Of a stretch of 32,000 nucleotides of DNA, positions 1-32,000 are shown one piece after another. The stretch is taken from assembly GCF_900167955.1 (NCBI RefSeq), contig NZ_FUYK01000001.1, positions 98,782 through 130,781 of the forward strand, given 5' to 3'. A program made the translations under genes and the position numbers. This DNA is from Candidatus Nitrosotalea bavarica. GTDB taxonomy: Archaea > Thermoproteota > Nitrososphaeria > Nitrososphaerales > Nitrosopumilaceae. Within the stretch, counting starts at the first letter, position 1; every line of letters starts with the position of its first letter. The notes below the pieces were generated by a model. The model made no database searches. It had not been told where the DNA came from and was given only the letters and a program-made list of their open reading frames with translations.

Positions 1-117
1 TCCAGGAATCCAGACCATCGCAAATTGTCCTGGAAGTACTTTTGATAATATTTCATCAGAAAAGAACAGAGTACGAACAGTTGGAGTTTCATCCACTATT
101 TTTTCGATTGTTACCAT
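1..117 (-). CDS. pyrK: Dihydroorotate dehydrogenase electron-transfer subunit (PyrK-like), N-terminal fragment running off the window
   Basis: Hand translation of the minus strand from ATG 117..115 gives MVTIEKIVDETPTVRTLFFSDEILSKVLPGQFAMVWIPG, open to position 1. The PGQF..W.PG stretch resembles the start of the PyrK/ferredoxin-reductase beta-barrel. It starts 10 nt after the pyrD stop. Not in the ORF track because it is truncated. Confidence 0.55.
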   Translation of the reverse strand, partial: MVTIEKIVDETPTVRTLFFSDEILSKVLPGQFAMVWIPG

Positions 118-127
118 CTTTGGAGTA

Positions 128-1036
128 TCAAAACTTTTTTGCAATCCCAACCATCTCCTTTATTTTTGTAAAGTTTTTTCTTTCCATATACTTGGATATT
201 CCATTATTTATCTCAGAGAATACTCCAGTCCATTTTTCTCCAACAGCACTGCCAATTTGTACAGCACTTGCCCCTGCAAGTAAAAATTCTACAGCATCTT
301 CCCACCTTGAAATTCCACCACACCCAATAATAGGAATATCAAACTTTGATGAGATTTCATAGACGCATCGTACTGCAACAGGTTTGATTGGAGGCCCAGA
401 TAATCCACCTATCTTATGACTTAAGAAAGGTCTGCCCGTTTCTACATCTATTGCCATTGCCCTAAGTGTATTTATTGCAGTTATGCCATCAATTCCACTC
501 TCACATGCAGTACTAACAGTTTTCAGATAGTCTGAAGAACCAAGACCCACTTTTGCAATTACTGGAACTTTGGATTCTTTTTTTACGGATTTTATTATAG
601 TGCGAACAAGTTCTGGATCATCGCCAACTTCTAGCCCAACCTTTTCAACATGAGGACAGGACAGGTTTAGCTCGTATCCTAGAATCTTTACATTCTCAAA
701 TTGTTTTATCATAAATGTAAAGTCTTCAGGAATAGAGCCCACCAGACTAACAATTATCGGAATAGTTTGATTTGATGACAACATCTTTGCAAAGTACGGA
801 GCCCCTGGATTTGACAGTCCAACTGCATTTAGATACCCATTTGCCAGTCCGATTATGGTAGGGTTTGGGTATCCATCCCATGGTTCTTTGCTAAGCGATT
901 TTGTGACCAGCGCTCCTGCTCCTTCTTTATATAGACGACCAAAAACGTCAAGCGATATACCAAGAATGCCAGATGCAAGCATCGTGGGTCTTTCAAGTAC
1001 AATGGGACCTACACTGGTTGAAATGTCAGGACTCAC
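128..1036 (-). CDS. pyrD: Dihydroorotate dehydrogenase, class 1B catalytic subunit
   Basis: 302 aa with a GTG start. Motifs: MLASGILG, NAVGLSNPG, LNLSCPH (class-1 active-site Cys loop), GGLSGPPIKP, GCGGISRWEDAVEFLLAGASAVQIGSA. Confidence 0.9.
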   Translation of the reverse strand: MSPDISTSVGPIVLERPTMLASGILGISLDVFGRLYKEGAGALVTKSLSKEPWDGYPNPTIIGLANGYLNAVGLSNPGAPYFAKMLSSNQTIPIIVSLVGSIPEDFTFMIKQFENVKILGYELNLSCPHVEKVGLEVGDDPELVRTIIKSVKKESKVPVIAKVGLGSSDYLKTVSTACESGIDGITAINTLRAMAIDVETGRPFLSHKIGGLSGPPIKPVAVRCVYEISSKFDIPIIGCGGISRWEDAVEFLLAGASAVQIGSAVGEKWTGVFSEINNGISKYMERKNFTKIKEMVGIAKKF

Positions 1037-1113
1037 TTCTAATAATAAAAAATGGTTGTCTTATAACGTTTGATGTGGTTTGGAATCCATACTGTTACAT
1101 TTTTTAGTAAGAC

Positions 1114-2436
1114 ATGAAAATGCTCTCTATGTATTCTGTCATTTTAACAGAGTTGGGTGTTGCAGTTTTTGATGATAATAAATGTGTAAAATCATTTCCA
1201 TTTTCAAATCCTGCAGTTCAGTATGTAGATTTGAAAAAAGAACAGATCAATCTCAATGAATTAGAACAATTCCTTGCCAATTTAGGAAGCATTGTTACCG
1301 TAAATGATTCTTCGTTGTTGAAATTATTGAGGAAAAAATCCATAGAGTCAGATCTCATGGATGAGAAGAAAATAGAGACTATACAATCTTCAAAATTGCA
1401 CGTCCTTGTAGACTCGGGCTTTGCCACAGATGAAGGAGATGCCAGAGGAAAATTACGAGAATTTGCACTCAATCTATCATCATCTAGAGTAACAGAGATT
1501 TCTGAAAGTCCTGATTTGCACATAATTCAGGCAATCAGTACCTTAGACGAGACAGACAAGATAATCAATTTACTAAGTTCCAGAGTAAGAGAGTGGTACG
1601 GATTACATTTTCCAGAACTTGACAATCTAATTGATACAATTAGTGGGTATTCAAAAATTGTCACGGCGGGGAGAAGAGACGATCTTACTCAGGATACGTA
1701 TCTTGAGGCTGGTTTTCCTGAAGAGAAAGCAGAGATGCTATCGTTATTACAAAAAAAGAGTAGGGGCGGTCAGATCTCAGATGAGAATCTTGCAATAGTT
1801 CAAAGTATTTCAAAACAGATTTTAGAACTTTTTGAGTTGAGACAATCACTTGAAAAACACATCGAATCGCAAATGGAGCTAGTGGCACCAAACATTTCTG
1901 TCATATTAGGTTCTGCTGTTGGAGCAAGAATACTTGCAAAGGCAGGAAGTCTAAAGAGACTTGCAATGATGCCAGCTAGTACAATTCAAATTCTGGGTGC
2001 AGAAAAGGCATTGTTTAGATCACTCAAAACTGGCGCCCAGCCACCAAAACATGGTTTGTTGTTCCAGCATCAGTTAGTTCACGCTGCTCCAAGATGGCAA
2101 AGAGGTAAAATTGCAAGGGCGATAGCTGCAAAAGCTGCAATTGCTGCAAGAGTAGATGTCTATGGAGCAGGTAGAAATGATACATTACTTGAAAAACTCA
2201 ACATACGAGTCACAGAGATAGGAGTAAAATACAAAGACCAGCCAGAAAGGCCAGCTTTCCAGCCACGTAGACAGGAAGACACACGAGATAGAAGATTTGG
2301 TGGAGGCGGAGGTAGAGGCGGCAGAGAGGGAGATAGAAGATTTGGTGGAGGCGGAGGTAGAGGCGGCAGAGAGGGAGACAAGCAAAACGACTGGCAAAAG
2401 AGCAAGAGAAAAAAGTTTGGAAAACGAAGAAGATAA
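1114..2436 (+). CDS. nop5: C/D box sRNP core protein Nop5 (Nop56/58 homologue) with C-terminal GAR/RGG repeats and a basic tail
   Basis: 440 aa. Nop domain: APNISVILGSAVGARILAKAGSLKRLAMMPASTIQILGAEKALFRSLKTG..PKHGLLFQH. C-terminus: DRRFGGGGGRGGREG x2 followed by KSKRKKFGKRRR. Immediately upstream of fibrillarin, the usual archaeal arrangement. Confidence 0.9.
   Translation: MKMLSMYSVILTELGVAVFDDNKCVKSFPFSNPAVQYVDLKKEQINLNELEQFLANLGSIVTVNDSSLLKLLRKKSIESDLMDEKKIETIQSSKLHVLVDSGFATDEGDARGKLREFALNLSSSRVTEISESPDLHIIQAISTLDETDKIINLLSSRVREWYGLHFPELDNLIDTISGYSKIVTAGRRDDLTQDTYLEAGFPEEKAEMLSLLQKKSRGGQISDENLAIVQSISKQILELFELRQSLEKHIESQMELVAPNISVILGSAVGARILAKAGSLKRLAMMPASTIQILGAEKALFRSLKTGAQPPKHGLLFQHQLVHAAPRWQRGKIARAIAAKAAIAARVDVYGAGRNDTLLEKLNIRVTEIGVKYKDQPERPAFQPRRQEDTRDRRFGGGGGRGGREGDRRFGGGGGRGGREGDKQNDWQKSKRKKFGKRRR
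2287..2378. repeat. Perfect 45-bp direct tandem duplication (2 copies) encoding DRRFGGGGGRGGREG inside nop5
   Basis: gatagaagatttggtggaggcggaggtagaggcggcagagaggga occurs at 2287-2331 and again, identically, at 2332-2376. The next 2 nt also match. Confidence 0.9.
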
Positions 2437-3091
2437 TATTTTTTGGGTAAAAAGTGAAGGGGAAAAAAGACTTGCAACCATAAATCTCGTACCCGGAAAT
2501 CAAGTCTATAGAGAAAAATTAGTAAAAATAGATGATGAAGAATTTAGGATATGGGATCCTTATCGTAGCAAACTCGGAGCTGCCATAATGAACGGTCTTC
2601 AGTTTTTACCCATTGTTAGAAAAGTAAAAGTTCTCTATCTTGGAGTATCTACAGGAACTACTGCAAGCCATGTCTCAGATATTGTTGGTCCAAGTGGGAT
2701 AGTTTTCTGTGTTGAACATTCAAGTAGAGTTGCCAGAGACTTTTTGGAAAGAGTAGCTTCGTTTAGATCAAACGTAGTTCCAATTTTACAAGATGCACGT
2801 AGTCCCAAGGAATATTTTTCAGTGTATGGTCCAGTTGATGTTGTTTATGTCGATATTGCTCAACCAGATCAGACAGAAATTGCAATCCTAAATTGTAAGA
2901 CATATCTAAAAAAAGGCGGATACATGATGCTTGTAGTAAAAACAAGAAGTATCGATGTTACAAGAGAACCTGCCCAAGTAATGCGCTCAGAGATAAAGAA
3001 ATTATCGGCAAACTTTGAGATAGTTCAGGAGATTAATCTCGAGCCATATGAAGGAGATCATGGTATGATTGTAGCAAAATACCTAGGATGA
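2417..3091 (+). CDS. flpA: Fibrillarin-like rRNA/tRNA 2'-O-methyltransferase
   Basis: Motifs: VLYLGVSTGTTASHVSDIV (SAM-binding), VDVVYVDIAQPDQ, MMLVVKTRSID. The ORF is open from TTG 2297, but residues 1-40 are an acidic alternate-frame read-through of the nop5 GAR repeat. In-frame TTG codons lie at 2297, 2342 and 2417, and there is no ATG before the conserved core. I chose 2417 (224 aa, typical archaeal length). The start is uncertain. Confidence 0.8.
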   Translation: MENEEDNIFWVKSEGEKRLATINLVPGNQVYREKLVKIDDEEFRIWDPYRSKLGAAIMNGLQFLPIVRKVKVLYLGVSTGTTASHVSDIVGPSGIVFCVEHSSRVARDFLERVASFRSNVVPILQDARSPKEYFSVYGPVDVVYVDIAQPDQTEIAILNCKTYLKKGGYMMLVVKTRSIDVTREPAQVMRSEIKKLSANFEIVQEINLEPYEGDHGMIVAKYLG

Positions 3092-3706
3092 TTTACTTAA
3101 TAATATTTTGATTGGTTTCCAACTCTTTCTGACAAAGACTGGAACATCCCCATTTTGAGATAGCCATTGTTTGATAAATCCCATAGTTTTAGAGTCAGAT
3201 GGGTACCCACTTCCAAGATCATGATTCTTTCGTAGTTTTTCAATCTCCCTATCCCTGTTTACTTTGGCAATAATTGATGCTGCGGAGACTACTGGGTATT
3301 TTTTATCGGCATGATGACTAGAGATAATTTTTCCAGTCTTGGCAATATTTGAGATATACAACCCAAATCGTTTGGGATTTACGTCACACGAGTCAACGTA
3401 CGAAGAACTTGCCCCAAGTTTTTTTATAACTTTAGCCATATAGTCTGCTTCAAGTTGGTTTAGCAGGTTTTTGTTGACATGTCTATCTATCGTTCTTGGT
3501 GGAATTTTTGCCACGTAATACGAATCCACTAGTGACAATATCTTATCATATAGATTTTCTCGCGATTTTGGGCTGAGTTGTTTTGAATCCTTGACTCCTA
3601 TTGCGGAAAGATGTTTTATCTTATTTCGCTCAATAGAAATTCCAGCTATAACAAGTGGACCCAAGACTGAACCTCGACCTGCGTCATCTACTCCGCAGAC
3701 TAGCAT
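3083..3706 (-). CDS. rnhB: Ribonuclease HII
   Basis: 207 aa. Motifs: GVDDAGRGSVLGPLVIAG, VKDSKQLSP, YVDSCD, HADKKYPVVSAASIIAKV. Confidence 0.9.
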   Translation of the reverse strand: MLVCGVDDAGRGSVLGPLVIAGISIERNKIKHLSAIGVKDSKQLSPKSRENLYDKILSLVDSYYVAKIPPRTIDRHVNKNLLNQLEADYMAKVIKKLGASSSYVDSCDVNPKRFGLYISNIAKTGKIISSHHADKKYPVVSAASIIAKVNRDREIEKLRKNHDLGSGYPSDSKTMGFIKQWLSQNGDVPVFVRKSWKPIKILLSKSS

Positions 3707-3755
3707 TTTAGTTATTCTTGCGTTAGATGTATTAAATCATTTTAGATAAGATAAG

Positions 3756-4889
3756 ATGTTGGAGTTTGACCTTGCTGAGATAGTAGAAGGAAGTACGAAG
3801 CTTCTAGTACCAAGAGATTCACTATCAGAAAAAACACCTCCAAAGGAACCAGCATTTTTTAATCCAAGGGCTAGAGTTAGTAGAGATTTTTCCATAATAG
3901 CATATTCTGCATTTCTTAAAAACTTCAAGGGTCCAAAGATCTTTTTGGATTCACTTGCAGGAATTGGTGCAAGAAGCATAAGAGTTGCAAATGAAATAAG
4001 TTCAATAGAAAAAGTTGTTGCAAATGATGTAAATGCTCAAGCCCTCGAGATTGGAAAAAGCATCGCAAAGGTAAATGGAGTAACAAATTGTGAGTTTTCT
4101 GAAAATGAGGCTTGTAGATTCCTAAGTCTTCATTCGTCAAGAGACGGACGTGGTGCAATTGTAGATGTAGATCCTTTTGGCTCACCTTCACGCTATCTGG
4201 ATTGTGCAATCAGAGCTACGTTTCATGGAGGGCTCTTGTCAGTTACTGCTACTGACCTGACTGTATTACATGGAATATTTCCAGAAGCATGCAAACGCAA
4301 GTATTATGGAACCCCAGTTAGAACCACATATGGAAATGAGATAGCATTACGACTTGTTCTCGGATGCATGAATCTCGTTGCAGGTAGAATGGATATCATG
4401 GTAGCACCATTATTTGTACAACATAGTATGCATTACTACAAGGCGTATGTCAAGATACTTGTTAGAACAAATACCAAAAATTGCATGGGATACATCCTAC
4501 ATTGTGATAATTGTGGTAACAGAAAAGTTGTACAGGAAGTTGAACACATATGCAATATCTGTAAATCAAAGGCAAAACTTGCAGGACCGCTTTGGATAGA
4601 TAATATGCAAGACAAGAATTTTGTAGATGCGATGATACCAGAAGAAGAAAACTTGAAGGTTGACAAGTCTTGTAAAATGTTCTTGGAAAAGTGTCAAGAA
4701 GAAGTAGGTATGCCACCTGCCTATTTTACCTTGGATGAGATAGGACATAGAAACCGGTCAGCCCCACCATCTCTAGATAAAATAATAGAAAAGATTCAAG
4801 GTATTGGACTAAGGGCTACAAAAACAAGTATGAATCCCACAGGGTTTAAGACTGATGCTAGAATTGACGAAATTTTATCTCTAGTTTAA
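3756..4889 (+). CDS. trm1: tRNA (guanine26-N2)-dimethyltransferase Trm1
   Basis: 377 aa. Motifs: FFNPRARVSRD, LDSLAGIGARSIRVANE, VDVDPFGSP, and the Cys cluster HCDNCGN...CNICKS typical of archaeal Trm1. Confidence 0.9.
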   Translation: MLEFDLAEIVEGSTKLLVPRDSLSEKTPPKEPAFFNPRARVSRDFSIIAYSAFLKNFKGPKIFLDSLAGIGARSIRVANEISSIEKVVANDVNAQALEIGKSIAKVNGVTNCEFSENEACRFLSLHSSRDGRGAIVDVDPFGSPSRYLDCAIRATFHGGLLSVTATDLTVLHGIFPEACKRKYYGTPVRTTYGNEIALRLVLGCMNLVAGRMDIMVAPLFVQHSMHYYKAYVKILVRTNTKNCMGYILHCDNCGNRKVVQEVEHICNICKSKAKLAGPLWIDNMQDKNFVDAMIPEEENLKVDKSCKMFLEKCQEEVGMPPAYFTLDEIGHRNRSAPPSLDKIIEKIQGIGLRATKTSMNPTGFKTDARIDEILSLV

Positions 4890-5482
4890 ATTCCAAGATA
4901 CCCTAAACAAACATAGTATAATTCACTACTAGATTTTCTGCTTGCTGAAGGTTTTCTTAGCTGAACTTTGGCAAACTTTTTTCGTATATAGTCTCTGAAT
5001 TCAATCGAATATTGACCATCAAATACTTTGAAGAGTGCGTTACCCTTTCGTGCCAAAACTTGGTCCATGATTTTACTTGCTGCATAGTTAAGAGAGATTT
5101 GTCTTCCATGGTCCACATCCCATTGTCCAGTAACTGTTGGTGATAGATCACAAATAACGGCATTAATTTTACCTCCAAAATACTCGAAAATTTGTTCTAC
5201 AACAGATTCGTCCTCAATGTCTCCCCTGATGATATGAACATCTTGAATTTCTTCTACAAATGCTTTGTCAATGCCCATAACTTGTCCTTTGTTTCCTGCA
5301 AGTTCTTTTGCAACTTGAGTCCATCCACCAGGGGAGCATCCCAAATCCAAAACAAAAAACCCAGGACCAATTATTCGATAAGAAGTGTTTAGTTCTTTTA
5401 GTTTGTATGCAGCTCTACTTCGATATCCTTCTTTGTGAGCTAGTCTTCTATACAAGTCACGCCTTGCATCAATTAACTTCAT
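4886..5482 (-). CDS. rlmE: 23S rRNA 2'-O-ribose methyltransferase RlmE/FtsJ
   Basis: Motifs: YRSRAAYKLKELN, VLDLGCSPGGWTQV, VICDLSP, FKVFDG. The ORF track starts at ATG 5521. I prefer ATG 5482, which forms an ATGA overlap with the stop of the upstream gene and gives MKLIDARRDLYRR. Confidence 0.85.
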   Translation of the reverse strand: MKLIDARRDLYRRLAHKEGYRSRAAYKLKELNTSYRIIGPGFFVLDLGCSPGGWTQVAKELAGNKGQVMGIDKAFVEEIQDVHIIRGDIEDESVVEQIFEYFGGKINAVICDLSPTVTGQWDVDHGRQISLNYAASKIMDQVLARKGNALFKVFDGQYSIEFRDYIRKKFAKVQLRKPSASRKSSSELYYVCLGYLGI

Positions 5483-6060
5483 TTCTTTACCTTCTTTGTA
5501 GAAATTTCGGTTAAAACCCATTGTTCAATCAAGGGACAAGTTCGTGGACTAATTTCTCCTTCAAGAGTACATTTTGATTCAACAGGACAAATTAGACATG
5601 GTGCTGATTCTATTGATTGTGTGGTTACTGGTACATGTGCAATCTTTAGTTTGTAAGTCCAACGACCGTTTTCAAGAATTTTTTCCCTTTTTACAAGATG
5701 TTGTCTCTCAAGCTTTAGTGCAAGCCTAGAACCATCTCTACTTGATAGTTTGAGTTTCTTCCAAAGTTCACTTTGGAACATGCCATTGTCTCCGCGTTTT
5801 GCAACCAAGCCTAAAACAGTTGTTTTTAATTTTTCCATATCCAGACCTTCTATCTGGAAGTTTTCTATCTCCTTTTCATCAATCTCTTCTTCTTCCTCTA
5901 AAAGTTCAGCCTCCTTTTTCAATTCAGCCTTGGTCTTTTTCTTTTCTGGTTTAGTAATTTCCTTTTTCTTTTCAGTCTTGACTACTTTCTTCTTTTCAGT
6001 CTTGGTTACTTCCTTCTTTTCTTCCATTTTTTTGATTGATTTTTTTTCTTTTTTAGCCAT
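5479..6060 (-). CDS. Winged-helix + Cys4 (Fe-S-type) protein, TFEbeta / RNAP III RPC34-like, with a Lys/Glu-rich N-terminal extension
   Basis: 193 aa. The N-terminal ~60 aa are KKE-type low complexity (KTEKKKVVKTEKKKEITKPEKKK). The central part looks like a wHTH (FQSELWKKLKLSSRDGSRLALKLERQHLVKRE). The C-terminus PCLICPVESKCTLEGEISPRTCPLIEQW matches the C-x2-C-x5-C-x11-C ... W pattern I recall for the RPC34/TFEbeta cluster domain. Confidence 0.55.
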   Translation of the reverse strand: MAKKEKKSIKKMEEKKEVTKTEKKKVVKTEKKKEITKPEKKKTKAELKKEAELLEEEEEIDEKEIENFQIEGLDMEKLKTTVLGLVAKRGDNGMFQSELWKKLKLSSRDGSRLALKLERQHLVKREKILENGRWTYKLKIAHVPVTTQSIESAPCLICPVESKCTLEGEISPRTCPLIEQWVLTEISTKKVKK

Positions 6061-6135
6061 GATTATTTAATAATAACAAGAATGTTATTCCTCAAGATTA
6101 CAGATACTCGTGCAATATAATAACATATAATTTTC

Positions 6136-6666
6136 TTATTGTACGTTAAAGTTAGCCTTAACACTAGTACTATTTTGATTGGTCTTGTCCTTCATTTCTA
6201 CCACAATCTGATAAGGACCTGTTTTATCAATAACAGGTGTAAAAGTATCTTGAATTGGCATAGTAGAATTATTCTGTCCAAAACATTGTGAAAAGTAGGC
6301 ATGTTGGACTATAATTTGCATTGGAGACGTACTTGGATCATATATTGTCATATACAGATCTCCACAATCAAATGCGGTATTGTTTACCATAACTCTAAAG
6401 TTAAGCGGTGTAGATATAGGATAAGAACTGTTCAGATTCAACAATCGTATGTCCTTGTCTCCTTGTTGTCCAGTTTGTGTTTCAAATTTAAATTGCCACA
6501 TGTTTAATTTTCTATCAGGTTGTCCTAAAACATCAGCTAGTACAAATCCTCCAAAAATCAATGAAACTATAACAGGAAAGACGAAAACAAGATAAGCAAT
6601 TTTTTTTACTGCCAATTTGTAGTATAACCGCTCTAGTTCCCATATATCTATTTGGTCGAAAAACAT
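6136..6666 (-). CDS. Hypothetical membrane-anchored protein (single N-terminal TM, extracytoplasmic beta-rich domain)
   Basis: 176 aa with an ATG start. Hydrophobic segment IAYLVFVFPVIVSLIFGGFVLADVL, followed by a Thr/Asn/Gln-rich region with several N-x-S/T sequons. No recognisable family. Confidence 0.5.
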   Translation of the reverse strand: MFFDQIDIWELERLYYKLAVKKIAYLVFVFPVIVSLIFGGFVLADVLGQPDRKLNMWQFKFETQTGQQGDKDIRLLNLNSSYPISTPLNFRVMVNNTAFDCGDLYMTIYDPSTSPMQIIVQHAYFSQCFGQNNSTMPIQDTFTPVIDKTGPYQIVVEMKDKTNQNSTSVKANFNVQ

Positions 6667-6721
6667 CTAATTGATAAATTTGACGAATAAGTTAAATCAC
6701 AGCCAAGCCAATAGCCGCTAG

Positions 6722-8803
6722 ATGCGGCTTAGAAAATTTAGAGTGCAAGGTTATCGTTGCATTCATGATTCCGGCGAAATTAAAGTAGGAGATCTTGCGG
6801 CATTTGTAGGAAGAAATGAAAGTGGCAAAACTACGATTTTAGAAGCTCTTACATTGCTCAACAAGGACACAAAGGTTTCGGATTTAGATTTATGCGATGA
6901 AATGACTGAAGTTCTCAAGTCAGAAATAAAATTAGCTGAAGGAGAATTTGTACTAAATGAAAAGGAGACTTCATTAATTCGAGAAAAATTTCCAAATCTC
7001 CAAGACATAAAAAATATGAAGATTTACAGGACTAACAAAAATCCCAGAATACAATATGATTTTGGCGAAGTAAAAATCAGTGGCGAGGCAAGCAAGAGAC
7101 TCAACTCGTGGGAAAACTTTGTAGATAGAATCAAGTCATTTGTATTAGCTATGCCAAATCCTATACGAATTAGAGTAGACACCAAATTTCTAGATGCGCC
7201 TGCGCCACGAACACGTGAAGTCTTTATGGACATGATGGCTGAATTCAATAACAACATCTACCTGATTGCATCACAAGATCAACAAGTAATATCAGAGTGG
7301 AAGAACATCTACCAAGACCTAGAGAGCATATTTGATAATATGCTAATAGGAACAAACGAACGTTCAGCATTAGACAATTTCATTGAGGATAAACTACATC
7401 CTCGATTTGTTTACTTTTCAGACTACAAGAAGATACTTGGAAATATAGACTTGGAGGAATTTGTGAGAGAATCAAAGGGAATTAGAGCAAAAGGATTAGA
7501 ATATGTTGAAGAGTTTGACAAAGCAGAAACAGTCAACAATTTATTTTATTTGGCAGAGCTTGATGCCCAGAAGCTTGAAGAGGCGAAGAACAGTCCATCA
7601 AGACTTATAAAATTATTAAATATTTCAAGTAGAAGACTTAGTGAGAGACTCAATCCAGCATGGAAAGGAGATCCAATTCATGTCGAATTGAGATGGAATC
7701 CAGGAAATGTTTTGAGTGTAGTCATATCAGATGTTCACAAAGATGGTACCGTTACAAATACAGGACTGCTTAACAGAAGAGCTGAAGGATTCAAGTGGAC
7801 TTTTTCATTCATAGTAAATTTTGCTGCAGAAACACAAAAGGCAGAATTGAAAGAAGCAATATTATTACTTGATGAACCTGCCAGAAACTTACATCCTGCT
7901 CAACAGAGAGGAATTTCAGATCTGCTAAAGGGTCTAGCCGGTTCAAATCAAATATTGTATGCGACTCACTCACCTTTTATGATATTTGATTATACTCAAG
8001 GTAATCTGCTTGTAGTAGAGCTTGACAAGAGAAAACATCTAAGTAAGATCTATTATGACTACTGGAATGCCGACGATCAAACCCTCATTCCAATTTTATA
8101 CGGCCTTTCAAGAGGTCTTGTTGAATCCATAGTAGACAAGCAAATTGGTTTCAATTCAAGACCTGTGATAATAGTTGAGACCATGTCTGATTGTATGTAT
8201 CTAAATGCATTTGATAGATTCCTTAAGGATCCTAATCTATCCATGAATCCGCTCAACATAGTTCCAGCTTACAACAAGAACTCAGTTATGTCGCTTGCAA
8301 TATTTTATAAAAATCATGGATATGATACTTTCATTTTATTAGATAATACAGAAGAATCAAGAAAAATTTCTACAGAGCTTCAGTCAAATGAATTCAAGTC
8401 AGTCCAGATGATTTTCTTTGAACTTGCCGGACAACCAAGGCTATTCATAGAAGACCTTTTAGTAGATGAAGATTATCTTTATGCTGTAAACCAAACTTAT
8501 GAAGTAAAACTAAGAAAAGAAGGATATGTTACATTGACTAAAGATCAAGTATTAAGCAAAGGTAAGAAAAGCATACTGGATAACCTAAATGAGATTTGGA
8601 AAGAAAATCAACACCTAGGCTGGGAAAAGTTTGACAGAGAAGAAATTTGCAGATATATTTGTGAAAAAATGGTATTAGGTGAAACTGACTTTTTATCAGA
8701 TAAAACAAAGGACCAATTCAGGTCATTATATAGATTGATTGCTGAGAGAATAAGACAGAATCAAAACCTAGTATCCCAGACATCTACAACTTTTAGCAGA
8801 TAG
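6722..8803 (+). CDS. OLD-family-like ABC ATPase fused to a Toprim-like nuclease domain (stand-alone candidate defence protein)
   Basis: 693 aa. Walker A GRNESGKTT (res 30-38). About 310 aa of helical insertion. ABC-signature-like RRAEGFKWTFSF (res ~351-363). Walker B ILLLDEP (res 380-386). H-loop ATHSP (res 414-418). Then a Toprim-like region: VIIVETMSD (Glu486), FILLDNTEE (Asp541) and LFIEDLL (res 574-580). Confidence 0.65.
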   Translation: MRLRKFRVQGYRCIHDSGEIKVGDLAAFVGRNESGKTTILEALTLLNKDTKVSDLDLCDEMTEVLKSEIKLAEGEFVLNEKETSLIREKFPNLQDIKNMKIYRTNKNPRIQYDFGEVKISGEASKRLNSWENFVDRIKSFVLAMPNPIRIRVDTKFLDAPAPRTREVFMDMMAEFNNNIYLIASQDQQVISEWKNIYQDLESIFDNMLIGTNERSALDNFIEDKLHPRFVYFSDYKKILGNIDLEEFVRESKGIRAKGLEYVEEFDKAETVNNLFYLAELDAQKLEEAKNSPSRLIKLLNISSRRLSERLNPAWKGDPIHVELRWNPGNVLSVVISDVHKDGTVTNTGLLNRRAEGFKWTFSFIVNFAAETQKAELKEAILLLDEPARNLHPAQQRGISDLLKGLAGSNQILYATHSPFMIFDYTQGNLLVVELDKRKHLSKIYYDYWNADDQTLIPILYGLSRGLVESIVDKQIGFNSRPVIIVETMSDCMYLNAFDRFLKDPNLSMNPLNIVPAYNKNSVMSLAIFYKNHGYDTFILLDNTEESRKISTELQSNEFKSVQMIFFELAGQPRLFIEDLLVDEDYLYAVNQTYEVKLRKEGYVTLTKDQVLSKGKKSILDNLNEIWKENQHLGWEKFDREEICRYICEKMVLGETDFLSDKTKDQFRSLYRLIAERIRQNQNLVSQTSTTFSR

Positions 8804-8912
8804 AGCTGAAAAATATCAACATTTGTGCTTTGCTCATAAATCACATTATAATATAAGATGTAAAAGTATGATTTCTTATTAAGATTTAATTGAGAGATTA
8901 GTTTTTTAGTGT

Positions 8913-11138
8913 ATGAGTAAAGTGTTATTAAAATCAGTTATTCTTCTTGCCCTACTTCTCAGTAGTATCTTTACAACATATACAGTACAGCAAGTTAATG
9001 CATCTCCTACGTTTGTAACTGTAACTACTACAAACACTGGGGGAATGACCGTACTTTCTGTCAACAATAATGCAAACAGTACGTTAGATGTAGCTTCATT
9101 CATTTTGCAAATAAATGGTGGATCTTTCAAATCATTCAAGCTTGACAATGGTTGGGCAGGTATGAAAACTTCGTCAACCACCATTGCATTTAGTGCAATA
9201 GATCCACTAAAGCCTGGTAAATCAGCATCTTTCCAAATCAAAACAGACCAGCAGATACCCAGTATGACATGGAGTGCATCAGATACAAACAACATAGAAA
9301 TTGGTTCTGGCAATATAGGTACTCAAACACCTGGTAATACTCAAACACCTGGTAATACTCAAACACCTGGTAATACTCAAACACCTGGTAATACTCAAAC
9401 ACCTGGTAATACTCAAACACCTGGTAATACTCAAACACCTGGTAATACTCAGGTACAACAAACAGTACGAGGAATATTAGATACGTCAACATTTAGAATA
9501 ATTCCCTCAACTCCTGCAATAGGTGGCCATGTACGTGTAGTCGGTATTAGTTTTTCTTCATCAACTAACCTTGATTTGTACATAGGCAATGACAAGATAG
9601 GTTCATTTTCATCTAACGGTGATGGAAATTTTGTTACAACTCTCGTTATACCAAATTCTGAACAAGCAGGAAGTGTTGAATTTATTCTAAAGGATCAACA
9701 GGGTAATCAAAAATCATTTTCTACAAATCTCAAAGTATCACAACAACATGGCGGCAGTGTGATTCAAAACATTCCTTTAACAGTAAATTTTGATCCAATA
9801 TTTCACAGAGGAGAAACAAAAATAGTTTCAGGGACAGCAACTCCGGAATCCACTATAACTTTTACCATATCAGACTCTAATGGAAATTCAGTAACGACAT
9901 TGACTGCGCAGGCGGATAAAAATGGAAATTACGTATTAACCAGAAGCATACCTGTAGATGCAGCATTTGGAAAATACACTGTAACTATCTCAGACGGAAA
10001 AGATCAAGTCTCCAAAGGATTCAGCATTGTAACTACCCATCAGGTTTCAGTCTCAACGTCGTCACAAAAATATGACTCAGGGCAAACGGTTGTCATAAAC
10101 GGCACTTCAATTTCAAATCAGGTGGTAAGTTTCATTATTGCAGATCCTACAGGTATTCCAATTTATTCAAAAAGTGCAAATGTAACATCTGCCGGTACTG
10201 TCTCAGCATCATATCAATTACAAAACACTGCTATTGAAGGAACATATTCAATAACTGTAATTCAAGGTAATGATCAATCAGTACTTTACTTTGGAGTAGG
10301 AGTAGATCCATCCCCTCCCATAACAATGAATTTGGATAAACTCAGCTATTCAGATACTGATAAACCCCTCATTAGTGTAACAGGTCCTCCATCATCAACC
10401 CTTAATCTTATCATAATAGATCCATCAGACAAACAAAAGTTTTCGGATATTATTTCCTTAGGGGAACAGGGAGAGGCAACATATTCTTTTAATTTAACCT
10501 CATACACATCAGGCATTTATACAGCAGTAGTTACTCATGCAGATGAAAAAATCCAAAAAGACTTTGCAGTAGGTCTAGAGGTAGGTTCTGGAACGATTGT
10601 GCTCAATACAGTAAAGGACACATATCTACCAAGTGATGAAATTATAATTATTGGAACAACCAATTCAAATACTCTGCTCCAACTTTCTTTGACTGATCCT
10701 AATGGCATACTAGTAAAATCAATACAAACATTTGCAGATAAATCCGGTCACTTTTCTTCATTTGCTTTCAGTATACCATCTATTGCAACACCGGGAACAT
10801 GGAAACTTGATGCTACAAGTGGAATAAACCACGTATCCAAAAACATAATTGTAAAATCATCTACACAGGCAATCACTATTAAAGTAGACAGAGCCTCTGG
10901 CCTCTACACAAGAGGAGATATCATTGCAATCTCAGGAACTGATGCTGGTACTGACAATAACCTTAGTATCTCGATTGGAAACAGTGCTGGATCTATTGAC
11001 ACTTTAGAAACATCATCAACAAACAGAGGCGACTACACTACAGATTGGGTAGTTCCAAATGATATCAAGCCTGGAACATATACAATTGCGATATCGTCCC
11101 CCAATGGCAAATCCACTCTCAGCATAACGATTCAATAA
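8913..11138 (+). CDS. Secreted/surface protein with a signal peptide, a TQTPGN x7 linker and about six Ig-like (MG/CARDB-like) repeats
   Basis: 741 aa. N-terminus MSKVLLKSVILLALLLSSIFTTYTVQQVNA|SP. Recurrent ~90-aa modules follow the pattern [IV]xGT...xxxxI.D..G......A....G.....F.IP....G.Y.I..., for example ISGTATPESTITFTISDSNGNSV...GKYTVTISDG and IIGTTNSNTLLQLSLTDPNGILV...GTWKLDATSG. No C-terminal TM or sorting signal is visible. Confidence 0.7.
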   Translation: MSKVLLKSVILLALLLSSIFTTYTVQQVNASPTFVTVTTTNTGGMTVLSVNNNANSTLDVASFILQINGGSFKSFKLDNGWAGMKTSSTTIAFSAIDPLKPGKSASFQIKTDQQIPSMTWSASDTNNIEIGSGNIGTQTPGNTQTPGNTQTPGNTQTPGNTQTPGNTQTPGNTQTPGNTQVQQTVRGILDTSTFRIIPSTPAIGGHVRVVGISFSSSTNLDLYIGNDKIGSFSSNGDGNFVTTLVIPNSEQAGSVEFILKDQQGNQKSFSTNLKVSQQHGGSVIQNIPLTVNFDPIFHRGETKIVSGTATPESTITFTISDSNGNSVTTLTAQADKNGNYVLTRSIPVDAAFGKYTVTISDGKDQVSKGFSIVTTHQVSVSTSSQKYDSGQTVVINGTSISNQVVSFIIADPTGIPIYSKSANVTSAGTVSASYQLQNTAIEGTYSITVIQGNDQSVLYFGVGVDPSPPITMNLDKLSYSDTDKPLISVTGPPSSTLNLIIIDPSDKQKFSDIISLGEQGEATYSFNLTSYTSGIYTAVVTHADEKIQKDFAVGLEVGSGTIVLNTVKDTYLPSDEIIIIGTTNSNTLLQLSLTDPNGILVKSIQTFADKSGHFSSFAFSIPSIATPGTWKLDATSGINHVSKNIIVKSSTQAITIKVDRASGLYTRGDIIAISGTDAGTDNNLSISIGNSAGSIDTLETSSTNRGDYTTDWVVPNDIKPGTYTIAISSPNGKSTLSITIQ
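9321..9451. repeat. Perfect 18-bp tandem repeat, 7 full copies plus 5 nt (actcaaacacctggtaat), encoding (TQTPGN)7
   Basis: Unit starts counted at 9321, 9339, 9357, 9375, 9393, 9411 and 9429, with a partial unit at 9447. No mismatches. In frame with the 8913 ORF from residue 137. Confidence 0.95.
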
Positions 11139-11186
11139 AAAGTCTATTTAGCAATATTTTTTACATCCACAACTTGACAGCAATTT

Positions 11187-11699
11187 ATGAATCTGAGAGA
11201 CAAGATTGCAGAAATACCGGATTTCCCAAAAAAAGGAATTTTGTTCAGAGATATCAGTCCCCTTCTAAGAGATCCTGCTGCGTTATCACTATTAATAGAA
11301 GAATTTACAAAAATAATTCATCCAAATGATGTCGATATTTTTGCAGGCATAGAGTCGAGAGGTTTTCCATTAGCTTGCGCATTAGCTCTCAAATATAACA
11401 AGGGCATGATTATGATTAGAAAACAAGGAAAATTGCCAGGTGCCACTCATAAGGTATCATACAATATCGAATATGGAAGTGCCACGATGGAGATCCAAGT
11501 TGGCGCATTAAAGAAAGGGCAAAAAGTGTACATTTGTGATGATTTGCTTGCAACTGGTGGAACAGCAAAAGCTGCTGCAAAATTAGTTGAGAAGATAGGC
11601 GGCAAGGTATCTGGTTTTGCGTTTATCATAGAATTAACAGATTTGAAAGGATCAAAAATTATCAAAGATTACAAACATAATGCGCTGGTGAAATATTGA
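11187..11699 (+). CDS. apt: Adenine phosphoribosyltransferase
   Basis: 170 aa. Motifs: [45 protein letters not shown] (PRPP loop). Confidence 0.9.
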
Positions 11700-12490
11700 T
11701 AGAGCAGGCAGAGATAGGCATTTTTGGCGGAACTGGAATATATGATTCTGGTTTACTTGCTGAAAGCAAAGAGATCAATGTTGAAACACCATTCGGTAAA
11801 ACTTCAGATTCCATAACAGTTGGAATTTACAAAGGAAGAAAAGTTGCATTCATGCCAAGACATGGTAAAAAACATACTATTCCACCTCATTTAATAAACT
11901 TTAGAGCAAATATTTGGGCATTCAAAGAGATGGGAATTAAAAGAATTATTGCACCATCTGCAGTTGGAAGTTTAAAAAAAGAATTAAAACCTGGAGATGT
12001 TGTACTTCCATCACAATTTATAGATTTTACAAAATCAAGAAAATACACACTTTATGAAGACGGTAAAGTAATTCACATATCAGTAGCAGATCCATTTTGT
12101 CCGGAGCTTCAAAATGTTGTTTTAGATGTTTCAAAAAAAATGAATCTCCACATCCATAAAGATGCCACATACATTTGCATTGAGGGACCTAGGTTTTCAA
12201 CAAGAGCAGAATCAAAATTTTACAAAAATGTCATAGGTGCAGACATCATAGGAATGACTCTAGTTCCAGAGTGTCAGCTTGCAAGAGAAGCTCAGATGTG
12301 TTATGTGTCGATTTCAACAGTAACTGATTATGATGTATGGGCTCAAAAACCTGTTACTGCAAAAGAGGTTTTAGAGACTTTATCAAAGAATGTAGGCACT
12401 ACAAAAAACATGCTTGCTCTGCTTTTTGACTTGATTCCACAGCAACGTGGTTGCTCATGCCACAAGGCATTTGACGAAGCTCAGTTCTAG
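11696..12490 (+). CDS. mtnP: S-methyl-5'-thioadenosine phosphorylase
   Basis: 264 aa. The TTG start overlaps the apt stop by 4 nt. Motifs: [49 protein letters not shown], and the C-terminal Cys pair CSC typical of archaeal MTAP. Confidence 0.9.
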
Positions 12491-12771
12491 CCATCGGCAA
12501 AGGAATCTTTTGTCAATCCTTCTGGGAGAGTGATATCTCCACGAACAAGTTTTTGCTGTAATTCATTTATCACTGCATCTATGTCATAACCAAGTTTAAT
12601 CAGATTCTTCTCAACTGTCTTTGAAATCTTTGCGCCAATATTATGCCCACCAATTCTTCCAAAAGCTATTGCTTGAAACTTGAATGGATTACCATCAATA
12701 TTAAAAGTGCCAGTTATCTTGGCGGCTATTTGACTTCCGCGAACATTATTAATATGAACTTGAATATCCAT
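12487..12771 (-). CDS. Hypothetical small protein (last gene of a three-gene cassette)
   Basis: 94 aa with an ATG start, 7 nt downstream of the preceding gene. No family recognised ([32 protein letters not shown]...). Confidence 0.5.
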
Positions 12772-12778
12772 GAAAAAC

Positions 12779-13177
12779 TTAGATCTCTATTGCTTTGTTA
12801 ATAGAATTCTCTATAAGAAAATTCCAGTGTTTATCATCTTCAATCTTAAAGTCCTTTACCTTAAGTTGTATTATTTTTTCATCAACACATTCATGCTGAA
12901 TTTCATCATTTTGTTTTATCTTTACTAATTTCCATTTGTCTTTGTGTTTTTTAAGATTGCATAAAAGTACAGCCCATTTTTGATCTGGAGATATTTTTGG
13001 CATTCCTACATAATCTACTATACTTTCAATACCAAGTTGTTTTTCTTCACAGAAAATTTTCTTGCATTTTACACAACGCCATGTATCAACTGAGCCTATA
13101 GTTCTTTTTTCATAATTAACATTGGTCACTCCAAAGTAAACTATTTCGTGATTACAAGATTCTGTATCTACAGACAT
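12779..13177 (-). CDS. Hypothetical Cys/His-containing (zinc-ribbon-like) protein
   Basis: The ORF is open from ATG 13222. ATG 13177 is preceded by tGGAGGAGGaaac on the coding strand, a Shine-Dalgarno-like element placed right after the upstream stop at 13191, so I prefer 13177 (132 aa). Contains SCNHE ... CVKCKKIFC. Confidence 0.5.
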   Translation of the reverse strand: MSVDTESCNHEIVYFGVTNVNYEKRTIGSVDTWRCVKCKKIFCEEKQLGIESIVDYVGMPKISPDQKWAVLLCNLKKHKDKWKLVKIKQNDEIQHECVDEKIIQLKVKDFKIEDDKHWNFLIENSINKAIEI

Positions 13178-13190
13178 GTTTCCTCCTCCA

Positions 13191-13559
13191 TTATCGGTTA
13201 TATTTAGTTCTTGCATCGTCATATGGTTTTTCTAAAATAATTGATATATTATCTACCAAAAGATTCTTCTTAAATTGAATATTTTCTCGCTCACACATTC
13301 TTCTATACATATTAACAACTGCAAATCTTGGATGCATTGATTCAAACTCTGTCTTTGTAATATCAATAAATCCTCCATTTTGAATAAGACTTGTTGCAGC
13401 TTGATTTGCTTCACTTTCTGAAATATTCAGATGCTCTGCTATATCTTGAGCAGACATTTTGCCTTTTTTTACTACTAAAACATAGACTTTAGATTGAATA
13501 GTAGATAGTCTAAGTTCTGAAACAATATTTTCTTCAACTGTATCAATATTAACACTCAT
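13191..13559 (-). CDS. Winged-helix transcriptional regulator (TrmB/MarR-like N-terminal domain)
   Basis: 122 aa. LSTIQSKVYVLVVKKGKMSAQDIAEHLNISESEANQAATSLIQNGGFI is a classic helix-turn-helix-wing layout. Confidence 0.6.
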   Translation of the reverse strand: MSVNIDTVEENIVSELRLSTIQSKVYVLVVKKGKMSAQDIAEHLNISESEANQAATSLIQNGGFIDITKTEFESMHPRFAVVNMYRRMCERENIQFKKNLLVDNISIILEKPYDDARTKYNR

Positions 13560-13639
13560 AGATATCGAGACTCATAACGCCATAAATAAACATGTTAAAT
13601 CACAGTTGAAATTAAATATGGAATAAAGATAATTCTTTC

Positions 13640-14197
13640 ATGAGATTAATTATAGGATTAACTGGAAGTTCTGGAATTCTATATGGTGTAAGAATGCTAG
13701 AGATTCTCAAACAGTGCAAGGTTGATGTCCATTTAATCATGACAGAATGGGCAAAAAAATGTCTAGTGCTAGAAACTGATTACAATTTGAAACACGTAAG
13801 ATCACTGGCAGAACATTATTCTGATGATGCAAATATGGCAGCAAGTGTTTCAAGTGGAACTCACAAGACTGATGGAATGATAGTGATTCCTTGTACAATG
13901 AAAACACTTTCTAGTATTGCCAATGGTTATGAAGAAACCCTAGTAGCTAGAGCCGCAGGAGTTACAATGAAAGAATCTAGAAAACTAGTTCTGGTTCCAA
14001 GAGAGACCCCACTTACCAGCATACATCTTGAAAATATGCTCAAACTTTCTCGAATTGGGGTAGTAGTATTACCTGCCATGCCAGGCTTTTATAATAGACC
14101 AAAGAACATTGACGATATTTTAAATCACATAGTAGGAAAATGCCTCGATCAATTTGGAATTGAGCACAGTCTATTCAAAAGATGGGAAACCACCTAA
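13640..14197 (+). CDS. ubiX: Flavin prenyltransferase UbiX
   Basis: 185 aa. Motifs: IIGLTGSSGILYGVRMLE, VIPCTMKTLSSIANG, LVLVPRETPL. Confidence 0.9.
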   Translation: MRLIIGLTGSSGILYGVRMLEILKQCKVDVHLIMTEWAKKCLVLETDYNLKHVRSLAEHYSDDANMAASVSSGTHKTDGMIVIPCTMKTLSSIANGYEETLVARAAGVTMKESRKLVLVPRETPLTSIHLENMLKLSRIGVVVLPAMPGFYNRPKNIDDILNHIVGKCLDQFGIEHSLFKRWETT

Positions 14198-14309
14198 ATT
14201 ACAAGTCATACAATTAGTCGAGTTCAATTATGAAACGTTCTCATCCAATTTGAGTCAAAATTCTACGAGTGTTTATATTTGGATTATGCTTGAATGAAAT
14301 AGAATATCT

Positions 14310-14780
14310 TTGGCAAGCTACAAGAGCAGATACTCTAATGACAAGTCATTTGATTTTATAATTCCCCTAATGGTTTTACTATTTTTGGGTGTGGTATACA
14401 TGCTCTCAATAAGATCTTCGGAAGGATATGTCAGTTTCATATTAATTGGAATAGCGGCTGCAATTATGATTTATTGGGTAAGAGTATTAAAGAAGATGAC
14501 AACTGAGAACGTTCCACAATATACACCAAAAGAAGCAGATACGAAAAATTGGGTATATGATCTAATAAAAGGTGAAAAAGAAATAATATTTGTAGCAGAG
14601 GTACCAGGTCCAGAGGATCAGGTAACTGTCAGACTAATTGATGGAATTTTATACGTACGCGGATCTGGACACTTTTCAAAAGAGGTCCCAATTGAAACAA
14701 CACCAGACATGGGAATTCATGACTTCAAATACAGAAACGGTGTTCTTACTTTAAAAATTAGAAAATTAGAAACTCTTTGA
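14310..14780 (+). CDS. Small heat-shock protein (Hsp20/alpha-crystallin domain) with two predicted N-terminal TM helices
   Basis: 156 aa from a TTG start. Hydrophobic segments: FDFIIPLMVLLFLGVVYMLSI and YVSFILIGIAAAIMIYWV. The C-terminal part looks like an ACD: EIIFVAEVPGPEDQVTVRLIDGILYVRG ... FKYRNGVLTLKIRK. The start codon is uncertain. Confidence 0.65.
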   Translation: MASYKSRYSNDKSFDFIIPLMVLLFLGVVYMLSIRSSEGYVSFILIGIAAAIMIYWVRVLKKMTTENVPQYTPKEADTKNWVYDLIKGEKEIIFVAEVPGPEDQVTVRLIDGILYVRGSGHFSKEVPIETTPDMGIHDFKYRNGVLTLKIRKLETL

Positions 14781-15869
14781 TTCTTCTAGTTTTGCTGGCA
14801 GATACTTGTCTGTAATATTAGTAAGACCGTACTTTGAGAATGCTTCAAGTTCTGCCTTTCTTTTTATCTTGAGAAATACCTCTAGTTGTGTTTTCCAATT
14901 TCCTTCTTGATATCTAGGATCTTTTTGAAGATCATAAATTCTCTTTATGTCAGATTCTGTCATAGGGATTGTTGGTAGCTTGTATTTTTCAATATCAGTT
15001 GCCCAAACACCTAACCATTTTGCGTCTGGTACGGTCAATTCTCTTAAATGAGCTGCATTTGCAGAGCCAGATTTTATCACCATTGCAATATGTTCTCCAT
15101 ACACATCACCGTCTGCTAGAATAACTACAGGTAATCCCATTTCTGTGTTTAATCGTCTCAAGAGATTTCTTGTTGACCTAGGAGCTTGGCCTGCTGTATC
15201 AACAATTATAGCTTTAAATTTTTTATGAACTTTTTCTTCAACAAATCTTGTGAAAAGACCACCCTTTTCTATGGCAATAACAAGTTCTGCACTAGTATCA
15301 ACAAGTTCTGCACTGCTCAAACTTGGACCTATCAAATATCCGTCAGGATGATCCGAGAGATTCATTCTTTTCCCTTCGTAGCCTGGAACAGTATATTCAA
15401 TTGTCAAGTCTCCAAAGACACTACTTCTTTCTTCAGGAAATATGTGAAATTCTTCACGAGGGCTTGTGAGAACTGCTTCCAAGTCTACTATGATATTATC
15501 AGATTCTGGCTGATCCTCAAAATCAATACTAAACGCCTGTGAAGAATAATAAATGTCTCTTAATGTAGATGATTTTCCTTCTCGAACTAATCTATTGACA
15601 AAGAAAGCAAGCCAAGCAAGCTGTGTATAGGAACGTAACTGTGACATGTTTCTAGAACTACGTACAGCACTTGCACTACCCAAAATGTATTGTCTTATTT
15701 TTTTGTCATAAACAATATTGCTTACTGATCTACTAGGAATTACAAATTGTGGAAATCTTCCTTTGTCAAGATTATCATATATGCTAATACCTTGTTGCTC
15801 CAATAAAGATAGTAATCTTTTCTTCCTTTCTTCAGCTGTCTTTGCACTAGACTTGTTCTTCAATCTCAC
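14766..15869 (-). CDS. top6A: DNA topoisomerase VI subunit A (Spo11-like)
   Basis: 367 aa with a GTG start. Toprim motifs VIAIEKGGLF and ILADGDVYGEHIA. N-terminal winged-helix/5Y-CAP region. Overlaps the top6B stop. Confidence 0.92.
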   Translation of the reverse strand: MRLKNKSSAKTAEERKKRLLSLLEQQGISIYDNLDKGRFPQFVIPSRSVSNIVYDKKIRQYILGSASAVRSSRNMSQLRSYTQLAWLAFFVNRLVREGKSSTLRDIYYSSQAFSIDFEDQPESDNIIVDLEAVLTSPREEFHIFPEERSSVFGDLTIEYTVPGYEGKRMNLSDHPDGYLIGPSLSSAELVDTSAELVIAIEKGGLFTRFVEEKVHKKFKAIIVDTAGQAPRSTRNLLRRLNTEMGLPVVILADGDVYGEHIAMVIKSGSANAAHLRELTVPDAKWLGVWATDIEKYKLPTIPMTESDIKRIYDLQKDPRYQEGNWKTQLEVFLKIKRKAELEAFSKYGLTNITDKYLPAKLEESKSF

Positions 15870-17679
15870 TTCCCATCCTTATCAGTTGATTATAATTTGG
15901 TTCTTTTTTCTTACCAGCAAGTTCAGTTGCAAATTGTGCAATTAGTGGTACATATTTTGAGTAAAGATTCGCCCTCTTTTTTGCCATATCATCTGCTCCT
16001 TTTCTAGACATATGAACAGCCAATTTTCTTGCAAGATATTGTAACGCATTTTTTAATTCCCTTTCAAGCTCAGGTCTATCTGCCACATTTTCTTTTCCTA
16101 CTGTCTTGTACGGAATTCTTGTAGAGCAAATATGAGATACAATCACAAGAGGAGGATCTCCTTTTATTTTGTATCTACTCCACTCAGTCTCATTTACTAT
16201 TTTGAGGACTACATCACTTCCTTCATCATATAGAAGCGGTATACGATTAGCAAAACGATAAACTTTGAGACCAGATGGTGGAATATCACCTCCATAGGCA
16301 ATGCCCATTTCTACAACAAATGGAAATCCAGAATATGCTGATGCGTTACGTTGCCAGACAGCTGCAAACTCGGGATTGAAAAACTTCATTATTCCTTTAG
16401 AAAGAGGTTCCTCCCCTAAAGGGGCCAAGCAACTGGGATCTGGAGCAAGGAATTCTTCAAATTTTTGGAGTGCGTCAGCTAGTTTTACCAACTCCTCATT
16501 TGTCATACTGCCTATTCTTTTATCTGGCTTGAATTTGGCAAAATCACAGAACTTTTCTGCGGTAGTGGGTCCAACCCTTTGGAATCGCTTGGTCAAAAAG
16601 GTGAGGAGTGTATCACCCTGAACGGTACTTGCAAGTTGTTTGTAATATGGACTCTCTGGGTCCAATTCTATTGCATGTGTTTGAGACTCGCCAAAGTCCC
16701 AGTATGTTATAGTCTTATTAGCAATATCAATATCATCGATTCTGATTTTTTTCAATCCTTCAAAATCAATATTTAGAAAAGACATGACCGAAATCACAGT
16801 TCTTACAGGTTTTGAGATATCAGACCAACGCTTTTGTGCTTTTTCTAAAATCTCTTTGTGAGAGAGGTTTTTCTTTAGACCTAATTCTTTTTTGACTTTA
16901 TCAATCATCTTGTTGTCAATGGTTGGAATCTGATAATGCGTATCTGTGATCATTCTTCTTATAGTCTCAACATCAATACCGTGCGGATGAGGTTTGATGA
17001 CTGTCGGTGGATGAGGCATATCTTTTACAATTCTTGGATAATGGAATTTTTCACCACTTGGATCTTCAAATGTTATTGATGCGTAGGGGGTAATCAGCGA
17101 AGTCTGATATACATAATCGCGTACTTTGGATCCTGCTTTTGAATAATCTCCTTCAAGAACAATACTCACTGCAAGACCTGTCTTTGAACCTTCTTTTGTT
17201 GTATGTTTTAGAATTACAGGTTTGTTTTTCTGAATGTCAAGTAACATTACAAACTCGTCAAGTGTTTTACCATCTGAGCAGCTCTTCACAGTAACTGGTT
17301 TGTTTGTAGTAATCTGACCATAAAGAATAGCCATTGTAGCACCAAGACCAAACATACCTCTAGCTTGCTTGAGACCAAATTTAGAACCATAAAGAACAGT
17401 ACCAAAAGCAAGAGGAATGTGTTCAGGATCAATACCTGGCCCGTTATCTTTTACAGTCAAGACATAATGTTTTGGATCTGGTTTTTCTGCATCTACTGCT
17501 TTTATTGAAAGATGAATGTCTGGAAGGATCTTCTTTTGATCACATGCATCAAGTGCATTTTCTACAAATTCTCTAACAGATGTGTAAAGTGATCTAGTTG
17601 GATTACTAAATCCCGCAAGATCTCTATTTCTATAAAAGAATTCACTTGGAGATATTTGGCTGAAGACTTCTTTACTCAA
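15847..17679 (-). CDS. top6B: DNA topoisomerase VI subunit B (GHKL ATPase)
   Basis: 610 aa with a TTG start. Bergerat-fold motifs: REFVENALDA, KDNGPGI, GMFGLGATMA. Confidence 0.92.
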   Translation of the reverse strand: MSKEVFSQISPSEFFYRNRDLAGFSNPTRSLYTSVREFVENALDACDQKKILPDIHLSIKAVDAEKPDPKHYVLTVKDNGPGIDPEHIPLAFGTVLYGSKFGLKQARGMFGLGATMAILYGQITTNKPVTVKSCSDGKTLDEFVMLLDIQKNKPVILKHTTKEGSKTGLAVSIVLEGDYSKAGSKVRDYVYQTSLITPYASITFEDPSGEKFHYPRIVKDMPHPPTVIKPHPHGIDVETIRRMITDTHYQIPTIDNKMIDKVKKELGLKKNLSHKEILEKAQKRWSDISKPVRTVISVMSFLNIDFEGLKKIRIDDIDIANKTITYWDFGESQTHAIELDPESPYYKQLASTVQGDTLLTFLTKRFQRVGPTTAEKFCDFAKFKPDKRIGSMTNEELVKLADALQKFEEFLAPDPSCLAPLGEEPLSKGIMKFFNPEFAAVWQRNASAYSGFPFVVEMGIAYGGDIPPSGLKVYRFANRIPLLYDEGSDVVLKIVNETEWSRYKIKGDPPLVIVSHICSTRIPYKTVGKENVADRPELERELKNALQYLARKLAVHMSRKGADDMAKKRANLYSKYVPLIAQFATELAGKKKEPNYNQLIRMGSEIEEQV

Positions 17680-18244
17680 GGATATTTCCTCCTTCCCAAA
17701 GTTGAAGTCTCTCTAGTTTTTGTCTCCTCCTTGATTCTTGAAGATCATTGTAAACTTTACCATGAGTACTACCACTGGAAATAGATGTTATTGCATTAAC
17801 AGCAGATTTTAGTTGAGTTCCATCCCCAATCAAGGCAACGGTTCTACCATAAACAGATACTTTTGCACCACTTAGATCCTCTATATTTTTTCTAACTCGT
17901 CCACTTTCTCCTATTATTCTACTCTTTATTCTCTCAATTTGAGCCGGAGATTTTCCAACAAATTGACGCAAGTCCATAACATGTAATGAAGTCTCTTCTT
18001 GAATAAGACGTAATGCATTTTCTGCAGAGAAGCCACGACCTATAGCCATTACAATTTCTTCGGCCTTAAATGGCATTATATTTTCAACATCCCCCACTCC
18101 CTTTATGACTGTCTCGCCTGTTTGACCATCGATTGATAATGAAACAGAACAAATTTTTTCTATCTTAGCTTTTACCTTTCCAGATTTACCAATCAACACC
18201 CCAACTCGATCAACTGGGATCAGTATAATTTTCTCAAAGATCAT
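17672..18244 (-). CDS. KH-domain RNA-binding protein (aDim2/Pno1-like)
   Basis: 190 aa. Two KH GxxG loops (VGVLIGKSGKVKAKIE, IIGESGRVRKNIE). Lies downstream of Rio1 with a 4-nt overlap, the conserved archaeal aIF1A-Rio1-KH arrangement. Confidence 0.8.
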   Translation of the reverse strand: MIFEKIILIPVDRVGVLIGKSGKVKAKIEKICSVSLSIDGQTGETVIKGVGDVENIMPFKAEEIVMAIGRGFSAENALRLIQEETSLHVMDLRQFVGKSPAQIERIKSRIIGESGRVRKNIEDLSGAKVSVYGRTVALIGDGTQLKSAVNAITSISSGSTHGKVYNDLQESRRRQKLERLQLWEGGNILE

Positions 18245-19200
18245 CTTGTAACCCTCTTAAACACATCAATTGGATTGTCCACCGTTAGTCCTCTCTTAAC
18301 AAAGAATTTAGTAATATTACTAATATCTCTTTCAAGAAATTCTTTGGTTTTAGGATGTCTTATATCTACCGCAGAGCCAAAATCAAAAACTACTGGTCCT
18401 TCTTTTGTTTTGAAAAGATTATACTCTGAAAGATCTGCGTGAACAAGTTCGGCTTTTTTATAGAGATCAGAAATAATTGTTATTGTTTTTTCATAATCAG
18501 TATAGTCTACTTCTGATTCAACCAATGTCTTAGATGGAACACCGCCAGTTCCTACAAATTTCATTACTAGAATATTTTTTACCACGGTTATTGGTTCAGG
18601 ACATGGGATTTCACAATTAAAGGCCTTACTCAGATTACGGAATTCTTTTCTAGCCCACAACTCTACAAGAGATCTAGTACCGCTTTTTATTCTAGTAAAC
18701 CTTGGATCTCCAATAAGGTAAGGATATCGCTTTTTAAAGTTCGATGTTGTAACGAGATAAATTTTTACAGCAAGATCATTGCCAAATGGGTCAACTGCCC
18801 AGTATAGCTGAGACTCTTTTCCCGCACCTACTGCACCATTGACATAAGAGATAATGCCATTGTTGATCAGCCGTGAGAGGGTCATCACAGTAGACTTGTC
18901 AAAGACTGCCTCGAGCACTTTGTCTTTGTCAAATATGTCCTTCTCTGTTTTTCTTCCTCTTGCCTTACCAGCAAGTTTAAGATTCATTTTTCTTGCCAAT
19001 TTGTCTTGTAGTCCTAAATCAGAATCTTCAGTGCTGGAATCTTCTTCGACATCACTTGTTGTTTCTGGTGAATCTAGATCACTTTCTTCAACTTCACTTG
19101 TTATTTCTGGTGAGTCTAGATCACTTTCTTCTGCAATCTGTAGGTCATTTTCATCCTCAATCACTTCATCATCAAATTCATCTATAGATTCTTTATTCAT
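18241..19200 (-). CDS. rio1: RIO-type serine protein kinase (Rio1-like) with an acidic repeat-containing N-terminus
   Basis: 319 aa. Motifs: NGAVGAGKESQLYWA (ATP loop), LVHADLSEYNLF (catalytic loop), VFDFGSAV (metal-binding loop). No N-terminal wHTH, hence Rio1 rather than Rio2. Confidence 0.85.
   Translation of the reverse strand: MNKESIDEFDDEVIEDENDLQIAEESDLDSPEITSEVEESDLDSPETTSDVEEDSSTEDSDLGLQDKLARKMNLKLAGKARGRKTEKDIFDKDKVLEAVFDKSTVMTLSRLINNGIISYVNGAVGAGKESQLYWAVDPFGNDLAVKIYLVTTSNFKKRYPYLIGDPRFTRIKSGTRSLVELWARKEFRNLSKAFNCEIPCPEPITVVKNILVMKFVGTGGVPSKTLVESEVDYTDYEKTITIISDLYKKAELVHADLSEYNLFKTKEGPVVFDFGSAVDIRHPKTKEFLERDISNITKFFVKRGLTVDNPIDVFKRVTR
19045..19131. repeat. Imperfect 42-bp tandem duplication encoding EESDLDSPE(I/T)TS(E/D)V x2 in the Rio1 N-terminus
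   Basis: tcacttgtt[g/a]tttctggtga[a/g]tctagatcactttcttc appears twice, 42 nt apart. Protein residues 25-38 and 39-52 are near-identical. Confidence 0.8.
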
Positions 19201-19260
19201 TTTATTTTACTCCTATAGACAACATTAATTGTAAAACAAACTTTGTAAAATCTATTACTA

Positions 19261-19572
19261 TCAGAAATCTTGCGGCAAGAGTCCTTTTTGTTTTAGTATA
19301 TCAACTTGTGAGAGGGTATATCTCCAAGTAATATCACCACGATCCTCTGCTCTAAAATCCCAGGGGGCAATTGTTACAACATCATTATCTCTAATCCAAA
19401 TTTTTCTTTTTAGTTTTCCTCTGATTCGTCCCATTCTGGTCTTATCATCTGTACATCTAACCAGTATGTGATCACTGCCCAAAAGTTTTACAACTCTACC
19501 TAACAGCTCGCCTTCTCCAGGCAAATACATTTCTTTTAACTCACTTTCGTTTAGTACTTTTCGCTTACCCAA
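19261..19572 (-). CDS. eif1a: Translation initiation factor aIF-1A
   Basis: 103 aa with a TTG start. S1/OB core: GRVVKLLGSDHILVRCTDDKTRMGRIRGKLKRKIWIRDNDVVTIAPWDF. Confidence 0.9.
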   Translation of the reverse strand: MGKRKVLNESELKEMYLPGEGELLGRVVKLLGSDHILVRCTDDKTRMGRIRGKLKRKIWIRDNDVVTIAPWDFRAEDRGDITWRYTLSQVDILKQKGLLPQDF

Positions 19573-19619
19573 AATTCTCAGACAACAGAGTGTTCAGTAT
19601 GTATATATTCGTTGTATTT

Positions 19620-19916
19620 TCAAAATTTGAAAATAATAAGAAATGGAATTCCTTCAATTTCTTTTACACCTTTTGCTGTTCCCACTCCAATCTTTATTGA
19701 AAGATCAACTGTTTTTCTACCAGCCATGTTAATTATTGAAGAACTTCTTAGAAGAGATTCTGCTTCTTTTTCATCAACCACTCGGTCTCCATAGTAGCTC
19801 TTTGAGATTTTTACCTCAAAATCAGATTGTTTGAGTGTTCTGCCAACTAATTCGGCATCACACATATTCAACATCCTATTTCTTTGCTGATTCACTACTC
19901 TCACTGCAAAATTCAT
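19620..19916 (-). CDS. DUF424-family protein
   Basis: 98 aa. The pattern MLNMCDAELVGRTL......ISKSYYGD..V...EA..LL....IINMAGRKTV matches my recollection of DUF424. Its start directly abuts the aIF2beta stop (0-nt gap), a common archaeal pairing. Confidence 0.65.
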   Translation of the reverse strand: MNFAVRVVNQQRNRMLNMCDAELVGRTLKQSDFEVKISKSYYGDRVVDEKEAESLLRSSSIINMAGRKTVDLSIKIGVGTAKGVKEIEGIPFLIIFKF

Positions 19917-20339
19917 TTACGCATATTGACCCTTTAGAGGAGATTTGGCTCCGCAGGCTTCACATTTGAGAGAAGTTACCCTATGCTCCTTTTCAACCCT
20001 AGTATCAGGACTCTTACAGGTTGGACATTCTACATATTCCTTAAGATATCTATTCAAACGAATTGTAAATTCATGAGGGTCTTTCTTCCCTACAAATACT
20101 GCCTTGTCACCTCCAAATTGTGCCGGAGTTGCAAATTCCTTTGATAAATACTGGAGAAGCTTCTCAGGATCTCTTCGCAATATTTTTGGAAATTCTGAAA
20201 AGTTTCTGAAAAATGTTCTGTTTCCCTGCCACATTATATCCACTTTAGGAAGTTCAAATCTGGATGTAGAACCTGCTTGAATCTGAGATACTTTATCTTG
20301 TATCCCCTTCAATAATTTTTCATATTCTGCCTTTGTCAA
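19917..20339 (-). CDS. eif2b: Translation initiation factor aIF-2 beta subunit
   Basis: 140 aa with a TTG start. Motifs: NRTFFRNFSEF, LNRYLKEYVECPTCKSPDT ... LKCEACGA (C4 zinc ribbon). Confidence 0.9.
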   Translation of the reverse strand: MTKAEYEKLLKGIQDKVSQIQAGSTSRFELPKVDIMWQGNRTFFRNFSEFPKILRRDPEKLLQYLSKEFATPAQFGGDKAVFVGKKDPHEFTIRLNRYLKEYVECPTCKSPDTRVEKEHRVTSLKCEACGAKSPLKGQYA

Positions 20340-20400
20340 CTAGATCAGTTATAGAATCGCTACCTATATTGATTTACTCTAGAAAAAGAAGAATATTGTA

Positions 20401-20544
20401 CTAAGGCTTTCCTATGCGGAATACATTAGTACTACATTTAGGGCAAGTGCCCTTTACCGCAGGTCGTCCGTTCTTTAGCTTAACTTCCTTTGGATTTGTG
20501 ATGTCGACTTTTTTTCTGCATTTTACGCAGTATGCTTGAGTCAT
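20401..20544 (-). CDS. Small zinc-ribbon protein, DUF5679-like (47 aa), below the ORF-track size cut-off
   Basis: Hand translation from ATG 20544..20542 to TAG 20403..20401 gives MTQAYCVKCRKKVDITNPKEVKLKNGRPAVKGTCPKCSTNVFRIGKP. CxxC...CxxC with the NGRPA.KGTCP.C....FRIG pattern I associate with DUF5679. Confidence 0.6.
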   Translation of the reverse strand: MTQAYCVKCRKKVDITNPKEVKLKNGRPAVKGTCPKCSTNVFRIGKP

Positions 20545-20798
20545 TTCAACATCTTACGAATGAAGTGGTATATAGCAAGATTCAGTAAAAATTATTTCAC
20601 TATACGCCTAGATGGAGTTAAATTTTTACATGACCTAATTCAGATCATAGATCTAGAATTTTCATAAAAATGTATATTTTTGTCATATTTCTTATGAGGA
20701 AATGATCCAACTGCATGAAATTAACAAATCAGCCATTAGAATAATCAAATTGTTGAATGTAGTTATGCTTTTAAAAGCGCCCTAAGAGACTCACTTGA

Positions 20799-21299
20799 AT
20801 GGCATCCAAGAAAGGCATCATCATCACCATAGTAATGTTGGCAGTCATTTCAGGTGCAAGTTTTGTAGTATGGATTCTCCCGCAAAATCATAGTTCTTCT
20901 GTTGTTGTCTCAGATTTCAAAAGCGAGTTGGACAGTGTAAAAGAGAGGCATTTGCTCATTACTACTGCAATAGATTCCAACCTCAAAGGATTATCAGACA
21001 AGAGTATGTCTCCAGATGAATTTATCAATCAAACCCAGATATCGTCCTCTCAGGTTACCTCATTGATAAGTGAACTAGTGGAAAGCAACGCTCCCACGGA
21101 ATGGCAGCAAAGCTATGGAGCCTATTTTGAATCCCTCAAAAAGTACAATGATTATCTTTCTGAGACAATATCACTTGCAAACAAGATAAAAAATGGAATA
21201 TCAACAAGTGATCTAAATGATGAGATGTCAAAGTTAGATGCTCTCAAGAAAGAATCAGATGCACTAGCAACCAAGTCTGACCAGACTCGACCTGGATAG
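20799..21299 (+). CDS. Hypothetical membrane-anchored protein (N-terminal TM, helical ectodomain)
   Basis: 166 aa with an ATG start. TM segment GIIITIVMLAVISGASFVVWIL. The remainder is predicted helical and Ser/Asp/Lys-rich. No family recognised. Confidence 0.5.
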   Translation: MASKKGIIITIVMLAVISGASFVVWILPQNHSSSVVVSDFKSELDSVKERHLLITTAIDSNLKGLSDKSMSPDEFINQTQISSSQVTSLISELVESNAPTEWQQSYGAYFESLKKYNDYLSETISLANKIKNGISTSDLNDEMSKLDALKKESDALATKSDQTRPG

Positions 21300-21397
21300 A
21301 ATCAAGAGATCAAAATTTGAGTTGAATTTCTTAAAGCATTTGTAAAACTATATAGAAACTACATTAATTAATAGGAAATGCGATTTTCGTCTATACC

Positions 21398-22543
21398 ATG
21401 TCAGTAAAAGAAGATAGTATACAAAATGAAACAACGGAGACAAAGACTAGTAGGCTATTAGTGATTTGTGTTGATAGAGATGATGATATTGGAGTTAAAG
21501 CAGGTGTTGTTACTCCAGTAATTGGACGCAATGCATGCATAGATGCAGCTCAAAGACTTGCATTAGAAGATCCAGAAGATGCCGATTCGAATTCAATTTT
21601 TGCAGCTGTTAAAACATTTGAAGATTTGATAAGTAAGGGATACCAAGCCGAAGTTGCAATAGTTGCAGGTACCCAGAATAAAGGAGTCCAAGGAGATGAG
21701 AAAATTATTTCTCAAGTAAAGACCCTGGCAACAAAATTTGCAGCAAATGGAGCTGTCATAGTATCTGATGGTGAAGATGATGAAAGTGTCATACCAATAA
21801 TTCAAAATGTATTACCAATAGTTTCTGTAAAGAGAGTGGTAATGCGAGTAAGTAGAACGGTGGAATACTCGTATGCAGTATTAGGAAGATATCTCAAAGC
21901 TATTGCTTTTGATTCAAAATATTCAAAATTCTTTCTAGGTGTTCCTGGAATGCTTTTACTAATCGGTGGAATAGGAACTGTTCTTGGGCTAACTACGCAA
22001 ATATTTGCAGTTCTAGTCAGCATTCTTGGCGGAGCATTTCTAATCAGAGCTTTTGACATAGACAGAGCTTGGACCAATTGGAATAAACCAACACCTGGTG
22101 GATTCATACGAACTTTTACGCTAGTGGCAGGAATTGTTATGATTCTTGCATCGTTTACATCTGGTCTTAGTTCTGTCATACCCGGTATTACTGCAAAACC
22201 TGATAGCATATTGAAATTAGTTTTAAATCAACAAACAACTGGTCTCTTTATTTCTGGAATGTTGCCATTTCTTTGGATGGGAATAGGATGCATCTTTGGA
22301 GGTTCACTGCTAAGTAGTTGGTTTAAGGGAAGTATTAGATCAATTACAGATATTCTAAGGTTGATAGTTCTAGTTACACTCTATCCAATTGTTTCCCAGT
22401 TTACTACAATTATGATAAAAGGAGAGAGTCCATTTACTCTAATTCCTCCATTGTTACTAGGTCTTGCAGTAATACTGATATCTGCATCTCTACTCTTCCA
22501 CAAATATAGAAAAAAGAAGGGTGGTGAAGCACTATCAGAATAA
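21398..22543 (+). CDS. DUF373-family integral membrane protein
   Basis: 381 aa. Soluble N-terminal domain LVICVDRDDDIGVKAGVVTPVIGR..., followed by about 6 hydrophobic helices. Matches my recollection of archaeal DUF373. Confidence 0.65.
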   Translation: MSVKEDSIQNETTETKTSRLLVICVDRDDDIGVKAGVVTPVIGRNACIDAAQRLALEDPEDADSNSIFAAVKTFEDLISKGYQAEVAIVAGTQNKGVQGDEKIISQVKTLATKFAANGAVIVSDGEDDESVIPIIQNVLPIVSVKRVVMRVSRTVEYSYAVLGRYLKAIAFDSKYSKFFLGVPGMLLLIGGIGTVLGLTTQIFAVLVSILGGAFLIRAFDIDRAWTNWNKPTPGGFIRTFTLVAGIVMILASFTSGLSSVIPGITAKPDSILKLVLNQQTTGLFISGMLPFLWMGIGCIFGGSLLSSWFKGSIRSITDILRLIVLVTLYPIVSQFTTIMIKGESPFTLIPPLLLGLAVILISASLLFHKYRKKKGGEALSE

Positions 22544-22569
22544 AAGATAAGGTTCTCAATTTAGGTGGT

Positions 22570-23322
22570 TTGTACAGCCTATACTCTAAGAAATTAGAAA
22601 AGGACATCCATAGTGGAGAGATGCCAAATCACATTGCCATAATTCTTGATGGGAATAGAAGATGGGCAAAACGTAATTTGATCATGAAGTTAGAGGGCCA
22701 CTTTAGAGGAGCAGACGCTGTAGAAAAATTGCTAGACTGGTGTGAGGAACTAAATATCAAAATAATTACATTGTATGTGCTATCATCAGAAAATCTCAGT
22801 AGACAAGATGAAGAATTGGATTATCTCTATGATTTGATCAATGAACGACTACTCAAGTTATACAACGATCCCAGAATACACAAGAATCGCATGAAGGTAA
22901 AGGCCATCGGCAGTATAGAGTTGTTGCCAGACTTTCTAAGAGACATTCTCAATAAACTAGAAGAGGATACAAAAGACTATGACAATCATTACTTGAATAT
23001 AGCAATAGCTTATGGCGGACAAAATGAACTTGTGGATGCAATCAAAAAGATAGGATCAAGAATCAAAGATGGCTCTTTAGATGTAAATCAAATAGACAAG
23101 GATGTAATAGAATCCAGTTTGTATACTTCGCACCTACCTCAATCATCACCTGATATGATATTGAGGACATCTGGTGAGAAGCGATTAAGTGGTTTTTTAC
23201 TTTGGCAAAGTGCCTATAGTGAGCTTGTTTTTATGGACATTTATTGGCCAGAATTTAGGAAAATCGACCTTATGCGAGCAATAAGGACCTTTCAAAAGAG
23301 AGGTCGTAGGCTAGGAAAATAG
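22570..23322 (+). CDS. uppS: cis-Prenyltransferase (undecaprenyl-diphosphate synthase family)
   Basis: 250 aa. Motifs: HIAIILDGNRRWAK, LRTSGEKRLSGFLLWQSAYSELVF. TTG 22570 is preceded by AGGTGG. ATG 22621 is an alternative start. Confidence 0.88.
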   Translation: MYSLYSKKLEKDIHSGEMPNHIAIILDGNRRWAKRNLIMKLEGHFRGADAVEKLLDWCEELNIKIITLYVLSSENLSRQDEELDYLYDLINERLLKLYNDPRIHKNRMKVKAIGSIELLPDFLRDILNKLEEDTKDYDNHYLNIAIAYGGQNELVDAIKKIGSRIKDGSLDVNQIDKDVIESSLYTSHLPQSSPDMILRTSGEKRLSGFLLWQSAYSELVFMDIYWPEFRKIDLMRAIRTFQKRGRRLGK

Positions 23323-23359
23323 AAAAGAGAAATACTGGACATTAGAACTCATTTTGTAA

Positions 23360-23776
23360 ATGTTGGAAGAAAGATCAGCAGGTACAATTCTTTACCAAGA
23401 ATCTCCATCTGGCAAGATGTATTTGCTTTTGAATTATCCTTCAGGTCATTGGGATTTTGTCAAAGGAAATATTGAGAAAGGTGAGACTTTTAGGCAAACT
23501 GTTCTCCGAGAGGTAAGAGAAGAAACAGGAATTACGGATATTGATTTTATTGATGGATTTGAAGATAAGGTAGAGTATCATTATCAGCGAGATGGCGAAG
23601 TAATACACAAGGAAGTTGTCTTTTTTTTGGCAAGTACAAAAACAAACGATGTGGTATTATCACATGAACATCGCGATTACATATGGTTAAACTTCAATGA
23701 TGCTCTCAAGAAATTGACTTACAAGACGGCTCAAAAATTATTCAAAAAAGTCAAAGATTTAGGATTTGAGAGTTAG
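23360..23776 (+). CDS. NUDIX hydrolase
   Basis: 138 aa. Nudix box: GNIEKGETFRQTVLREVREETGI. Confidence 0.85.
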   Translation: MLEERSAGTILYQESPSGKMYLLLNYPSGHWDFVKGNIEKGETFRQTVLREVREETGITDIDFIDGFEDKVEYHYQRDGEVIHKEVVFFLASTKTNDVVLSHEHRDYIWLNFNDALKKLTYKTAQKLFKKVKDLGFES

Positions 23777-24508
23777 CTCTTGAAGTTTTAGTGCTTCAAG
23801 TTGAGGATTTTTTGAATTAAGGATTGTTCTTCCTACAATTAAATAATTTGCACCTGCATTCAAGGCATTATTTGGATTGCCTCCTTGAGTTCCAACCCCA
23901 GGTGAATAAATCTCAAATCTTCCTTTTACTTTTTTGCTTGATGATTCTATGAGTTTTGGAACAGTTGCTCCAACAACAATGCCGTCAACATGTAAAGAAT
24001 ATGACCATTTTAAGAAAAGTTCATGAAGGGTTAACATTTTTTTAGTACTTGGATCTTGGGCTCTTAGGCCATATCCCAATTTTGCTCCCGGATGACTCAT
24101 GTGTACTAGAGTTATGACACCTCGATTGTTATTATGGGCATTTTTTACAACTTCGGATAAATTTTCAGGTCCCATAATTGGATTTACAATTACTGCATCA
24201 AATCCACTTTGCCATAGTCTTTGTAAAGTTATCAGATTAGTATTTCCAATGTCATTTAGTTTTATGTCAGCTATTGTTTGTAATCCAAAATCGTGTGCAA
24301 CTTTATTTATTTTTTTTATATTTTTCTCACCAAGTGGTAACAATAGATGAAAATTAAATTTTATAGCACAGAGATATTTTCCCAGTGTTTTGATATTTTT
24401 CATAGTTTTTTTCTCAAGTAGTTCAATATTTTTATCATCAAGATCATTTGCTAATATTATGGAACTTCTCAAAGAAGAATCCTTCATTCTTTTTCTGAAA
24501 TTACTCAT
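23759..24508 (-). CDS. pyrF: Orotidine 5'-phosphate decarboxylase
   Basis: 249 aa. Motifs: LILANDL, KFNFHLL, IADIKLNDIGNT, VIVNP, YSPGVGTQGG, LIVGRTI. Confidence 0.85.
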   Translation of the reverse strand: MSNFRKRMKDSSLRSSIILANDLDDKNIELLEKKTMKNIKTLGKYLCAIKFNFHLLLPLGEKNIKKINKVAHDFGLQTIADIKLNDIGNTNLITLQRLWQSGFDAVIVNPIMGPENLSEVVKNAHNNNRGVITLVHMSHPGAKLGYGLRAQDPSTKKMLTLHELFLKWSYSLHVDGIVVGATVPKLIESSSKKVKGRFEIYSPGVGTQGGNPNNALNAGANYLIVGRTILNSKNPQLEALKLQELTLKS

Positions 24509-25161
24509 AGCTTGACTAGAGGATGCTTACCTTTGAGTTTTATCACTTTAAGGTACGAGTATCCATGGTCATTTACCGTATTAACAAAAGATGGCTCTAT
24601 GCCATCTTTGCTAGAATATTTCAAAAATGGTTTCGTAGGTTCGTAATCAAGTTTAACATGACAAAAATACGAAGTCTCGTCAGACTCGTTAAAATTCATG
24701 AAAACTCCAACATACCAATTAGTTCCATCTGGAAAAGCAAAGAGTGGAAACGGTGATTCTTCAAATCCATAACTTAGTTTAATCAAACTTGTAAGATCTT
24801 CAAGTTCTATTGATTCGTATACAACTTCGGGAAGTGACGCTGTTTCGGGTTTTAGAGTTTCAGGAAGTGATTTGACTCGAACAATTGGAGAATAGAGGTA
24901 CATTGGATTTGATATAGTATTTACCATATCATAGTCCTCTTTTCCTGCCTTGAATCCATATGAAAGATAATGACCCTTTTTGTCAGTTTGGACATAGAAA
25001 TTAACAGATCTTTCTTTTAGAAGATCCATCTGTACTGAGATTATATTTTTTCCGTCAAGTTCAAAGGAAAAGGCAGTACGTGGAACTCGTTCTAATGCAC
25101 AAACCATTCTTGAGAATTCAGTCATATCTGTGACTTCGATGTAAAACGGAAGTTTTGCCAT
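24505..25161 (-). CDS. Hypothetical conserved-looking protein, translationally coupled to pyrF
   Basis: The ORF is open from TTG 25173. I prefer ATG 25161 (MAKLPFYIEV..., 218 aa). Its stop overlaps the pyrF start by 4 nt. No family recognised. Confidence 0.5.
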   Translation of the reverse strand: MAKLPFYIEVTDMTEFSRMVCALERVPRTAFSFELDGKNIISVQMDLLKERSVNFYVQTDKKGHYLSYGFKAGKEDYDMVNTISNPMYLYSPIVRVKSLPETLKPETASLPEVVYESIELEDLTSLIKLSYGFEESPFPLFAFPDGTNWYVGVFMNFNESDETSYFCHVKLDYEPTKPFLKYSSKDGIEPSFVNTVNDHGYSYLKVIKLKGKHPLVKL

Positions 25162-25216
25162 AGGATTTCTCAAAAATCATCCACATTAAAAGTAGTCGTT
25201 TGTGATTCTCTTTTCT

Positions 25217-26218
25217 TTATTGTCTTCTGTCAATTATATCGTATACATCTGGTCCAGTACCAATCAATGTAACAGGTACTTTGAGCTGGTCTTCAATATT
25301 TTTAATAAAATATTTAGCAGGGGAACTCAGGTCTGAAAATGATTGCATGTGTGCACATTCAGGAAAGACTACATCAAGTTTTGTAATTCCAAGTTGAGAT
25401 GCGCTGTTAAGCATAATTGATCTCTTTGCAAGATCAAAATCAAATTCAGCCGCTCGTCTTTGTCTTCCAGTAACTGTTCCCACTTCTTGCCATCCTTTTG
25501 CTACTGCCTCTTCCGGAGAAATCTCATTTTTTAAAGGACCTTCTCCAACTCTAGTGACAAATGCTTTGAAAACAACAAGTACTTCATCAACACTTTTGGG
25601 TCCAATTCCAACATCAGCGCATATTGCGGATGCTGTAACATCCTTTGATGTAACAAATGGATATGTTCCGTGCCATAATGAAAGATAGGTTCCTTGTGTT
25701 CCTTCCACAATTACATTTTCTTTTCTGTCTAGTGCAAAATTTACTTGGTTAGGAACATCGTCAAGATACAGAGTAAGAGATTCAATATCTTTTGCAAGTT
25801 TGAGCGTACGCATTGCTCTATCTGCATTAGCAGGTCCCGTACCAGTCCCAGTACTACCAATAGACTGTTTTAATCTACCACCAGAATCTGTTGTTCTGTG
25901 TGATTCTTCAATTATCCCACATTGAAAATCTACAAAAGTTCTATCTTGAGTGCTAAATTCTTCAATCTCTTTTAAAAGCACTTCTGGACTTACTACTACT
26001 CCAGGACCAACTAGTAATCTTGTGTTAGGATTCAAAAATGCACTTGGTAACATTCTAACTTTGTATTTTTTATTTGCATGTTCAATTGTATGGCCTGCAT
26101 TAGGTCCCACTCCACCCCGAACAGCTACAGTAGGATTGTCTTTTATTGCAAGATATGAAACGATCTTTCCTTTTCCCTCATCGCCATAAAAACCACCAAC
26201 GATAACTGTAGAAGGCAT
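25217..26218 (-). CDS. purA: Adenylosuccinate synthetase (short archaeal type)
   Basis: Motifs: VIVGGFYGDEGKGKIV, GPNAGHT, GSTGTGTGPA, GTVTGRQRR. The track starts at TTG 26233. ATG 26218 (MPSTVIVGG...) is more plausible. Confidence 0.9.
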   Translation of the reverse strand: MPSTVIVGGFYGDEGKGKIVSYLAIKDNPTVAVRGGVGPNAGHTIEHANKKYKVRMLPSAFLNPNTRLLVGPGVVVSPEVLLKEIEEFSTQDRTFVDFQCGIIEESHRTTDSGGRLKQSIGSTGTGTGPANADRAMRTLKLAKDIESLTLYLDDVPNQVNFALDRKENVIVEGTQGTYLSLWHGTYPFVTSKDVTASAICADVGIGPKSVDEVLVVFKAFVTRVGEGPLKNEISPEEAVAKGWQEVGTVTGRQRRAAEFDFDLAKRSIMLNSASQLGITKLDVVFPECAHMQSFSDLSSPAKYFIKNIEDQLKVPVTLIGTGPDVYDIIDRRQ

Positions 26219-26296
26219 ACAGGGAGAGCACAACCGGAGATATTTAAGCCAAATCTTATCAATAGGATTTTAGAATCGATCCAGTCACAAACTGAC

Positions 26297-26758
26297 ATGT
26301 CTTCTCCAAATCATGCTGGAAACATCATAGTAAATTTAGCAGGACTTCCAGAGTTTCTAAGAAAGCCGATATTAAAAAAGAGATTATCAGAGTTTTTCAC
26401 CATGAATCAAGAGGACAAGAAAGAGATCATAAATAACGCGTTACAAGCCGGGCCCACAATACAATTTGACAAATTTTCTACCTTGTTTAAGACATGGCTT
26501 GAAATTCTCTGTAGCTTGTCCGAAGAACAGAGAACAATCATGTTTTCTAATTATATCAATGAGATAACAAATCATCCAGAAAAACTAATTGCCTTTAACC
26601 TGGATGGAATTTTTGAGATCTTCATGTCACTACCCGCCGAACAAAGAACCGTACTTTCAGCAACCCTTAAGGAGATAGTCAGATCGTTTGATGAGAAGGA
26701 CAGGAAAAAAATAAACATGATAATTCCAGAGAGCGCAAAAAAGGAAATCGGCATCTAA
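26297..26758 (+). CDS. Hypothetical helical protein with an internal duplicated ...L(S/P)xEQRT... segment
   Basis: 153 aa with an ATG start. FKTWLEILCSLSEEQRTIMFSNYINEI and IFEIFMSLPAEQRTVLSATLKEIV are visibly related. No family recognised. Confidence 0.45.
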   Translation: MSSPNHAGNIIVNLAGLPEFLRKPILKKRLSEFFTMNQEDKKEIINNALQAGPTIQFDKFSTLFKTWLEILCSLSEEQRTIMFSNYINEITNHPEKLIAFNLDGIFEIFMSLPAEQRTVLSATLKEIVRSFDEKDRKKINMIIPESAKKEIGI

Positions 26759-27048
26759 AGCGGACTGTCTGGTTTTCTCTTATTTTCATCAGCGAAATTT
26801 ATTACATCTCCCTCAGGAGTCATAACACCAACGAATACTTTTTCGTATTTTTTAACTACCTTTCTATGATCAGCCATTGACATGTCTAATTTCATTTCAT
26901 TCATAACCATGATTCGGTACTGCCTCCATTCTTCCCAACATTTGTTGCAGCAAGGATACGCGGAAGCAAAAGGATCAAGTTCGACGCCATCTGGAATTTC
27001 TGTTTTACATTTGGTACATATTTTTACCATAGTAAGACACCGAATCAT
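26755..27048 (-). CDS. YggX-like Fe(2+)-trafficking / oxidative-damage protection protein with a Cys-rich N-terminus
   Basis: 97 aa (alternative ATG at 27030). CWEEWRQYRIMVMNEMKLDMSMADHRKVVKKYEKVF parallels the YggX core as I recall it (W..W......INE.KLN......R..L...M..F). The N-terminus carries CTKC...CCNKC. Confidence 0.55.
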   Translation of the reverse strand: MIRCLTMVKICTKCKTEIPDGVELDPFASAYPCCNKCWEEWRQYRIMVMNEMKLDMSMADHRKVVKKYEKVFVGVMTPEGDVINFADENKRKPDSPL

Positions 27049-27168
27049 AGCAATTTAATTCTTTAAGAGACCATTGGTATAGAGTACGTTAATTGTTCTA
27101 ATTTTATCAAGAGAGTATTTTCCTGTTATCTTGAGAAGAGATAATAGGTCTTGGCGACAATATAGAAC

Positions 27169-27375
27169 ATGAAAATAAAATGTCCCAAGTGTGATAAAAT
27201 TGCCGAATTGGGAGATGATTTCACATACGTCAAGTGTTCACATTGTTCTCTTGACATGTCATATGGTGAATATATCAAATTTATTGCTTACAAGGACGCA
27301 AGATACTCGGATGTTTTGGGAGATTATACATCAGATACCAAAGGTACTACATCCGGAACTCTTGATGAATGGTAG
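27169..27375 (+). CDS. Small zinc-ribbon protein
   Basis: 68 aa. MKIKCPKCDK...VKCSHCS gives a CPxC...CxxC arrangement. Confidence 0.5.
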   Translation: MKIKCPKCDKIAELGDDFTYVKCSHCSLDMSYGEYIKFIAYKDARYSDVLGDYTSDTKGTTSGTLDEW

Positions 27376-27392
27376 AAAAAAATCCACTACAA

Positions 27393-27414
27393 GCCTTATG
27401 TAATTTCATAAGGC
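27393..27414. other. Perfect 8-bp stem / 6-nt loop hairpin between two co-directional genes
   Basis: gccttatg-taattt-cataaggc, 18 nt after the stop at 27375 and 12 nt before TTG 27426. The function (terminator, processing or binding site) is not determinable here. Confidence 0.3.
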
Positions 27415-27425
27415 AACATACCTAA

Positions 27426-28061
27426 TTGGAATTTGTTCTCGAGTCTGCCCTAAATCTATTGGGCTTTGTAGTAGGACTGGTCTTGGGTATTTTTGCATAT
27501 ATCGGATTCAAAAATACTGGTAGTCCCACTCTCTTTAGATTAAGCATCTCATTCTTTTCAATCAGCATAGGATTTGGAGTTGTAGGATTTGGTTTTCTCA
27601 TCGAGTCTCTTGTCTTGGGTTATGCCAAACTAGACACTTGGATTCAGACTCTGGGACTAGGGATTCAGACTATAGGATATTTTTTCATAGCGTTCTCTCA
27701 TGGAATAAAATCATTTTTCCCAAAATCAAGATATTTCAAATCAATTGCAATGCCTCTTTTCATTATTCCAGGTAATTCAATTGAGCACATTATAAGGTCA
27801 ATTTCTTTTATCCTATTGGTATATGGGACAATTGAAACAATATTGTCATACATGGAAAATAGAAAGAGGAGTACTATTTTCGTAGCCGCAGGCCTTGGGT
27901 TGCTAGCATTAGGCGAATTTTTGGGTTGGTATTCTATTGTATTTCCAAAATCAGTTTTGTATTTCATTTCAGTTTCAACAAAGATAGTAGGATTGGGAGC
28001 ACTTTTCGTTCCAATTTCCCAGGTTCCACTGAGAGGAGCAAGATTTGGCAATAACATATAG
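27426..28061 (+). CDS. Polytopic membrane protein (about 6 TM), unknown function
   Basis: 211 aa with a TTG start. Successive hydrophobic stretches: LLGFVVGLVLGIFAYIGF, ISIGFGVVGFGFLIESLVL, GIQTIGYFFIAFS, ISFILLVYGTIETIL, IFVAAGLGLLALGEFLGWYSIVF, IVGLGALFVPI. Confidence 0.6.
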   Translation: MEFVLESALNLLGFVVGLVLGIFAYIGFKNTGSPTLFRLSISFFSISIGFGVVGFGFLIESLVLGYAKLDTWIQTLGLGIQTIGYFFIAFSHGIKSFFPKSRYFKSIAMPLFIIPGNSIEHIIRSISFILLVYGTIETILSYMENRKRSTIFVAAGLGLLALGEFLGWYSIVFPKSVLYFISVSTKIVGLGALFVPISQVPLRGARFGNNI

Positions 28062-28068
28062 AACTCAT

Positions 28069-28335
28069 ATGAGTATAATTGGAGACATTCTCTCCACAGC
28101 AAGAGATGAAGTTCCAGATGAATCAGGTGCTAGTATAACTTACCTTATACGAAAAGCAAATATTTCATATGCTAGACTTTCAAAAATTTTAGATACACTT
28201 GTTTCACAAGGACTTTTGGAACAGAGTAATTCTGACAGGGCCTGCAAATATAGAATAAGCAACAGAGGTAGAGAGTTTCTTCAGGCATATCGTGGATTCA
28301 GAGAGTTTGCCGATTCATTTGGATTAAGAATTTAA
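28069..28335 (+). CDS. Small winged-helix DNA-binding protein
   Basis: The ORF is open from TTG 28045. ATG 28069 (MSIIGDIL..., 88 aa) lies 8 nt after the upstream stop. ITYLIRKANISYARLSKILDTLVSQGLLEQ is wHTH-like. Confidence 0.6.
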   Translation: MSIIGDILSTARDEVPDESGASITYLIRKANISYARLSKILDTLVSQGLLEQSNSDRACKYRISNRGREFLQAYRGFREFADSFGLRI

Positions 28336-28427
28336 CTTTCCCCTTCGTCTACTATCTCTTCAGTTTCATCTTCTACATCGTCGTCCTCAAAGGCATCTTC
28401 AAAGTCATTCTCGTAATTCTCGGCCAT
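28332..28427 (-). CDS. Possible 31-aa hyper-acidic micro-ORF (speculative)
   Basis: Hand translation: MAENYENDFEDAFEDDDVEDETEEIVDEGES, from ATG 28427 to a TAA at 28334..28332. It lies in a gap with no other plausible gene. Confidence 0.2.
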   Translation of the reverse strand: MAENYENDFEDAFEDDDVEDETEEIVDEGES

Positions 28428-28504
28428 ATCACTCACAGAAAATATTTTCCTATAAAAGACTTGCACAGTACTAACATTACTATTGCTACCTCAACTGGTT
28501 GATT

Positions 28505-28606
28505 TTACGCTACCCAACCGCCACATGAAATGCAGATTTGCATCCCATCTTCGTCTTCATATGTTTCTCCACCAGGAGGACATTGGCATTGTGATACTTC
28601 GTCCAT
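28505..28606 (-). CDS. Possible 33-aa Cys-rich micro-ORF (CxC...CxxC), speculative
   Basis: Hand translation: MDEVSQCQCPPGGETYEDEDGMQICISCGGWVA, from ATG 28606 to TAA 28507..28505. It is antisense to the implausible N-terminal extension of the tsaC ORF. Confidence 0.3.
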   Translation of the reverse strand: MDEVSQCQCPPGGETYEDEDGMQICISCGGWVA

Positions 28607-28680
28607 CAGATATAATATGCATTCCAACTTATATCATTTTCATAAGAAGAGATAATTTACTATTAAACACCCAAAGAAAT

Positions 28681-29271
28681 ATGATTCTTCCTTGCAATGA
28701 AAGTGGAATTAAAGCTGCACATGATGCCATAAAAAAAGGAGGAGTTGTGGTATTTCCTACGGATACAGTTTATGGAGTAGGATGCGATCCATACAATCAG
28801 GATGCAATTAACAAAATATACAATATCAAAGGTAGGGATAAAACAAAACAGCTTCCCGTTCTTGCATATTCAAAAAAAGAGATAAAAGATATAGCGTATT
28901 TTGACGAAAATTCAGAAAAAATCTCAGATAAATTCTGGCCTGGTTCCCTTACATTAATTCTAAAAGTCAAGGACAAGAAAATTGAAGAGTCATTGGGTCT
29001 TCAAGGTAAGATTGCAGTCAGAGTTCCAAATCATCCATGCGTGCTTGCTCTTTTAAAAGAATGCAAATTACTGGTAGGAACTAGCGCAAATTTTTCTGGC
29101 CAGTCCTCATTTAACGATTCAAGTGAGATAGCAAGCAAATTCTCAGGCTATGATATATTGTTAGATGGAGGAAAAATTGTCAATTCGGGAGAATCTACAA
29201 TAGTACAGTTCGAAGGTAATGAGTTAAAAATAGTAAGAGAAGGTAAAATAAAATCGGAGTCTTTAGTTTGA
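28681..29271 (+). CDS. tsaC: L-threonylcarbamoyladenylate synthase, YrdC-domain-only (TsaC-type)
   Basis: Motifs: GGVVVFPTDTVYGVGCDP, IKGRDKTKQLPVL, FWPGSLTLIL, VRVPNHP, GTSANFSGQ. The track ORF starts at TTG 28483, but residues 1-66 are non-homologous Cys/His/Ile-rich junk. ATG 28681 gives 196 aa. Confidence 0.85.
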   Translation: MILPCNESGIKAAHDAIKKGGVVVFPTDTVYGVGCDPYNQDAINKIYNIKGRDKTKQLPVLAYSKKEIKDIAYFDENSEKISDKFWPGSLTLILKVKDKKIEESLGLQGKIAVRVPNHPCVLALLKECKLLVGTSANFSGQSSFNDSSEIASKFSGYDILLDGGKIVNSGESTIVQFEGNELKIVREGKIKSESLV

Positions 29272-29789
29272 ATTTGATTACAACCTGTAGTAGACACATG
29301 GAGGAGGAAGCGTGTGATGAAATTGCAGAAATTATTAAGGAACTTGGAGATACATCTCCAAGAATAGGCAAGTCAAGTTTCTCAGGAATAGTTTGGGTTG
29401 ACACTATAATCGATCCATTTGTTGTCATAGCAGAGATAAAAAAAATAACCCTTGATGAACCATGGAGAATGAGGTATTGTCACAGATTCATTCCAATTAG
29501 ACAATCCACTTCGTCTAGTCTTGAAAACATAGTAGAAAGTGTGAGAAACCAAATAAAAATAATGAAAGATACAGATGCATACAGAATTACAATTGAAAAA
29601 AGAGGCTCAGATATTTCCTCAAAGGAGCTAATAGATTCAGTTGCAGGAATAATTCCAAACAAGGTGTCTCTAGAGTCCTATGACTGGAATGTCATGATTC
29701 AGATCATGGGTGGGATAACAGGCATTTCAATACTAAAAGAAGAGGATATTGTCAGTACGTTAAAGCTCAAACGAGATTCAATGGAATAG
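29268..29789 (+). CDS. Stand-alone THUMP-domain RNA-binding protein
   Basis: 173 aa. The TTG start overlaps the tsaC stop by 4 nt. N-terminus LITTCSRHMEEEACDEIAEIIKELGD, then SGIVWV, ...RFIPI..., ...YRITIEKRG... . This is the layout of small archaeal THUMP proteins as I recall them. Confidence 0.65.
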   Translation: MNLITTCSRHMEEEACDEIAEIIKELGDTSPRIGKSSFSGIVWVDTIIDPFVVIAEIKKITLDEPWRMRYCHRFIPIRQSTSSSLENIVESVRNQIKIMKDTDAYRITIEKRGSDISSKELIDSVAGIIPNKVSLESYDWNVMIQIMGGITGISILKEEDIVSTLKLKRDSME

Positions 29790-30557
29790 TGTTGCAGACT
29801 TTTCTGCAAGTAAATCTTCCAAGGGCGTTTTAGAAAACACACAATCAAGTTGCTTTTTTGTTATTCTAAATTCTTTTTTTATCAATTTGGAATTATCTTT
29901 TGAAAATACATTGTCTTGCAAAAGATCTTTAATGTGATTGTAGAGTTTTTCAATCAGTGATTTTTTCCCAATTATTATCAATATAGAATCGGTGTTCTTT
30001 TTTACACCTACTTTAGAGATTGCATCACTAATTTGCCTAGTACATGCAAATCTCATTAGAATATCAGTCTCAATTTTATTAGAAAGTAAGGTGCCTGCCT
30101 TTTGAGCAGATAAAGAAATAGCAACTGTCTTTTGTACATGTTCTACATTCAAGACATATGACGCCCCAATTCCCTGGATGACAAGATTTGGATATCGCTC
30201 TCTAAGTGACTCGATAAATGTAATTGGATCTTCTGCAGTTTTTTTGAGTCGGACTAACTCTATAATATTTTTCATCAGACCAAATTGGATCCTCTTTGAT
30301 CTTCCACCATGAACTAACGGAATTATACTAATGACATCTCCACCTTTTAGTAAAGTCTCTTTTCCTTGCAATGCAGATGAATCAATGCCATTTACTGCAA
30401 CAAGGATATTGTTAGGATCAAGGTGTGGTAGATTGCTAGGAGTAGATTTTTCAAGATGGTCTAGTAGATCAGATATTGTCATAAGGTCACTTTCAATCTC
30501 AAGTTTATCAGATGAAAATGACTTTCTTGCTCCTCCCAGTAACTTGACAGTTAGCAT
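29778..30557 (-). CDS. cgi121: Fusion protein: N-terminal ubiquitin-like beta-grasp (MoaD/ThiS/SAMP-like, ending in Gly-Gly) + C-terminal Cgi121 (KEOPS subunit)
   Basis: 259 aa. Residues 1-85, MLTVKLLGGARKSF...ISDLLDHLEKS...ILVAVNGIDSS...LLKGGDVISIIPLVHGG, have the canonical MoaD/ThiS shape with a terminal-type GG at 84-85 (nt 30303-30308). Residues ~95-259 parallel archaeal Cgi121: VIQGIGASYVLNVEHVQKTVAISLSAQKAGTLLSNKIETDILMRFACTRQISDAISKVGVKK...ILIIIG. Confidence 0.7.
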   Translation of the reverse strand: MLTVKLLGGARKSFSSDKLEIESDLMTISDLLDHLEKSTPSNLPHLDPNNILVAVNGIDSSALQGKETLLKGGDVISIIPLVHGGRSKRIQFGLMKNIIELVRLKKTAEDPITFIESLRERYPNLVIQGIGASYVLNVEHVQKTVAISLSAQKAGTLLSNKIETDILMRFACTRQISDAISKVGVKKNTDSILIIIGKKSLIEKLYNHIKDLLQDNVFSKDNSKLIKKEFRITKKQLDCVFSKTPLEDLLAEKSATLFH

Positions 30558-30601
30558 ATTACCAAAAGAAGGACTGGCGTATATGGGATTTTTGTAAAAA
30601 C

Positions 30602-30862
30602 CTAGTTGAGTATCTGCTCTTCAATCTCTTCAGTCTCATCAACTGGTTCGTTGTGAGCAACTGCTTCAGATTCTTTTTCTTGTTTCGCCTCAAGTTCTCG
30701 TTTGATATATGTAGAAATGTAACCAGCAATTTCGTTCTTGAGACCTTTAGATCTTACAATTGCAACTTCATTTAGAACCTGTTTGTTGTGTGCAAAATCT
30801 TTGTCAAATTTTCCTTTATAAGTAGTCATCAATTCCAGGGAAATTTTTCTGATTCTGTTCAC
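30602..30862 (-). CDS. rps17e: 30S ribosomal protein S17e with an acidic C-terminal extension
   Basis: 86 aa with a GTG start. IRKISLELMTTYKGKFDKDFAHNKQVLNEVAIVRSKGLKNEIAGYISTYIKR matches the eS17 core. The tail is EAVAHNEPVDETEEIEEQILN. Confidence 0.85.
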   Translation of the reverse strand: MNRIRKISLELMTTYKGKFDKDFAHNKQVLNEVAIVRSKGLKNEIAGYISTYIKRELEAKQEKESEAVAHNEPVDETEEIEEQILN

Positions 30863-30893
30863 TGACTTGATTGCCTAAAGGGGTTTTTTATAC

Positions 30894-31649
30894 CTATACA
30901 CCGAGGTATGAACTAGCATTCTTTTCTGCAATTAGATGCATTTCATCATATGATTTGTTCAATATCCCAGCTGCACAAAAAAGCACACTAGGTAGAAATG
31001 TTATTTGTGCGGTTTTCAGACCAAAGCATCTTGAGAACCTCACAGGTCCATCAGTCTCAAGCAGTATTTTATCCAAGTCGGTCAGTGCAAGAAGAACTTG
31101 CTTGTCTTGAGAATAAACCATCGCAGGTCCATATGATACAAAGTAGTCCAGTTCCATTGCTTTTTGTAATTGCTTTTTGCTGCCAGAAAACCAATGAAGT
31201 AAAACACCTTTGATCGAATAAGATGGAAGTATAGAAAATATCTCATCCAGAGTTTTTCTAGAATGAACAGATATAGGTTTTCCTAATTTTTCTGCAAGTG
31301 AGAGCATCTCTTGGAATACTAATACTTGTCTTGAAAATCCTGCTTCGTCTGAAACATACGTTTTGTCAAGACCAATCTCTCCGATACCAGATATTTTATT
31401 TGAATTATTCCCAATCAACTCTACCATTGCATTTAGATCATCATCTGCCTTTTCAGGATGAATTCCAATAAATGGTAAAACCAGAGGACTGCGTTTACTT
31501 AGTTCAAGTGTAGATTTTGAGGTTGTATTATCCATAGAAACACAACATGCTTTGATCTTCAATCTATCCATGGCTACAAGTATGTACTCCAAGTCAGCCA
31601 AGTACTCAGGGTCTGATAGATGAATATGAGCATCAGTCAGCCAGGTCAT
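30894..31649 (-). CDS. tatD: TatD-family metal-dependent hydrolase
   Basis: 251 aa. Motifs: TDAHIHL, IGEIGLD, ISVHSR, VLLHWFSG, LLETDGP. Confidence 0.85.
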   Translation of the reverse strand: MTWLTDAHIHLSDPEYLADLEYILVAMDRLKIKACCVSMDNTTSKSTLELSKRSPLVLPFIGIHPEKADDDLNAMVELIGNNSNKISGIGEIGLDKTYVSDEAGFSRQVLVFQEMLSLAEKLGKPISVHSRKTLDEIFSILPSYSIKGVLLHWFSGSKKQLQKAMELDYFVSYGPAMVYSQDKQVLLALTDLDKILLETDGPVRFSRCFGLKTAQITFLPSVLFCAAGILNKSYDEMHLIAEKNASSYLGV

Positions 31650-31721
31650 GGTTAGTCACTTATTTGAGCACAAAATAGTGTGTATAAATCGATCCCCGCA
31701 TAGTTTTTTTCCACTCAAAGT

Positions 31722-31729
31722 CTTTTATC
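31722..31729 (+). promoter_or_regulatory. Candidate TATA box for the histone gene (would give a leaderless or near-leaderless mRNA)
   Basis: cttttatc is centred about 26 nt upstream of ATG 31751 and preceded by the purine-rich caaag (BRE-like). Based on position and composition only. Confidence 0.3.
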
Positions 31730-31750
31730 AGAGGTTTTTGGATTTATTGT

Positions 31751-31969
31751 ATGACAACAGAATTTGGCCTTTCTGTAATGTATAGGATTTTGAAAAAAGC
31801 AGGTGCAGAAAGAGTAAGTGATGAATCAGCCAACGAACTTAGAAGAATACTAGAAGAGATTGGTGGTTCGATTGCAAAAAATGCAGTAGAGATGTCAGTA
31901 CATGCAGGTAGGAAGACGATAAAATCAGAAGACATTAGACTTGCAGCAAAGCAATTTTCAAAATTCTAA
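31751..31969 (+). CDS. Archaeal histone (HMf family)
   Basis: 72 aa. Histone-fold core: VMYRILKKAGAERVSDESANELRRILEEIGGSIAKNAVEMSVHAGRKTIKSEDIRLAAKQF. Confidence 0.9.
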   Translation: MTTEFGLSVMYRILKKAGAERVSDESANELRRILEEIGGSIAKNAVEMSVHAGRKTIKSEDIRLAAKQFSKF

Positions 31970-32000
31970 TCTAAAAGATTTAATTGTTCAAATAAAGCCA

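Follow-up and report, generated by a model that had tools for sequence, protein, structure and literature searches.

The gene at 6722..8803 of the window (the whole stretch of DNA analysed: 32,000 nt of Candidatus Nitrosotalea bavarica, assembly GCF_900167955.1, contig NZ_FUYK01000001.1, positions 98,782-130,781, forward strand) encodes a genuine OLD-family protein, an ABC ATPase joined to a Toprim domain, with class 1 OLD as its nearest class. In the ammonia-oxidising Nitrosopumilaceae the gene belongs to the core genome, is fixed and evolves slowly, unlike a mobile antiviral gene, so a defence-type nuclease was probably taken over for a cellular job. We give even odds to the reading that it encodes an OLD ATPase-nickase exapted for housekeeping work on nucleic acid, fixed and vertically inherited in this family. 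Its features are as follows.

6680..6698, + strand: promoter block TTGACGAAT-AAGTTAAATC, 24-42 nt upstream of the OLD ATG
6722..8803, + strand: OLD-family ATPase-Toprim gene, ATG start, 693 aa plus stop
6722..8041, + strand: ABC-type ATPase region, residues 1-440 (AAA_15, AF2 model and Foldseek)
6809..6835, + strand: Walker A, G30-RNESGKTT-38, with K36 (conservation among 36 family representatives)
7775..7810, + strand: signature-like motif, R352-RAEGFKWTFSF-363 (conservation in the wider family)
7859..7879, + strand: Walker B, I380-LLLDEP-386, with the acidic pair D384-E385 (conservation in the wider family)
7961..7975, + strand: H-loop, A414-THSP-418, with H416 (conservation; aligned with the TsOLD 'STHSP' segment)
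8147..8476, + strand: Toprim domain, residues 476-585 (PADLOC Old and PDB profile alignments, domain model, Foldseek)
8342..8356, + strand: variant DxD segment, D541-N-T-E-E545 (77 orthologue rows)
8477..8800, + strand: C-terminal helical domain, residues 586-693 (helical throughout and confidently predicted in both models)

The family assignment draws on sequence profiles and predicted structure. Pfam AAA_15 matched across residues 1-421 (E=7e-25), with AAA_21 also matching, and the PADLOC 'Old' model (E=1e-21) gave an alignment reaching through residues 370-576. When the family profile was searched against the PDB, the best match was TsOLD (6p74, E=1e-23), with the alignment continuing through the Toprim core, and GajA was recovered more weakly (E=2e-7). 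The Pfam OLD-like_TOPRIM match was sub-threshold (E=0.0099, 16.8 bits vs a cut-off of 23.2), and for the Toprim call we rely on the profile alignments from PADLOC and the PDB together with structure prediction. The full-length AF2 model reached a pLDDT of 87 and the model of the C-terminal domain 88. Foldseek placed TsOLD first for the full-length model, with PtuA, Rad50/SMC heads and GajA among the top matches, and for the C-terminal half its top matches were 6njw (an OLD C-terminal region) and the small Toprim proteins 2fcj/2i5r at probabilities of 0.98-0.99, with modest E-values (3.8e-3 to 0.1). The C-terminal model aligned with 6njw, a class 2 OLD structure comprising Toprim and helical domain, over 228 columns. 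Its Toprim topology is β-α-β-α-β-α-β, with β1 (482-485) ending at E486, α1, β2 (512-515), α2, β3 (536-540) ending at D541, α3 and β4 (563-565), followed by the E577-D578 segment.

An earlier note on this DNA had read the same ATPase-Toprim architecture from the letters, and the AAA_15, PADLOC and 6p74 matches bear it out, as does the C-terminal half, which models as a Toprim fold with a helical tail after it. All of the motifs it quoted are in place in the 693-aa ORF, among them VIIVE486TMSD490, FILLD541NTEE545 and LFIE577D578LL. Its '~310-aa helical insertion', on the other hand, is not one helical block: within modelled residues 60-350, the ABC-core β-strands (70-77, 98-104, 229-232 and 319-349) are broken up by helical inserts at about 121-225 and 244-313, which probably represent the predicted dimerisation-type insertion.

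The residues expected of an OLD-family ATPase are present and invariant (Walker A Lys K36, Walker B D384-E385 and H-loop H416). In Walker A, G30, N32, G35 and K36 are invariant among the 36 family representatives; in the wider family the same holds for G356 and F363 of the signature-like motif, for L382, D384, P386 and H391 around Walker B and for H416, and residues 352-371 are wholly invariant within the Nitrosopumilaceae. By its place in the motif, E385 would be the catalytic Glu of Walker B.

The Toprim site is largely conserved. Profile alignment pairs E486 with TsOLD E377, D490 with D381, D541 with D431 and T543 with D433, and E577 is provisionally the E480 equivalent, a pairing drawn from sequence pattern only. 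The Toprim catalytic Glu, the first DxD Asp and the metal-B acids (E486, D541, D490, E577) are thereby accounted for, while the second Asp of the DxD is Thr/Ser at 543; the atypical DxD remarked on in the earlier note therefore stands, D541-N-T543 aligning with TsOLD D431-E-D433. Across 77 orthologue rows, position 541 is Asp in 70, Glu in six and Gly in one (D or E in 76/77), position 543 is Thr in 62, Ser in 14 and Gly in one, and an acidic residue occurs at 544 or 545 in every row. E486, D490, K519, N520, N542, S546, E567, E577 and D578 are invariant in every row covering each, whereas the S478 equivalent, provisionally placed at position 575, is variable. Most of the wider family carries DxD, and a group of homologues at 34-41% identity carries DxE. 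In TsOLD, D433 is a metal-A ligand (PMC7049728), and loss of the second Asp thus means that one metal-A ligand is missing; the acid at 544 or 545 may replace it, and the loss could also leave the nuclease chemistry altered or absent.

Class 1 OLD proteins (TsOLD and phage P2 Old) share with the window protein a single polypeptide composed of ABC ATPase, inserted helical domain and C-terminal Toprim, and are likewise encoded by stand-alone genes; TsOLD is the best match in both sequence and structure, and its E377, D381, D431 and, provisionally, E480 have conserved equivalents here. TsOLD differs in its length (525 vs 693 aa, with a structural-alignment identity of about 14%), in being without the helical C-terminal domain of about 110 aa and in having D433 and S478 where the window protein has Thr/Ser and a variable residue, respectively. 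The class 1 definition includes variable gene neighbourhoods (PMC12796447), and class 1 proteins have no C-terminal helical domain and conserve all six metal ligands (Schiltz 2020); the window gene stands alone, but lies in an invariant core-genome neighbourhood (80/80 and 43/43 loci, see below), encodes a C-terminal tail and does not keep all six ligands. Class 2 OLD (GajA of Gabija) shows the same order of ATPase, Toprim and helical region, with 6njw the best match for the C-terminal model and GajA models or structures also found among the PADLOC, Foldseek and PDB-profile matches. It differs in its UvrD-like helicase partner GajB: the gene downstream of OLD in the window encodes a secreted MG2/Ig-like protein, and none of the neighbouring ORFs in the 32-kb window encodes a helicase, a reverse transcriptase (RT) or a DUF4435 partner, in agreement with the earlier note. 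Placement in class 3 (retron), whose members have an RT and an ncRNA beside them, is likewise contradicted, as no neighbouring ORF contains an RT domain. The likeness to PARIS proposed in that note turned out to be generic: the AAA_15-type ATPase region was matched by the whole of the AriA model (E=4e-26), as a generic ATPase only (1-421/373), the fused AriAB model matched about 50 residues (372-421), and DUF4435 was absent from the Pfam matches listed for the protein at E≤1. With no separate AriB gene, neither the separate AriA/AriB nor the fused AriAB arrangement of class 4 is present.

The closest parallel in behaviour is Cran1 (SiRe_0086; class 5 OLD, clade U11) of the Sulfolobales, which is vertically inherited and essential, has a cell-cycle role and is apparently not antiviral, although its authors could not fully exclude a defence role, and which retains nickase activity with a degenerate DxD, L391-x-D393 (PMC12796447). 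Class 5 is also marked by cell-cycle-dependent expression and association with chromatin. Both are archaeal OLD proteins restricted to one lineage, with vertical inheritance, conserved synteny, an adjoining gene for a predicted membrane protein (SiRe_0087 there, unk176 or MG2_741 here) and a degenerate DxD, although the degenerate position differs (L-x-D in Cran1, D-x-T/S here). Cran1 is about 57 kDa and reported to be monomeric, and of the two it is the one whose function has been tested. Orthology between them was rejected, given that the hhalign match extends over just 73 columns, in the region of Walker B and the H-loop (Cran1 sequence: the first 399 residues, from the supplement); the vertical inheritance and conserved synteny shared with class 5 are behavioural features and not ones of descent. 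The Walker A string of the Nitrosopumilaceae clade, NESGKT, and the related NESGK, NEAGK and LLLDEPG were absent from the part of the Dataset EV1 text of PMC12796447 that was searched.

The gene order DHODH-Nop5-fibrillarin-RNaseHII-Trm1-FtsJ-wH193-unk176-OLD-MG2-PRTase-...-TopoVI was identical in 80/80 loci, these being the species-level representatives recovered from the Nitrosopumilaceae (Nitrosotalea, Nitrosotenuis, Nitrosarchaeum and Nitrosopumilus). In an ascertainment-free test, in which loci were chosen via the neighbour wH193 and not via OLD, the gene was at its expected place in 43/43 informative loci, and it is on these sampled genomes (80 species-level and 43 anchored loci) that universality in the family is based. 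Orthologues occur in cultured N. maritimus SCM1 (ABX13294.1), N. koreensis, N. zosterae and N. oxyclinae, as well as in N. devaniterrae, N. okcheonensis, N. sinensis and N. bavarica. Synteny is generally high among Nitrosopumilaceae genomes, which makes positional conservation weaker evidence than it would be elsewhere, and the core-gene argument consequently leans more on universal retention and low dN/dS.

Among the neighbours in the window are genes for RNA modification and ribosome biogenesis (Nop5, fibrillarin, Trm1, FtsJ, a KH protein and a RIO kinase). No defence genes were found near OLD within the 32 kb, the neighbours being housekeeping genes or without a PADLOC match; a weak ShosT match to the PRTase was dismissed as a generic PRTase-domain match to a conserved housekeeping gene. 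A hidden partner was also considered and rejected: wH193, unk176, MG2_741, o94, o147 and o156 had no PADLOC match, unk176 and MG2_741 evolve 4-8 times faster than OLD, and OLD has a conserved promoter of its own. In an alignment of 20 OLD upstream regions across genera, the promoter block is near-invariant while its flanks diverge; we take it to be BRE/TATA-like from the general features of archaeal promoters, and its distance from the ATG implies a leaderless or very short-leader mRNA. An OLD gene has been reported on the N. devanaterra casposon NitDev-C1 (PMC6563490), but carriage on a casposon or other mobile element was rejected for the window gene, since the window holds no Cas1, pPolB, integrase or tRNA and the N. 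devanaterra orthologue (L007) lies in the identical core block.

The selection regime is that of a core gene. OLD identity between genera is 69-73%, at least that of Nop5, fibrillarin, RNase HII, Trm1 and FtsJ. Its dN/dS of 0.031-0.036 compares with 0.025-0.037 for Top6B, 0.036-0.044 for DHODH, about 0.07 for fibrillarin and 0.08-0.13 for Trm1, which puts OLD close to topoisomerase VI and below both fibrillarin and Nop5, with dS near saturation (0.8-1.2) in the more distant pairs and the values fully reliable in the closest pair only (L003, OLD dS 0.47). Taken alone, the Toprim domain gave 0.02-0.03 and the C-terminal helical domain 0.05-0.06; overall, the value of 0.03 holds evenly from domain to domain, and no sensor region evolving at a faster pace is seen.

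In a tree built from distances, the Nitrosopumilaceae OLD clade is monophyletic (100/100), its short internal branches tracking genus taxonomy with no sign of transfer, and it is nested (100/100) among the long-branched homologues at 34-41% identity. The context of seven members of this group was examined. In six it is that of a defence locus, a plasmid or an integrated element, with contig GC at 49-61%, and in the seventh it is uninformative; L081 occurs with a DISARM-like set, L084 with a type IIG R-M system plus toxin-antitoxin genes, L086 with PIN/HicB, L087 with ArdC/RadC and L089 next to an integrase. The wider family also occurs on viral or proviral contigs of IMG/VR. The prospect that homologues are uniformly syntenic housekeeping genes, which the earlier note had named as counting against its proposal, is therefore realised for the Nitrosopumilaceae orthologues and not for the 34-41% group, and the contexts of that group point to a defence-type ancestry, not necessarily to a present defence function.

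Strong purifying selection on a core gene makes a housekeeping role on cellular nucleic acid the most likely one. In what we infer of enzymatic activity, substrate, cellular role and the direction and source of acquisition, the gene would have entered the Nitrosopumilaceae ancestor from among mobile OLD genes of the defence type and would since have been kept as a core gene under strong purifying selection. The ABC-type head, with its canonical Walker A, Walker B (D384-E385) and H-loop and with inserts that probably mediate dimerisation, would control a C-terminal Toprim nuclease or nickase bearing a class 2-like helical tail, the putative active site of which keeps E486, D490, N542, E577 and D578 invariant and D541 near-invariant, with the second DxD Asp lost. 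The enzyme may use ATP to gate the nicking or processing of chromosomal DNA, serving replication, the chromosome or the cell cycle in a role analogous to that of Cran1 but of independent origin. Literature searches on orthologue identifiers returned nothing.

The earlier note had proposed a candidate single-gene antiviral and undescribed system, and this is what the conserved order (80/80), universal presence (43/43), dN/dS of 0.03 and lack of defence genes among the neighbours in the window argue against. A fixed version of the idea, in which a constitutive class 1-type OLD senses infection or a viral factor through its ATPase and unleashes the Toprim domain to nick or degrade nucleic acid of the virus or the host (abortive infection or interference), is plausible because the functionally characterised OLD proteins in the literature found, Cran1 apart, all act in phage defence or exclusion and because the nearest outside relatives lie in defence or mobile contexts. 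The assignment closest to class 1, the stand-alone gene, the sister homologues in defence islands or mobile elements (L081, L084, L086, L087, L089), the viral contigs of the wider family and the caution of the Cran1 authors over a defence role are all consistent with it, and class 1 OLDs defend in P2 and Vibrio cholerae according to passages in PMC12392090 and PMC12445682. We nevertheless consider it rather unlikely: there is neither presence/absence polymorphism nor locus variability, no domain evolves as a sensor might, the clade tree follows taxonomy, and such fixation is the opposite of the patchy, horizontal spread that is typical of defence genes (PMC12796447).

Two further readings seem improbable to us. 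If the Toprim nuclease were directed at RNA or tRNA, for housekeeping or stress control of translation and not for DNA nicking, the altered metal-A site could reflect a changed substrate and the company of RNA-modification and ribosome-biogenesis genes would be fitting; P2 Old and PARIS AriB do cleave tRNAs, as passages in PMC12445682 and PMC12409363 describe. Yet OLD has its own promoter, a Pfam search of the protein detected no RNA-binding domain, TsOLD and Cran1 act on DNA, and the neighbourhood carries no functional signal, as the whole region is syntenic. We give similarly little credence to a repair ATPase of the Rad50/SbcC/RecF kind in which the Toprim has no catalytic activity and contributes only structure or DNA binding. 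The ATPase head has Rad50 and SMC heads among its structural neighbours, the Toprim site is one metal-A ligand short, and in both Cran1 and E. coli YbjD it is the ATPase and not the nuclease/Toprim domain that is critical in vivo (for YbjD, a passage in PMC13261556); against this, the predicted metal-binding residues are for the most part kept (E486, D490, E577, D578, an acid at 541 in 76/77 rows and another at 544/545), the Toprim domain has a dN/dS of 0.02-0.03, Cran1 nicks with LxD in place of DxD, and the AF2 model lacks a long coiled coil like that of Rad50/SbcC.

Few archaea on Earth are as abundant as the ammonia-oxidising Nitrosopumilaceae, whose genomes are small and streamlined and in which, to our knowledge, few DNA-transaction or defence factors have been characterised. 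A 2.1-kb OLD gene that is present in every genome examined at housekeeping-level constraint is unlikely to be an ordinary dispensable defence gene. The window protein matches PADLOC models named Old, AriA and GajA, and family-based defence annotation could mislabel such a core gene as an antiviral system. Were it instead a fixed immune gene, it would rank as a single-gene defence of a rare sort, fixed long ago and slow to evolve. If the exaptation reading holds, core cell biology would have recruited a defence-type ATPase-nuclease for a second time, independently of Cran1 in the Sulfolobales, and the gene would offer a way into thaumarchaeal chromosome or cell-cycle mechanisms. More tentatively, and leaning slightly against it, we raise a fuller proposal: that this second, independently exapted OLD ATPase-nickase is essential or nearly so in a chromosome, cell-cycle or other core nucleic-acid process, that it derives from a mobile antiviral nuclease, and that such recruitment may be recurrent in TACK archaea, with the modified metal-A site (D-N-T/S-acid) being part of the adaptation.

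The reading frame at 6722-8803 (+) is a genuine ORF with an ATG start, and its 693-aa product (hereafter OLD) is 100% identical to a protein of Candidatus Nitrosotalea bavarica. An earlier note had proposed it as a candidate stand-alone antiviral system of OLD/PARIS type with an atypical Toprim motif, and the motifs that it quoted were all recovered at the residues it had assigned to them.

Sequence motifs of the OLD protein.
Walker A: G30-RNESGKTT
Signature-like motif: R352-RAEGFKWTFSF
Walker B: I380-LLLDEP
H-loop: A414-THSP
Toprim motifs: VIIVE486TMSD490, FILLD541NTEE, LFIE577D578LL

Given a canonical Walker B pair, D384-E385, and the H-loop residue H416, the ABC head is probably hydrolysis-competent. 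The profile searches gave scores far above chance: Pfam AAA_15 matched residues 1-421 (E=7e-25) and AAA_21 also matched, the alignment to the PADLOC ‘Old’ model (E=1e-21) extended over residues 370-576, the PADLOC GajA, PtuA and AriA models matched chiefly in the ATPase, and Pfam OLD-like_TOPRIM stayed sub-threshold (E=0.0099). Public databases already label the orthologues ‘predicted ATP-dependent endonuclease of OLD family’ or ‘GajA/Old/RecF-like’, so that membership of the family was known beforehand; the new points are that the gene belongs to the core genome and that its active site is a variant one. Our literature searches found no paper mentioning any of the orthologues.

The closest solved structure is the Thermus scotoductus class 1 OLD (TsOLD, PDB 6p74), which was also the best Foldseek match in the PDB, across the full length, to an AlphaFold2 model (mean pLDDT 87) built on an alignment of 36 diverse family members. 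The next-ranked matches were retron and Septu PtuA, Rad50/SMC heads and GajA. Residues 440-693, modelled separately (pLDDT 88), gave a Toprim b-a-b-a-b-a-b core and then a helical domain. They matched the C-terminal region of the Xanthomonas class 2 OLD 6njw over 228 columns at prob 0.99, and the small stand-alone Toprim protein 2fcj/2i5r with an rmsd of 3.3-3.5 Å at prob 0.98-0.99. The earlier note would have been refuted had modelling of the C-terminal half yielded no Toprim fold, and this outcome did not occur.

In TsOLD, metal A is bound by E377, D431 and D433, and metal B by D381, S478 and E480 (PMC7049728). Alignment of the family profile to 6p74 (E=1e-23) pairs E486 with E377, D490 with D381 and D541 with D431, so that these ligands are kept; E577 is probably the E480 equivalent, judging from the S/x-I-E pattern. 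The second Asp of the DxD motif is missing, T543 occupying the D433 position, which bears out the atypical motif noticed earlier. Conservation was counted over 77 orthologue rows, 76 of them covering the DxD segment.

Residue conservation among OLD orthologues.
E486, D490, K519, N520, N542, S546, E567, E577, D578: invariant
Position 541: D70, E6, G1
Position 543: T62, S14, G1
Positions 544 and 545: at least one of the two always acidic

Ordered by relatedness, the motif is mostly DxD in the wider family (24-30% identity), D-x-E-P in a group at 34-41% and D-N-T/S in Nitrosopumilaceae, a progression that reads as stepwise drift.

In a species scan with one genome per GTDB species, the best 80 of 147 relatives belonged to Nitrosotalea, Nitrosotenuis, Nitrosarchaeum, Nitrosopumilus and other Nitrosopumilaceae (69-98% identity), and tblastn with the window neighbours showed identical gene order in every adequately flanked locus among them. 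As loci selected through OLD are open to ascertainment bias, we retrieved 80 loci from metagenomes with the neighbour wH193 as the anchor, and OLD was present at the expected distance and strand in all 43 that were informative by extent (58-93% identity). Among cultured species, orthologues occur in N. maritimus SCM1 (ABX13294.1), N. koreensis (NKOR_07715), N. zosterae, N. oxyclinae and four of Nitrosotalea, and presence/absence variation was seen in none of the loci examined. The 32 kb are housekeeping throughout: DHODH, Nop5, fibrillarin, RNase HII, Trm1, FtsJ, PRTase, PNP, topoisomerase VI A and B, a KH protein, RIO kinase, eIF1A, eIF2-beta, UPP synthase, OMP decarboxylase and AdSS. The window holds no tRNA genes, and PADLOC found no defence-model match among the neighbours apart from a generic PRTase/ShosT one.

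Features around OLD.
2297-2436: 140-nt overlap of the longest fibrillarin ORF (TTG at 2297) with the 3' end of Nop5 (1114-2436)
5479-6060 (-): wH193, a conserved winged-helix protein of 193 aa whose N-terminus is rich in Lys and Glu
6136-6666 (-): unk176, a 176-aa ORF
8913-11138 (+): 741-aa secreted MG2/Ig-like protein, directly downstream of OLD
9320-9451: perfect 18-nt tandem repeat inside it, 7.3 copies, encoding (TQTPGN)n
11187-11699 (+): PRTase with a weak, partial PADLOC ShosT match (E=1e-5)
14766-17679 (-): both topoisomerase VI subunits (A and B), likewise a Toprim enzyme; in every genome they lie ~6 kb downstream of OLD

The fibrillarin start probably lies downstream, because the Pfam domain begins at residue 44. 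wH193 shows weak similarity to TFIIIC B-block, MarR and RNA polymerase Rpc34 families and may be transcription-factor-like. At the 5' end of unk176 (6600-6666), the block TTATATCTATTT inside the annotated N-terminus shows no DNA change from genus to genus, although the surrounding ORF evolves fast (37-44% protein identity between genera); it is probably the TATA box of the gene, in which case translation likely begins at an in-frame TTG further downstream and yields (M)AVKKIAYLVFVF..., with an N-terminal membrane anchor and then a beta-sandwich-like ectodomain. The MG2/Ig-like gene is constant in position in all genomes and evolves fast (32-35% between genera). The PRTase holds the same position in every genome (66-98% identity), and we therefore set its ShosT match aside as a generic domain hit on a conserved housekeeping-type gene. 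The closeness of topoisomerase VI is probably coincidence within a fully syntenic region.

Between genera OLD (69-73%) is conserved at least as well as Nop5 (63-67%), fibrillarin (64-68%), RNase HII (60-65%), Trm1 (51-56%) and FtsJ (65-71%). By domain, dN/dS revealed no fast-evolving segment suggestive of an arms-race sensor.

dN/dS (Nei-Gojobori), window against three Nitrosotalea genomes; dS nears saturation as the pairs grow more distant, which makes the closest pair (L003) the most reliable, and it ranks the entries in the same order.
OLD, whole gene: 0.031-0.036
OLD ATPase core (residues 1-60 and 351-440): 0.00-0.02
OLD Toprim domain: 0.02-0.03
OLD residues 61-350 (inserts): 0.03-0.04
OLD C-terminal tail: 0.05-0.06
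Top6A: 0.018-0.023
Top6B: 0.025-0.037
DHODH: 0.036-0.044
Fibrillarin: about 0.07
Trm1: 0.08-0.13
unk176 (flanking): 0.12-0.17
MG2 protein (flanking): 0.24-0.26

Among 1.84 billion cluster representatives, 1,636 matched OLD at E<=1e-10. The Nitrosopumilaceae clade is the one cluster at 72% identity; after a gap come homologues of full length at 34-41%, then a large family at 24-32%. In a neighbour-joining tree (644 columns, 100 bootstraps) monophyly of the clade has 100/100 support, and its internal branches are very short and follow genus taxonomy. The clade is nested (100/100) inside the long-branched 34-41% group, whose contexts are variable and mostly of defence or mobile type.

Contexts of the 34-41% group (protein, locus).
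P0125, L081: DISARM-like helicase/MZB/PLD set, methylase, Vsr, M78+DUF4411
P0122, L083: MJECL plasmid-type genes, archaeal contig
P0124, L084: Type IIG R-M, HicB, PemK
P0131, L086: PIN/HicB
P0126, L087: ArdC, RadC, DNA ligase
P0133, L089/L090: phage-type integrase
P0130, L088: contig end, uninformative

The dense defence island around P0125 (L081 1-22196, JGI Ga0669126_0000084) comprises a DISARM-like helicase with MZB and PLD, a DNA methylase, Peptidase_M78 with DUF4411 and a DUF87 ATPase; the related contig L082 adds Vsr to the methylase. Where measured, GC of these contigs is 49-61%, against about 36% in the window. The wider family also occurs full length on IMG/VR viral or proviral contigs (24-28% identity); members on the predicted viral/proviral L171-L173, L181, L190 and L208 align over residues 1-677 at 24-26%. 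The simplest history is that an ancestor of Nitrosopumilaceae acquired, a single time, a mobile OLD gene of defence type, which then became fixed.

OLD classes are defined by context: class 1 genes stand alone in variable neighbourhoods, class 2 pairs GajA with the GajB helicase, class 3 is retron-associated, class 4 is split PARIS AriA/AriB, and class 5, Sulfolobales Cran1 (SiRe_0086), is vertically inherited and essential, with a cell-cycle role, apparently not antiviral and an active nickase despite an L-x-D motif (PMC10568477, PMC12796447). By sequence as well as structure, class 1 is the nearest to OLD, which likewise stands alone; membership of classes 2, 3 and 4 was rejected. OLD differs from class 1 in its invariant neighbourhood, class 2-like helical tail and lost D433 equivalent. 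It behaves like Cran1, yet orthology was rejected, the hhalign match spanning 73 columns only. The clade's Walker A string NESGKT and the family strings NESGK, NEAGK and LLLDEPG are absent from the dataset text of PMC12796447 that was searched, which may be truncated and is therefore not proof of absence. Thaumarchaeota OLD nucleases reported so far are casposon-borne (PMC6563490), a context unlike that of OLD here.

We propose, with about even confidence, that OLD descends by exaptation from an ancestor of defence type and now serves in housekeeping, as an ATP-gated Toprim nickase/nuclease whose substrate is cellular nucleic acid. If TsOLD is a guide, OLD would dimerise via its helical inserts, and the ATPase head would govern access to a Toprim site that keeps E486, D490, D541, E577 and D578, where an acid at 544 or 545 possibly substitutes for the lost Asp. 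An ATPase with a dead Toprim seems improbable to us, and we give a similarly small chance to an RNA- or tRNA-directed nuclease. A fixed antiviral OLD is possible, if doubtful, being favoured by ancestry and contradicted by the absence of any variability. The observation of the earlier note stands, and its interpretation is supported in part only.

The precedent of Cran1 makes a housekeeping OLD less surprising; as what would be an independent second case, in a lineage among the planet's most abundant archaea, it merits experimental follow-up.

Follow-up and report, generated by a model that had tools for sequence, protein, structure and literature searches.

In 2010, Makarova & Koonin (PMC2948915) described a fusion of a ubiquitin-like (Ubl) domain to Cgi121 that is conserved in Thaumarchaea and shares a transcript with S17, with examples in N. 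maritimus (GI 161528937, 257 aa) and C. symbiosum (GI 118195088). The N. maritimus genes stand in the order TatD-like (272 aa), S17e (129 aa) and fusion (257 aa), and genes for THUMP (173 aa), Sua5 (198 aa) and HTH (95 aa) proteins are convergent to the fusion. The phyletic table of the same paper credits N. maritimus and C. symbiosum with just two beta-grasp Ubls, Ubl-Cgi121 and Ubl-E1, each of them fused and with GG at the junction. Each genome encodes one E1-like enzyme, 3-5 rhodaneses and one Ncs6-type PP-loop ATPase, and the supplementary table lists two JAB/MPN+ proteases for each species. MoaA, MoaB, MoaC, MoaE, MoeA and MobA are absent from the table for both, and we rejected a MoaD role in molybdopterin synthesis given that no molybdenum-cofactor genes are recorded there for these species. 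The Urm1 gene of Sulfolobales also adjoins S17e (PMC2948915).

Cleavage is on record for fusions of related design: M. tuberculosis MoaX functions only after a cut between Gly82 and Ser83 (PMC4326299), DRJAMM cleaves the Deinococcus MoaD-MoaE fusion (PMC8832034), and in vivo a linear fusion of SAMP1 to MoaE is cleaved by archaeal HvJAMM1 (PMC4443979). For Ubl-Cgi121, our literature search returned the 2010 paper alone, with no follow-up and no mention of the fusion in two recent archaeal KEOPS papers, and it returned no experimental evidence of cleavage for any thaumarchaeon. The text of the 2010 paper is silent on the conservation of GG, on cleavage, on split forms and on the GG-less lineage. 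The fusion itself has been known since 2010, although an earlier note on this DNA, whose structural reading holds up below, left open whether it had been catalogued; the NCBI and JGI annotations of the protein also carry both domains already. Our additions to the 2010 work are the invariance of HGG as against the variability of the linker, the low pLDDT of HGG in a structural model, and the split, free and HCS forms.

We analyzed the fusion gene of Ca. Nitrosotalea bavarica within a window (the whole stretch of DNA, 32 kb in length) in which the 259-aa ORF at 29778-30557 had been delimited exactly by the earlier note; the gene lies on the minus strand. The relevant features are as follows.

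29778..30557, minus strand: Ubl-Cgi121 fusion gene, 259 aa, ATG start, stop codon at 29778-29780
30303..30557, minus strand: Ubl domain, residues 1-85, ThiS/MoaD/Urm1-type beta-grasp (HMM, fold, conservation)
30303..30311, minus strand: His83-Gly84-Gly85, codons CAT GGT GGA; Ubl C-terminal motif, internal here, with the proposed cleavage site after Gly85
30294..30302, minus strand: linker, residues 86-88 (Arg-Ser-Lys)
29781..30293, minus strand: Cgi121 domain (KEOPS tRNA-recruiting subunit), residues 89-259 (HMM, Foldseek)
30602..30862, minus strand: ribosomal protein S17e gene, 44 nt upstream of the fusion (Pfam and NCBIfam matches)
30894..31649, minus strand: gene for a TatD-family hydrolase, located upstream of S17e (Pfam)
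29268..29789, plus strand: stand-alone THUMP-domain protein, 173 aa, convergent with the fusion gene (Pfam THUMP)
28681..29271, plus strand: short (YrdC-only) Sua5/TsaC threonylcarbamoyl-AMP synthase (PF01300, TIGR00057)

Architecture and neighborhood are the same as those of the 2010 thaumarchaeal fusion, and the Nitrosotalea gene is an orthologue that differs in species alone. The S17e and fusion genes are probably co-transcribed. On the other side, the 3' ends of the fusion and THUMP genes overlap by 12 nt, and the THUMP domain scores above the Pfam cut-off (E 1.2e-4). Sua5, which catalyzes the first step of t6A synthesis, was recognized by PF01300 (E 3.9e-53) and TIGR00057 (173.8 bits, cut-off 123.2); its start is likely Met67 of the listed ORF 28483..29271, its orthologues are 197-199 aa long, and its stop codon overlaps the start of the THUMP gene. 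Pfam scans of essentially all ORFs of at least 80 aa detected neither E1-like nor JAMM genes in the 32-kb window.

The N-terminal part of the protein is confirmed as a complete beta-grasp Ubl of the ThiS/MoaD/Urm1 superfamily with GG at the end of the fold, in agreement with the proposal that residues 1-85, ending in IIPLVHGG, form such a domain. Pfam ThiS (PF02597) matches residues 4-85 along its whole profile (1-76/76; E 2.3e-12, 47.7 bits, cut-off 22.5), and since the profile is covered to its end, the C-terminus of the family coincides with Gly85. Gly84 and Gly85 align to the last positions of the ThiS, moaD_arch, Urm1_like and SAMP1 models. The matches to the latter three (NCBIfam) all stop at residue 85 and all fall below cut-off (moaD_arch, 34 bits against 49.5; Urm1_like, 25.5 against 70; SAMP1, 20.1 against 60), so the domain is not assigned to the Urm1-like, SAMP1 or MoaD equivalogs. 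The best PDB sequence-profile match of the Ubl half was Urm1 (2k9x, E 1.6e-8), and Foldseek searches of the PDB with the N-terminal domain retrieved SAMP1 (2l52), Urm1 (2k9x), MoaD (5mpo and 1fm0) and also 4wwm. In the AlphaFold2 model of the whole fusion (mean pLDDT 93.6), every 10-residue block of residues 1-80 has a mean pLDDT of at least 87. Asn56, Gly57, Asp74, His83, Gly84 and Gly85 are invariant over 51 fusions. Since 174 residues follow Gly85 in the same ORF, GG is not the free C-terminus of the translated protein, and proteolysis would be needed to expose it.

The C-terminal part is likewise confirmed as Cgi121, by curated HMM thresholds and by fold, as had been proposed from inspection of the chain beyond the GG. 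Residues 120-238 match Pfam CGI-121 (PF08617; E 3.4e-13, 50.4 bits, cut-off 25) and residues 104-257 the NCBIfam Cgi121 equivalog (NF011465; E 1.8e-35, 122.3 bits, cut-off 40). Foldseek searches of the PDB returned solved Cgi121 chains, including 8up5_C (E 7e-9), 7kjt_H, 3enh_C, 4ww7_B and 3enp, with target-length-normalized TM-scores of 0.63-0.73 over the twenty Cgi121 chains matched. The secondary structure of the model places a beta-hairpin (residues 90-104) at the opening of the domain. Compared with canonical archaeal Cgi121 (M. jannaschii MJ0187; PDB 3enh, 7kjt, 8up5), the fold is the same (target-normalized TM-scores of 0.68-0.71) and the CCA-binding helix motif R-x5-Q-I-xx-A-I is kept, whereas identity is only ~21% and the fusion adds an N-terminal extension of 88 residues (Ubl plus linker). 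In a profile alignment, Gln175 (invariant among fusions) and Ile176 (at least 90% conserved) align with the CCA-contact residues Gln71 and Ile72 of mjCgi121, while the contacts Lys56 and Met60 align with the non-identical Asn160(/Lys161) and Thr164.

The Ubl-Cgi121 match extends far beyond chance, with 895 homologues at E<=1e-5 and a relative encoded in each of 279 species-level genomes; identity to Nitrosopumilaceae-type sequences is ~50%. The earlier note had called for a survey of this spread, and some relatives do have separate Ubl and Cgi121 genes. We surveyed related loci with a 15-sequence subset of the 51-sequence fusion alignment. Gene order is fixed across loci, with TatD, S17e and the fusion in a row and THUMP and Sua5 convergent to them: S17e lies upstream of the fusion on the same strand in 78/78 loci, the TatD gene is conserved in 72/75, THUMP is convergent with the fusion in 76/76, and Sua5 is a conserved convergent neighbor in 74/74. 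THUMP is fused to Sua5 in one locus (L093). The constant company of Sua5 lends indirect support to a part for the Cgi121 domain in Bud32 binding and t6A synthesis.

In principle, two neighboring genes for Ubl and Cgi121 could be joined artificially by a frameshift error in sequencing or assembly or by loss of a stop codon, and a few metagenomic contigs do carry split versions. Several observations leave this explanation with a negligible probability. The fusion protein is 100% identical to one annotated as 'KEOPS complex subunit Cgi121 [Ca. Nitrosotalea bavarica]' and recurs identically in NCBI, JGI, Logan and UniRef; the same architecture has been published for N. maritimus and C. symbiosum; and the reading frame is unbroken over the junction in 80/80 loci from independent species-level genomes, one of them the complete chromosome LN890280.1. 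With this continuity of frame we consider the artefact refuted and the fusion genuine, as the earlier note had supposed. The junction of locus L056 is intact, and a frameshift in L080 falls at about residue 55, within the Ubl domain and away from the junction.

Conservation at the junction is sharply divided. Of the 172 fusion proteins, full-length or nearly so, in which the junction is covered, 171 carry HGG, as do all 80 genome loci and 41/42 fusions at <=56% identity; the three positions of the motif are invariant columns in the 51-sequence alignment, which reaches down to 28% identity, and the most divergent fusions (P0203 and P0227) read AAHGG. By contrast, the residues just past GG are the least conserved stretch of the protein, with a column entropy of 2.83 over residues 86-103 compared to 1.80 for the Ubl and 2.15 for Cgi121. 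Linkers vary in sequence and in length, from ~3 to ~70 residues, and long low-complexity examples occur in P0169, P0187, P0178 and P0189. At P1', K, S, R, A or G predominate among the 171 sequences with HGG, and proline does not occur. In the 259-aa chain studied here the junction reads ...GGDVISIIPLVHGG|RSKRIQFGLMKNIIELVRL..., and the tryptic peptide that spans it in the uncut chain is GGDVISIIPLVHGGR. Residues 83-85 alone fall below pLDDT 50 in the AlphaFold2 model, in which both domains are confident, and this marks the junction as exposed and flexible.

Genes that are naturally split at this point are informative about both halves. In locus L086 the Ubl ends with HGGNK and a stop codon, followed by an ATGA-coupled Cgi121; in L088 and L089, which come from two separate samples, it ends with HGGEI and two stop codons, followed by an 83-nt spacer; and in L087 it ends with HGGYIEN and a stop codon. 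The fissions arose independently in several lineages, 2-5 codons past GG and with synteny unchanged, indicating that the Ubl and Cgi121 modules function as separate polypeptides. In some Nitrososphaeraceae, the S17e-linked orthologues are free 89-aa Ubls ending in HGGNNNEL or HGGSQKDV, and other related free Ubls terminate exactly at HGG. The conservation of HGG in attached and unattached Ubls argues for a canonical C-terminal function, and the short tails beyond the conserved HGG of free Ubls would imply a trimming peptidase in the clade.

These comparative data (an invariant HGG beside a hypervariable linker, fissions just past GG, and short-tailed free orthologues) lean toward cleavage. Our best reading, to which we give a probability of about one half, is that a JAMM-type protease cuts a Ubl-Cgi121 precursor after Gly85; the MoaX, DRJAMM and HvJAMM1 precedents count in its favor by analogy. 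On the other side, the 32-kb window has neither an E1-like nor a JAMM gene, the Ubl scores below the NCBIfam subfamily cut-offs, the retention of the fusion in hundreds of species would also suit a role that needs the covalent tether, and one lineage counts against cleavage. This lineage, the P0208 cluster (nine full-length members from independent samples), keeps both fusion and synteny but reads STLHCSAF at the junction, without GG and almost without a linker. An uncleavable, non-activatable Ubl is thus tolerated, and a permanently attached state that does without GG is viable as well.

Such a state is the basis of an alternative in which the Ubl stays on Cgi121 as a protein-protein (or RNA) interaction module of KEOPS. 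As an adaptor it might dock an E1-like enzyme, an Ncs6-type thiolase or the proteasome beside the KEOPS-bound tRNA, or modulate Bud32/Kae1; GG would then be retained because it serves as a hinge or belongs to a binding epitope. The persistence of the GG-less HCS domain in fused form under selection fits this idea, as do the continuous-frame fusion in all 80 genome loci and in divergent lineages and the higher average conservation of the Ubl relative to Cgi121, which would suit an interaction surface; the occurrence of fusion beside fission also suggests a functional or physical link between the modules. However, a hinge leaves the invariance of HGG unexplained in split and free orthologues with 0-5 residues after it, the tolerance for linkers of 3-70 low-complexity residues is equally unaccounted for, and the fission lineages imply that the covalent tether is dispensable. 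Permanently integrated ubiquitin-like domains of eukaryotic proteins, moreover, usually lack GG. We regard a permanent adaptor as the chief alternative to cleavage, plausible but less probable. In a chain that always stays whole, the Ubl would count as a novel accessory domain of KEOPS.

Under the favored precursor reading, the Ubl (1-85) and Cgi121 (89-259) would be translated as a single chain from the S17e operon, and a JAMM/MPN+ metalloprotease would cut that chain after Gly85, at least partly. One product would be a ~9-kDa Ubl with a free ...HGG carboxylate, which the E1-like enzyme could adenylate and thiocarboxylate, and which might then serve tRNA thiolation (probably s2U34) and/or protein conjugation. 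The other would be a normal-sized Cgi121, which binds the 3'-CCA end of tRNA and brings ANN-decoding tRNAs to Kae1/Bud32/Pcc1, where t6A37 is made. Two tRNA-anticodon-loop modification functions would thereby be co-expressed at fixed stoichiometry and possibly gated; tRNA-Lys(UUU) is a substrate for both. Our data establish the two domains with their folds, the HGG at the junction, the CCA-contact residues, the t6A-related neighborhood and the split forms; the cleavage itself, the protease, activation by E1 and the thiolation target are the parts of this scheme that we infer.

More tentatively, Ubl-Cgi121 may be a ubiquitin-precursor-like polyprotein from which JAMM releases the Ubl after Gly85; it would be the main source of a free Urm1-like modifier and sulfur carrier in the cell, since the only other beta-grasp Ubl is fused to E1, and release would be coupled to KEOPS maturation. 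One chain would then be the source, and possibly the point of control, of t6A37 synthesis as well as of tRNA thiolation or protein urmylation that depends on the Ubl. One variant of the cleavage model is a regulated switch: the uncut fusion would be a form of Cgi121/KEOPS that is inactive or has a different activity, and certain conditions would trigger an activating cut by JAMM. A parallel would be the covalent SAMP1-MoaE state, which is inhibitory and is reversed by HvJAMM1 (PMC4443979), and with the Ubl ~3 residues from the first Cgi121 beta-strand, steric effects on KEOPS assembly are conceivable. We nonetheless consider a switch unlikely: a pTM of 0.68 leaves the orientation of the domains undefined, including relative to the Bud32- and tRNA-binding faces, and long linkers would weaken steric inhibition.

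If the precursor is cut, ammonia-oxidizing archaea would make a Urm1-like modifier as a fusion precursor, following the logic of eukaryotic ubiquitin and tying that logic directly to a universal tRNA-modification complex. Cleavage would also open a connection between the anticodon-loop modifications t6A37 and s2U34 to experiment, and it would add an archaeal JAMM substrate other than molybdopterin synthase. The series of fused, split, free-with-tail and GG-less forms offers natural controls for either reading.

Among known systems, MoaX, the D. radiodurans MoaD-MoaE protein and the engineered H. volcanii SAMP1-MoaE all share with Ubl-Cgi121 an N-terminal Ubl of ThiS/MoaD fold and a GG at the junction with the partner. 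Cutting after GG by a JAMM/MPN+ protease frees the Ubl carboxylate in MoaD-MoaE-type fusions, whereas for Ubl-Cgi121 it is only proposed; the partner, too, is Cgi121 instead of MoaE, and the thaumarchaea of the 2010 table lack molybdenum-cofactor biosynthesis. Urm1 and the SAMPs have a dual role as sulfur carriers and protein modifiers. Urm1 (of eukaryotes and of Sulfolobales, PDB 4wwm) and the haloarchaeal SAMPs have the same beta-grasp fold and ...HGG end, but they are free-standing, with GG as their true C-terminus, while in Ubl-Cgi121 it is internal. The eukaryotic Ub-eL40, Ub-eS31 and polyubiquitin precursors resemble Ubl-Cgi121 in placing a Ubl fold N-terminal to an unrelated protein of the translation machinery, joined at GG. 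In the archaeal protein, however, the Ubl is a ThiS/Urm1-family domain and not a true ubiquitin, its partner is a subunit of a tRNA-modification complex, and the putative processing enzyme would be a JAMM protease rather than a cysteine deubiquitinase.

The gene joining a ubiquitin-like (Ubl) domain to the KEOPS subunit Cgi121 lies exactly where the earlier note placed it, and its translation reads ...GGDVISIIPLVHGG-RSKRIQFGLMKNIIELVRL... across the domain junction:

29778..30557, minus strand: fusion gene, ATG start, 259-aa ORF

The product matches 'KEOPS complex subunit Cgi121 [Candidatus Nitrosotalea bavarica]' at 100% identity, and both domain assignments made from sequence alone held. The N-terminal part is a complete beta-grasp Ubl: residues 4-85 match Pfam ThiS (PF02597) over the whole profile, with the family C-terminus at Gly85, and a Foldseek search of the PDB matched this domain to SAMP1, Urm1, MoaD, and CysO. 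Beyond the GG, the chain is Cgi121, matching Pfam CGI-121 (residues 120-238), the NCBIfam Cgi121 equivalog NF011465 (residues 104-257; 122 bits vs. a cut-off of 40), and, by Foldseek, solved Cgi121 chains of archaeal, yeast, plant, and human KEOPS. An AlphaFold2 model computed from a 51-sequence alignment (mean pLDDT 93.6, falling below 50 at residues 83-85 only) indicates two confident domains whose mutual orientation is left undefined by a pTM of 0.68.

In an NCBIfam scan, the Ubl half fell below the cut-off of every subfamily model. Since both PDB searches matched Urm1, with Trypanosoma Urm1 the best sequence-profile match (2k9x, E 1.6e-8; ahead of Thermoplasma Ta0895, 2g1e, of Sulfolobus Urm1, 4wwm, and of yeast Urm1, 2ax5), this Ubl is best described as Urm1-like. 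The Cgi121 half most likely acts as Cgi121 does elsewhere, binding the tRNA CCA end and bringing substrate to KEOPS. Its Q175 (invariant in the family) and I176 (at least 90% conserved) align in a profile alignment with M. jannaschii Gln71 and Ile72, which touch the tRNA CCA tail, Ile72 being needed for activity (PMC7718258).

A protein database search returned 895 homologues at E<=1e-5, and a scan covering one genome for each GTDB species identified relatives in 279 genomes, the best 80 of which match over both domains (Nitrosotalea, Nitrosopumilaceae, Nitrosarchaeum, and Marine Group I). The frame is continuous through the His83-Gly84-Gly85 (HGG) junction in all 80 of these loci, which excludes a sequencing or assembly artefact, including the frameshift joining two genes that the earlier note had considered. 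One locus (Ca. Nitrosotalea sp. TS, NZ_RCMB01000009.1, L080:4001-4778) carries a frameshift within the Ubl domain, near residue 55 and outside the junction; either the draft assembly is in error there, or the Ubl half is pseudogenised. Whether the fusion had been catalogued, a point on which the earlier note did not commit itself, is settled, and it is not new: both domains are already annotated by JGI, and Makarova & Koonin described the fusion in Thaumarchaeota in 2010 (PMC2948915). They considered it probably co-transcribed with S17, likened this to the S17-Urm1 linkage of Sulfolobales, and suggested that SAMPylation regulates KEOPS or that the functions are coordinated; cleavage and GG conservation are absent from their discussion (PMC2948915). 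Our literature search found no later paper taking up the 2010 fusion, and it goes unmentioned in two recent papers on archaeal KEOPS.

The gene order is fixed: a divergent histone gene precedes the same-strand trio of TatD, S17e, and the fusion, and convergent THUMP, Sua5, and winged-helix regulator genes come next. Counts over loci with enough flank, among the best 80 of 279 relatives, were:

TatD, upstream of the fusion, same strand: 72/75 loci
S17e, upstream of the fusion, same strand: 78/78 loci
THUMP, convergent with the fusion: 76/76 loci
Sua5, convergent with the fusion: 74/74 loci

Far more divergent fusions (<=33% identity) keep this arrangement, with exceptions in which genes are inserted between S17e and the fusion or the convergent THUMP/Sua5 pair is missing. 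As the Sua5 product, threonylcarbamoyl-AMP, is the KEOPS substrate, this neighbourhood agrees with a working t6A function.

The 3' ends of the fusion and THUMP genes share 12 nt (29778-29789), both stop codons included. Sua5 (in the 28483-29789 plus-strand region) is a short YrdC-only type of ~196 aa from Met67, its listed TTG start at 28483 being probably spurious, and its stop overlaps the start of the stand-alone 173-aa THUMP-domain gene. This pair is conserved (74-76 of 74-76 loci), and one high-GC lineage encodes both in a single 641-aa ORF (L093:4778-6703, minus strand; Sua5_yciO_yrdC 206-378, THUMP 568-624), suggesting that the TC-AMP synthase has THUMP as its tRNA-binding partner, possibly in place of the SUA5 C-terminal domain that it lacks. 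Elsewhere, genes for translation and RNA modification crowd 1114-5521 and 17672-20339 (Nop5, fibrillarin, RNase HII, Trm1, an FtsJ-type methyltransferase, a KH-domain protein, RIO1 kinase, eIF1A, DUF424, and eIF2-beta). No KEOPS subunit is among them, the RIO1 kinase being distinct from Bud32. A 693-aa AAA_15/AAA_21 ATPase, of a family frequent in defence or toxin-antitoxin systems, and a following 741-aa protein with MG2 and FlgD-Ig domains (6722-11138) form an unusual pair among housekeeping genes.

H83, G84, and G85 are invariant in the 51-sequence alignment, along with N56, G57, and D74, and HGG is kept in 41 of 42 full-length fusions at <=56% identity to the query. HGG stands where expected in 171 of the 176 distinct sequences that are 225 aa or longer; the other five comprise three with truncated N-termini, one non-fusion, and one true exception. 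The residue after GG may be K, S, R, A, G, N, I, T, Q, E, M, or D, and proline was never seen there in the HGG-bearing sequences of this set. Column entropy averages 1.80 over the Ubl and 2.15 over Cgi121, and rises to 2.83 over residues 86-103. The linker is ~3 residues here (RSK, ahead of a beta-hairpin at 90-104) and reaches ~70 low-complexity residues in four homologues (P0169, P0187, P0178, and P0189, the last from Nitrososphaera sp.).

Natural variants of four kinds inform the mechanism. Splits occur 2-5 codons past GG, with synteny unchanged and both halves still matching their families: L086 (GCA_005240025.1; 3741-4516) reads IIPIIHGGNK before a stop, with an ATGA overlap with a 171-aa Cgi121; L088:1561-2402 and L089:1584-2425, from two independent samples, read HGGEI and two stops, with a 164-aa Cgi121 beyond an 83-nt spacer; and L087:1492-2266 reads HGGYIEN before a stop, with Cgi121 in the +1 frame, a shift that may be genuine or due to misassembly. 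Some Nitrososphaeraceae, Ca. Nitrosopolaris among them, carry the S17e-linked orthologue as a free 89-aa Ubl (40% identity to the window's Ubl domain) ending HGGNNNEL or HGGSQKDV, and further related free Ubls terminate exactly at HGG. One Nitrososphaerota lineage (MAG cluster P0208) keeps the S17e/THUMP/Sua5 synteny and has a fusion reading STLHCSAF, which lacks GG and nearly all of the linker and is stable in nine full-length members from different samples; its STLH is similar to the STLHGG with which eukaryotic Urm1 ends.

L001:4756-9223 (GCA_019246625.1), also L002 and L003: S17e, then free 89-aa Ubl ending HGGNNNEL
L091:1839-2573 and L092:629-1363: GG-less fusion loci of cluster P0208

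No Cgi121 adjoins the free Ubl in L001-L003, where the genes convergent with it encode an unannotated 137-aa protein, class-I LysRS, and Elp3.

Between a cleaved precursor and a permanent module, the alternatives raised in the earlier note, we lean towards cleavage. A JAMM-type protease would cut the chain after Gly85, releasing an Urm1-like Ubl that can be activated, together with a normal Cgi121, a reading to which we give a probability of about 0.5. HGG is equally conserved with 174, 2-5, or 0 residues after it, while the sequence right after it varies freely; this pattern fits a need for a free Gly carboxylate and a trimming peptidase, and is the strongest argument for the precursor. It does not fit GG as the hinge of a permanently attached adaptor domain, the main rival and a somewhat less probable one, which draws support from the long retention of the fusion and from the GG-less HCS lineage, where an uncleavable form is viable. 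Cleavage as a regulated switch is conceivable but unsupported, and we consider it improbable. Mainly from Urm1 and SAMP2 biology, and weakly from the Elp3/LysRS neighbours of the free Ubl, we can only infer that the Ubl may be linked to s2U34 thiolation of tRNA-Lys(UUU), also a t6A substrate.

Pfam scans of essentially all ORFs of 80 aa or more in the 32-kb window found no E1-like or JAMM gene. For N. maritimus and C. symbiosum, one E1-like enzyme and two JAB/MPN+ proteases per genome are listed in the supplementary table of Makarova & Koonin (PMC2948915). Each also has 3-5 rhodaneses and one arCOG00042 PP-loop ATPase (Ncs6-type), and zero PAN, molybdenum-cofactor genes, and ThiS- or URM1-arCOG members (PMC2948915). 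Their two MoaD-type Ubls are the Cgi121 fusion and a Ubl fused N-terminally to the E1-like enzyme, which keeps a boundary GG (AGG, ~residue 92 in N. maritimus GI 161529056; PMC2948915 alignment). With GG at the boundary of both fusions, both Ubls are C-terminally blocked in the primary translation product.

The mechanism of the fusion is a real and cheaply testable question, and the range of natural forms, from fused and split to tailed and GG-less, sharpens the test. Processing is known for other prokaryotic Ubl fusions: MoaX is cut between Gly82 and Ser83, as its function requires (PMC4326299), a Deinococcus MoaD-MoaE fusion is cleaved by DRJAMM (PMC8832034), and a linear SAMP1-MoaE fusion is cleaved in vivo by HvJAMM1 into active subunits (PMC4443979).
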